DNA from: Paraspadella gotoi
Lineage: Eukaryota; Animalia; Chaetognatha
Length of the DNA stretch: 64,000 nt
Direction: 5' to 3'
NCBI GenBank assembly: GCA_051294375.1
Contig: CM119264.1
Coordinates: 7,275,814 to 7,339,813, forward strand
Shown: piece by piece, positions 1-64,000 of the stretch
Layout: each line of letters begins with the position of its first letter
Position numbering within the stretch: position 1 is the stretch's first letter
Notes under the pieces: generated by a model
Database searches by the model: none
Seen by the model: only the letters and a program-made list of their open reading frames with translations
Told to the model about the DNA's origin: nothing
Program-made: the position numbers and the translations under genes

Positions 1-103
1 GAAAAAAAAAATATTCAATAATTGGTCATCGAATTGTGAGAAAATATACTCAAGAGAATTAATATTCAAAACTCTGCTCGTTGAATTTGACGTTTTTCTT
101 TAG

Positions 104-211
<108 letters not shown>

Positions 212-482
212 TGATTCGACTCGAAAGTGCCATGGCTGTGAATGGCATGTCTTCGATCCAAGCATTGGATACAATCGAAGGGGAGCTCCGTCCTCGACTT
301 TCTTCTTCACGAAAGATAGGATGCTTCTATCATTGCCAGCTCCAGCATTAAATTGACAGATGCAACACTCGCTCAAAATGAGCATATTTAATTCAAGCGT
401 AAGGAAATATAACGTAAAGAAAAATATAAAAACACCAAAAAAAAATTTAATAAAAGAAAAAAAATATTTTCAAGTTGAAATA

Positions 483-1924
483 TCAATCCGATTCCTCCTC
501 GTATTCGTAGTAGGCGATGTCGTAGTCTTCGTCGTCGCCGTATTTAGCTGCAATCGGATGAAACACGAAAAGTCGAACACTGCTGATTATGAGCTGAGAT
601 CTGAACTTATCAAAAGTCGAATTTGACAATTTTTTTCATTCCAAATCATGAAATCCTATTTGTTAGATCGCCCCACAACGCTCTAATTCGAGAATAGGAC
701 GCTAAAAGCGGGATTTCCCTAGCAATTTCGGTAAAACGCTACGGCAACTGATTGTCAATGAGGGATCGGCAGAGAGGCGACAATTATTAATAGCGCATTA
801 AGCCATTAACGCTTACGTCGGTAATTGTTGAAGGAGTGAGACCAGGGTTGGTGATGGTTGAAGGAGTGAAGGACGCACAGGACGAAGATGGCGAGAATCG
901 TCCATCGAACGATGCTGCGAATGGCTTGGAAGACGAAGCTTGGTGGCTCGGGTTCAGACTGAGTGAGAGAGAGAGATAGAGAGAGAGAGAGCATTGCGGC
1001 ATTCTAATGCTGCTCCACTCCTCAACCTTATCGAGTTGTTGTTTTTCCTCTTCCTCCCTTTCCTCCCTGAGTTTCTCCTCCAACGAGACTTCCATCCAGG
1101 GACGTAATTCCGTCAGCTTATGACCATCGAATTCTTCGCGCTTCGGTCCTTAGCGTCAACAATAAAAACAAATATAAACAGAGGCGAAGCTACAACAAAA
1201 AAATATAGGAAAAAAAAAAAGCTTTAAATTTGAATAGAATTAAAGTTTAATTTAAACTAGTCATTATCGATTTAATTATAACATTGATACGTGAAAATGT
1301 ACTTATTTAATGAAAGATTAAATGCAGTATAGAGCTTGACAATAATACAATAATGTAATACACGAAGAGTTAAACTCGATCGACTTTTTCTGGTGGATTC
1401 GCTTACGATTTCTCGCTCCTTTTCGCATTTTATCCGATTGGGAATTACTTCTTCGCCACGGAGTTTCTTCTTTCCCGATCGGCTGCGTCTTTTGTCGAAT
1501 GTTTATTTATTCTGTTCGTTAATGTTTTTCTTCGGCGGAAATAATTGACAAAAATTGTTTTCTGTCGTAGAAAATAATGAGGATCCGTAAACGAGGATTT
1601 TAAGATCCGAGTTTTTAAAGAATTTTTTAAATAACGATAGCATGGCGAGAACCTATTATTCAATTGATGACGTTGCTAAGATTTATTACATTTAATATGT
1701 TACAATAGTAAAGACCTCATTGAGAGCCCATCCCATTTAATGAACGATAATTTCATATCGTTTCGCATATATTTCGTTGTTCATAGTAGAAGATAGATTT
1801 TTTGTAATTATTTCGTATTTGTACATCAATCCTTAAAAAAAAAACACGTTTCTTTCTACCCAAATTGTTTCTCCCGTTGACGGACGATCTTTCTCGCCTT
1901 TCGGTTTGTGTTGTAAAGATTCAT
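483..1924 (-). CDS. Orphan multi-exon gene; 3' exons of a protein with one C-terminal transmembrane helix and a short acidic tail (5' end not resolved)
   Basis: Phase-compatible GT-AG exons 1924-1860, 1488-1407, 1148-1027, 958-817 and 547-483 splice to ...TQPIGKEETPWRRSNSQSDKMRKGARNRPKREEFDGHKLTELRPWMEVSLEEKLREEREEEEKQQLDKSEPEPPSFVFQAIRSIVRWTILAIFVLCVLHSFNHHQPWSHSFNNYRPKYGDDEDYDIAYYEYEEESD*. No family recognised. Confidence 0.6.
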
Positions 1925-2621
1925 CTAAATTTTCGATGTTGTCATAAGTTTATTTTATGAAATACAAACGTTTCATCGGGAAAAAAAATTGTTTAATTAT
2001 TTTAAGCCGAACATAGAAGGAAGACAGAAATTAATTTTATAAAAGACTATCTGTACGATAATCTCTCGCGAACTACATTTCGAATGTCTAGAGAAAAAAG
2101 TAAATTTTGTAGCTGCTCCCTTTTCCGTTGATGAGTTTTTGAATCATTGCACTCCCTCAAACAATACGCGAAACTTCCTCTCAAATTCAATTTTGCCATT
2201 AACTTCACTACTACCGAATTAGGATTCGATAATAAATCCGATAATGTTTGTTCAGTTAAAGCACTGACGAAGAACGAAATGCACGTTCGAAACATGTCTG
2301 CTGTTATAAAAAAATAAAATTCGTTGTGAAAAACTAAAAAAAATTGTTATTTCGTCTAATCATTCTACCAACGAAAAGAAAGATTTCCAAACAAATGTTT
2401 GTTCTATGCATCTCAATCATGATCTGGCCTCGAACCTTCTCCTCCGCTCATCGTCTTCATCATCTTCATCGTGAAGTCAACGAAGTCAATCGCTTCGATC
2501 GGAAATCATTTTCATCTCTTCTTCGATCTCTTTGATATCGCCCGCCCTTCGTTTTCAAATATCGTCAATCTTTGACGAAATGTCATCCAAGCCGAGATTG
2601 ACGTCGCTTCCGGAAAGCGAA

Positions 2622-2760
2622 CGCCGAGGTTTCGCCGAGGTTTCGCCCAAGTTTTTGCCTAAATTTTGCCGAGGTGTCGCCGAGATGTCGCCGAGATGTC
2701 GCCGAGGTTTTACCGAGGTTTTGCTCAGATATTGGGGAGGTTTCGCCAAAGTTTCGACAG
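2622..2760. repeat. Degenerate ~11-bp tandem repeat (CGCCGAGGTTT-like)
   Basis: Repeated cgccgaggttt/cgccgagatgt units are directly visible. Confidence 0.7.
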
Positions 2761-3625
2761 AGACCCCCCGGAGGTTTAAACAAGATCTGGCGGTGGTTTC
2801 GTCGGGAACACTTTAGGACTTCACGACTTCAATAAATGATAACGATCGAAAGCCGGGAATACTTCAGCTTCCGGTCAAAATTTCGAACTCTTTCGATCAG
2901 GGAACGACGGCAAAAATCGAAAAAAGCCCTTCTCTCACCTACGACGAGGAGGCGAGGAATGTGAACATTAATCGGCCGCGGTTGTGAAGTGAACGTTCTC
3001 ACTCGCGCGTGAAAGCGTCGATGGTGGGGAAGAGTTGGTGGGAGAGGAAGGACGGTGATCCAAATGCGAGGACCGAAAAGACTTCCGGTCAAAAAAAAAA
3101 AAAGATCCGACGACGATCGATTCGTTGGAGAGGAAATCGATTTTGACGAGAATCGACGTCCGGTTATTACGATCTGAGAGACGAGAGATTCGTAACGAGG
3201 TCAGAAATTACGATCGCGTCGAAGGGACGCCTCGGGGGGTGGGGGGGGGTTGGAAAGGGAGGGGGGTTGAAGGAGGAGAGGGGGAGTTGGGTGGTTTTGA
3301 TTTTGAACTGGTGGTTCGAAGAATATTTTGTATTTAGTTGAGGAGCAGTCGCGTAATTTATGTGGGGGTTTTTGGGGGGTAGGATCATTTGGCGATGATC
3401 GGATTTTTACCGCGTTTTTTGCCCGGTTGCATTTCGTTGTATGCTATTTGCTAACTACGCAATCAAAGTGCCATAACCTTCAGTTTACCTTGGGCAAAAT
3501 TAAAGAAAAAATGAACTGAACAAATTCAGAGTCGCAACTGTAACAAGTAGTTTAAATTCAAAACAAATGTACATTAAATTTTGAACAGAAATTTGTTAGT
3601 TGATCAATGATCTTCATTAACGTCG

Positions 3626-3933
3626 TCATTCCCCAGTTTCTTTCTCCCCCCCCCCTCGCAACCCGCTTAAGCTCGGGCGATCCCCGACCCGCACTCGGGC
3701 CCCTCGGGGTAGAACCACCGACACCCCACCCCCCACTGCTCCTGGCTCCAGAGCGGGTAGTGACCCCTGAGGTAAGTCCACCGCAATCGACACTCGTCCT
3801 CGCGAAAGACGAGACCGGAGCAGAGTGAGGGTTCGGTCCAGGAGTGGAGCGATTGAGGGAAGGCGGAGCGGGAGGAGCTCCTTGGCCCACTTGCAGTAGC
3901 ATCCTAAAAGGGGGAGAGGAGAGAGGGAGAGGA

Positions 3934-3975
<42 letters not shown>

Positions 3976-6900
3976 AGGAGAGAAGAGAGAGAGAGAGAGA
4001 GTAAACAGGAGGCAAAATTAGCATATTCGAGTAACGGAGAAACAAACAAACAACAAACAGACAGAAGGCGAACATCACCAAAGCAATACAAGAAAGAAAG
4101 AAATATTTAAAAAAATACAAATCGGAAAAAATAAATAAAGAAGCCAGAAGGCGAAAAAAAATAATCAGATCCATACTAACTAAAGGCCAACAACACCACG
4201 ACCAACTCAGGCCCGACGATTAACATTATCACGCATTCAAACGTTTCACCACCAACTGTTAACTCTATCGGCGCTTTCTTGACGGTCGATCGGGCGAAGA
4301 AAGAGCTCACGAGCCCAACGAACTCGGCGCGACAAGCGTTCGTCGATTCCGCGTCGTCATCACGTCCAAGTTGCTCGTCGAGGGAGACTGGAGAGGTGGA
4401 GGACCTGTAAGGGGATGGGGGTGTGGGAAGTGGGTGGATGGGTGGAGAGTAGATTTCTAGAAAAGGTTTTTATCGTTATTTATTTTTCGTCGGTCTTTGT
4501 CATTCTCAATCTCTGTCTTTTGTCTCTTTTCTAAGTCGCCCAATTAGCTGTTCCCAAGAATGTTTGTTTCCGTTGGTCGTTGTTATTGGCTTGAAATATC
4601 TTGTCATCCTCGTCGTTGTTGTTGTTGTTTTCGGTTGTCGTCGTCCGATCTCACCATCTCTTCGACCGTCTTCTCTCTATCGAAGATCCAACGGAATCGA
4701 CGATCGCGACCGGAAGTCCCAACTTTTTCCAACCAGCGCCACGCCTTCGCTCTGAAGAAAAAGTAAAAAGATTGAAATTAGCGAAAAAAACAAAACAAAC
4801 AAAAAAAGAAAACCAAAGAACAACAAAAAAACAAATAAAAACAAAACAAAAAAAACAAAAAAATAAACAAAACAAACAAAACAAAAAAACAAACAAAAAA
4901 ACAAAAAAAAAACCCAAAAGAACAAAAAGAAACAAAAGACAAAAGAAAAAAACAAACAAAACAACACAAAACAAACAAACAAACAAACAAAGACAAAAAC
5001 AAAATAAACAAAATAACAAAAATAACAAATAAACAAAAAAAAACAAAAAACAAACTAAAAAAATAAAAAAAAACAACAAAAAAAAAAACAAAACAAACAC
5101 AAACAAATAAAACAACAAAACAAATAAAAAAAAAACAAACAAAACAAAATAAAATAATATTTAAAATTAAAAAAACAGCAAAACAAACCAAAAAAAACAA
5201 CCCAAAAAAGTAAAAAAAACAAACAAAACAAACTAAAAGGAAAGGAAATCATATGTATGCTTTGCCTATAAGTGTCTGCCGTGAGCTGGCTCATTCTCGG
5301 CCGCATCGTCGCCCGCGAGAAAAAGTAGTCCCGACACCCGAATGACTTTCCGTAGGCGATCTGCCAGTAGGTGGTCAGGTCGCCCACGAGCCGTTCCATG
5401 AAGGTCACCCCGTTGTGGAGCTCCTTCGTCCATGTCAGGGCTTTGTCTGATAGGAGTGATGGTGGATTGTTAACAATTTGCGATAATTTAAGAATTTTTT
5501 TTATATCTTTACTATGCAGACTTAATATGTATGGAACGAAATTGATGGGAAAATAATGTCAAATGGGGCTCAAATAGACAATGCCCCCTTAAAAGAACCC
5601 CATGCGTCCTTTTACCAATTTTATCGATGAAACTGGCGACGCATCTTTGATTCTCTTCAGCCTCAGTCGTCATCGTCGTCGTCGTTGTCGTAGCCGTTGT
5701 CGTCGTCATCCCCGTCGGCGCCGTCGTCGTCGTCGTCGCCAACGCGACGCGGATCCCGATGAAGTTGTTGACGATTCTCTGAAAGTCGGCCTGTGGAAGC
5801 CGACGAAGGGATAGAGAAGTAGACGGACAAACAGATAAGAAGTTAATACGTAGTCTGTCAGTCCGTCTGTTTGAGACGCTTACCTTCATTTCCGCGACTC
5901 CCGTTCGACCGAGAAGTTCTCTGAAGACTCTGCCCTCGCACGGTCCGATGGCGGCGTCGCAACGGGATCGAGTGTAGTTTGGACGGAGACGAGCCATTCG
6001 AGCCGGCTGTGGAGGGAGAGGTGAACTATTTGATAATTCATTAATGCGACCATTTTGCGGAGTAGTATTTGCGATTGAATATCGATAAGTAATATTTTTA
6101 TATTTTTCAAACCAAAATTTTTTTTCAGGCTTTTTCTTTATGATGTTTTTTTTTTTTTTTATCTATTATTATTCAATTCGAAATCTGCCCTAAGTCGGTT
6201 TATTTTGGTATGGACGTATGCGTTTCTATCGAAATTTACTATGTTCAAAGAAATGTCTGTAAAGCTCATTTGAGTAATTTAAGTATATAAAATATATTAA
6301 CGAGAAAAGATGGATCGTTTGGCCGAATCCCGTCAATGTCCTCCATCAATTTCCCACGAGGTTCGCGTCAAAAGAGAACTTTTAAATCGCTCTCGATCGC
6401 TCTCGATCGCTCTAAATAACCTAGAAATCCATCGGGATCCTAAATGCCTCTCGATCGCTTTAAATCACCGCAAATCGCCGGAAAATTCATTTATTTCTTT
6501 ACTTAACCGTCGTTTTAGTCAGGTTTTTCGAACGCTAAAAATGTTTTTTTTTTATAACTCCGTGACAAGAATCAGTTTTTCTCTTTTAATCTACGGATCT
6601 TTTTAATCCTTTTTCAATTTCGATTCAGACAGTCATTCGAATCCCATCGGAAGTTGGGGAGAGGGAGTGGAGAAGACGTAGAATAGACGGAAGAGAGAGA
6701 GATGAAGAGAGAGATGACGGCGGAGGAGCAGAGAGAGAGAGAGAGAACTTTTTACGTCGTTAAATTCGGTTAAAGTGCCAAAAATTAATGCTATAGCCGA
6801 TAAGTTATATCCTTAAAAACAACAAAATATTTACATAAATATAAAAAAAACCTTTGCGGGGGAGGAGTCAGAATAAAAAAAAAATTGGTTTCGCTTTATT

Positions 6901-7325
6901 AATTCATCATGACTTAAAAGTCATTTATCATGACTTAAAAGTCAGCTCATGTGTCAGAATTTATGACTAAAATACGACGATTTTCGACGGCTGTTCGATG
7001 TTTTTGCACTTTGAACACGGACACGCCTACTAAGCAAAAAAAAATCACTCATATGTCATTTTCTGACATTATCTGACTTACGATGCATCGTCAGACGCTA
7101 CTGGTTTTTAGCTTTTTTTTTTGGAAAATTGCTTTGTACCTTTGGATGTCTAAAATCAGGATTATTATCGCTTTTTTTTGCGTTTTCGAAATTGAAATTA
7201 TTTACGATTTTTTCGAGACATCAACTTTATTTGTCATTACATCTTCTTTTACTTTTCTATTCAAAAAATATCATAACAATATAAAACAAGTTGCACCCAA
7301 CAACACTTCTCTCCTCTCTCTGTCT

Positions 7326-7415
<90 letters not shown>

Positions 7416-8008
7416 ATCTCTCTCTCACGCGTTCATTTTCTCTATAATCTATTCTTCCCTCTCCCGTTCGGAGTCAACAACGACAACAACGACAACAACG
7501 AGTGAAGCGTGTGATTGGAGCGAAGATTGATGCTGTTGCTCTTCAACCTTCTGTCAGGTTATTGTCCATCAAAGTCCCTTCATTGACAAAGCTTTAATTG
7601 ACGAGATAGAAGACAGAAAAAAAAGTATCGGAGTTCAGAATAAAATTTAAAAGAGAAATAAATAAGGATGTAACGAGAGAAAAAGAAAAAAAAAGAAAAG
7701 AAAGAAAGAATAAAAGAAAGAAAGAAAGAAAGAGAGAAAGAAAGAAAGAAAGAATGAAAAGAGAAAGAGAAAATAATAAAAGAAATAAAGTAAGATCAAG
7801 AATTAAAAGATTAAAAAATTAAAAAATTAAGTAAGAAAAAACAAAAAAATCATTTAATTAATAAATCCAATTTCAAAAGTAGTAATTATATTATTATATT
7901 AGCTAATTGAAAACAATTAAGAAAAAGATTGGCAGAATAAATATGTTTTTGGAATGGTACAAAGGGATGTGGAGTATGAAAGCAAAGGGTAGAACAGGGA
8001 TGTTAGAT

Positions 8009-8045
<37 letters not shown>

Positions 8046-8065
8046 TGAGAGAGGAGAGAGGAGAG

Positions 8066-8106
<41 letters not shown>

Positions 8107-8111
8107 AGAGA

Positions 8112-8149
<38 letters not shown>

Positions 8150-8648
8150 TGTGTTAGAGAGATAAAGAAAGAGAAAAAGAGAGAGAACGATTCTGACGGC
8201 ACGCTGTCTGCCGATCTTAAATCGATTATTCATTCTGTACAAGTATATTTTGTAACACCGTCTTTTTATTGAAATCATTACAAATCTTCTAACTTCTTTT
8301 TCAGCTCATATTGAAAAAGTAGTTTTTGATGCGATAATTAAACGGGCGTTTTTCGCCTCGTGATTTTGTTATAGGAGGTATTGGCTCATGTGGCACTTTT
8401 TCTAATATGCCTCTCTGACTATGTCTCTCCGACTATTTTACTGTATTTAACATTACCAAAAAAACGAGCAATGGTCTTGTTAAATAATTTTTTATATAAA
8501 CATTTTAATCTCTTTCTACCCATATTTTAACAGCAGTTCTTTCGCCGCATCTGTTTGCTAGAAATTCTCACACCCAAAAATTCCTTCTTCCTTCTGCACA
8601 GGGTTTTCCTCCGTTGAAAAACCAGGTGAGAAATGACTCTATCTCTAG

Positions 8649-8727
<79 letters not shown>

Positions 8728-9384
8728 CCCCCCTCTTCCCTCACCTTTTTCCTATCCTCCCCCATCTCTCGACGGCCGGTGATGAGCGGGGGAGGAACCC
8801 AAGTGTTAATACAAAACAAACATAAAAACACAGAAGCGAGAAAATGAGTTCCAGAACGAATTTAAATACTAAAATCATGAGCATGAAATAACAAAAACTT
8901 AAAAAAAACAAAAAAAAAACAACCAAATGTTAAGATTAAAAAGGAATGAATGAAAACAAAAAAATAACAGAAAGACAAAAAAGTAAAGAGGCTCGAATTG
9001 TATTCCTTCCGCGATTCACTCGTAGATCACTCATTGACCTTATTTTTTTATTCACTCAGCGGATCGTCTCAACCCAACTGTATTTGTTGGCCTAAAGTCT
9101 TTCTTCAGTCGAAAAAACGACGTTCTGTTTTAATTTTTAATTCTTTTCTTCACGCCATATCTTTAATAAGTTTTCTTACTCTATTTTCTTTTCTTTTTCC
9201 CACCTTTCTCTACAACTTTCACTCTTTCCCGATTTTCACACCCGTGAGCCTCTCACTCCTCCCCATCGCCCGCCCCCACCCCTTCGCTCCGCCTTCACGC
9301 GCTCCCCGCCGATCGGTGAGGATTCGCTCGCCCTTCTTCACCTCTCCACGGGGGAGAACATTAGAGGCCGGCGGAAGTGGTTAA

Positions 9385-9415
<31 letters not shown>

Positions 9416-11436
9416 TTTAATAAAAGAGGATAAGAAAAAAGAAGTACAAATCTAGGGAAAAGGGAAAGAGAATAAGCGGGAGGGGAAAAGGGGAGAGATT
9501 AAGTGAAGGATTAATTTAGAAGAAAGAGGATTAGATAAAGAAGAAGAAGGATTACATAAAATGTAGTATAAGAATAAGTGGGAAGAAAAAGGAAAAGAAA
9601 GAGCACGAAGTTCAAAATAATGATAAAGAGAGTCAGCTTTGAATAAAGTGCCTCAATAAGGAGTGGGTCTCGGTTCCATATTGGTATGCTTTAAAATTGA
9701 ATTTTTAAAGTCTATTTTGACATGAAAAGTCGTTTTTAGCGTCGGGTATTGCGTTTTAAAAGTTCTCGTCGAAGAGATTTCTCACCACATCATCAATGAT
9801 CTCGTGATGCGATTGGTCGTAGAATGAGTATTTTATTTCAATTTCCCAAATGCTTCAGCGCAGCGGTTTATCGTCAATTAAACAACAATTCACCAACCAC
9901 GAGCTCACCAATTCGTTGCAAGGATTGGGATGCACGGCCGGCGTCCACCAGCCTCTCTTTTCCGGTTCTCGCGGTTCCATCCTTAAAAATCGGCGTCGTT
10001 CCATGGCGGCTTCTCTGTGAGCGGCGCCGTGCCGATGGGCGTGCCGGTGACGAACGCTGCGGCGCCCTCTGTAGTGAATCACAGAAGAAACTTTAACTCG
10101 TGAGACAGAGATGTTGTGGTTAAAACCCTACCATGGACTTTTTGTTTACTTTTACCGATCAATGTATTTTCTTTAGTTTACAGTTAAAGTTAGTTGAAAA
10201 AAAAATATTTAGAAATATTTGATTTATACTCACTGCGATCTTTTCGCGGCTACACTTTCCATAATCAAAGCGCAAAGGTTTTCCTCGTTACTTTTGTTGT
10301 TGTCGTCATCATCGTCTCTCTTCGCCAGAGATTGCGACGCGTTGGACGTTATCGACAAAGAAATAGATTCCCTGAGTTAAATGAACAGTTTAGTTGAAAT
10401 GACCTTCGTATATTTGAAAAATTTTAAAAAAATATAATTTGTATTTCTAAATAGATTGATAGTCTCTCACCCTCTCTGAGTCGATACCGCGTCGGCCATA
10501 TTCGTCGGGTCCAAAGCCGGCGCCGTCTCGGTCGAAGAGACGTTGGCGTGGACTTCCTCCGAGGAGGCCGGGGCATCGTTGACGGCCTCCTCCACCGGCT
10601 TCCGCCCCGCCACCATCGCCGCCACCCCAGCCACCACCCGCTGACCACTCTTCGACCCTTTGGCGAACAAGAATTTCCTTCCTTTGACTTGGGCTTCGTT
10701 GAGGACGGAGTTTTCCTCGGCCGATCGGCCTTTCGATTTGGCCGGGAGTGCCGAGACGGAAGACGGGGTGGGGCCGGAAGTGGGCGAAGAGGCGGACCGG
10801 GCGTTGGAAATGCCGGAGAGCATTCCGGCTGAGGAGGCGGGAATGGCCAAGAGGGCGTGGGTTCCGTTGGTAGTTTTATTTGAGGATCTCGGCGACAAAG
10901 ACGAAGCATTGGAAATAACTGTTGATGAATTTTCCTGAAATGTTAAACGGGATAATTATTTTGGTGAAATTTCCTTTTGCTCATTTTTATGTAATAATGT
11001 TTTAAGTTAACTTGTACGAATGTGCACATTATAAAAAAAAAATGGTAATTTCTTTTTTTTACTCATACTTAGCGATTCCGATTCTAAACACAAGTACGTA
11101 TACATTAATTAAAATGATATGAGAAGTTGAGAACTGATTGACTTTTTTTTTCTAATTCGTCTTCTCTGACCCATTTTTTTCTCGATTCGTCGGGAGTCAT
11201 TAACCCCCATACAAATTTTTTAATGAGTTTTTTTTTTTAAATTCTCGGTTCGACGCTCCCGACTCGAAACTGAAAGGGCGGGGTTACATATTTAAAAAAG
11301 TATTTTCGTGGGAGTTTAAAAAAAAAAAAGATGGTCAAGAGAAGAACAACAATTTTGAGTGGAGGGGACAACCTTTCTCAGAGCTGGGAGGAGGTTTAAT
11401 TGTATCAAGTCTGAGGGAGGTTCCTATTGGATGAGT

Positions 11437-11475
<39 letters not shown>

Positions 11476-11564
11476 GAGAGAGAGAGAGAGAGAGAAGAGA
11501 GGTAAGGTTTTAGAAAATGACTGACTGGAGGACAAAAGAGAGAGAGAGAGAGAGAAGAGAGGAG

Positions 11565-11604
<40 letters not shown>

Positions 11605-13074
11605 AAGGGTAAGTTTTAGTTAAAAATGACTGACGGAGGACAGAAAGATAGAGGTGTGAGAGAGAGAGAGAGAGGGAGAGAGGAGAGAGACGGGGAGAAG
11701 AGAAGAGAGAGAGAGAGAGAGACAGAGTTTCGGATTCATCAATCTCTTTACGGATCCTTGTTTATCTTCCTTCAAAACACGTGTTTGAAGCCTCCCTTCC
11801 CCTTTTCTCGATAAATCATTTTTAATCGCCCTAATTGAAATTTATTTTTAGTACTTTAAACTATTGAGGTGTTGTAACATAATGAAAAGTATGTGACGCG
11901 TTTCCTAATAAATGAGTGTTGGACAAATCGTTGGAGGTGTGCAAAACGATGGATTTTGAATGGCAAAAACTCTCAATTGCCTCTGGCACCAACGAGACGC
12001 GTAATGACAATCCTTGAAAAATAATATCCCGTCTACACCCGACCCTGTCACCCTAAAACACTCCACTCTAACACCCTACGACGCATTAGGTACCATCGGC
12101 ATAATTGCTCGTGATCAGACGTAACTCCGAGTGACAAAACTGAAATCCAGTCTCACCTGAGGAAGGAGTGAAGATCGATTGAGTGTCCCGTCGTTGACGT
12201 CAGGAGAATAATTGAAAACATCATTCGTGACGTCGAGAGGAGAAGAAGACGACGACAATGACCATAAAGACGAGTTCTTGAAAGAAAGACTTGACTGTCG
12301 AGTCCTTGTGGTTGTTGCCATTGAGACGGGAGTCGGTGATGGCGACGAAGCGGAAACCAGCAACAACGACAGAGACAGAGTTAAAGTAAAAATTAACTGA
12401 GGGAGAGGGAGTGGCGCGAAAGGAGCTGGCGACGTTTTTGGACAATATTGGCCGAACGTCCACTGTTTTTGAACTCGAATTCGGTTCGTGTGAAAGCATT
12501 GCTTGTCACGATGATTTCTGTGATTGGATTTCACGAGAAAAAAATTACTTTGTTGAGGCCATTCTCGGAAATCGTACTTAGATTGGGTCAAATTCGATTG
12601 TATCAGATTGTTTTTTTGTGATTGGTTAAGTGACTGTTTGTCTCGTTGGGACATAACTTCACAAAAACATTGACTCTGAGCTTCGTGATCGCAACCGGAA
12701 ACACAGCGAAATTCTCTCGCGAGTGAACGCAAACATTTGTTATTTCTACAACTACGATCATTTCGTGAAGATTGTGGTTGACGAAGTAGACATCCACCTT
12801 TTGAAGCTGGACTCCAACCAAATTGGCTTTCCGTTGGATATTGGATCCCTTCCTCGAAAGGCCAACAAGTTTGACGGTCGCATTCTCTTCGGACGTTCAT
12901 CTCGACTCGGACTTTGGGACTTTTTTCGGATGAATGGAACGAAATTGCGGAGATGGAGCCGGCGCCGATCCAGATCCGAGTCCGGATAAAAGCGGCGCCG
13001 CGCTTGAGTGAAAGGCGTGCTTGCCCCGAAGTAGTTGGCGGAGTGGGTCGACACGTTGGCGTCGATTGCAACAA
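3626..13074 (-). CDS. Orphan multi-exon gene; Ser/Thr-rich N-terminal part and Cys/Trp-containing C-terminal part, possibly secreted or membrane-anchored
   Basis: Phase-consistent exons: (start uncertain)-12157, 10934-10471, 10068-9909, 6006-5884, 5790-5616, 5446-~5268, then ~4751-4656, ~4406-4250 and ~3903-3626. The splice gives ...LIFTLTLSLSLLLVSASS...ENSSTVISN...KRGWWTPAVHPNPCNEL|PARMARLRPNYTRSRCDAAIGPCEGRVFRELLG...DKALTWTKELHNG... The frame of the last three exons is ambiguous. Confidence 0.5.
4780..5235. repeat. Low-complexity (A/C)-rich tract (intronic)
   Basis: Runs of aaac/aaaac; source of several spurious ORFs. Confidence 0.85.
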
Positions 13075-13511
13075 GAAAATCGAGGGTCATCTTTTCCTCA
13101 TTTTGGATTCGTATCGACGTGAACGTGAACTGTCCAAAGTTTTTTTTTAATATTGCGATGAATTTCACGATTTTCGTTGAAATTCTTCATCCACGAAAAC
13201 AGAAAACTCTTTTTTTTTTCGCGCGATATCCGCTAAATTTTTTTTTTCGGTCGAACGACGAAGAGACTTTGAGACTTCGCGCAAGAAAGGGGGGGGGAGA
13301 TGTGCGACGACGCGAAAGTTAAGCGCGAAAATGAAAATATCAGTTTTTTTGCAAATAAAATGAAATAAAAAAGATAAGAGACTAAAAATGGGGAGGGGGG
13401 AATTACAATTTCCGGATTTCTCATGAAAAAAAATATTGGAGAGAATACGAAAACTCGAAAGAAGGAAAAAGAGTCGGACGACGGGAAAGTTTTATACCCG
13501 CCGAAAAACGA

Positions 13512-13609
<98 letters not shown>

Positions 13610-14613
13610 GAAACGCGCGGGACGGGAGGGGGGAGTGGAGACGGGAATAGGGTGGGAACACCAGAGGGAAAAGGGCGGGAAAAGAGGGAGGTAGGGGAAA
13701 AGAAAAGGGGCGTGGTTTGAGAGAAGTGAGAAATTATACATTGGAAGATCTGGGGTTGTGAGTTTGATTGAGGGGGTCGGGCATAAAAAAAAAAAATGGA
13801 AGAAAATCTAAAAATAATTGAAGATGATGCGACAAATACAAAGACGATGTCACTCTCTCCCACTGTCTCTCACTTTCTCTCTTTCATTCATCTACGATGT
13901 TAATGATAACGTTGTTAATGATAACAATGATAATGATAACGATAATCCAGATCTACATACGGATGATCACCGAATGCGTCCGTATATCACGTTCTCTCCA
14001 CAATAACTTTTGATTTGATTTAATTTGATTAGTGTTTGACTCTTCAATTGTGGTTACGTCTTATAGTAGTTTATTTCATATCAAGAATTTGATACAGTGA
14101 CACTCATCAACACAATTAAATTAAGACTAACCCTTCCCAAACAGAAAAGTAAAACTAAAACAAACGTTACCAGTAATGATACTCTATGAGAGTATTTCAA
14201 AGTTATTATACAAATAAATCAGCACATTATTTTCTTTCTTATGTCTTTATCTCACTGTTATTAAAGAAGAAGGCAATATTTTTTGATTAAGATTGATTTT
14301 ATTGAAAACGTTATCTTGAAATTAGTGAGTGACAAAAGGTTTTGAAAAGAAAATAGAGATAAATTATATTCTCTTGACGGGGAGTGCTTATTTAATTCTA
14401 TCATTTCACTAGAAATATTGCTTAATCTAAATTACAATCTACTAGCGAACTAATAGTTTTAATCTAGGCACGTATATTTTTATTAATAGTTTTCTACAAT
14501 TATAGGCAATTTGATGGCATTAGATTGTGCGACGATCGGTTTAAATTATAAATCTAATACATTCACAAATCTTTTTAATAATTTTATAAAAGGTTGAATA
14601 GGTTCAATTGTTT

Positions 14614-16771
14614 TTAAACTTCTTGAGCCGCCACGATAAGTGGCGCCAAATACTCTGTGTGGCGAATTCCGAAACTAAAACTCGGGTTTTCCTTCTTGTG
14701 CATCCAAACTCGTTCAGGTCTGAAAAAAAAGGAACATCAAAGATCCAATAAACTATAAAAACTTAGGATACAACTGAGGATGAAACCAAATTATTCATTC
14801 CTACCCGCTACGGACAAATGTAAGTACAAATAAATTCAAAAGTTTGAACGAAATTAAAATTGTTTTTAATTTTGAGAATATTAGATTTAAGACGTAATCT
14901 CATGCTAAAAAGATTCCTTCGGCTCAGCTAATCATCTATTGATGTTCCCCTGAGGAGATACTGACCTATAAGCGCCCGGTCCTGGTTTTCTTGTGGCGTC
15001 TCCCGGAATAAGATTTCTACTCGTCATGCTGTAGGACGGATTTCGATTCTTGTAACGCGACGGGTCAACTTGATTGTAAGTCCCCGGACCTAAATGATCA
15101 TTGAACATATCATGGTAAGTTGGTAACTGTCAGGACTCCTGATATTGATGGGAGAAATTTCATAGGGAATTGGTACAACCATTATAAAAATTATCCATTC
15201 ATTTAATAAATAAGCTATCTTGCCCCTGACTTTGGACAGGCTTTGGTGGTTTAAGGTCTCCATCACTCTTACAAGATAATGACATAGCAGGTTCCTGCAA
15301 GCTTTCAATCAAGACTCTCTCACAGTCTCGTTTATTCACTCCCAAAGTACCTGGCTTCCCTATCAATGAAGTGGTATAATATTTCAAAGTATTAGATATT
15401 TTAAGTATTAGATCGGGTAATGCTTATTGTACAATGAAATTGGTACAATATAAAACCAATATGTAACTGCTTGACTTCTGATTCAGGATTCATGTCGTTA
15501 CATGGGTATTTCTAGCGAGTGAGATAAAACGATTTGCCTCGAGACACCCTACCCGGAGCTTTCTGCATGTCCTCAGTGAAGCTGCCGACGTTGGATCGTC
15601 CCGACAGCGAATAACAAGGCGCCTGCTTCTTCGAGCTCATCACGGTTCTGCGAGCAACAACAACAACATGGAGGCAGGGGAAGGCAAATGAAAAGATTAA
15701 GTATAATAATTAAAAGTCAAATGAGATCTTCCGTGGAGTAGGGAAACGGTTTTAATTATTCAGTTAGTGAGAAGTGTGAGAACAAAATTATGGTATGAGA
15801 GTTAAAAAATTATGATCAAAATAAATTATAATTCAATAAATATTCAACACAACCAAAGAAATCTTTTAAAATACTTGAGGACGTAGATTCATAGTTCTGA
15901 GAGATGAGGATGATGATGATAATGATGACGAGGACAACGTCAACGATCAATGATTATTACTGACCTGCCCAACATTATTACTGACCTGCCCAACATCCCC
16001 GGCATGTTGTAATTGTTGGGTGATGGTGTTGAATCCACCAGGCGAAGTCGCGTTCTGGCGCCGAAGGAATACTCGGGCGCCTGGGGCGAGGTCGAGGTCA
16101 GGCAGGATCGCTCGGGCTGGTACTCGCCTGATAGTTGTGATAAAAATCCACACAAAATTGAGTACGAATTATATTCGAATCTTATTTTGAAAAAAAAAAA
16201 AAGGAAAATTCTAATGTGTTGCGCCGCAGTGACTTTTTCATCGCAAGTAATTCTGGTTGTCATTTGGTAAAATCATTAAAATTTATAAAAAAGAAATGAA
16301 AAATACAATTTAAAAATAATCGCCGGGCCTGTTTTCCACTTTCTTGACTCACTCTCGTGGTTAACCTACCCGGGCCAGGGTTGCTAAACATCGTGGCCGT
16401 CCTCGGTCGGCCGTACAGAGAATATTTGGGCGTGCCGTCCTTTCCGTTGCGCGTTGTGTCTCCGGGCGGAAAGTAGGCGGGACCCGGGGAGCAGTCGTCA
16501 ACGAATTTGCCTGACAATTAATCCATTGATCAATGTCGGGCTCTCATCCCTCTCTCTCTGTCTCTCTCTCTCTCTCTTTCTCTCTTACTCTCTCTATCTC
16601 TCTCTCACCTCTTCTCGACCCAAAAGAATAAGCGGGCGCGATATGCTTGGTTGATCTGTAGTCGTGGGTCAGCTTGCCAGTGAGAGAGGGCAGGGCGTAG
16701 CATGGTCCCGGGGAAGCGAACATGGCGGCGATTGGGCCGCGCGGCCGAGTGGGCGTCCAATCGCCCGGCAT
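14614..16771 (-). CDS. ODF3: Outer dense fiber protein 3 / CIMAP1-like SHIPPO-repeat ciliary protein, 6 exons
   Basis: Exons 16771-16609, 16510-16370, 16127-15986, 15647-15553, 15089-14966 and 14719-14614 splice in frame: MPGDWTPTRPRGPIAAMFASPGPCYALPSLTG...PAYSFGSR...SPGPAY...PGPGEY...PGPGTY...PGPGAY...PSFSFGIRHTEYLAPLIVAAQEV*. The recurrent PGPxxY/PxYSF SHIPPO repeats are diagnostic. Confidence 0.92.
15165..15390. mobile_element. Copy of a ~230-bp non-coding interspersed repeat family, in an ODF3 intron
   Basis: The core ggacaggctttggtggtttaa...aagataatgacatagcagg...cttccctatcaatgaagtgg recurs at 20890-21090, 21120-21235 and 21340-21560, and in the duplicated block. Confidence 0.75.
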
Positions 16772-17109
16772 GACGCTTTCTTGTCGTTGTTGTCGTAGTA
16801 GATTCTTTGCTTGCTTTCTTTTTTTATTCTTTTCGTAAAAGTGGAATAATTTTTTAAATATATTTCATAACACAGGATTTGGAATTAATTAAGATCAACT
16901 GACAAGTAAAAAAGATGGATGAAAATGAACAAAAAAAAATTTCTCGCTCTACTATTATATTTTATTAATTATTATTATTGGCATTATATTTCAGGGGCAT
17001 AAGATGCATAAGATACGTAATAACTTTAATAGTATTTAAGAAAAATTTTAATGGACTGACCTTGTTTTCGTCTTTCTCTTCGGCCTTCGATTTTGAGACT
17101 TATCAGCCT

Positions 17110-17123
17110 GTTGCTATGGAAAT
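17110..17123. promoter_or_regulatory. RFX X-box-like motif upstream of ODF3
   Basis: GTTGCTATGGAAAT, ~340 bp upstream of the ODF3 ATG; resembles the GTTGCCATGGCAAC consensus. Confidence 0.55.
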
Positions 17124-17702
17124 TTAGATCAATTAGGTCTGCAATTTCTCGATGCTCTTCTGTTATTTTTTTTACTACTATATTCACTTAATATTATTCA
17201 GGGGACATAATTTTTTATAAGATGAAAGAGGAGTTTTCTTCGTGGTAATTTATGCATTTGATGTTTTCGGAATAAAAACATTTATAGTTATTAAAAATTA
17301 AAACATTTTTCCCGTTATTTGTTTGAATGCAAAAACCTTTGTTTTTTGTACGGTTTCATATCCGCTAAAATTAATTGGCGTATACTTTATCAAAAACACC
17401 TTTTGTTCGAACTGCTTCAAGTTTTTAGAATTTCGTCGACATAGATAAGTTGATCAAATGGAAATAACCTCGTTTTATTTATGAATTTATGAAAAAAATT
17501 TTAAAAAACACACATTACTATTAACAAATAAATAAAAAGGATGATTAGGGCGAAAAAACAAGTTTATGGGATTACCGAGGTATAATTAAACATTTATAAA
17601 ATTTTCACGGTTCGATTAATCGAGCAAGAATCGTTGAAAAATGTCATTGGAAACAGCATTTGACGCCTTGTCAGCCGTCATCGGCGTCGACCGTCATCGG
17701 CG

Positions 17703-18099
17703 TCACCCGTCAACGTCACCCGTCCCTGCAAGACGAACCTTGACTCTCTCCTCCAAATCAGAGGCCGAAAAAAAATCTGCGGAAAATTCGCGGAGATTTT
17801 CCGGTTGCGAGAGAAAAACAGACCTGAGAGAAGAAAGGGTAACGTTGAAATGATTGGCGGAAACAACGACATCAACGAACATGCTGCTAATTGTAACACC
17901 AACACGCTCTCTCACTTTAAAAATTCCTGCAGCAGGGCGTCGACCTCGGGATGTTCCCTCAAATATCTCTCGTTGTCCACTCTCGTCTGAATCTTGAGTT
18001 CGTGCAGTTGTTGTTGTTGTTGCTCGTTCAATGCCTCGGCGTCGAAGTCCTCCATGCCGAAGGGCGGCTTGTTGGATGGGGGTTTTCTCGTCGTCGTCG

Positions 18100-18130
<31 letters not shown>

Positions 18131-18136
18131 AGTCAT
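17703..18136 (-). CDS. RIIAD1: RIIa domain-containing protein 1, 2 exons
   Basis: Exons 18136-17916 and 17823-17703 give ...PPFGMEDFDAEALNEQQQQQLHELKIQTRVDNERYLREHPEVDALLQEFLK|SVFLSQPENLREFSADFFSASDLEERVK... This matches the RIIAD1 pattern (KIQTRxxNExYLRxHPE, PENxxEFAADYF). Confidence 0.85.
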
Positions 18137-18340
18137 CGTGGTTCTCTTTTTATGCTTTTATTTTTAAAGTCGTCTTTTGTAGCCCTCTTTGATTCAATTA
18201 CGCACATACAAAACTGGAAAAGCGATTAGATTTAAATTACTTTTTGTATCGCCTAAAGATCAGCATAACTTTTTAATTACTAATGCACTATAATACTAGT
18301 TACGATTTTAGATAATATAAAACTGAGAAAGTCCAAGTCA

Positions 18341-18612
18341 GTTACCTTAGTTACGGAAAAACCTTTTTCGAAGTTAATTTTTTTAGAAAAAAGAGCAATA
18401 GCGGCAGAATTTGAAAGTAAAACAAAAGAATCGTTTCGTGAAAGAGGCACGTTTCCTAAACTTTGTTTCGGTATGTTATAAAAAATTTACAGTTCTGATC
18501 GGTTATCTCACACGGGCAGGACAACAAGAATTCGGTGCTTAGAAGATCATCTACATTAAAAAACTATGTGATACCATTTATGAGTGTAATAATCACTCGT
18601 TGCCATGACATC
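18341..18612. promoter_or_regulatory. Two X-box-like motifs in the divergent RIIAD1 / channel promoter
   Basis: GTTACCTTAGTTAC (18341-18354) and GTTGCCATGACATC (18599-18612) lie in the ~650 bp between the two ATGs; both are also present in the second copy. Confidence 0.5.
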
Positions 18613-18788
18613 GGATAAACTAATGAACTGAGCGACTGAAAGAGAAAGAGAGAGACAGAGAGGGACACAGCCGGGGATAAAGTTTTTTGCTTATCAAGAA
18701 ACTTGCTTCTAATTGTTTTTTGTTTTAAATATCGTCACAACTCAATCAAAATCTAAATCTAAATCTAGTTAAACTTTAATGAGGCAAA

Positions 18789-20769
18789 ATGGAGAGACGA
18801 TTGTTGAAGAAAAGACTTTCTATCGACTCGGAATTGATTTTCGAAAACCACAATCGTCGAGGCTCGTCAATCGGTAAATTAAAAGGACTGACTGACCGAT
18901 TTATTGACAATCAATTTGCTTAAAACTATTTAAAAAGTCAAAAAACTTTTTTTCGACGTCGTCCGTCAAAATAATCTTAAATTAGAAGCCAAAATTCACA
19001 AAAAAATCTTAAATTCAATTTGTCGATAAATCGATGAATCAATCAATCAATCAATCATTCCATCTATCTATCAATCACTTTCATTTATCGATAAATTAAT
19101 CGTGCTTGTTTGACTGCTTGGTTTATCCTCTTCCCGATAGACCCAGAGCCCGTCGGGCACGGGGCGGAGGCCGAGTGCGACTTCGTCCTCGCCGCCGCCT
19201 TCATCAGCGACGGCGTCAAGGGGCGAGGCGATTGGGGCGAGGCCTACGCGATGGGCAGAGGGCGTGGAGAAAGGCTCGCCTTTAGGATCGCCTACAATCC
19301 TTGGTTCATCAAGCGAGTGAAGAAAAACGTTTTCACTATTTCACTATTTCATCCGTGATGTTACAGAACGATTAGAAAAAACATTAATAATTGAATTATT
19401 GACACAATAAATGAAAGAATAATTAAATGAATCATAATTTTTTAGTATTAAATTATTAATATTTTTTTAAAAAATGAGTAATTGATTGTTTGATTAATTT
19501 ATCGCGTCGATTAAATAAATAAATGATTCCTTGATTTATATAGAAATCTATTGAGTAATCTATTGAGTAATTGATTGTTTGATTAATTTATCAGGTCGAT
19601 TAAATAAATAAATGATTCCTTGATTTATATAGAAATTATTGATCTATTGTTCGATCCATTACAGATTTATGTTCGTCGTCATCATCGTATTCAAACGCTC
19701 TGGCATTCTTCGAACCGCCTCGCCTCGTCCCCGACACTTCCTCCACTCAAAATCTCTCCTCCCCACTTCCAACCTCCTCCTCCCTCTCTCCTCCCCGCTC
19801 TCCTTCCTCCCCCACTTCCGTCTCCACCTCCTCCACGCCCACTTCCGTTCTGGCGCTCAACGCCGCTTGTCTCGTCGCCCTCGCCGTCGACGCCGGGCTT
19901 CACCTCTTTCTTTTCAAGTGGAAAAACTTTTGGAAGGCCGACGAGGCCAGGGGTCCGTGAAATTCGCGAGATTTAGTAAATTATGAATTAAGTTAATTTA
20001 ATTCAACTTGAATAAGTATTGAAAAAGTTCATTCATCCAATCCATTTAATCATTTATTCATGTATTCATTTCATCTTGATTTAATTTATTCCTTTATTCA
20101 ATATACATTCATTTTTATATTCATTCATTCATTCATTCATTCATTCATTCATTCATTCATTCATTCATTCATTCATTCATTCATTCATTCATTCATTCAT
20201 TCACTCATTCATTCATTCATTCATTCATTCATTCATTCTCTCTACCAATTTTCAGGCATCCGCATGCAGTCCATTCTTTTAATTTTCTTCTGCTTCGATC
20301 TATCTATCCTCGTGGCTCAAAATCTCTCGGGTCGCCCGGTTTTTTTGGCGGGAGATTCCAGGTTTCCTTACGGCGTCATACCCTTCAGGCGAGATTTTTC
20401 TTGACGAGAATTTTAGATTAAGCTTCAAATTTTTTAATTGCTATTTGCATAAATAAATAAATAAATGAGCGATGAGAGAACAGATGAATTGAATTCACGA
20501 ATAAAATGAATTAGAAAAGAATATAACTGTCAGAAAGAGCCGGTAGGACTTGGCAGCGGAGCACCTCCTCCTCATCATTCTCTTCCCCCTCCTCCCCCTC
20601 CAATAAAATAATTATTAATGAAAGAAAAAATAAGAAAAAAAAATAATAATAAGAAGTAAGTCAACGATGCACCCGTTATTCAGATGCCTGCGCGGTTTCG
20701 CCATCGCCTGCAAATCCCAAAATGTCGGACACGTTCTTCTCGTTTGCATCTCAACTTCGCGTCGTCTGG
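18789..20769 (+). CDS. Duplicate copy of exons 1-5 of the two-pore-channel-related gene
   Basis: Same exons as 22663-24635 (MERRLLKKRLSIDSE..., DFVLAAAFISDGVKGR..., GIRMQSILLIFFCFD..., HPLFRCLRGFAIACKS...), with an extra A in exon 3. Confidence 0.7.
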
Positions 20770-20889
20770 GTCAGTTCGGTCGCGACCCAAAATTAATTTT
20801 AACGAACGGGTTGAACATGGAATATTTTTAACGAATAATATATTACTCCTTCTGAGTGTGACTTTCCCTTTTCATTCTTTCTTATTATG

Positions 20890-21560
20890 AAATTGGCAAA
20901 ACCAATGTAAAAATATTCATTCATTTATTAAATAAATTATCTTTGGACAGGCTTTGGTGGTTTAAAATATCCATCACTCTTACAAGATAATGACATAGCA
21001 GGTCCCTGTAAGCTTTCAATCAAGACTCTCTCACAGTCTCGTTTATTCACTCCCAGTGTACCTGGCTTCCCTATCAATGAAGTGGAATAATATTATTTTA
21101 TTTTTTTTTATTTTATTTTATTATCTTGTAAGAGTGATGGAGGCCTTAACCACCAAAGCCTGTCCAAAGTCAGGGCACAGATAGCTTATTTATTAAATGA
21201 ATAGATAATTTTTATATTGGTTGTACCAATTTCATAAAATTCAGCTCCTTGTATTTTGATGCTAGTGCGGAGTACAATAAGTATTCCCCGATCTAATACT
21301 TAAGGGAGTGGTCTTTTCATACAATTGAAACATTCTTTGAAATATTATACCACTTCATTGATAGGGAAGCCAGGTACTCTGGGAGTGAATAAACGAGACA
21401 CTGAGAGAGACTTGATTGAAAGCTTGCAGGGACCTGCTATGTCATTATCTTGTAAGAGTGATGGAGGCCTTAAACCACCAAAGCCTGTCCAAAGTCAGGG
21501 GCAGGTTAGCTTATTTATTAAATGAATGGTAATTTTTATATTGGTTGTACCAATTTCATT
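20890..21560. mobile_element. Cluster of three full or partial copies of the ~230-bp repeat family in opposite orientations (also ~24755-25430)
   Basis: The copy at 20890-21090 is the reverse complement of the copies at 21120-21235 and 21340-21560. Confidence 0.75.
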
Positions 21561-21680
21561 TTAAATAATGTTTCTATTATTTTATTGAAATCTCTTACAT
21601 TTCGTTTTAATTACCTTTTGTACCTTCTTTCACCTCCCTCCTCTTCCTCTTCCCCNNNNNNNNNNNNNNNNNNNNNNNNN

Positions 21681-21976
21681 CGGTTGCGAGAGAAAAACAG
21701 ACCTGAGAGAAGAAAGGGTAACGTTGAAATGATTGGCGGAAACAACGACATCAACGAACACTGCTAATTGTAACACCAACACGCTCTCTCACTTTAAAAA
21801 TTCCTGCAGCAGGGCGTCGACCTCGGGATGTTCCCTCAAATATCTCTCGTTGTCCACTCTCGTCTGAATCTTGAGTTCGTGCAGTTGTTGTTGTTGTTGC
21901 TCGTTCAATGCCTCGGCGTCGAAGTCCTCCATGCCGAAGGGCGGCTTGTTGGATGGGGGTTTTCTCGTCGTCGTCG

Positions 21977-22007
<31 letters not shown>

Positions 22008-22013
22008 AGTCAT
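21681..22013 (-). CDS. RIIAD1: Duplicate copy of RIIAD1, exon 2 truncated by the gap
   Basis: Exon 1 translation is identical to the ORF at 17912-18136. Confidence 0.7.
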
Positions 22014-22662
22014 CGTGGTTCTCTTTTTATGCTTTTATTTTAAAGTCGTCTTTTGTAGCCCTCTTTGATTCAATTACGCACATACAAAACTGGAAAAGCG
22101 ATTAGATTTAATTACTTTTTGTATCGCCTAAAGATCAGCATAACTTTTTAATTACTAATGCACTATAATACTAGTTACGATTTTAGATAATATAAAACTG
22201 AGAAAGTCCAAGTCAGTTACCTTAGTTACGGAAAAACCTTTTTCGAAGTTAATTTTTTTAGAAAAAGAGCAATAGCGGCAGAATTTGAAAGTAAAACAAA
22301 AGAATCGTTTCGTGAAAGAGGCACGTTTCCTAAACTTTGTTTCGGTATGTTATAAAAAATTTACAGTTCTGATCGGTTATCTCACACGGGCAGGACAACA
22401 AGAATTCGGTGCTTAGAAGATCATCTACATTAAAAAACTATGTGATACCATTTATGAGTGTAATAATCACTCGTTGCCATGACATCGGATAAACTAATGA
22501 ACTGAGCGACTGAAAGAGAAAGAGAGAGACAGAGAGGGACACAGCCGGGGATAAAGTTTTTTGCTTATCAAGAAACTTGCTTCTAATTGTTTTTTGTTTT
22601 AAATATCGTCACAACTCAATCAAAATCTAAATCTAAATCTAGTTAAACTTTAATGAGGCAAA

Positions 22663-25600
22663 ATGGAGAGACGATTGTTGAAGAAAAGACTTTCTATCGA
22701 CTCGGAATTGATTTTCGAAAACCACAATCGTCGAGGCTCGTCAATCGGTAAATTAAAAGGACTGACTGACCGATTTATTGACAATCAATTTGCTTAAAAC
22801 TATTTAAAAAGTCAAAAAACTTTTTTTCGACGTCGTCCGTCAAAATAATCTTAAATTAGAAGCCAAAATTCACAAAAAAATCTTAAATTCAATTTGTCGA
22901 TAAATCGATGAATCAATCAATCAATCAATCATTCCATCTATCTATCAATCACTTTCATTTATCGATAAATTAATCGTGCTTGTTGACTGCTTGGTTTATC
23001 CTCTTCCCGATAGACCCAGAGCCCGTCGGGCACGGGGCGGAGGCCGAGTGCGACTTCGTCCTCGCCGCCGCCTTCATCAGCGACGGCGTCAAGGGGCGAG
23101 GCGATTGGGGCGAGGCCTACGCGATGGGCAGAGGGCGTGGAGAAAGGCTCGCCTTTAGGATCGCCTACAATCCTTGTTCATCAAGCGAGTGAAGAAAAAC
23201 GTTTCACTATTTCACTATTTCATCCGTGATGTTACAGAACGATTAGAAAAACATTAATAATTGAATTATTGACACAATAAATGAAAGAATAATTAAATGA
23301 ATCATAATTTTTTAGTATTAAATTATTAATATTTTTAAAAAAATGAGTAATTGATTGTTTGATTAATTTATCGGTCGATTAAATAAATAAATGATCCTTG
23401 ATTATATAGAAATCTATTGAGTAATCTTTGAGTATTGATTGTTGATTAATTTATCAGGTCGATTAAATAAATAAATGATTCCTTGATTTATATAGAAATC
23501 TATTGATCTATTGTTCGATCCATTACCAGATTTATGTTCGTCGTCATCATCGTATTCAACGCTCTGGCATTCTTCGAACCGCCTCGCCTCGTCCCCGACA
23601 CTTCCTCCACTCAAAATCTCTCCTCCCCACTTCCAACCTCCTCCTCCTCTCTCCTCCCGCTCTCCTTCCTCCCCCACTTCCGTCTCCACCTCCTCCACGC
23701 CCACTTCCGTTCTTGGCGCTCAACGCCGCTTGTCTCGTCGCCCTGCCCGTCGACGCCGGGCTTCACCTCTTTCTTTTCAAGTGGAAAAACTTTTGGAAGG
23801 CCGACGAGGCCAGGGGTCCGTGAAATTCGCGAGATTTAGTAAATTATGAATTAAGTTAATTTAATTCAACTTGAATAAGTATTGAAAAAGTTCATTCATC
23901 CAATCCATTTAATCATTTCATGTATTCATTTCATCTTGATTTAATTTATTCCTTTATTCAATATACATTCATTTTATATCATTCATTCATTCATTCATTC
24001 ATTCATTCATTCATCTTTATTCATTTATTCATTCATTCATTCATTCATTCATCATTCATTCTCATTCATTCATTCATTCATTCATTCATTCATTCATTCA
24101 TTCATTCTCTCTACCAATTTTCAGGCATCCGCATGCAGTCCATTCTTTTAATTTTCTTCTGCTTCGATCTATCTATCCTCGTGGCTCAAAATCTCTCGGG
24201 TCGCCCGGTTTTTTTGGCGGGAGATTCCAGGTTTCCTTACGGCGTCATACCCTTCAGGCGAGATTTTTCTTGACGAGAATTTTAGATTAAGCTTCAAATT
24301 TTTTAATTGCTATTTGCATAAATAAATAAATAAATGAGCGATGAGAGAACAGATGAATTGAATTCACGAATAAAATGAATTAGAAAAGAATATAACTGTC
24401 AGAAAGAGCCGGTAGGACTTGGCAGCGGAGCACCTCCTCCTCATCATTCTCTTCCCCTCCTCCCCCTCCAATAAAATAATTATTAATGAAAGAAAAAATA
24501 AGAAAAAAAATAATAATAAGAAGTAAGTCAACGATGCACCCGTTATTCAGATCCTGCGCGGTTTCGCCATCGCCTGCAAATCCCAAAATGTCGGACACGT
24601 TCTTCTCGTTTGCATCTCAACTTCGCGTCGTCTGGGTCAGTTCGGTCGCGACCCAAAATTAATTTTAACGAACGGGTTGAACATGGAATATTTTTAACGA
24701 ATAATATATTACTCCTTCTGAGTGTGACTTTCCCTTTTCATTCTTTCTTATTATGAAATTGGCAAAACCAATGTAAAAATATTCATTCATTTATTAAATA
24801 AATTATCTTTGGACAGGCTTTGGTGGTTTAAAATATCCATCACTCTTACAAGATAATGACATAGCAGGTCCCTGTAAGCTTTCAATCAAGACTCTCTCAC
24901 AGTCTCGTTTATTCACTCCCAGTGTACCTGGCTTCCCTATCAATGAGTGGAATAATATTATTTTATTTTTTTTTATTTTATTTTATTATCTTGTAAGAGT
25001 GATGGAGGCCTTAAACCACCAAAGCCTGTCCAAAGTCAGGGCACAGATAGCTTATTTATTAAATGAATAGATAATTTTTATATTGGTTGTACCAATTTCA
25101 TAAAATTCAGCTCCTTGTATTTTGATGCTAGTGCGGAGTACAATAAGTATTCCCCGATCTAATACTTAAGGGAGTGGTCTTTTCATACAATTGAAACATT
25201 CTTTGAAATATTATACCACTTCATTGATAGGGAAGCCAGGTACTCTGGGAGTGAATAAACGAGACACTGAGAGAGACTTGATTGAAAGCTTGCAGGGACC
25301 TGCTATGTCATTATCTTGTAAGAGTGATGGAGGCCTTAAACCACCAAAGCCTGTCCAAAGTCAGGGGCAGGTTAGCTTATTTATTAAATGAATGGATAAT
25401 TTTTATATTGGTTGTACCAATTTCATTTTAAATAATGTTTCTATTATTTTATTGAAATCTCTTACATTTCGTTTTAATTACCTTTTGTACCTTCTTTCAC
25501 CTCCCTCCTCTTCCTCTTCCCCTTCCACATCCCTTCCCCCTGCCCCTTCCCCCCCCCCAAAAAAGGTCGCGTCTTCATCGCCATCATCCTCCTCCTCATC

Positions 25601-25755
25601 TTCTACGGCGCCGCCGGCGTTCATCTCTTCGCCGGCGTCTATAATCAAGTCGTCGGCGCCGGCGCCTCCATTTCCGGGCTAACGACTCGGTTGACCGTGC
25701 AAATGTCACCCTTGCAGGTTATTGCAATTTGTCGAATGTCGTCCTTGTGGTCGGT

Positions 25756-25837
<82 letters not shown>

Positions 25838-28800
25838 AGAGAGAGAATAAAAGAATAATTATTTTTCTCGTCAATATACTTCAAAACAATTTATCATTAC
25901 ATCATTTTAAAAATTCAGAATAACGTTACTAAAATGACTGAATTTCCTTAATTAAAATCCATTCGCTATATAATCAGGCAAAGAGTCCGAAGCCGCCACT
26001 CAATATGTCGACGACAACAACAACAACAACGACGACAACTTCGAAAACTATCAATCCTACGGCGACGCCTTCGATCATCTCGGTTCAGCCCTCGTCGTCC
26101 TCTTCGTCCTTCTCACAACCGAGAACTACCCGGATGTAATGATACCCGCCTACAACGCCTCCGGATGGAATTTCTGGTGCGACGCCCTCTTTGCGGCAGT
26201 TGTTGTTGTTATTATTGTTTTTATTTACATGGTTTTATTTTGTTTACATCGTTTTTGTGAAACGTCACCTGTAGTTTGAGATGGTGATGAAAATGATGAT
26301 GAAGATGATCACACACTTCGGAGTAATGATAATGATAAAGCTTTGGATGATAAAGTTGACGATAAAGATTATGATGATGAGAATCCCGAGGACAAAAGAT
26401 GATGCCAATTGCAATGATATTATTGCTGCCGATGAAGACTAATTCATAGTCTTCATAGTCTGTGATGAAATATATAATAATGACGATGATAAAGTTGGTG
26501 ACGAAGACTTTAATAATAACGACGATGATGATAACGTTGACATCGCTGATATCGACTTTAATGATCAATGACATCAATGATAGCAAATGAACCCCCAATG
26601 TCACCGATGACAACTTGTAACGACCCCAGGTTCTTCGGCGTCTTCACCTTCATCGGCGTCTTCCTCGTGACGCCCGTCCTTCTCGCCATCATCGTCGACG
26701 CCTACTGGGAATTCTCCAAGAAGAAAGTCAAGTTGGAGAGAAAGAGGGAGAGGATGGCCTTCGCTAAGGCTTGGAACATCATTGATGTTGAAGGAACCGG
26801 GTCCTTGTCCATCAGGGATAGAAGGTAGAGGAAATGGGGGGGGGGGGTTATTCGCCAACGTTATATTTATGTCGTATTATACAACGGAGGAAAGGAAAAT
26901 AGATCGAGGAAAATAACTAACATATATTGAGCATTCTCGGTGATTAAACTAATTATAATTTATCTGATTTTGATAGTTTGATTTCTTTGATAATTTTAAA
27001 TTTTTCTTGCTGAAAGAAAATTGGTGGTAAATGGTGAAAAAGTCACTTCACATTTGTCTCCCTCACTTTCCCAACCTCCTTTCCTTCTCGGCCTTTCCTA
27101 TTTTCTTCCCCACCCATTCCCCACCCATTCCCCACCCATTCCCCACCATCCCTTCCCCAACCGCCCTCCGCGAATCCCCCATTTAAAAGATTCTTCAAGG
27201 TGCTGCAGACCTTCCGCTCCTCCTACTCCGACGAGGAAGTTGAGGAGATCCTCGACACGATCGACGAGAAGGGGGACGGCGTCGTCGACAGCTACGAGTG
27301 GACGGTCGGCCTCTACGACGCCTTGGCCATCGTCTTCGAAAAGGTACGATATTCTATAATTGTAACCGATTGTTGTTAATAATTCTTAAATAGATATAAT
27401 TTATATTATATAATTTAATATAATATATAATATATAATGTATAATTATATAATTTATATTATAAATTTTATTTTTCTCGTAGAAAAAAAAAAAGTGAATT
27501 TTATTTCTACTCTTTGTTTCTTAATTATAAAAAGAGATAACAGGGTGAGCTTTTGCCCGAAGAGGCTTAAAAAAAAAAAGATCATCGTGAAAAATTGTTT
27601 GAAATTTTTTTTTTTTATTCTTAATTATTAATAATTAATGTTTTGATACCTCATCTTTACGATACCTACGATTAAAGTGATTTGCTTCTGAACTTATTTC
27701 ACCATTTTAATGAAAAAATAAAAAAAACGTGATCTATGTGTCCAAATTGTCCCCTTCCCCCGCAGCTCCCGACTCCAGTGGTTTTCCTCAGCGGCCCCCT
27801 CTGGTGGCGCGAGCTCCGTCGAAAGGCTCGTCACCTCCTCTTCCTCCTCCCCCGCGTCGTCGTCTTCCTCATCATCACACACACGCTTCTCTTCTGCGTG
27901 CACTGGCACGGGATGGATCCCCGGGCGGAGATGGCGCTGCAGAGTCAGTGGCGGGATGTGGGGGGTATCCAAAGCAATTTAGCAATCAAATCAAATTAAT
28001 CATTCTTTTCCGTCAATCTCTCTATATATATATAAATCTAATTAATAATCTAACAAAACAAAATTCGATTCAAATTCCAATCATCCAGTCCTCAAGACCC
28101 TTCACGTGGCCTTCTTCGCCTTCGAGACTCTCCTCAAACTCCTCGGCCTCGGCGACGAACTCTTCGACGTCGTCGAGATCCTCGACGTCGTCCTCGTCGT
28201 CGTCGCCGTCGTCGCCGACGTCGCTTGGTTCCTCGTCGTCGAGGACGTGAGCCTCGTGCGCGGGAGGATGGACTTCAAGCCGCTCGTCACTTCCGTGCTG
28301 TCCAGGTGACGACGTTTGGTGACGAGGGTGTTGAGATGACGACGACGATGACGACGTCGAGGTAAATTTAACCAAAATGTCGGCGATGAAGAAAAGGGAT
28401 TTTTTTTTCTCGACCTTCTTTATAAGGACTACAGACTTTTAGTTTAATAAGTTCTATTTCAGTATTTAACTTTTATTAAAAGCCACGACTGATTAATGCA
28501 TTGGTTTATTTTAAAGGCTACACTAATAATTTTTTGCAATAAAGTCATTCACTTATTCAATAAACAAGCCATTATCTTTCCCATGACATTGAATTCTATA
28601 TTTTGATTTTAATCTTAAGCAGAAATCCTTCCTCTTTTTCTTTTCATCTGAACATTTCGAAAACATTTGTCATTTGATCTTTTTTAAGGCGTCAATCGAA
28701 ATTAAAGCGTAATGGGTTACATAAAAATTTTACAATTTTTTTACAGCACGGCCATTATTATTCGACTTTTATTCAACTCATATCAAACGAGGCGGGTGAT

Positions 28801-31800
28801 AAAAGTCGTCACGGAAATATTGCCAGTAGTTAAAGGTAAATCTTTGAAATATTAGGTCTTTTTCGTCGAGACGACAAATATTTCGATTGTCAGATTTGGT
28901 CGTGCTGATGCTCATTACTCTTTACTCTTTCGCCATCTTGGGAATGCAATGCTTTTTCGGTCGAGAGGCACCGGAAGAAAAAGTCTACGATTCAAGTCAT
29001 TTGGAATACAATTGTGGATTGGGGTTCGAATCGGTCACGTGAGTTTAATGTAGAAAAGAGGGGTATGCAAAATATGATGGGGTTGTATTAAGATCGAACA
29101 TTTTATTTGTATCTAATTCATGAAGAGAGTTGATAATATTTTTTGTCTTTTCCTAATAAATCAAAACATAACTTTTAGGTTGGAGTATGAGTAAGTTATT
29201 TTTTGCGATTTTATTAATCATCGAAAAGACTCCTTTCAAAAATTGAAAAAGTAATTTCGTTTACATAGAATTACCTAGTAAAATATATAATAGAACTTGA
29301 TTAAAAACTTGATTAAAAACCTGATCTTTGAACTACGTACAATTTCATTATTTTTTTTTACCTTTACCCCTTCAGTTGTTCCCTGCTGGTCGTATTCCAG
29401 ATGATGACCACTTCCAACTGGCACGACATCATGAACTCCGTCGTCGTTCAAACCTCCAAATGGAGTTCCATCTTCTTCATCTCCTGCTACGTCGTAGTCA
29501 ACATGGTCATCATGAACTTATTGGTCGCCATAGTGATTGGTAAGTAAAAACAAAGATATCGCGCCTCATGGGCTTAATACATACCAGGCTTCACCTATTT
29601 TCCATGCAGCGAAAATAGGAAATTATAGGCATTTTATCGGTCAACCACTGTTATTATCATTCATAAATTTTTTTTACAAATATCGTATATAAATCATGTC
29701 ATATCTCGTATGTATTGTCAAAAATTTCCCGGATAGGGTACGCTTCGATTGCGACTTTCAAAGTTTAATATCTGTTTTATTTCAAATTGACAGTTTCACA
29801 CAAAACTATAACTTCCAGGAGAGCCACCGAATCTGACCCCAAAAAACTTTAATAGCTCTCTAACCAATTAGAATTTCAATTTCAATTTCATTGATTCAAT
29901 ACAATCAATAATAGTGTGAGTTTTTATAGGTAGCTTCATCCCATGGCTATTGGCTAATTCAAAGTGTCTACCTAAATCAGCAAGGCAAAGTTCAGGTTGC
30001 TTTTTCAAGTTTACATCGGAGACTCCTATTATTTCCCGATCAACAATTTAGGTTACTTCCTTACTTCGATTGTCTCTGGCTTGTAATGGAACTGAAACCT
30101 GACTTAAAAGTTCTATTAATTCGGTGCAAGACAAAAAATAAAAATTGTCCCATTAGTCCTAATAATTCCCGGAAATTTTTTCTTACCAAAATCTACAATT
30201 TGGTACAATAAGGTGAAACTTATATAGGTCAACTAAATGACCAGGGAAAAATGACCGGACGCGAGATCACAAAATCTTTCAGTCAATGATGGTCGATACG
30301 CAAGTTCCCCAGACAGTTCCACGAGATAATTGAAGGACTTGAAGTTTGCTTTTCTGAATTTGGATTAAAGTTCGATTGAACAATTTTTCATCTCTTAGAG
30401 TTCTTGCATTTTGACTTCAGTTGCACCCCGCCATACCTTAAGTAATATTTGGTTGACACCCCTGATGAACCTTTGAAAGGCTTTGGTTTTGAGGCTGCTT
30501 TGATCTTGGTGTCGTTGAATAAAGTCAGGAACAATGATGCGATATTGATGGCGTTTTGTTGGCGGACGTTTTGATTATCCACATTTTCGGATTTCTGGAA
30601 AACTGGAAAGCTGCTGCGATGAAATTTCTTTGGTGCGGAATTCAAAAAAAGTTTTAAAAAGTGCTGGCTAATAATACTAAAATGTTTTTTCTATCATTTA
30701 AAAGTTGTTTCTTAAAAATCGGACAAAGAGTATAGAAAACGTTGTAGCACCAATGGTATATATAGGTTAGAGCGTTGAAAAATAACAAAATATAACAAAT
30801 CAAGTGAGGTACATAGCTATTTTAGTGTAATGTAGTCTGTAGAATTCGATGGTGATGACCATTTTTTGTATAATTTTATCTTTCTTGTCGTAAATGACGG
30901 TTTTTAATGTATATAAAATTGTTATAAAATAGCAAAAGCATTATAAGTTATGATAAATCAAATTATTAAAATTTTATAAAATTTATATGAGCTTTTGAAC
31001 TATAAAAATTAAGACTTATAAAAATATTTTGGTAAGTTTATTTCTAAATTTTATGTTTTATAAAAAGTTAGTTAACTATATTTATTAATAATTATGAGTA
31101 AAAATTAGGTTAAAGTTAAAAAAGAATAATTTCAAAATTTTTTTATGGATTTGCATTCTTTGCAAAAAGTTGATGTAAGAAAATAAAATTTTTATATCAA
31201 AATTATGTCATTAAGTGGGTCAAAATTCAGAAAAACTATAATTTTAAGCCAAAAATTGAAAAATTAAACAAAAATAATAATTTTTAATATTTTTAACCTA
31301 CTTAATGAAAGAATTTTTTAAAATGGATTATACTTTCTTATTATACTTTCTTACAACTTTTTGTAAGGAATTCAAATCCGGTTTTAAAATTTTAATTTTT
31401 GAATTTTTTCACTTTAGCTTATTTTTTATTATTATTTATTAATAAATATAGCTAACAAACTATTAATAAAATATAAAATTTGTAAATAAACTTACCAAAA
31501 TATTTATATGGGTCTTTATTTTAGTATTATGTAAATTAAATATGGCTTTTATAAAATCTTAATAATTTGAGTTTCTTATACTCTACAATGTTTGCTCCAT
31601 TTTAATAACACCTTATATGCTGCAAAAATCGCCATTTCCGACAAAGAGGATGAGACTATACAAAAAAATGGTTATCATCATCGAATTCTACAGACTTTAT
31701 TACACTAAAATAGCTATGTACCTCACTTGATTTATTATATTTCGTTATTCTTCAACGCCCTAATATAGGTGCTTCAACGTTTTCTTTGGGGTCAGTTTCC

Positions 31801-34800
31801 CTGGCTCTCCTGGTAAACAAAAAAACAAGGTAAAAGCTAATGATAAATAGAATGATAAATAGAATCGATGTCTGAAAAGATTTTCAGAACAGCCTTTAAA
31901 AAAGTAAAAAAGAAATCATCTTAGAAATATTACGATGTTTCAATTTTTGATCTGGTGTTAATAGTCTCGAAAAGAACTAATTACTATATTGTATAAAAAT
32001 AGGTTACAAACGTTGTAAGATGGATAGCCAAAGTCAGTATGCTTCCATAATCTGTGAACTCTGTTTCAAAAAAAAACATGTTAAAAAACTCATTTAAAAA
32101 AATAGTGACATTTTGTTGAGTTAGACAAACATCCAAGTTATTTAATGGCAGAAAACGAAAAAAATAGTCCAATATTACTATTTCTTGTGAATATGATGAT
32201 GAAAAAAAATTTGAGTAGAAAAAAAGTGGTTCGTTATCAAGTATTACTTTTTCAGGTTTCAACCAAAATTGAAAAATTAAAAAAATAATAAAATAACACA
32301 ATGAAACGGAAATGACGTATAAAAATTTGTATACTGGTAAAATTGTCGATCTGACTTTCATTAAGAAAGCTGGATAAATAAAGATTAGAAAAAGACTGAG
32401 AATAAAAAAAAAGGAAAAATTATCTTGAAAAACTAAGTAAACCAGAAGTTTATTGTGTATAGTTGCATAATCAATCATTTTCAGTTGAAAATCATCTTGA
32501 GACAATGTACAAAAATCTGTAATTTTTTTTTTAAGATACTGTCTAGTATTTTCACTTACTAAATGTAGAGTAAAAATCGAAGGTAAAATCAAAACTAATC
32601 CATTAAACGTTAACATAATTGTGCTAGAAAACTTTTTCACGATTCTCTGAACAATGTTCATGATAAAAACCACGATCATAATTAAATATAAATTAGACAA
32701 AATTCGTCCTAATTGATACATGACTCCTGCTGAAAAAGTTAGCATGCGCCGTAAATCTGACCTTCTGTTATTATCGACCAGTTTTGGCATCATTTCTTTA
32801 TATATTTTATGTTTTTCTTTGAAATTGAAACAAAATACGATCTGAATAATGATCAAATATAAGGTAGTCCCATACAGAAAAAAGTATGAAAAAATTATTT
32901 TTCGATTGCTTTTCGTAAAAAATGGCAAACTCCATAAATACAAAATGGCAAAAATTAAATCTATCAGTACAATTAACAAAAAAATGTCTACATCTTTAGG
33001 AAACAAATTGTGATTGCCCATTTTTAATCGATAAGTAAATTGACTTGAGTGATTTTCTAAAGATATGCACTGTTCTATATTCTTTATGCATTTAGAACAA
33101 CTGTTTAATTTTTCCCAATTTACAAGGCCCGATCCATAGTCAATTGTTACAAGACTGGTCGCAGATCCACTGAAATTCACCAAAAGGCGAGGAAACCTGT
33201 CAAGTTTGAGAAAGTGCAATCCAGAGGAGACACGTTCTTGAAAACTGTCCAAAAGCTCGCCAAAAAAAAAATTCTTTTCTAAACATAACATTCCGGACAA
33301 AAGTACAATAGAAAATGTTGGAGTTATCACAATTGTGTACCAGTAGGAGTCAGCCGAAAATCGTTTATACAACAATGTATCAATTTTTAAAAAAATTCTT
33401 CGGCAGCTAAAAGTCTAAAAACGAAAAAAGGTGCCACGACCAGTAAAATCATAGAATAGCTCCAAGCTTTCAGAAACACTACAGAGAGACAAGCTGTCAT
33501 ACCACACATTCCCTGAATCGTTCCTAAAATCATTGTTACATAAAATCGCTTTTGGCTAAGTTGAGCGCATTTGATCAGACATGTGGCGCGATAAATGGAC
33601 GCTGCTTTGGCGATGCTTAGTGTGGACAGCACCACGGAAATCACAGGGAAATAATTTCGGATTTTCCACCAACAAAAATACTCAAAAAATTCTTGGCAAT
33701 TGCAAGACTCGCTTAATAAGGAAATGACTCCATCAGCTTCCAAATGTAACAGGAAACCTTTATTGACTTCAAATGCGTTTAAGGTCAATGGAAAACACTG
33801 CACTGTGGTTCCTATTGTCTCCGACACCAGGAATGCTGCAGATTGTAATAAAATTTGAGGAAAGGCCTCGAAGATTGCGTGGATCATGTTTAGACAATTG
33901 AGCACCTCTTCTTTCTCTTTGGAGATTTGACATCTTTCTTTGACTAAAAGAGATGCAGAATTATTGTCTTGGTTGCTGCCATTGTTGTTGCTTTTTTTAT
34001 TAGAATAATTTTTTAAATTTTGATGGTCATATTTCGATTTATGGTCGTTATTTTCATCTATGCTGTCCGCAGACATTTTGTCCAGATATTGATCAATGGC
34101 AAAGACTTCTGAAGCTAAACCCACAATGGATGCAGCCAAAGTCCAAGCTCTTTGTACATTGCCTCCAACAAGTCTCCCATAATTGTTGCTGCATCGATGA
34201 AGAATTCTCAAAGAATAGCTCGTCGAGATGACGCAGTGACAGAGCACAATGCAGAAGGTCATAATGCCCAAAATCTTGTAAGACCAGGCCGGTGAAGAAA
34301 TAGCTTGGTAGCCGGCCTGAAAGTCTGTGGCGATATCTAGCACATTGAGAGACGATGACATGACCAGAATCACCAAGTGGATATTTATCATTTTTCAGTT
34401 TTCAATGACTGTGAATTTAAATATTAAATAATCAAAAAATTGAAAATGTTGAATTAACATTAAGGTTGAACAGGTGAAAAAAAAAGTTTCGAGATTTATC
34501 TTGTAGAAATTATAGAAAATTTTTTTTAGAAAATTTAAATTTTTATCATATTCTGATAGAGCTTAAAAAGTTAAATAAAACTTTACAAACATTTAATATT
34601 TTTATTAGTCAATGAAAGATATTATTTTTTTTATATTTTTTGACTCACTTATTGTCAATTTTAAATAAAAATATAATAATAATGTATATTGTGTGAAATC
34701 CTTTCTGACATTATGAGAAAAGTTTAGCCCACCTTGAAGAATATAATTGCTCGGGGACTTGCCTCCTCCGTTTTTTGGAAATAAGAGGAAGTAAGATTGG

Positions 34801-37283
34801 AAGCAAGATGGAGGCGGCGCGAACGGAAACTCGCTCAACGACGACGCCTGACTTAGTTGGGCGAAAGCCATTCAAGCCAATCGTAAGTCTCAGCTTGAGT
34901 CCTTTTGTCTCGAGGGTCTTCTTTTGTTTGGAACGATCGTCGTCCTTCTTTCTTCGCCTGCGAACGACGTCTATGATTTTCCAGCGATGTTTTGTTTAAA
35001 CGTTGAATGTTTATATAATATTGAAAAAGGCCCATGCTTCCATCACTACGGCAAAGAACCCCTGGGGATCGAGACTAAAGGGACCTCGCTCCGTATATAC
35101 TATTTCAAGTTCGTTGTGTTTGATAATAGACGAAAATAACGTAAATATTTGTTTATTTACAACAACGGTAGAGTTTATTAATCGTACATGTTTCGGGTTT
35201 GTTACAAGCCTTCTTCGGTGCTTTTTGACAATTGTGAAAATAGCATACAGAACTAAAAATAAAAGAAGAAAAAGTGGTTCCAGAGGGATTCCTCCCAAAG
35301 AAATTCCGTCCCACACAGGATTCCTCCCGCACGGGACTAAGAGGTGAACTTAGGTAATATTTTGCCTGATTAACTGAGCAAAGTGTTCTGAAATTGCCTA
35401 GGTAAAGAAATGATTTTTCTTAATAAAATATAGGCAATTTATGAATCAAAATATTTTGCTTATATTTATTTTTAAAGATAAATAAAACAATATATTATGG
35501 CAACAGCCGGGTTGCCTGTGATGCCCATTGGGATGGGCATCTCACTGTTGGCTTTGGGGCTTCCGACCCTCAGTGACGCCTCCAGTCACTGGCGCGGTTA
35601 CCCTAGGACGGTCTCGCTTCGCCAACGCAGAGGGAAGTCGTTAGGACTGTGGATGGAACACTACACTTGGGATGGTGTGTTCCCCCTCTGAGCCAATGGA
35701 TTTGGCTGAAGGATGGTGGACGTGAGGCGGTTGTGAATATACCGCCACAGGATCCCCGGCCAAGACATCACTCAGGTTCCTCAAGCCTGAGAGGTGTCTG
35801 ACAAGACTGTTACCATAGTGGGAGAAGAGGAAAGAGAGAGCGCGAGTTGTGGGGGCATAGGCGTTTGTCGTAGCGTACCCCAGGGGCATAGGCGTTTGTT
35901 CGTAGCGTACCCGAAGTTGGCAGGGCATAGGCGTTTTGTCGTAGCGTACCCTGAGAAGGTTGCGTGTTCGATAGTAGGGCTCACCACTTATGGCAACAGC
36001 CGGGTTGCCTGTGATGCCCATTGGGATGGGGCATCTCACTGTTGGCTTTGGGGGCTTCCGACCCTCATGACGCCTCCAGTCACTGGCGCGGTTACCCTAG
36101 GACGGTCTCGCTTTGCCAACGCAGAGGAAGTCGTTAGGACTGTGGATGGAACACTACACTTGGGATGGTGTGTTCCCCCTCTGAGCCAATGGATTTGGCT
36201 GAAGGATGGTGGACGTGAGGCGGTGTGAATATACCGCCACAATATTTTCTTTTATTGTTTTAATTTCGTTATCAACTATATTTTCAATTTGTTATTACTA
36301 TATTTTAAGCCCAAAAATACTTTTCCTAGATGGTATGAAATATGATTATCAATAGTAGCATGGCATTAAGTCTGTAATCTACTTGGCTACTACCAGAACC
36401 AGAACCAATAAAATTATTAAGGAAGATTAATTAATTGATATTAATTAATTAATTCATTAATTAACAGATAGTAAAGAAATTAGTAATAACAATGAGGATG
36501 CATACATTTAAAGAGATTTGCAATGTACGTAATTCAGTTGTATCCTGATATGATTGACAAGATTAAAACCTCGATCAAAGATGATGTAACAATGTACCCA
36601 AGACTCAAGTCGCCCATAAATATTTTGTATCTTATTAAAAATGGCAAAGCTTACTAGAATTCTATGCAGAATATGATATGGATTACTCAATACCTCCCAA
36701 GCTGATTATATTAAAAATTCGAGCTCAATATAGAAAGTAAATATCCTATGGATATAATTTTCAAATATTGTGTTGTTTCTTACTTTCGTTGTGTTTTTAA
36801 GATTTGGAGAGAAAAGAATTTCTTTAACAACAACGACTTTTATTATGATTAAACATACATGTTTCGACTTAATTTGCAAATCTTCATCAGTGCTTATTTA
36901 ATTTTGATAATACATAATTTTTGTTTCACAAGTAAACAGTGAGAAGGATGGAGGGAAAGAGAGAGAGAGAGAAAATAAATGTTTCTAACAAAGAAATAAA
37001 AAAGGACAGTGGTCAGTTTTGAGGATAGGGTAAGTTTGAGCAGAGAGAGAGAAGGTGGTGAAAAGAAATTAGAATTTGGCAGAGAGAGAGAGAGAGAAAG
37101 ATGCAGAGGTCAACAATTAGATCAATACATTATACATCTTATACATCTTATACATTATTCATCTTTCTTTCTCTCTGCCAAATTTCAATTTCTTTTCCTC
37201 ACCACCTTCTTTCTCTCTGCTCAAACTTACCCTATCCTCAAAGCTGACCACTGTCATTTTTTTAATTCTTTGTTGGAAACATT

Positions 37284-37326
<43 letters not shown>

Positions 37327-40300
37327 CATCCCTTTCACTGTTTACTTGTGAAACAAAAAATTATGTACTATCAAAACTAAATTAGCACTGATAAAGACTT
37401 GCAAATTAAATCAAAACATGTATGTTTAATCATAATAAAAAACATTTTTGTTAAATTTTTTTTCTCTAAAAATCCAAAAAAGTTTTTCTTCTATTTTTTC
37501 ATCATTAACAAAGATTTTAACTCAAAATAAAAAATTGAATTTCAATGTTGAGCAAATTAAAGTTTTATATTTAATAAAGATTTTGTTTAAAAATTAATAC
37601 CGAAAAATATCCTATTTTGTAATTTTTTTAATTTTAAATTTAATTTAATATTAATTGGTTTTAAATTATTGAAGAAAATATTTCCCTTTTAAATCTTAGC
37701 AAATTAGATCATAAGTTTGTCAGTTATATCTTAGTTTTAAAGCTCCTTTCCTCAATTAAAAATTGCCTACTTTTATTCAGTTAACTACTAGGTAAACCAA
37801 AAAATTGTCTATTACCTATTTAAGAAAAAAATTTTGCCTACGTTCACCCCTTACACGGGACACCTCTTAACACAGTTCATATTTGGTATAAAAGTAAGGT
37901 AAAATAAGACCTTTAAGTTAAAGGTTTAACTTGCATATATATCATAAATATTGCCGACTGTATACGGAAAACTGAGGGTGTTAATAAATAGAATAAACGC
38001 TATTTATATTAAAAATCTACGCGCGATTGTTTTGATGTGGATGGAGTGACGTCGTGAGAACACTGATCGTAAATCTTGAAATTTTAGAACAAGTTTCCAT
38101 GGCTAACAAGTTTCCCAAAATGTTTTTTTTTCTTTTTCCCAGAGGCTTACAACAAATGGATCGCGAGTACCGACTCGAGTCGATCCTCCAACGACTCCAA
38201 TTTGATGGGAAATCGACCCGACCTGACGAGCAGCTTGGAGTCCTCGACGAGACGAGAGAGGGAAGCGGGCAGCTTCAAAGTCTTCAACAATAATAACCAC
38301 AATAAAAAGGTTTTCGTATATACATATGGGGATAAGGCACTAAGCGTAGCCAAGGGATCATTGTGTTTAGAGGTTTACCTGGTTACTAAATCTCTCTCTC
38401 TCTCTCTCTCTCTCATCATCTTCTCTCGTCTCTACCTCTCCTCTCCCTCTGCCACCTGGTTAATCCTCCGCTCTCTCACGTTACTCTCAGTCATGTACAC
38501 ATACTTTTAATGTCTCTCTGACTCTGTATCACCAATAATCGTTTTAACAATTAAGCATTTTCAATCTCCTAAACAGTTGAACACCGTAACACTCGGCATC
38601 TTCCACTCCGTCTCCAACGTCTTCGCTTCCTCCAAAGAAGCGGAGAAGAAAGAGCTGGAGCAGAGGAGAGACTCCAACCGGAGAGAGTCGAGGAGAGACT
38701 CGACGATCCCCTTGCACGAAGAGATGCTCAACGAGGGAAGGAGGAAGTCGTTTGCGCCGCGGACGGCCATCTTGGGAAAGGAGGTTCGGAGACGGTGCTT
38801 TTGTGTGGTTTGTTGTTATTGTTGGTTTTTTTGTTGTATTTATAGATGGATGGTTGATAGTTGAGAAACGTTGAGTGCATTTGACAATGTTATTGCATAT
38901 AATTGAGAATAATTTATCGTCTTGAAACGTAACACAGAATTCATGATTATGTAATATGTATGTAAATAAATGTTTTTCTTATTTAAGTCAACAATTGAGT
39001 ATCTTTTTTTGTTGGATTTCTCTGAACGACTTTCTTCCTTACTCAGGACATCTTGCAAAAGCTATCGGTTGCGCAAATAAAGGAGTTGCAAGCGATGAAC
39101 CAAGAGCAAGAAATGAGGCTGCAGAAGGAGGACGTTGAGGATTACGCCGGTCTCTCGCCTCAAGAAAAGAGGGAAAAGATGATGAGAAAAAGATTTAAAA
39201 GGAAAAAGGAGATGACTGGCTTGAAGATCGTCGCCGTTGTGGCTCACAGGTATGAAATAGAAATTCGATCTATTTATTTATTGTTTGTTGGAATAAAATT
39301 GATGATAACGATTTGAAAAAAAAAAAAATCGATTGAATGATAAATTTCTGAATTGATAGAATTCCGATTAATTTGATTGATTGATTCCGATTGACGTCGC
39401 AGAAAAAAGTCGGACGACGAGTTGATGCTTCACGTTGGAGACGAAGTGACGCTAATCGAAGACGGAGGCGGGGGGTGGTGGATGGGGGAGGCGAGGGGAA
39501 AGGAGGGACTCTTTCCCTCTTACAAAGTAGAAGCCAGGGGGGCGCACAGGTGAAGAAATGAACGAAGGGCGTTAGTGAATTGTACCGTGGAGTTCTCGTT
39601 GGGGAAGAATTACGTTTTAAGTTTTAAGAATTAGGATTTGACCTAACAGGCTATTGCGTCAATTGCAACAGCAACGGATGAGAGCCAATCAACCAGACAT
39701 CAAAGAATCGCTCAGCGGAGAAAATTCCGACGAAGATTCCGCGAACGATTCGGGCAAGGTTTCTCCGAGAAATTCCACCAGAGATTCGGCCAAAGATTCG
39801 GCCAGAGATTCGGCCAGAGATTCGGCCAGAGATTTTGAGGACAGGGGAAAAAGAATTCGTACCGAATCGACGTCGACGACTAACAGCGAGGGGATCAGGT
39901 CTGTCTCTGTCTCTGTAGTTTCGGGCTTGGCCGTTTTTTTTTCTTCTTTACGAAGATTTTTCTCTTGCCTATAAACAAAAAACATTTTGTAAATAATTAT
40001 GAACTTTCTCTTGCCAGATTCAAGGGACTCGTAAATCTGAAATTGGAAGATCAGAAGAGACACTCCGATCCAGTCGTCTTGGAGGAATTGCGACAGTCGC
40101 TCAAATCTGGTGAGGAATCTTATTCGTCTGAAGTTTAAAGAATTGGTTAATTAATTATACACGCGAAGTCCTAAACTGATAAATAAACCGACATAAAGTG
40201 AACGAATTCGCGAAAAATCTAACCGATCGATCGTTCCAACCAGGGGGCGGCCTCCGTCAACCGCGACGCAAGGATCTGGATTGGCGTCGAAGTCTTCATC

Positions 40301-41612
40301 GCGGGAAGATCACCGTCATGAATCCCGAGGAGGCCATCGAACTCAACAGGATGTTCAAGAGCGGCTTGAAGGGTGGGCCAGTCGCGCAGAAAGTCACGGA
40401 CAAATTTCCAACGCTTTGCTATACCTTTCTTTTAAAATATATTTTCATTTTCATCGTCATTTATCATCATTATCATATCACCGTCATAATCATCATGGTC
40501 AATCATCATCATCATCATCATCTTCTTGATCCAGGCGGCGGTGGAGACGTTGCCTCGTTGGGCGGAGCTTGGTTGGCGGCGACTCGCAAAGACTTTCCAT
40601 CTGGGGTTAGTATTAATCAATATCGCATAGTGTTCGTATTATTATTATTTTTCTTAGTAGTATTATTTCACTGCCTTGGTAAAAATCAGGAAGAAAAAAT
40701 GTTTATATTGAAAAATACGTTCTCCGTTGTTTTTATATGTACTTTATTTACTTCTCTTTATTTAATGCATAAAAACGACCCAATTTTAAGGGACCGACCA
40801 TTTCACCGCCCTCACCGCCGCCTTCGCCGCCTTCATCGCCGCCGCCACCGTCGCCGCCGACGCCGCAAACGCCGCCGTCTCCCGCCTCCGAAGACCAGGA
40901 AGAAGTCGCCGAGATTCACCGGAAAATCCCACAGCTGCCGAAAATCAACGTCGACCTCACTGCCGGAATGGTCAGTCAGTCGATCTGTCCGTTAGCTCGT
41001 TTGTTCGTTAATTATTTAATTAATTAATTAATTGATTATTTCGATCCTTTATGTAATCTTTTTGCCATCCAACTCATCATTCTATCCATCCATCCATATC
41101 CATTCGTCCGTCCATCCATCTTTCCATCAAATGACCAGTTGGACGACATCGAAGAAGACGAAGAGGAAAGGCGACAATCGACGATCGATTCGCTTCACGT
41201 TCCTCCCTTGACGAGAGAGGAAAAGGAGAAAAGCAAAGGTAAGGAGAGAAGATGGGAGTATCTGAGAGAGGACAAGAAGAAAAGCAAAGGTGAGGAAAGA
41301 AGATAGGAGCAGAGAGATGAAAAGGATAAAAGGTAAAGCAAAGCAAAGCAGAACAAAGAAAGGACGGGGGAAGCAGATGCCGGAGCTGAGACAGCGGAAA
41401 GTAGGAACGGACTTTGGCAGAGGAAAATTCTCCTAATTATTTCTTGCTTTGGGACAATGGAGACAAAGGAAGAAAGAGCGGAAGTTATGCCTCAGCGTTG
41501 TGCAGCTATTGTTAGTTCCGTTATTACTCGTTTTTTTTTCCTTTTTGCCGAGAAGCGTACTCGATGATTATGTTCCTTCTCTTTTATGTTCAACATGCTT
41601 AAAAAAGCTTTC

Positions 41613-41688
<76 letters not shown>

Positions 41689-42762
41689 GGGAAACAAAAG
41701 AGCAAAGAGATTCCCGAGTGGGCAAAAAATTTCATGGCCAAAATGGAAACGGAGAAACTGAAGGAAAACAAAGGGGCTTTGAAGACGTCGTCGGAGATTA
41801 AATCGGAGGCTACGCCGGTTTCACCCGAGGCAACGCCGGTTCCATCGCCGACAACGCCAGTTCCGACGCAATCGAATCCTGTGCTTCCCCAAAGGCCTTC
41901 GTTTCCAGCGCCGCCTCGACCTTCGCCGCCCGCGTCTGAGCTTCAATTCAACCCAACGAAGCCGTCTTCATTAATGTCAACAATGGCGCAGCCCACTCGA
42001 CCGACGACGACGAATAAAGAGAAAAAAGCAGAGATGACGACGACGACGATGACGACGATAACGCAGACGATAGCACCGACAATAAGGGCAGCAAGGGAAC
42101 AAGATATTATGGAAGAGGAAAACGATTCTATCCCAGCGCAAACAAAGATCAAAGGGATTCCACCTCTAACGATGGCGGATCCTCCACCAAGTAATACGAC
42201 GACGACGTCAATAGAGACTTCGACTGAAAGTGAAGACGCCGTAACCGACTATCGTTCGACCAATCAGAATACGAGACTTTCAAACGCCGCGTCTTCGTCG
42301 TCCTCAACGACCAATGAGCTGTCGTCGATCGACTACAAGGGCAATCGCCGGCTCAGCAACAATTGTCCCTCTATCGACGATAAAACGGAACTTTCCTTGG
42401 CGCCCGTGGAATCGACGAATCGAGAAGCGAAGTTTGTGTCTTCGAACAATGACGACACCCTTTCGGTCGACGCCAATCGGCAGCCGGCGCCGTTGTCTCC
42501 GTCGACCAATCAGGAAGCGAAAAATCGAAACAAGCGAATCGCGCGGATTCAGAGAACCAAAGCTACGCCGAAACGAATTTTGATTGGTTCCGAAGACGAC
42601 GACGACGATGGCGAATCGGGCGTCGTCAACCGAGGATTTCGATCTTCGGTGGCGATGGACAAAGAGGACAATAACAACAACGACGACAACGGCCAACTCC
42701 CGAACACAGATGACGATTGTATAGATCTCTCGGAGTTGCTCGTTGTGAAAGAAAGGAAGTAA
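22663..42762 (+). CDS. Two-pore channel-related protein (2x6TM) with EF-hands and a C-terminal SH3 domain, ~25 exons, ~1600 aa
   Basis: Exons (approx.): 22663-22747, 23014-23184, 23530-23815, 24125-24230, ~24525-24635, 25566-~25650, ~25978-26176, 26630-26824, 27190-27343, 27766-27943, 28089-28305, 28747-28835, 28894-29038, 29376-29539, 38143-38309, 38577-38783, 39047-39249, 39403-39549, 39650-39898, 40018-40109, 40244-40372, 40535-40605, 40791-40970, 41139-41238, 41690-42762. TPC hallmarks: LAAAFISDGVKGR, NALAFFEPP, LFVLLTTENYPDVMIPAY, LLAIIVDAY, FAILGMQCF, FQMMTTSNWHDIM, MNLLVAIVIEAY. The 5' exons carry a few 1-nt indels that differ between the two duplicated copies. Confidence 0.88.
29815..31813. 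mobile_element. ~2-kb non-autonomous TIR element
   Basis: Imperfect ~30-bp terminal inverted repeats: CCAGGAGAGCCACCGAATCTGACCCCAAA (29815) vs TTTGGGGTCAGTTTCCCTGGCTCTCCTGG (ending 31813). No clear TSD and no intact ORF. Confidence 0.6.
30734..31785. repeat. ~1.05-kb imperfect palindrome (fold-back)
   Basis: The arms are reverse complements along their length (e.g. aatcaagtgaggtacatagctattttagtgtaa vs ttacactaaaatagctatgtacctcacttgatt); centre near 31255. Confidence 0.88.
31984..33375 (-). CDS. 463-aa multi-pass hydrophobic ORF; probable C-terminal continuation of the XK-family ORF
   Basis: A long open frame in very AT-rich DNA with many hydrophobic segments. It begins 11 nt past the stop of the upstream ORF, in the -1 frame, with a TTG rather than ATG at its annotated start. 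Confidence 0.6.
   Translation of the reverse strand: MLYKRFSADSYWYTIVITPTFSIVLLSGMLCLEKNFFFGELLDSFQERVSSGLHFLKLDRFPRLLVNFSGSATSLVTIDYGSGLVNWEKLNSCSKCIKNIEQCISLENHSSQFTYRLKMGNHNLFPKDVDIFLLIVLIDLIFAILYLWSLPFFTKSNRKIIFSYFFLYGTTLYLIIIQIVFCFNFKEKHKIYKEMMPKLVDNNRRSDLRRMLTFSAGVMYQLGRILSNLYLIMIVVFIMNIVQRIVKKFSSTIMLTFNGLVLILPSIFTLHLVSENTRQYLKKKITDFCTLSQDDFQLKMIDYATIHNKLLVYLVFQDNFSFFFILSLFLIFIYPAFLMKVRSTILPVYKFLYVISVSLCYFIIFLIFQFWLKPEKVILDNEPLFFYSNFFSSSYSQEIVILDYFFRFLPLNNLDVCLTQQNVTIFLNEFFNMFFFETEFTDYGSILTLAIHLTTFVTYFYTI
33387..34391 (-). CDS. XK-related (XKR/CED-8 family) membrane protein, intronless, nested antisense in the channel intron
   Basis: N-terminal LDIATD helix, HAIFEAFPQILLQ (family motif ExxPQxxLQ) and ISVVLSTLSIAK helix occur in the expected order. 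Confidence 0.75.
   Translation of the reverse strand: MINIHLVILVMSSSLNVLDIATDFQAGYQAISSPAWSYKILGIMTFCIVLCHCVISTSYSLRILHRCSNNYGRLVGGNVQRAWTLAASIVGLASEVFAIDQYLDKMSADSIDENNDHKSKYDHQNLKNYSNKKSNNNGSNQDNNSASLLVKERCQISKEKEEVLNCLNMIHAIFEAFPQILLQSAAFLVSETIGTTVQCFPLTLNAFEVNKGFLLHLEADGVISLLSESCNCQEFFEYFCWWKIRNYFPVISVVLSTLSIAKAASIYRATCLIKCAQLSQKRFYVTMILGTIQGMCGMTACLSVVFLKAWSYSMILLVVAPFFVFRLLAAEEFF
35496..36241 (-). mobile_element. Miniature LTR retroelement (TRIM-like)
   Basis: Two ~254-bp near-identical direct repeats (35496-35749, 35989-36241) start TGTGGCGG on the minus strand. The ~240-bp non-coding interior has three ~33-bp repeats. A PBS (TGGTGAGCCC) adjoins the 5' LTR, and ATAT(T) is duplicated at the flanks. 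Confidence 0.85.
36800..37475. mobile_element. ~680-bp palindrome of two inverted Penelope-type terminal segments
   Basis: Arms ~36800-37103 and ~37159-37475 are reverse complements; each carries a hammerhead-like motif and an AG-rich tract. Confidence 0.7.
36850..36896 (-). ncRNA. Minimal type I hammerhead ribozyme motif
   Basis: Minus strand reads TAAGCA-CTGATGA-A-GATTTG-CAAAT-TAAGTC-GAAA-CATG-TA-TGTTTA: intact core, 6-bp stem I, 6-bp stem II, palindromic ACATGT in place of stem III, and a GUA cleavage triplet. Confidence 0.7.
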
Positions 42763-43267
42763 TGAGGGGGACAGCATTTTATTTTTACTGCTCAAGGAAA
42801 AAAAAAATATTGTTACAAATCGCTGGAAGAAAGTTGAACAACCCGATATCAGATTTGTTAAGTAGAAAAAGGTTCTTTAAATTTCTCGAGAATTCGTTAT
42901 AATTAGGCTATCATTGTTGATATTTTCGTAACTCAGCACGATGAGATAGATGAAGTCATAGTATTAAAATATATAATTTCGGCGTTAGAGATTTTTAACT
43001 AATTATTTTGTATTTTGACTTTCGTTTCATCTCTAAACTAATTATTTGTAAAAATGATTTTTAAAATGATAAGCTCAACTTACGAAAAATACTCATGAAT
43101 TTTCGAGAACGAATATAAATTTGTTAGTGACCGATTTCATTTACTATTTCCTTCGCGGTCAAAAAAACGATTATTTCTCGTCACCTGTTTGGAAAATCGG
43201 ATTGTTGCTTATTTGGTTGTAATTGGCATCTGCGAACCTGTAAAATCGCTAATAGCTAGACAGAGAA

Positions 43268-43324
<57 letters not shown>

Positions 43325-44883
43325 TATTGAAATATTGAAAGCCAAAGTGAGGCTTGAGGCCAGTGTTTTACACTGAGAGAGAGAGAGAAAAGGTACCTCA
43401 TAAGCTTAATTAATTTTATTAAATAAAAAACCCTGGTAAGTTGTCTATCACTTTCCCTTAAGGAATCAACGAAGAAAAGAAGATAGAGAGATAAAAGGGA
43501 AAAAAACCTTCGAATAGAAAAAGTAGAGGGATTAGAAAAAATATTATTTATTTTTTGGCAGAGACGAAACTCGCATCGGCCTCTCGCTCTCTCTCTCGTA
43601 TTCGAAAAAAAACTGGCATTTAAGGCCGCGGACTTTTNNNNNNNNNNNNNNNNNNNNNNNNNTTAAAAAAAAAAAAAAAAAAAAAAAAAAACTTCTCCAT
43701 CTCTGAAAAACTTCTAAAATTAATTTTTTTTCTCATTACATCCGCGTTCATTTTGATTTAAACTTTTAAGTTTAATTACAACGAAACACGTCCTAAAATT
43801 TTCATTTTCCTTCAATAGTTGGAGCGAATAGTCCGACATTATCATCGGTAAATGGTTAATCGAAACTCCCGGGTGGCGTCTTTTTCGACTCAATTTTTTT
43901 TCTTCTTCATTTTCTTGATTTATTTTCCACCAAATTTATTTTCTTAACTCGCGTCGACCTTCTGCAGAGATTCGCCCGTCGTTGCATTCAGAAACATTAA
44001 CGTCAAGATAGCGAAGAAAAAACGAGTCTAAATCATTTGGCTACAAAAAATAAAATAAATAAAAAAACCTAATTGAACCACCTAAACTTTTCATGTGAAC
44101 GACTACAGTGATTTAAGTTTTGAGGTAAAAAAAATGATGAAAATGACGTCTGCCTCGTTGTTTTTGTTATTGATTATGACTACGACGACGACGATGAGAT
44201 GATGATCTGATGATGTAAGATGATAAGACGATGATGATGATAACGACGACGATGATGATGATGATGAAGATGATGCTGATGATGAAGATGAATACGACGA
44301 TTGATGATGATGATGATGATGTGCTGATGATGAAGATGATAACGACGATGATGATGATAACGACTGTATGTATGATGAAGATGATGATGATAATGATGAA
44401 GATGATAACGAAGCAGTGATGACCAAATCAATAACGAGGATGCAGATGTTAACGATACGGATAACGAATGTTGTCAATGTCATAGACGATGACGACGAAA
44501 ACGACGACGAAAACGACGACGATCTCAAACTTAAAGGATAACATAAAATCCTTCTTTTTCTGTTTGCGCCAAACAGCTACGTCGCTCTCTTTTTGCATCA
44601 AAGGTCGTAGGATCCAGGCCGATCCTTTTTCTTTTCTTTTCTTTTCTTTTCTTTTCTTTTCTTTTTTCTTTTCTTTTCTTTTCTTCTTTTTTTCTTTTCT
44701 TTTCTTTTCTTTTCTTCTTTTCACTTCTAACTACAATGTCAAAAAACCAAACAACAAGCCTTAAGCTCCCGAGTGCCCATGTGTCAAAAATAAACGCAAA
44801 ACTTGTTTGAAGAGTTAGAGAGAGAGAGAGAGGAGAGAGGAGAGAGAGAGAGGAGAGAGAGGGGAGAGAGATGAGAGAGGAGA

Positions 44884-44924
<41 letters not shown>

Positions 44925-45109
44925 GAGAGAGAGAGAGAAAGAATGATCAAAGGTTCTCGAACTCGCTCGACGATATTTATTAAGTGCATCGCCTTTTCTA
45001 ATTAAGTTCGTTTTTCGTTCTTAATTCGATAAGACGTCGGGGCGAAACGAAGACCGATTTTCTGTTGTAAATGTTCAATTCTGTTTGTTTCAAGCATTAA
45101 AACAAAAAA

Positions 45110-45187
<78 letters not shown>

Positions 45188-47087
45188 TCTCTCTCTCTCC
45201 TTTCTCTACGGCGAACCAAAAAAAAAAAAAAAATTAAAACGTAAAAAAAAGAAGAAAAAAGACATTAAGCAAAGTGCATCACAGTACGAGGTTTAACGAC
45301 CGTATTAATTACTGTATCATCTCTCCGACGAGGATAGTAAAGCTTCTTTAAATACAGATCATTTCGATACGGGTTTGTAATTTATGGTTTGTGTTGGGAG
45401 AGGGGTTTGAATTCCCTTTTGGTTTTTTTAATGTTAAAAACTCGATGAAAACTAAAAAAGATAAACAGGAAAGATTTCAACAGATGTCCCGAGATGTAAC
45501 TGAAGAAGGACTTGAGCCGCAAACCAACTACAAAGTTACTCGCGATTAAAATCAAATTTAACATCTTATCGATTTAACCCTTGGTTTTTACTCGCCGGTC
45601 ACAAACAATCAACGCTGAGTCATGGGCGTAAACAAATAATGAAAACATGTACGGCCTTTATAAAAAAAAATATTTAAAACTATCAATTCATTAAAAAGTT
45701 TACTTAGTTTACTTAAAATTCAAAAACTATTAAAGTTAAATCGATGCGCCATAATTAAAGGCGTTGACTATTGAAAAGTCTCTGTAAGAAAAAAGCAAGC
45801 AGTCGTGACGCAAGAAAAGGCAAACAAAAAAAGGAGAAGCAACTTTCCAATTTCGGTCTCAAGCAAAAAAAAAAAAAAAAAAAAAAAGCAAAGAAAAAGC
45901 AAGAAGAAAAGCGTTTCATCCTGAATCGCGAGTCGTCGCTAAATTGTCTCGCGAAACTCTCGAAGCGAGAGTCGGATTGGGTGGCTTCTCAGCGGCCAAC
46001 GCTCGCTATTTTTTAAGAAAGACGAGTAAACACTCTCTGAGGGGAAGAAAGGGAGGTTTCTATCGCGATGGCGAAGTGAGGCGAGGGGGGAGGAAGCGGA
46101 GGGGCGGGAGGGAGGGAAGGGGGGAGGAAAGGGGGAGAGGGGTGGACATGGTGAAAGAAGGCAGGAGTGACACGGCAGCGCTTGGAGTTGATAAGGCGTC
46201 TTTTTTTCTTTTTTTTAATTTTTAAAGATTGCAAAATTCTAAGTTGTCATGAAAATTTGCAAATTACTCGTTTCACTAATTTTCTATTTTATATTTTATT
46301 GAAGATTTTAGATATTTAATCTATATTATTTGTAAACAAATATATATTGCTTTCTTTTTTTTTAAAAAATATATTTTATGTCTATTAATTATTCAAATAC
46401 ATTTTGGAAGGGGAATAGTCAGGTGTTGTCTTCTGAATAGAGGAGAGCATCTACACCACAAGGTTAGATTAACTATCTGTCCTAATTTCTAATAGCTATC
46501 ACACATCATTTCTGTTAGAATGGTCATTAATTGAAATCTATATATCTAAGAGGGCTGACAGAAATGGGTGGGAAAGGAAATTTTATAAAATATTATTTTG
46601 AGGGTGTGACAGAACACTTCTATCATATTATTTCTTTTACCAATAGGGATAAGATACCAGTTAGAATTGTATGTTCCGATAGGGATACATACTGGGGAGA
46701 AGGTCCATAGGGCACCTTTATGTCATGAATATAATTTTAAATACTTTAATAAAAATTAATTTTTCTTTATCCTACTTTTTAATTATTTATTTTTTGAATA
46801 TTTTTTATCTTTTTATGTTTATATACAATGGTAAGATCCAGTTGGGAACCTATACCTTCATGGACTTGCGCTTGCTCTTCTCCAATTCATATTTTTTCAG
46901 AATCGCAATCGTTCGATAGGAGGTTTTTGAGTTTTGACTTTGTAGAGAGGAGTTGATCTGATTGAAGTCCTATTTTCCTTTTTTATTTTTTAAATCCCAA
47001 GGGAAAATCTGGGAAGCTCTTTTGTTCACGTTCGAAATAACATTATGATAATAAAAACCATCAATCATCAAAAGAAGAGATGGAGGG

Positions 47088-47165
<78 letters not shown>

Positions 47166-50100
47166 GAGAGAGATAATTAAGCGCGTCTTACATCGACGGG
47201 AATGCCGGCTGCCTAAATCTTGGTCTGAAGCAGAAGGAAGAATTAGAAAGAAAAAAATTTTCGCGATTTTTTTTTCGAATGCAATGAGAATTAAAAAAAA
47301 AAGAATTTAAAAAAAGAAAGAAATCTGTGTATTTTTTTATCAACTTTTTTTTTTTCCTTTCTCCGTGGATTCGTTTCGAATTTTGCGGAAAATCTTTTTT
47401 TTTTTTGTTAAGTCTTTTTAATTTTCAAGCCAAGCCACTCAAAAGCAGTTCATACAATAATTGCTCATTAAACGAAATAACAATACAAGAACCGAAGGGT
47501 TGTATTTAAAAACATTGACTTGTTGACTGTCGAATCCCAGACTGTCTGAGCAAAGAGACCCTGCGACCGACAAATCTCTCATGCTTATTTATTAATGTTC
47601 CTCGATTTCGACGAGTGTTTTTGGTAAAGTTGATCGATTGGCTGCCGAGACGATCAAGTTTTTTTTTTACTATAAGAACAAGAACATTCTTAGTAATCAA
47701 ATATAAATAAATTAATGTTGCAAAAGTTTAATTTGTTCGTGTCTAACTTTCAAAAATAATAAAATAATAATAAAATATATGGTGTGATTCTTTAAATTTA
47801 TTTTCAAAAATGTGAAAGTTTCCATTACTCATCGTTATTCTAACTGGAAAACGTTGAAAAAAAAAAAAACTCTTTTTTTTTGTTAAGAAAACATTGACGA
47901 CGACGACGACGACGACAAGATAACATGACAGTGACGACAACGACGCAGCGATGACGTGACAAGGACGGATGATGAACTGCGATGATGGACGATGTGAGGA
48001 GGACGACCGACGATGACGAGGAAACGAGCGACGAAAACGACAGACCGGGAAAAACGACGAAAAAAAAGCTGACTTTCGGGGAAGACACGTCGTCGTCAAC
48101 TTCCACGTCGATCGAAGGATATTTTTTTTTTTACTTCGTAATTTAAGAAAAAAACGGAAAAAATATTGTTAAAAAAAGGGACAAAAAATAAAAATTGTCA
48201 AAACATAAGAAAAGAAAAACTTGGGGGGGAAGGCATACTTTCCTCTTCGTGTGACTTTTTTTTCAAAATTCAACATTCATTTTAACTAAAATAAACAATT
48301 CGGCGTCGCGTGATATATTCACTTATTCAGTGCACGAAGTAGTTTTTTGCGTCATGAGCGACATTTCCCAAACCACGGATGTATTTTGTTACTTTTTAAT
48401 TTTCACGACGTATTCATTCGTATGAGAATAGTCGTGACTTTTTCTCCACCGTCCCACCAATTCTTATAGCGCCCTTTTTACTTAACCTTAAGAGTCTCTC
48501 TCTCTCTCTCTCCAAACATCTTCTCAGCGCATTTCCTTGTAACTCCTCCCCTTCAAAATTTATCTCAAATTCCCGAATTTCGTTCCTCATGTTGTTTCGT
48601 TCGTTCGTCGTGTCGATCGTCGTCGTCGTCGTCGTCGTCGTCGTTTCGTCGTTGTTCGTCGTTTCGACTTTTCTAAGTTGGTTCAAACAATTTCGCCAAT
48701 ATTTCATTTTCTCTTTTCTCAAATCCGATCTCATCTCGATTCTCGTAGATTCAAACGGGTTTTATATTTTTTTTTAATTACTATTTTAGAATCGCATGGA
48801 TTATCATTACAAACTTAAATCAACGAAAAAAAAAATATTCGCGAAAAGTTTTTTCAATCCTTTTTAGTTGTTTACCTCTTATCGTTTTAGCTATATTTAC
48901 CAGAAAAAGACAAATTTAATTTAAAATTTAACTTAATTTTAAGGCTTTTCAGAGATCCGCCTACATTTTGGTAAATGGAGCCCCGAGAAGCTTTCATTAC
49001 AGCCTTTAGTAAAGGCTTTACGACCCTGGGAGCCTTTTCCGATGTCCGGGAATCCACTCATGAGATTCGGGAAAAAAAATTAAAAAGAAATGAAAGGAAA
49101 GTGACGTCAAAAGAGAGGATGCCATGATAAATTGACCAGTGTGATTGCCACGCTTAACTAACGCACTTACTGTAAATGACGAAAGATCTTCAGTTTTTTT
49201 TGATAGAAACTGTACATTGTACTATTGTACAATGAAATCTTATAGTTTGACACAATCGGGAAATCACAATTTTAACCTCAACTTTAACCACGATTTAAAA
49301 AAAGAGGACCAAATGAAAGACAACCGACTGAGGAAACAAGTTTTCTTTATTTTAATATCGAACGAAATTTTTTTTTTAATCTCGTCAGTGGTCAGGACTG
49401 GCGGAAATGAAGTCGGGGTCAAGGTCAAATCCGAGGAGAGAGACCCGCGGTGAAGGGGGTCCGGGGAGGGTGGTAGAAGGTAAATTAATAAAGCGCTATA
49501 CTCGCGCATTGTAACTTGAAATACAAGGCAGCCAGAATATTTAAAAAAGAAATGGGTTATGAAAAAAATATAAGTAATATTAAATTCATTTATAATTATT
49601 TAAGAAAAAAAAATATTCGGTGGATTTTCGATCTGGGAATTTGAGGCGTCCCGATTTCCGATCTGTTCTGGCGTTACACCGCGAAACCGCGATTAAAACA
49701 AAGACTCGAGTCCGTCCTTGTCCCCTCTAAAGATTTCATATCTGACAAACCAGAAGTGAGAGCGTTTGGGAGTTTTTCTGTCGTGTCTGTCGGGCCGTCC
49801 TCTATCCCTACGCTATCTGTCCAATCGTCCAACCGATCTGAACTTATTTTCGCCCCAAATTCTTTCTCATAAACGTCTTTGTTTTTTTTTGGCGTCGACA
49901 CTATTAATAAAACCAACCCAATTATGAAAAAAAGTAATTGTAAAGTATTTTTGAATATAATATTAAGCTTACTTATTTCATATCAGATATTATAATATAT
50001 ATGATGGTAAGAGGATCTGTTAGTGTTGTCTTCTGGAACTTATTACTCTGGCTCACATTTTAATCAACCATCTTTTTGTTTCCCTCAATTCAACCTGCCA

Positions 50101-50359
50101 CTTGAAAGTTTCCAATTTTCCCTGTCACTCTTATCCGTCATTCGACGCTCGAAAGCGCGAGACAAAGTTTCTTCTTCTCCTTTCTTCATTTATATTTTCA
50201 AAATTTGGAAACGAAAAAATTACTTTTTCCAGACAAAAAAAGATTGAAGCTCTGTTCGGTTTTTCTTTCACAAAAAAAAAAATGGCTCCAACGGGGGATA
50301 TTTAGTTTCTTTTATTTAATTTTTATGCGTTTGAGTAAATTATAAACGAGAGAGCAGAG

Positions 50360-50402
<43 letters not shown>

Positions 50403-51974
50403 GAGAGAGAAGAGAGAGAGAGAGAGAGAGCAAGAGATACAGAGAGGAGGGAAAAGACAAAGAACTGTCCCTTTCGGGAAAAAATGTAATTTTATACAGC
50501 TATTTATCTTAAAGGCGGATTTTTTAGTAGACGAGGAGAGATATATATTATACAGTACCGTGTCTTGGCTTTCCTTCATAAGTCCAGGGAAGCTATATCT
50601 TCTTATTAAAATAAATGGAATGACTTGAATATGCATGTGCTGGGATGGAAACTCGGTATGGGTCTATTCCCCATTCTATATTTCAAAAAAAAATTTTGAA
50701 AGTTTTTGTTTGACATCATTTTAAAACAAAAATTTAATTTGCATACTGTGCTCAAAATACTTCAAACGATATATTTTTTTTTCTCAATAAAAATTAATCT
50801 AACATTACTTGGTTCTAATGGTAAAAGTGTTAGACTGAATAAAAAAATTTTTTTTATTAATTTATGGCATAGTTGCTAATTTATAATAATAGCTTATTAT
50901 TTATTTTTTATTTATTTAGTTCAACTTTTTATTATAGAAAATTTAATAGTTGATTGATAGGCAATCTTATTCCTGTTAATCAAATTATATTGCTTTTTTA
51001 TTATTTAACTAAATAGTGATTTTTTAATATATTACTACAAAATTAGATTTTTTGATAAATAATATTTTTAAAAAAAAATTTATGCAAAACTATTGGTGAA
51101 ATATTACTGATTACAAATATATAAATTTTTTTTTAAATTTGGATAACCCATGAAAGAAAACAGCACCCAAAAAAAGCCCTAAAAAATGGTCAAAAACACC
51201 TATTTTTAAACCTTTCTAAAACTGCAATAACCGCGAATTTTCAACTCAAATTTTGTAAGGTATATTAGAATTAGTAGTATTTTATTGCCTGAAAATTCAA
51301 AGACGTAGTAATAATTTTACCTAATTATACAGATTAAATAGCGGAGACATCCTAAAAAATTATGCTAATTTTATATTTTGCTGATGTTGTCTCGCGTTTC
51401 TCGTATTTTTTTTATATCTTAGTTCTTCTTCTTTTATTACCTCTCCCTTTCTTTCCTTCATTCTCCTCTCTTTAAAAAATGAAGAAACGCGCTGTGATTT
51501 TATCGAGGATATGCATTTTATGATGTGGTTTTCAATAACAAATTTGGCCGGGACCGTGGGCGGCTATATTAAGCATCAGTGATACGTCAATCTGAACAAG
51601 TTTGAGCAATGTTGGATCTGCCCAACGATCATTAGCGGCTAATTAATTAATTAATACAAACTTATATAAACTAAAAATAATAATTTAATTAATAAAATTA
51701 ATTTTATGATTGATTAAATAATTAATTCATTTATAAAATAAATTGATATTGAATATTAATTAATAGATTAACTAAATGAATTTATTTGATTGAAGAAATG
51801 ATTGAATTAATTAATTATTTATTAATGAATATTTATTAATTAATTAAACTAATGATTAATTAACTGATTAATTTATTTGATTTAATTAATACATCCTTGC
51901 ATTTACATTTATATAAAAAGAAAAAAAGAAGGCATAATCAATTAGTTGAAACAGGTTTTTTGTTTTCTATTTTA

Positions 51975-52320
51975 AAAACTCATTTCCATGAGACGATTCC
52001 ACCGAAACCTGATTTCCAGCTTAATCACCACACTTTTCTTTCCCACATAAAAAATTTCAAGTTCAATCGCCCAGGTCCACTCTATGAAATAATGTTTCAA
52101 ACAGCTGAAATTATATTTTTTTGGTTTCTTCCATTTAAACCTCATTTCCACTCGCCACGATTCCATGAAACTTCATATCCAGCTTAATTCACACCACTTC
52201 CCTACCCACACAAAATTTCTTTCCAATGCCATCAATCCAATCACGAAGCAATTAGAGTTTTTTGCTAAGCGTTGACGGACATACAGACAGACCGACGGGA
52301 CAAACATCGTTTTTTTCCAT
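51975..52320. mobile_element. Probable non-autonomous repeat with an internal direct repeat and a GACA/GACG microsatellite near its end (DINE/Helentron-like)
   Basis: ccatga...tccagcttaat..caccac...cccaca..aaatttc occurs twice, followed by gacggacatacagacagaccgacgg. The family assignment is inference. Confidence 0.3.
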
Positions 52321-52926
52321 AATTTATCATAATTCAATGTTCTGACATGATACAAGTGAATGCCCAACAAGATTGAGGAGGTGCGGGACCGACGGACCGA
52401 CAAAGTGAATTATATTTTCGGGATTCTGCTTATAAGCAGATCCAAAGAAAGACACCATGGCCAAGAGCGCTTAAGATAAGCTGGTAAATAAGCCTGGGCC
52501 GGCAAGGCCAAATAAAATAAAAATATCTATTTTTGTACTAACTTGTTATTTAGGCTGACACAAATTTTTAATTTTTCTTTATCTTCTTTTAAATGCAATA
52601 GTTAGAGATTTTTTTAGTTGCGTCTGCAAATACAAAAACAATAAAGAATGTGTCATTGAATACAAAGGGCTAAGGAAAGTTATTTAAGTTAATACTTGGC
52701 AAACTGGTAAGACCATAAACTAATTTAACTATGCTTCTTGTGCATGTTTTCATACTTGTGTACAATGTGCTAGTCAACATGCCACGCAAAACTACAGTCA
52801 TATGAATCACAAAGTATTGGTTAAGCATATTTTCATGTAATGTTGTGTATTGAAGTTTGGGGAAAAGAAAGATGGGCTGCTTCTTTTTGACTGATTGCGG
52901 ACTTTTCCCAGAACAAAAACTCTATG

Positions 52927-53218
52927 GCCGAATTATGCAATTTACCAAATTATCCAATTTTACAGAATTATGCAAGTTGACCAAATTATTGCAAGTTGAA
53001 CCGAATTATGCAAGTTGACCAAATTATGCAAGTTGACCAAATTATGCAAGTTTACCAGAAATTAATGCAAGTTTGACCAAATTATGCAAGTTGACCAAAT
53101 TATGCAATGTGACCAAATATGCAAGTTTGACCAAATTATGCAACGTTAACTACATTATGCCAGTTGACAAAATTATTCTAGGTTGAACAAATTACGCAAG
53201 TTGACCAAATTATGCAAG
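52927..53218. repeat. Minisatellite, ~18-bp unit CCAAATTATGCAAGTTGA, ~15 degenerate copies
   Basis: Directly visible head-to-tail units with no spacers. Confidence 0.9.
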
Positions 53219-53433
53219 TGGTATTGGCGCAAACAACTGGTATTTGAATGATCAATTGATATACAAATAATTCATAAATTTATAAAAAAGGTCGTCAATG
53301 ATTTGTTATGATTTTGTTTATGATCTGTTTAAGATCACAAATTGAAAGTCAGAAAGAATTTATCGTGATTTATCCAGCAGCATTAGGCTTTTTTGTATTA
53401 TGGTGGACTAAATTCCAGCAAACAGCTTCATCA

Positions 53434-53620
53434 GCGACCATTGGTTGCGGAGGCAAGTCATTCGCCTCCCAACCCAAAGGTCAGGGGTTTCTAGCACGCC
53501 GTGGTCGCCTAGCAGTTAGAAGGGATGGGAGCGCTTACCCGCCTGTAACTGGTGTTCAGCATCCGAAGCTTAAGGACTGCTTATATTGAACGTTCTGTCA
53601 GTAACACATAAACAATTATT
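53434..53620 (+). mobile_element. tRNA-derived SINE-like element
   Basis: The 75-nt head (53434-53508) has an acceptor-like stem GCGACCA/TGGTCGC, an A-box-like TGGTTGCGGAGG, an anticodon-loop-like CTCCCAA and a degenerate B-box GGGTTTCTAGC, followed by an unrelated body. Confidence 0.55.
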
Positions 53621-53799
53621 CCTGTTCTCTTCAGTTATGCAGACTTTAAGATGCCTGATTTCTCCTTTTCTAAAAAACCTATTTAAAATACGGGGAGAAG
53701 GATGTCTAATATTTTTGGGATCACAACCGCCCATCGAAAATAATGGAAAATTATGGCTAAAATCTTAAGCAGAAAATCAAAGTTTTTTAATTGTGCAAT

Positions 53800-54870
53800 G
53801 AGTTTTTTATTTATTCAAAAATACTGGACATGTTTAGGCTTGTAGTTTGTTCAAGCCTTCATCAGGCCGTCTATAACATTTTTGCAAATATTGAAAATTT
53901 TTTTGTGCAGAAGAAGAGTATGAGAGAGAGAAGAGGTGTAAAGTTTTCCAACAAAGATGTGGTGAGACAGAGTTTAGTGTCAGATGTGAGGACAGGGATA
54001 ACGGTGAGGACAGATTGAGTGAGTTGTAGAAAAAGAAGGTGAAACTAGTTAGAGAGAAGAGAGAATGGAGACGATGCAGAGAAAACAACAGGGATAAATA
54101 AATAATAAGATACATTGTGCAATGTTACAACAGAGAATATAATAATTTGAAAATACTAAATGTTAGTGAAATTAACAATTAACTAAAGAATAAATATGTG
54201 ATTAGCTAAGGGATAGAAAGTGAAATGTGAAATTTGAAATGGAAAGAAAGTTGTTAGTATTCAATGATAAATAAGTGATTAGGAAAGTGAAATTCAAGCG
54301 ATTAAGAAAGAGCTCAAATTGAGCTGGCCCCCCTTGGTTTATGCCAATTGAAGGACATGACGAAGGTGACGGTCATTGGCGCGTCAATGGATTGAGAGGA
54401 GAGTGGATTGAACCAGTAAATGCCGCATTTGGGATTGTACCAGGAGAAAGAGCCCCAAGGCCACTCTTATATCTCTCTGGCCTGATTCGCCTGCCGACTG
54501 CCCTGCTTCTGCCTTGGCGAGGCGGGCGGCTGTCGTTTTGGGGCGACGCTCAGTCCACAGAGGGGGGGCTGAGTTGCTTCCATTGAGGCGAGTGGAATCG
54601 TTTAGTCCATTGCCTCGCCAAGGTGTCTCCGCCTGTCTCGTTGAGTATAAATAGGGAATCATTGTGTGGACGTCCGCGGTGGCGGCGGGCTCCACCATGC
54701 TTTTTGATAAGCGATATCATAGCTTGGAGGAGTCGATTCGTCCTCCATCACGGTTCAAAGAGGGCTCGAGGGCTTTGATGTAATTCCTCTCTAAATACCT
54801 CTTGAGAACCAGTTTTCGGGTCATGGACAGCACGAGACAGTCTGACTCCCTGAAACAGTGGCCTGTACAG
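53800..54870 (-). mobile_element. 5'-truncated Penelope-like retroelement (GIY-YIG C-terminus plus 3' region with a decayed hammerhead)
   Basis: 54870-54717 encodes TGHCFRESDCLVLSMTRKLVLKRYLERNYIKALEPSLNRDGG, a typical PLE endonuclease C-terminus. Downstream at 53870-53822: CTGATGA-A-GGCTTG-loop-CAAGCC-TAAA-CATG-TC. Confidence 0.75.
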
Positions 54871-55654
54871 ATGGTAAAAATCTTAAAGGTAAGAATAAAT
54901 AAATTCAGCCTAATCATAGCACAGTTCTCTCACGAGTCAAGTTCCAACTGAACAGAAAAAAAAGTGACAGAGCAAAAGAGAGAGAGAATCATTAGAGAGA
55001 GAAAGATAGGGAGAGTGAGGAGAGAGAGAGCAAAGCGAATGAAAGAAAGAAAGGGAGAGTAATAAAAGAAGAAATAAACAGAGAGATAGAAAAAAAAATA
55101 CGAGAAAACTTAGACAACCTCAGCCAAAATTTTAAAATTACCTGAATTTCTTAGACGTCTCACTATTAAATCTGTATAATCTCCATCTAAAAAAAAAAAA
55201 AAAAAAAAAAAAAACTTTTCTCCATCTCTGAAAAACTTCTTAAAATTAATTTTTTTTCTCATTACATCCGCGTTCATTTTGATTTAAACTTTAAGTTTAA
55301 TTACAACGAAACACGTCCTAAAATTTTCATTTTCCTTCAATAGTTGGAGCGAATAGTCCGACATTATCATCGGTAAATGGTTAATCGAAACTCCCGGGTG
55401 GCGTCTTTTTCGACTCAATTTTTTTTCTTCTTCATTTTCTTGATTTATTTTCCACCAAATTTATTTTCTTAACTCGCGTCGACCTTCTGCAGAGATTCGC
55501 CCGTCGTTGCATTCAGAAACATTAACGTCAAGAGCGAAGAAAAACGAGTCTAAATCATTTGGCTACAAAAAAATAAATAAATAAAAAACCTAATTGAACC
55601 ACCTAAAACTTTTCATGTGAACGACTACAGTGATTTAAGTTTTGAGGTTAAAAA

Positions 55655-56052
55655 AAAATGATGAAAATGACGTCTGCCTCGTTGTTTTTGTTATTGATTA
55701 TGACTACGACGACGACGATGATGATGATGATGCTGATGATGAAGATGATAACGACGATGATGATGATAACGACGACGATGATGATGATGATGAAGATGAT
55801 GCTGATGATGAAGATGATAACGACGATGATGATGATGATGATGATGGTGCTGATGATGAAGATGATAACGACGATGATGATGATAACGACGATGATGATG
55901 ATGATGAAGATGATGATGATAATGATGAAGATGATAACGACAGCAGTGATGACCAAATCAATAACGAGGATGCAGATGTTAACGATACGGATAACGAATG
56001 TTGTCAATGTCATAGACGATGACGACGAAAACGACGACGAAAACGACGACGA
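55655..56052. repeat. (GAT/GAC)n trinucleotide low-complexity tract (paralogous tract at ~44135-44525)
   Basis: Visible directly; the frame is not conserved between the two copies. Confidence 0.85.
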
Positions 56053-56373
56053 TCTCAAACTTAAAGGATAACATAAAATCCTTCTTTTTCTGTTGCGCAA
56101 ACAGCTACGTCGCTCTCTTTTTGCATCAAAGGTCGTAGGATCCAGGCCGATCCTTTTCTTTTCTTTTCTTTTCTTTTCTTTTTTTTATCTTTTTTTTCTT
56201 TCTTTTCTTTCTTTCTTTTCTCTCTTTTTTTCTTTTCTTTTTCTTTTCTTTTCTTTTCTTTTTTCTTTTCTTCTTCTTTTACTTTAATCTCACATGTAAA
56301 AAACACAACAACAAGGCTTAAGCTCCCGATGGCCATGTGTCAAAAATAAACGAAAACTTGTTTGAAGGAGAGT

Positions 56374-56422
<49 letters not shown>

Positions 56423-56429
56423 GGAGAGA

Positions 56430-56483
<54 letters not shown>

Positions 56484-59353
56484 AGAGAAAGAATGATCAA
56501 AGGTTCTCGAACTCGCTCGACGATATTTATTAAGTGCATCGCCTTTTCTAATTAAGTTCGTTTTTCGTTCTTTAATTCGATAAGACGTCGGGCGAAACGA
56601 AGACCGATTTTCTGTGTAAATGTTCAATTCTGTTTGTTTCAAGCATTAAAACAAAAAATCTCTCTCTCTCCTCTCTCTCTTCTCTCTCTCTCTCTCTCCT
56701 CTCTCTCCTCTCTCTCTCTCTCTCTCTCCTCTTCTCTCTCTCTCTTCTCTCTTCTCTACTAGAAGCGAACCAAAAAAAAAAAAAATTAAATGTAAAAAAA
56801 AGAAGAAAAAAGACATTAAGCAAAGTGCATCACAGTACGAGGTTTAACGACCGTATTAATTACTGTATCATCTCTCCGACGAGATAGTAAAGCTTCTTTA
56901 AATACAGATCAATTTCGATACGGGTTTGTAATTTTAGGTTGTGTTGGGAGAGGGTTTTGAATTCCCTTTTGGTTTTTTTAATGTTAAAAACTCGATGAAA
57001 ACTAAAAAAGATAAACAGGAAAGATTCAACAGATGTCCCGAGATGTAACTGAGAGAAGGACTTGAGCCGCAAACCAACTACAAAGTTACTCGCGATTAAA
57101 ATCAAATTTAACATCTTATCGATTTAACCCTAGGTTTTACTCGCCGGTCACAACAATCAACGCTGAGTCATGGGCGTAAACAAATAATGAAAACATGTAC
57201 GGCCTTTATTAAGAAAAAAAATATTTAAAACTATCAATTCATTAAAAGTTTACTTAGTTTACTTAAAATTCAAAAACTATTAAAGTTAAAATCGATGGCG
57301 CCATAAATTAAAGGCGTTGACTATTGACAAAGTCTCTGTAAGAAAAAAAGCAAGCAGTCGTGACGCAAGAAAAGGCAAACAAAAAAAGGAGAAAGCAACT
57401 TTCCAATTTCGGTCTCAAGCACAAAAAGAAAAAAAAAAAAGCAAAGAAAAAGCAAGAAGAAAGCGTTTCATCCTGAATCGCGAGTCGTCGCTAAATTGTC
57501 TCGCGCGGAAACTCTCGAAGCGAGAGTCGGATTGGGTGGCTTCTCAGCGGCCAACGCTCGCTATTTTTAAAGAAAGACGAGTAAACACTCTCGAGGAAGA
57601 AAGGGAGGTTTCTATCTGCGATGGCGAAGAGAGTGAGGGGGAGGAAGGGGGGAAGAGGGAGGGGAGGAAAGGGGGGGAGGGGAGAGGGGCCGGTTAGTGT
57701 GAAAAAGGTCGGAGGGAGTTGGAAAGGGCGTCTTTTTTTCTTTTTTTTAATTTTTAAAGATTCAAAATTCTAAGTTGTCATGAAAATTTGCAAATTACTC
57801 GTTTCACTATTTTCTATTTTTATATTTTATGAAGGATTTAGTATTTAATCTATATTATTTAAACAAATATATATTGCTTTCTTTTTTAAAAAAATGTTTT
57901 ATCTATCTAATAATTCAATTTGGGAAGGGGAAGTCAGTGTTGTCTTCTGGAAATAGAGGGAGCATCTACACAACACAAGGTTAGATTACTATCTGTCCTA
58001 GTTTTCTAATAGCTATCACACATCATTTCTGTTAGAAGGTCATTAATGAAAAATCATAATATCTAAGAGGCTGAACAGAAATGGGTGGGAATGGATAATT
58101 TTTTGAGGGGGGACCAACGTTACATATTATTTTTTTTACCAATAGGGATAAGACTACCATGTAGAATTGTATGTTCCGATAGGGATACATACTGGGGAAA
58201 GGTCTATAGGGGCACCTTTATGTCATGAATATAATTTTAAAATACTTTAATAAAAATTATATTTTTTCTTTATCCTACTTTTTAATTATTTATTTTTTGA
58301 ATATTTTTTATCTTTTATGTTTATACAATGGTAAGATCATCAGTTGGGAACCTATACCCTTCATGGACTTCGGCTCTTTCATCCCAATCATATTTTTTCA
58401 GAATCGCAATCGTTCGAAGGAGGTTTTTGAGTTTTGACTTTGTAGAGAGAGTTGATCGATTGAGTCCTATTTTTCCTTTTTTATTTTTTAAATCCCAAGG
58501 GAAAAATCTGGGGAAAGCTCTTTTGTTCACGTTCGAAATAACATTATGATAATAAAACCATCAAATCATCAAAAGAAGAGATGGAGGGAAAAAAAGAGAG
58601 AGAGAGAGAGAGTGAGAGAGAGAGAGAGAGACAGACAGAGAGAAAGAGAGAGAGAGAGATAATCTAAGCGCGTCTTACATCGCAGGGAATGCCGCTGCCT
58701 AAATCTTTGGTCTGAAGCAGAAGGAAGAATTAGAAGAAAAAAAATTTTCCGCGATTTTTTTCGATGCAATGAGAATTAAAAAAAAAAGAATTAAAAAAAG
58801 AAGAAAATCTGTGTATTTTTTTATCAACTTTTTCGTTTTTCTTTCTCCGTGGATTCGTTTCGAATTTTTGGAAAATCTTTTTTTTTTTTTGTTAAGTCTT
58901 TAATTTTCAAGCCAAGCCACTCAAAAGCAGTTCATACAATAATTCGCTCATTAAACGAAACAATACAAAGAACCGAAGGGTTGTATTATAAAACATTGAC
59001 TGTTGACTGTCGGAATCCCAGACTGTCTGAGCAAAGAGACCTGCCGACCGACAAATCTCTCATGCTTATTTATTAATGTCCTCGATTTTCGACGAGTTTT
59101 TGGTAAAGTCGATCGATTGGCTGCCGAGACGATCAAGTTTTTTTTTATTATAAGAACAAGAACATTCTTAGTAATCAAATATAAATAAATTAATGTTGCA
59201 AAAGTTTAATTTGTTCGTGTCTAACTTTCAAAAATAATAATAAAAAATATATGGTGATTCTTTAAAATTATTTCAAAAATGTGAAAGTTTCCATTACGTC
59301 ATCGTTCTAACTTGAAAACGTTGAAAAAAAAAACTTTTTTTTGTTAAGAACAT

Positions 59354-59387
<34 letters not shown>

Positions 59388-60005
59388 AAGATAACGATGA
59401 CAGGGACGACGACGACGACAGGATGACGATGACAAGGACGATGATGACTGCGATGAGGACGATGTTGAGGAGGACGACGACGATGACGACGACGACGACG
59501 ACGGAAGACGAAAAAAGTCGACTTTCGGGAAGACGTCGTCGTCAACTTCCGCGATCGAAGGATATTTTTTTTTACTTCCTAATTTAAGAAAAACGGAAAA
59601 AATATTGTAAAAAAAGGGACAAAAAAAATGTCAAAACATAGAAAGAAAAAAACTTGGGGGGGAAAGGGCATACTTTCCTCTTCGTGTGACTTTTTTTTCA
59701 AAATTCAACATTCATTTAACTAAATAAACAATCGGCGTGATATATTCACTTATTCAGTGCACGAAGTAGTTTTTTGGTCATGAGGACATTTCCCAACCAC
59801 GATGATTTTTGTTACTTTTTAATTTTCACGACGTATTCATTCGTATGAGAATAGTCGACTTTTTCTCCACGCCCACAATTCTTATAGCCCCTTTCTACTT
59901 AACCTTAAGAGTCTCTCTCTCTCTCTCTCAAACATCTTCTCAGCGCCATTTCCTTCTAACTCCTCCCCTTCAAATTATCTCAATTCCCGAATTCGTCCTC
60001 ATGTT

Positions 60006-60037
<32 letters not shown>

Positions 60038-61648
60038 TTTCGACTTTTTTTCTAAGTTGTTCAAAATTCTCGCCAATGATCATTTTCTCTTTTCCAAATC
60101 CGATCTCATCTCGATTCTCGTAGATTCAAACGGGTTTTTATTTTTTTTAATTACTATTTAGAATTCGCACTGGATTATCATTACAAAACTTAAAATCAAC
60201 GAAAAAAAAAATATTCGCGAAAAGTTTTTTCTATCCTTTTCTAGTTGTTTACCTCTTATCGTTTTAGCTATATTTACCAGAAAAAGACAAATTTAATTAA
60301 AAAATTTAACTTAAATTTTAAGGCTTTTCAGAGATCCGCCTACATTTGGTAAATGGAGCCCCGAGAAGCTTTCATTACAGCCTTTAGTAAAGGCTTTACG
60401 GCCCTGGGAGCTTTTCCGACTCCGGGAATCCACTCATGAGATTCGGGAGAAAAAAATTAAAAAGAAATGAAAGGAAAGCTGACGTCAAAGAGGAATGCAA
60501 TGATTATTGACCAGTGTGATCGCCACTTACAATAACGCAAACTTACTGTAGAATGACGAAAGATCTTCAGTTTTGATAGAACTGTACATTGTACTATTGT
60601 ACAATGAACTTCTTATAGTTTGACACAATCGGGAAATCACAATTTTAACCTCAACTTTAACCAGATTTAAAAAAAGAGGACCAAATGAAAGACAACCGAC
60701 TGAGGAAACAAGTTTTCTTTATTTTAATATCGAAAAATTTTTTTTTAAAATTCTCGTCGTGGTCAGACTGGTCGGGAAATGAAGTCGGGGTCAGGTCAAA
60801 TCCGAGGAGAGAGACCGCGGGAGAGGGGCCGGGGATTAATAAAGCGCTATACTCGCGCATGTCAACTTGAAATACAAGGCAGCAGAATATTTAAAAAATG
60901 GGTTATGAAAAAAATATAAGTAAATTAAATGTCATTTATAATTATTAAGAAAAAAAAATATTCTGGATTTCGATCTGGGAATTGAGGCGTCCGATTTCCG
61001 TCTGTCTGGTCGTCACGCGAAACCGCGATTAAAACAAAGACTCGAGTCCGTCTGTCCCTCTAAGATTCTATCTGACAACCAGAGTGAGAGCGTTTGGGAG
61101 TTTTTTCTGTCGGTCTGTCGGGCCGTCCGTCTATCCCTACGTCTATCTGTCCAATCGTCCAACCGACTGAACTTATTTCGCCCAAATTCTTTCTCATAAA
61201 CGTCTTGTTTTTTTGGCGTCGACTATTAATAAAACCAACCCAATTATGAAAAAAAAGTAATTGTAAAATATTTTGAATAAATATTAAGCTTACTTATTTC
61301 ATATCAGATATTAATAATATGATGGTAAGAGGTCTGTTAGTGTTGTCTTCTGGAACTTATTACTCCTCACATTTTAAATCAACCATCTTTTTGTTTCCTC
61401 ATTCAACCTGCCACTTGAAGTTTCCAATTTTCCCTGTCAACTCTTATCGTCATTCGACGCTCGAAAGCGCGAGACCAAAGTTCTTCTTCTCTTTCTTCAT
61501 TTTATTTTTCAAATTTGAAACGAAAAAATTACTTTTCCGACAAAAAAAAAGATTGAACTCTGTTCGGTTTTTCTTTTCACAAAAAAAAAATGGCTCAACG
61601 GGGGATATTTAGTTCTTTTATTAATTTTTATGCGTTTGAGTAAATATA

Positions 61649-61746
<98 letters not shown>

Positions 61747-62555
61747 GAGCAAAGAACTGTCCCTTTGGGGAAAAAAATGTAATTTATACAGCGATTTACT
61801 TAAAGGCGGGATTTTTTAGTAGAGAGGAGAGATATATATTATATATACATTTCAGCTGAAATGTGGATAGCGATTTTCATTAAAGAAAAACTATACAACT
61901 TTAATTTTAAAATATTAAAACCATAGAGACCCAAAGAACCAACGATTATAGTGGAAAAATCATTAATTTCAATATAGTATATGAAATAACTAAGTATCAA
62001 GTAACGACGAATAAAAAAATGGGACAAAAAAACTTGTCATCGACTTTTTTGCTTTGGTTCACATCGTCATCGTCGTCGTCGCTCACATAGTCGTCGTTCA
62101 CATCGTCGTCGTCGTTCACATCTCTAACTTGAAAGATGGACAAAAAGTTGGCCATCGGGGAGGAAAAATTCGAAACTTTGACCGAAACAAAAGTCAGTGT
62201 TTTGTAAATGGTGTTTGTTCTGATAGTCGTTGTATTAAATTTTAGATATTTAATTCTTTTATCAAACCTTTAAGCTGTTTTTGCTAAAGCTGAAAAAATT
62301 ATATTAAATCTGGAAAACCCAGTGCTAATACGGATTTTCTCTATTAAGTAAATAATCATTATTTTTTCTACTCTTTTAAGAAGACTTATATACAAAAAAA
62401 ACAACTCAAGAATGAACAAAAGACGCAGGTGTTACAGTTTGACAAGTTTAACAAAACAAATGTACAATATAAAAAAGAGTGATCTTTAAGAACGAAGTGA
62501 TCGCTCTCCTTCAACTCTGACGATACATCATTCTGCCACCTGAATCGACGTCCTC

Positions 62556-62594
<39 letters not shown>

Positions 62595-63520
62595 TTCTTA
62601 GTCGTCGTCGTTAACGGTCACACCCAGAATTCGATGTGATATCGTTTTTCATTTATATCAGGTCATCCAAAATTAATTCGTCCTTTTACATTTAAGAATA
62701 CATCGCGTTTCGTATCGCTCATCGATGGAGCGAGCCTGTCGAATGTTTAAGAATTTTAAAAAATTCAGAAATATCTGAGAAAGTTTAAGTATAATGGAAA
62801 TCATGTGTCAGTCATTGAAATTGAAAGGTCTAAACATTAACATCAGAACTTTAAAATTCAAGAGAACTAAAGTTACACGAAAGACGACCGACCGACTTTG
62901 AGAATGAAATAAAATTGTATTCATTAGGTATGCGCAATAGCAAGAGCAACATTAAAATTTTGTACAAAGTGGAAAGAAAAACTCATTATACCCTAAAAAT
63001 ATGTGTTAAATATCAAAAAAAGAGGAGGGACTGAGAATTTCTAGTAGATGAAGATGAGATTAAAAGGACTCATAACATCAGTAACATTCCTTTCACACGT
63101 CCGCTGCTGAATGAGCTTCGTCTGAAAAACGAAATTGAACCCGCGCATTAAAAAGAACATATTAGGTTCGTAGATTTCCGGCTTTTTTGACTTTGTCCTG
63201 ACTTTGTCACGCATTTGTCTCTTTTTCTATTGTATTTTTTTGACAACTGTCAATTTTCGAATCTGGTCGAAACCGTCTTTGTTTTCTCAAGAACACCATT
63301 TTGACGTCGTATTAACTAACAACGTTCTCTTAACGAACAAACGTTTATTTTTTGTTCTTAAATTTCCTTATATACCCTTAGGTTTTATTCCCATTCTTCG
63401 TCTGTGATACATAAAACAACAAATTTTTAAAAGGAATAAAGAAAAACTAATAAAAAGAAAACAAAACAGAAACGAAATTTAAACGAAAAGAAAAAAAACA
63501 AACAAAACGACGGCGTCTCC

Positions 63521-63742
63521 ATGTCTTCCTCGAAAGACGCCGTCCCCGACGTCGACAGCGACGATTACTACGCGGTGTTGGGACTGCGGCGCGGCGCCAA
63601 CGCTGACGAGATCAAGCGCGCCTACAGAAAAGCGGCGCTCAAGTGGCACCCGGACAAAAACCCCGACGACAAGAAAAGAGCGAAAGTCAATTTCCAGAAA
63701 ATCTCAGAGGCCTACGACGTTTTGTCGGATGAGAAGAAGAAG
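63521..63742 (+). CDS. DnaJ/Hsp40 J-domain protein, first exon (DNAJB6-like J domain); gene continues beyond the window
   Basis: [60 protein letters not shown] contains the HPD motif; donor AAG|GTGAGG follows 63742. Confidence 0.93.
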
Positions 63743-64000
63743 GTGAGGGGGTTGTGGGAGAGAGAGAGAGAGAGAGAGAGAGAAGCAGCCTGCCGCCGCC
63801 TCCGCCCTCCACCGCCGCCGCCGCCGGCCAGGCCTCGTTTGCCTGACCGGTCGTAGATCGCCTGGCAGGGAGAGAAGAGGGGGAGAGGCGGGGGGGCGGG
63901 GAAGAAGGAAGAGGGGAATCGTGGAAATGTCAGCGAAGAAAGTTTTCGTATGAATGTAAACTATTTTAAAGGACAAAAAAAAAAACGAAAGAAAAATTTA

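Follow-up and report, generated by a model that had tools for sequence, protein, structure and literature searches.

A 25-exon gene on the forward strand of the 64,000-nucleotide Paraspadella gotoi window (22663-42762) encodes a protein of ~1,620 residues, whose two channel repeats, joined by an EF-hand linker, are followed by an SH3 domain and a long tail. As far as sequence can tell, the protein almost certainly belongs to a distinct family outside the known animal TPC1 and TPC3, and its architecture is no local fusion but an ancient one that choanoflagellate members of the family share. Rather than a new kind of channel, we see in it a variant form of a known one, most likely the TPC-related (TPCR) clade.

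One gene across an 8.6-kb intron

The 19 exons numbered 7-25, which span 25978 to the stop codon at 42762, have AG and GT boundaries, stay in phase and are stop-free, and two 5′ introns, after exons 2 and 4, require GC donors (Table 1). The first-pass annotation had proposed that the second S6 (MNLLVAIVI/EAY) is spliced in phase over the 8.6-kb intron, and that channel, SH3 domain and tail form one gene. Both proposals hold. Exon 14 ends at 29539 (G/GTAAGT) and exon 15 starts at 38143 (cag/AG), both in phase 1, and their junction reads ...LLVAIVI-E-AY. A spliced contig from one public run, whose RNA status is a guess, follows exons 15-25 with single-base accuracy, and six of the exon starts in Table 1 coincide exactly with it. 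Its 488 bases upstream of exon 15 add up to the lengths of exons 12-14 together with 91 bases from exon 11, and the depth in the two bins containing exons 12-14 is 5.21 and 3.58, versus 5.15 and 3.61 expected; depth exceeds expectation in two of the five bins checked in this same run. Because the 488 upstream bases fit exons 11-14, the intron appears to be bridged by transcript, as judged from lengths and depth in a single run; transcript evidence of this kind covers exons 11-25.

The length of this intron, together with the two long antisense ORFs and repeats that it holds, could be taken to mean that the channel transcript stops inside it and that the SH3 exons form a separate downstream gene; a Pfam search of both ORFs gave nothing useful. 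This reading is extremely improbable and already close to refuted, as the in-phase splice completes the S6 motif, the contig and depth arithmetic reaches across the intron, and Ion_trans and SH3 lie in one chain in 24 of 30 homologue matches (sponge, cnidarians, brachiopod, annelid, echinoderms, amphioxus).

Table 1. Features of the channel gene and of the partial second copy of its 5′ part.
Feature	Position	Strand	Content and support
Second copy	17802..21655	+	promoter and exons 1-5; ends at assembly gap
Exon 1	22663..22747	+	predicted start codon, short N-terminus
Exon 2	23014..23184	+	conserved N-terminal helix LAAAFISDG.KGRG; GC donor; this copy one base short
Exon 3	23530..23815	+	repeat I S1-S2; frame break in this copy
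Exon 4	24125..24257	+	repeat I S3; GC donor
Exon 5	24551..24635	+	repeat I S4 and S4-S5 linker, no PI(3,5)P2 basic pair; this copy one base short
Exon 6	25566..25717	+	repeat I S5 and turret; presumed one-base frame break (outside second copy)
Exon 7	25978..26176	+	repeat I pore helix, filter I TTENYP (26115-26132); Ion_trans E 3e-6
Exon 8	26630..26824	+	repeat I S6, long helix, degenerate EF-hand 1; 59% identity to relative P0001
Exon 9	27190..27343	+	EF-hand 2, loop 27263-27298, lysine at ligand position 3; EF-hand_7 E 0.003, below cut-off
Exon 10	27766..27943	+	repeat II S1
Exon 11	28089..28305	+	repeat II S2-S3
Exon 12	28747..28835	+	repeat II S4, one arginine only (R5 position)
Exon 13	28894..29038	+	repeat II S5
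Exon 14	29376..29539	+	filter II TTSNWHD (29407-29427), repeat II S6; Ion_trans E 2e-11
Intron	29540..38142	+	8.6 kb, phase 1
Exon 15	38143..38309	+	S6 end (EAY), tail start; spliced contig positions 489-654
Exon 16	38577..38783	+	spliced contig and reading frame
Exon 17	39047..39249	+	conserved charged helix DYAGLSPQE...KKRFKRKK; first SH3 strand from 39221; spliced contig
Exon 18	39403..39549	+	remainder of SH3, to 39532; SH3_1 E 1e-10
Exon 19	39650..39898	+	spliced contig and reading frame
Exon 20	40018..40109	+	reading frame; length agrees with spliced contig
Exon 21	40244..40372	+	conserved tail motif WRR..G.ITVMN.EE..ELN (~40282-40360); tblastn E 3e-5 from Lingula
Exon 22	40535..40605	+	reading frame; length agrees with spliced contig
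Exon 23	40791..40970	+	Pro-rich; one class I PxxP match; spliced contig
Exon 24	41139..41238	+	reading frame; length agrees with spliced contig
Exon 25	41690..42762	+	low-complexity tail and stop; spliced contig

The SH3 domain previously placed at 39221-39532 is confirmed; it is interrupted by a phase-2 intron (39250-39402), and the exon segment 39404-39547 alone scores 41.3 bits against SH3_1 (E 1e-10), above the Pfam cut-off of 22.9. The coding part 3′ of the big intron counts 872 codons, in agreement with the ~850-residue tail reported earlier, whose description as Pro-rich applies in part but not throughout, the 636 residues after the SH3 domain being 10% P, 11.5% S and 8.6% T. Domain searches recover both Ion_trans repeats and SH3, but the EF-hand falls below the Pfam cut-off; the two-repeat architecture with an EF-hand-type linker is present in one chain. 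The SH3 domain, the helix before it and the tail motif are conserved from choanoflagellates to amphioxus.

In this assembly, exons 2, 3, 5 and 6 contain single-base indels, a point absent from the first-pass annotation, and these could mark the gene copy in the P. gotoi genome as a pseudogene. The promoter and exons 1-5 also occur in a second copy, which is 98.8% identical to the 5′ part of the gene over 3868 columns, with 40 gap columns against 6 mismatches, and is likely a contig overlap. Within it, exon 2 is in frame up to the GC donor and the breaks of exons 2, 3 and 5 are absent, while a different frame break of its own is present. Given this differently broken overlapping copy, the prevalence of gaps over mismatches between the copies, the intact exons 7-25 and the existence of a spliced contig, a pseudogene is very improbable.

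Distribution and phylogeny of the family

The channel-SH3 architecture, which the first-pass annotation had suggested seeking in other holozoans, was found in animals, among them jellyfish and sea urchins and further including Oscarella and Tubulanus, and in three choanoflagellate proteins, from Codosiga, Salpingoeca infusionum and Hartaetosiga. Names were looked up for 30 of the representative matches, and no vertebrate, arthropod or nematode member occurs among these named matches from word-limited searches.

In a 45-row tree, the P. gotoi protein, 11 animal proteins and a single unnamed one form a clade (support 100/98), and this clade sits within a larger one (100/99) that also holds 10 choanoflagellate proteins; the canonical TPCs, including plant-like TPC rows, form their own 100/100 clade. 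These rows were kept from the 80 of a first tree after removal of long or unnamed branches, and the divergent sequences, which include no TPC2 and no named TPCR, were modeled with LG+G4 and no mixture model. Grouping the family with animal TPC1/TPC3 is rejected (p-AU 0.0002, for a group picked after the first tree). Similarity scores point the same way, as the Lingula member reaches 58, 52 and 82 bits against solved TPC1, TPC2 and TPC3, whereas true invertebrate TPC1 and TPC3 reach 600-680 bits against their own type. Its best TPC score, ~100 bits, is with plant TPC1 (Arabidopsis), and the predicted model of relative P0001 best matches TPC structures, Arabidopsis TPC1 first. A protist-weighted alignment search of proteins returned 15, mostly four-repeat channels and TPC1s, with no named TPCR among them.

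The earlier proposal of a distinct channel-scaffold subfamily, separate from TPC1-3, is thus borne out by the tree, the AU test and the low scores, the phylogeny setting it apart from TPC1, TPC3, plant-like TPCs and four-repeat channels, and the score alone from TPC2. The database names of several members, which are automatic and read 'TPCN1' or 'TPC1-like', would suit a fast-evolving TPC1, TPC2 or TPC3 with a lineage-specific SH3 gain, as would a tree without TPC2. Such an origin is highly improbable in view of the tree and AU test, the filter motifs, the weak matches to each of the three solved paralogues and the choanoflagellate members that already possess SH3.

The literature covered (titles, abstract starts and passages, outside subscription papers and bioRxiv supplements) contains no description of the family, and six family locus ids matched no papers, in keeping with the first-pass annotation, which knew of no functional description. 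That annotation also named the gene as the best candidate for a novel system in the window. The family is, however, not new with this genome: it extends to choanoflagellates, and its members are already present in databases under automatic names. The fold is known, and the function is a prediction.

Pore, voltage-sensor, linker and EF-hand residues

Residues were counted in rows drawn from ~200 fetched proteins: 17 animal, 10 choanoflagellate, 19 canonical TPC and 12 four-repeat rows for the filters, and 19 animal, 10 choanoflagellate and 9 TPC rows for S4, linker and EF-hands. A glutamate in filter I is present in 15/17 animal and 9/10 choanoflagellate family rows and in 1/19 canonical TPCs, and the aligned position is E/D in 12/12 four-repeat channel halves. 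Filter II carries serine, not an acid, in 14/17 animal family rows, and repeat II of P. gotoi is also non-acidic, so the acidic ring is only half CaV-like; a choanoflagellate member from Barroeca is acidic at this position in both repeats. The P. gotoi filters, TTENYP and TTSNWH, do not match the T-A-N and V-N-N of TPC1/2/3.

Passages of PMC6424560 attribute the voltage dependence of mammalian TPCs to R3 and their PI(3,5)P2 binding to lysines of the linker. In the second S4 of the family, R5 is the sole arginine in 19/19 animal rows, and the R3 of voltage-gated TPC1/TPC3 is absent. The PI(3,5)P2 basic pair of the first S4-S5 linker is likewise absent from 19/19 animal family rows and present in 6/6 TPC1 rows. 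EF-hand 1 is degenerate in all 19 animal rows; in EF-hand 2, position 1 is aspartate in all 19 rows, 11 of which pass a strict ligand rule, as do 3/9 canonical TPC rows. The P. gotoi loop fails the rule at position 3, and its exon scores below Pfam cut-offs. Plant TPC1 owes its calcium sensitivity to its EF-hands (10.1101/041400).

Proposed mechanism

By analogy with all solved TPCs, one pore would be formed from two subunits, and the repeat-I glutamates would then place two acidic groups at the filter position used by calcium channels. Voltage gating would have been removed because the R3 and R4 arginines are lost, and lipid gating because the linker basic pair is lost. EF-hand 2 may serve as the calcium sensor, and the SH3 domain, the preceding charged helix and the conserved tail motif may tether or regulate the channel. 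We therefore lean, with modest confidence, toward a dimeric calcium-permeable cation channel that would be opened by cytosolic calcium and tail-binding proteins and not by voltage or PI(3,5)P2. Of its parts, voltage independence is probable and calcium permeability somewhat favored, while calcium gating is finely balanced and, if anything, slightly doubtful.

The same family may instead have structural EF-hands, as in mammalian TPCs, with a protein partner acting through the SH3 domain and tail to open the channel or hold it shut, or with a constitutive leak. The degenerate EF-hand 1, the imperfect EF-hand 2 of 8/19 rows, P. gotoi included, and the preservation of SH3, helix and tail motif from choanoflagellates to amphioxus would fit this arrangement, as would mouse TPC1, whose C-terminus wraps around a calcium-blind EF domain (passages of PMC6424560). 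An invariant position-1 aspartate and a full ligand set in 11 rows nevertheless exceed the needs of a purely structural fold, and we consider structural EF-hands the lesser possibility, with calcium sensing by EF-hand 2 kept as the working model.

Possible ciliary context and significance

The channel gene lies head-to-head with an RIIa-domain gene (best solved match 9d5n_CR, E 5e-4), ~650 bases apart, and a sperm-tail PG-rich repeat gene is next upstream. The shared gap contains an X-box-like site with 2 mismatches to the consensus (0.16 expected per window), which was noticed before it was tested. These neighbors, the site, and named matches that come from choanoflagellates and marine invertebrates would agree with a cell-surface channel belonging to cilia or sperm flagella, as opposed to an endolysosomal one. 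We judge this location unlikely, as the site was tested only after being noticed and may serve the neighbor alone, and as a preprint on the ciliary proteomes of sea urchin, anemone and choanoflagellate (10.1101/153437) does not mention TPC in its main text, by term search.

A tentative broader reading, which we would not yet back, is a fourth animal two-repeat channel of TPCR type, predicted to be calcium-permeable and voltage-blind with an SH3 scaffold. It would operate in the ciliated cells of lineages ranging from choanoflagellates to amphioxus and would have been lost in vertebrates. If true, calcium signals that are currently ascribed to TPC1-3 in sea urchin and starfish may arise from this channel. 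An additional, broadly conserved family whose filter has a CaV-like glutamate would also correct the count of three animal TPCs and the protist-only status of TPCR given in passages of two reviews (PMC12839299, PMC7312350). Members may be hidden in existing expression data because they are mislabelled TPC1-like or sodium channel. The two-repeat ancestor of CaV and NaV has been proposed to look like this channel type, whose selectivity and gating become testable with sea urchin, starfish, Nematostella and amphioxus as animal models.

Comparison with known channels

Diatom TPCL (PMC11085791) and apicomplexan TgTPC (PMC8490419), compared by description and outside the tree, are likewise divergent two-repeat clades beyond TPC1-3 with altered filters, but both lack EF-hands according to these papers, which do not mention SH3 in the passages describing them. 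With four-repeat CaV/NaV channels, the family shares the E/D position to which its filter I glutamate aligns, and its repeat II matches CaV3 repeat II at the sequence level; it differs in having two repeats only, nearly uncharged S4s and a separate clade. Plant TPC1 (Arabidopsis) resembles it in a possibly calcium-binding EF-hand linker, and is its best structural match and the best Lingula TPC score. It is, however, voltage gated through repeat II (10.1101/041400) and itself lacks the filter glutamate and SH3, and plant-like rows group with canonical TPCs.

Animal TPC1/2/3 have the same two 6-TM repeats, N-terminal helix, EF-hand-type linker and, by modeling, predicted fold. The SH3-tailed family departs from them in its filters (TENYP/TSNWH versus TAN/VNN), in the missing R3/R4 of the second S4 and PI(3,5)P2 basic pair, in its SH3 domain and 870-residue tail, and in its separate clade.

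TPCR is a clade of unicellular eukaryotes (Rahman et al. 2014, as cited in passages of PMC4278181, PMC12839299 and PMC8490419). Passages of reviews assign three two-pore channels to animals and TPCR to protists only (PMC12839299, PMC7312350), the 2026 review stating that TPCR is absent from animals (PMC12839299). That absence, and descriptions that in the passages covered do not mention SH3, set TPCR apart from the SH3-tailed family, as does the family's acidic residue, which most members carry in repeat I only. The two are alike in having two repeats, a clade apart from TPC1-3 and plant TPC, unicellular holozoan (choanoflagellate) members, and a CaV-like acidic filter position, found in the P. 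gotoi protein in repeat I only. Comparing TPCR by description and not by named sequences, we think it fairly likely that the family belongs to the same clade and represents its animal branch.

Gene structure and transcript

Frame translations and splice-site scans of the window, AT-rich eukaryotic DNA with GC-richer exons, place 25 exons between 22663 and a stop at 42762, giving a protein of ~1,620 aa. Exons 7-25 (19 exons, from 25978) all have AG/GT ends, matching phases, and zero internal stops. The first-pass annotation had proposed an in-phase splice over the 8.6-kb intron and a tail of ~850 aa; the junction 29539/38143 is indeed phase 1 on both sides, completing a second S6 motif, LLVAIVIEAY, that mirrors LLAIIVDAY of the first S6, and 872 codons follow the intron. 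Single-base frame breaks occur in exons 2, 3, 5, and 6, and exons 2 and 4 require GC donors. The promoter and exons 1-5 occur a second time (98.8% identity, 40 gap columns, 6 mismatches). As this copy is free of the frame breaks of exons 2, 3, and 5 but carries a different one of its own, the likeliest source of the breaks is consensus error where contig ends overlap; for exon 6, outside the span of this copy, we only infer an assembly error. A 7-kb direct duplication that begins directly past the second N gap (90% identity, 544 gap columns versus 169 mismatches) probably reflects overlapping contigs once more, or else a second haplotype.

We compared 27700-42950 with one public run, which we presume to be RNA. 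Across 38100-42900, 51% of sampled words are present in the run, and exons make up 55% of the same interval. A 3476-base contig of the run is spliced, as its six listed pieces start exactly at modelled exons 15, 16, 17, 19, 23, and 25, with spacing between them that accommodates the other modelled exons of this stretch. The 488 contig bases preceding exon 15 match the summed length of exons 14, 13, and 12 and a further 91 bases of exon 11, the 5′ limit falling at a point where a repeat would break a contig. If the contig, at depth 11.2, is restricted to those exons, the expected depths of the two bins with exons 12-14 are 5.15 and 3.61, compared with 5.21 and 3.58 observed; a third bin agrees (4.92 versus 4.86 expected), and two more exceed expectation (9.97 versus 4.55 and 3.85 versus 3.01) because other contigs of the run also map there. 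On the proposed cDNA check across 29539-38143, the contig shows splicing of exons 15-25, and bridging of the big intron, whose junction row is absent from the rows listed, is indicated by length and depth arithmetic in this one run.

Two long overlapping intronless ORFs inside the big intron, of 335 and 476 codons with ~5 and ~7 hydrophobic segments, respectively, are possibly a nested gene or a retrocopy with a frame break; Pfam yielded no useful match for either, and the 335-codon ORF has an E..PQ motif known from XK-related proteins. A 255-base tandem repeat in this intron, covered very deeply by the run, is likely a mobile-element end.

Features in the window outside the channel exons
Feature	Position	Strand	Remarks
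MITE-like inverted-repeat element, upstream copy	15157-15392
ODF3-like gene	15940-16864	-	two exons; sperm-tail PG-rich (SHIPPO) repeats
Second copy, promoter + exons 1-5	17802-21655		ends at N gap
Duplicate of RIIa-gene first exon	17921-18134
Duplicate of X-box-like site	18599-18612
RIIa-domain gene, first exon	21798-22013	-	head-to-head with channel gene; best solved match 9d5n_CR, E 5e-4
X-box-like site	22473-22486	+	between the divergent RIIa and channel genes
Short MITE-like inverted-repeat element	24753-25433		intron 5
Intronless ORF	31984-33414	-	476 codons
Intronless ORF	33387-34394	-	335 codons
Tandem repeat	35495-36241
Direct duplication	43666-50552; 55189-61843
DnaJ domain exon	63440-63853	+	E 1e-24

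The X-box-like site has 2 mismatches to the RFX consensus (0.16 expected per window). Together with the neighbouring genes, it weakly hints at a ciliary role for the channel.

Domain architecture and homologues

Single-exon Pfam matches recover Ion_trans twice (E 2e-11 and 3e-6) and bear out the annotated SH3 domain (SH3_1, 41.3 bits; cut-off 22.9); EF-hand families match under the Pfam cut-off. Searching with exon 8 yielded one longer protein, P0001 (59% identity), that carries channel and SH3 in a single chain, and solved TPCs are the best structural matches of its AlphaFold model (mean pLDDT 67). The first-pass annotation had called for a search for this architecture in other holozoans, where it proves widespread: 24 of 30 matches to P0001 combine Ion_trans and SH3, from Lingula, Owenia, Branchiostoma, eight echinoderm genera, Nematostella, Rhopilema, Corticium, and two further records, labelled 'uncharacterized', 'TPCN1', 'TPC1-like', or 'sodium channel'. 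Oscarella, Tubulanus, Sycon, and ten choanoflagellate proteins came from a profile-free protein search and look-ups by name; three of the ten have an SH3 match (Codosiga, one Salpingoeca infusionum protein, Hartaetosiga). In the ESM Atlas, the family forms a 70-member cluster, 'TPCN1 protein', with SH3 in 96%. Homologues align in exon order on both sides of the big intron, and the alignment takes in the charged helix, SH3, and exon 21 tail motif. In four other retrieved proteins (P0028, P0060, P0073, P0081), a two-repeat channel with filters of similar type is joined to cyclic-nucleotide-binding domains.

Phylogenetic placement

Against solved mouse TPC1, human TPC2, and TPC3, the Lingula member reaches 58, 52, and 82 bits, compared with 600-680 bits for true invertebrate TPC1 and TPC3 against their own type. 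A fast tree (80 rows) and an IQ-TREE tree (45 rows, none a TPC2 or a named TPCR; 567 columns) are concordant. The window's protein groups with 11 animal proteins (96/91; 100/98 on adding one further record), with no firm position among the animals, and the neighbour of this group is an SH3-bearing choanoflagellate group (94/90). Also inside the enclosing 100/99 clade are another group of choanoflagellates, Sycon, and a haptophyte. Outside it, TPC1 and TPC3 cluster with plant-like TPCs at 100/100, and the four-repeat halves make up one more clade. Joining the family to animal TPC1/TPC3 was rejected (p-AU 0.0002, for a group picked after seeing a tree, with no mixture model and no TPC2 row). The distinct subfamily claimed from sequence is upheld by the trees relative to TPC1, TPC3, plant-like TPCs, and the four-repeat halves.

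Predicted permeability and gating

Filter I is TTENYP, its glutamate aligning with E/D of CaV and NaV halves (12/12) and present in 15/17 animal rows, 9/10 choanoflagellate rows, and 1/19 canonical TPCs. Filter II is TTSNWH, with the serine in 14/17 animal rows and asparagine at the same site in 19/19 canonical TPCs. A dimer would place two acids in the filter ring, suggesting a channel that lets calcium through but is not strictly selective for it. In second lophotrochozoan paralogues from Lingula (P0024) and Owenia (P0048), serine replaces the filter I glutamate.

Voltage gating appears unlikely by analogy with mammalian TPCs, in which the R3 arginine determines voltage dependence (PMC6424560), as the second S4 retains only R5 (19/19 animal rows). 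The PI(3,5)P2-binding basic pair of the first S4-S5 linker is missing in 19/19 animal rows, and basic residues there are retained in most choanoflagellate rows. EF-hand 1 is degenerate, and the strict ligand rule for EF-hand 2 is passed by 11/19 rows. Because the window's EF-hand 2 violates this rule at one position and 3/9 TPC rows pass it as well, calcium gating through the EF-hands, as described for plant TPC1 (10.1101/041400), would be favoured only slightly over purely structural EF-hands. The SH3 domain and the exon 21 tail motif (regex match in 12/19 rows, some records stopping early) point to a predicted conserved protein partner; PxxP matches in the tail are limited to a class I and a class II motif, one of each, as many as chance alone would give.

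Comparison with known two-pore channels

The gene is genuine and spliced, and the two-repeat channel family to which it belongs is old and apparently undescribed. In keeping with the first-pass claim, we found no description, functional or otherwise, of an SH3-bearing two-repeat channel in the literature searched, which took in few subscription papers; supplements beyond it may list these genes. Its novelty stands in that respect but not in others, as members are already databased under automatic names and reach choanoflagellates. A 2026 review gives three TPCs in animals and TPCR genes as absent from them (PMC12839299), and three TPCs are also listed for sea urchin and lophotrochozoans (PMC7312350). 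Diatom TPCL differs in being without EF-hands (PMC11085791). TPCR is described as a clade of unicellular eukaryotes whose filter is CaV-like (PMC4278181; PMC6259924; PMC8490419). Compared by description, the SH3-tailed family shows both features, forming a separate clade with unicellular holozoan members and having the acidic filter residue in repeat I. By this likeness, it probably belongs to the TPCR clade.
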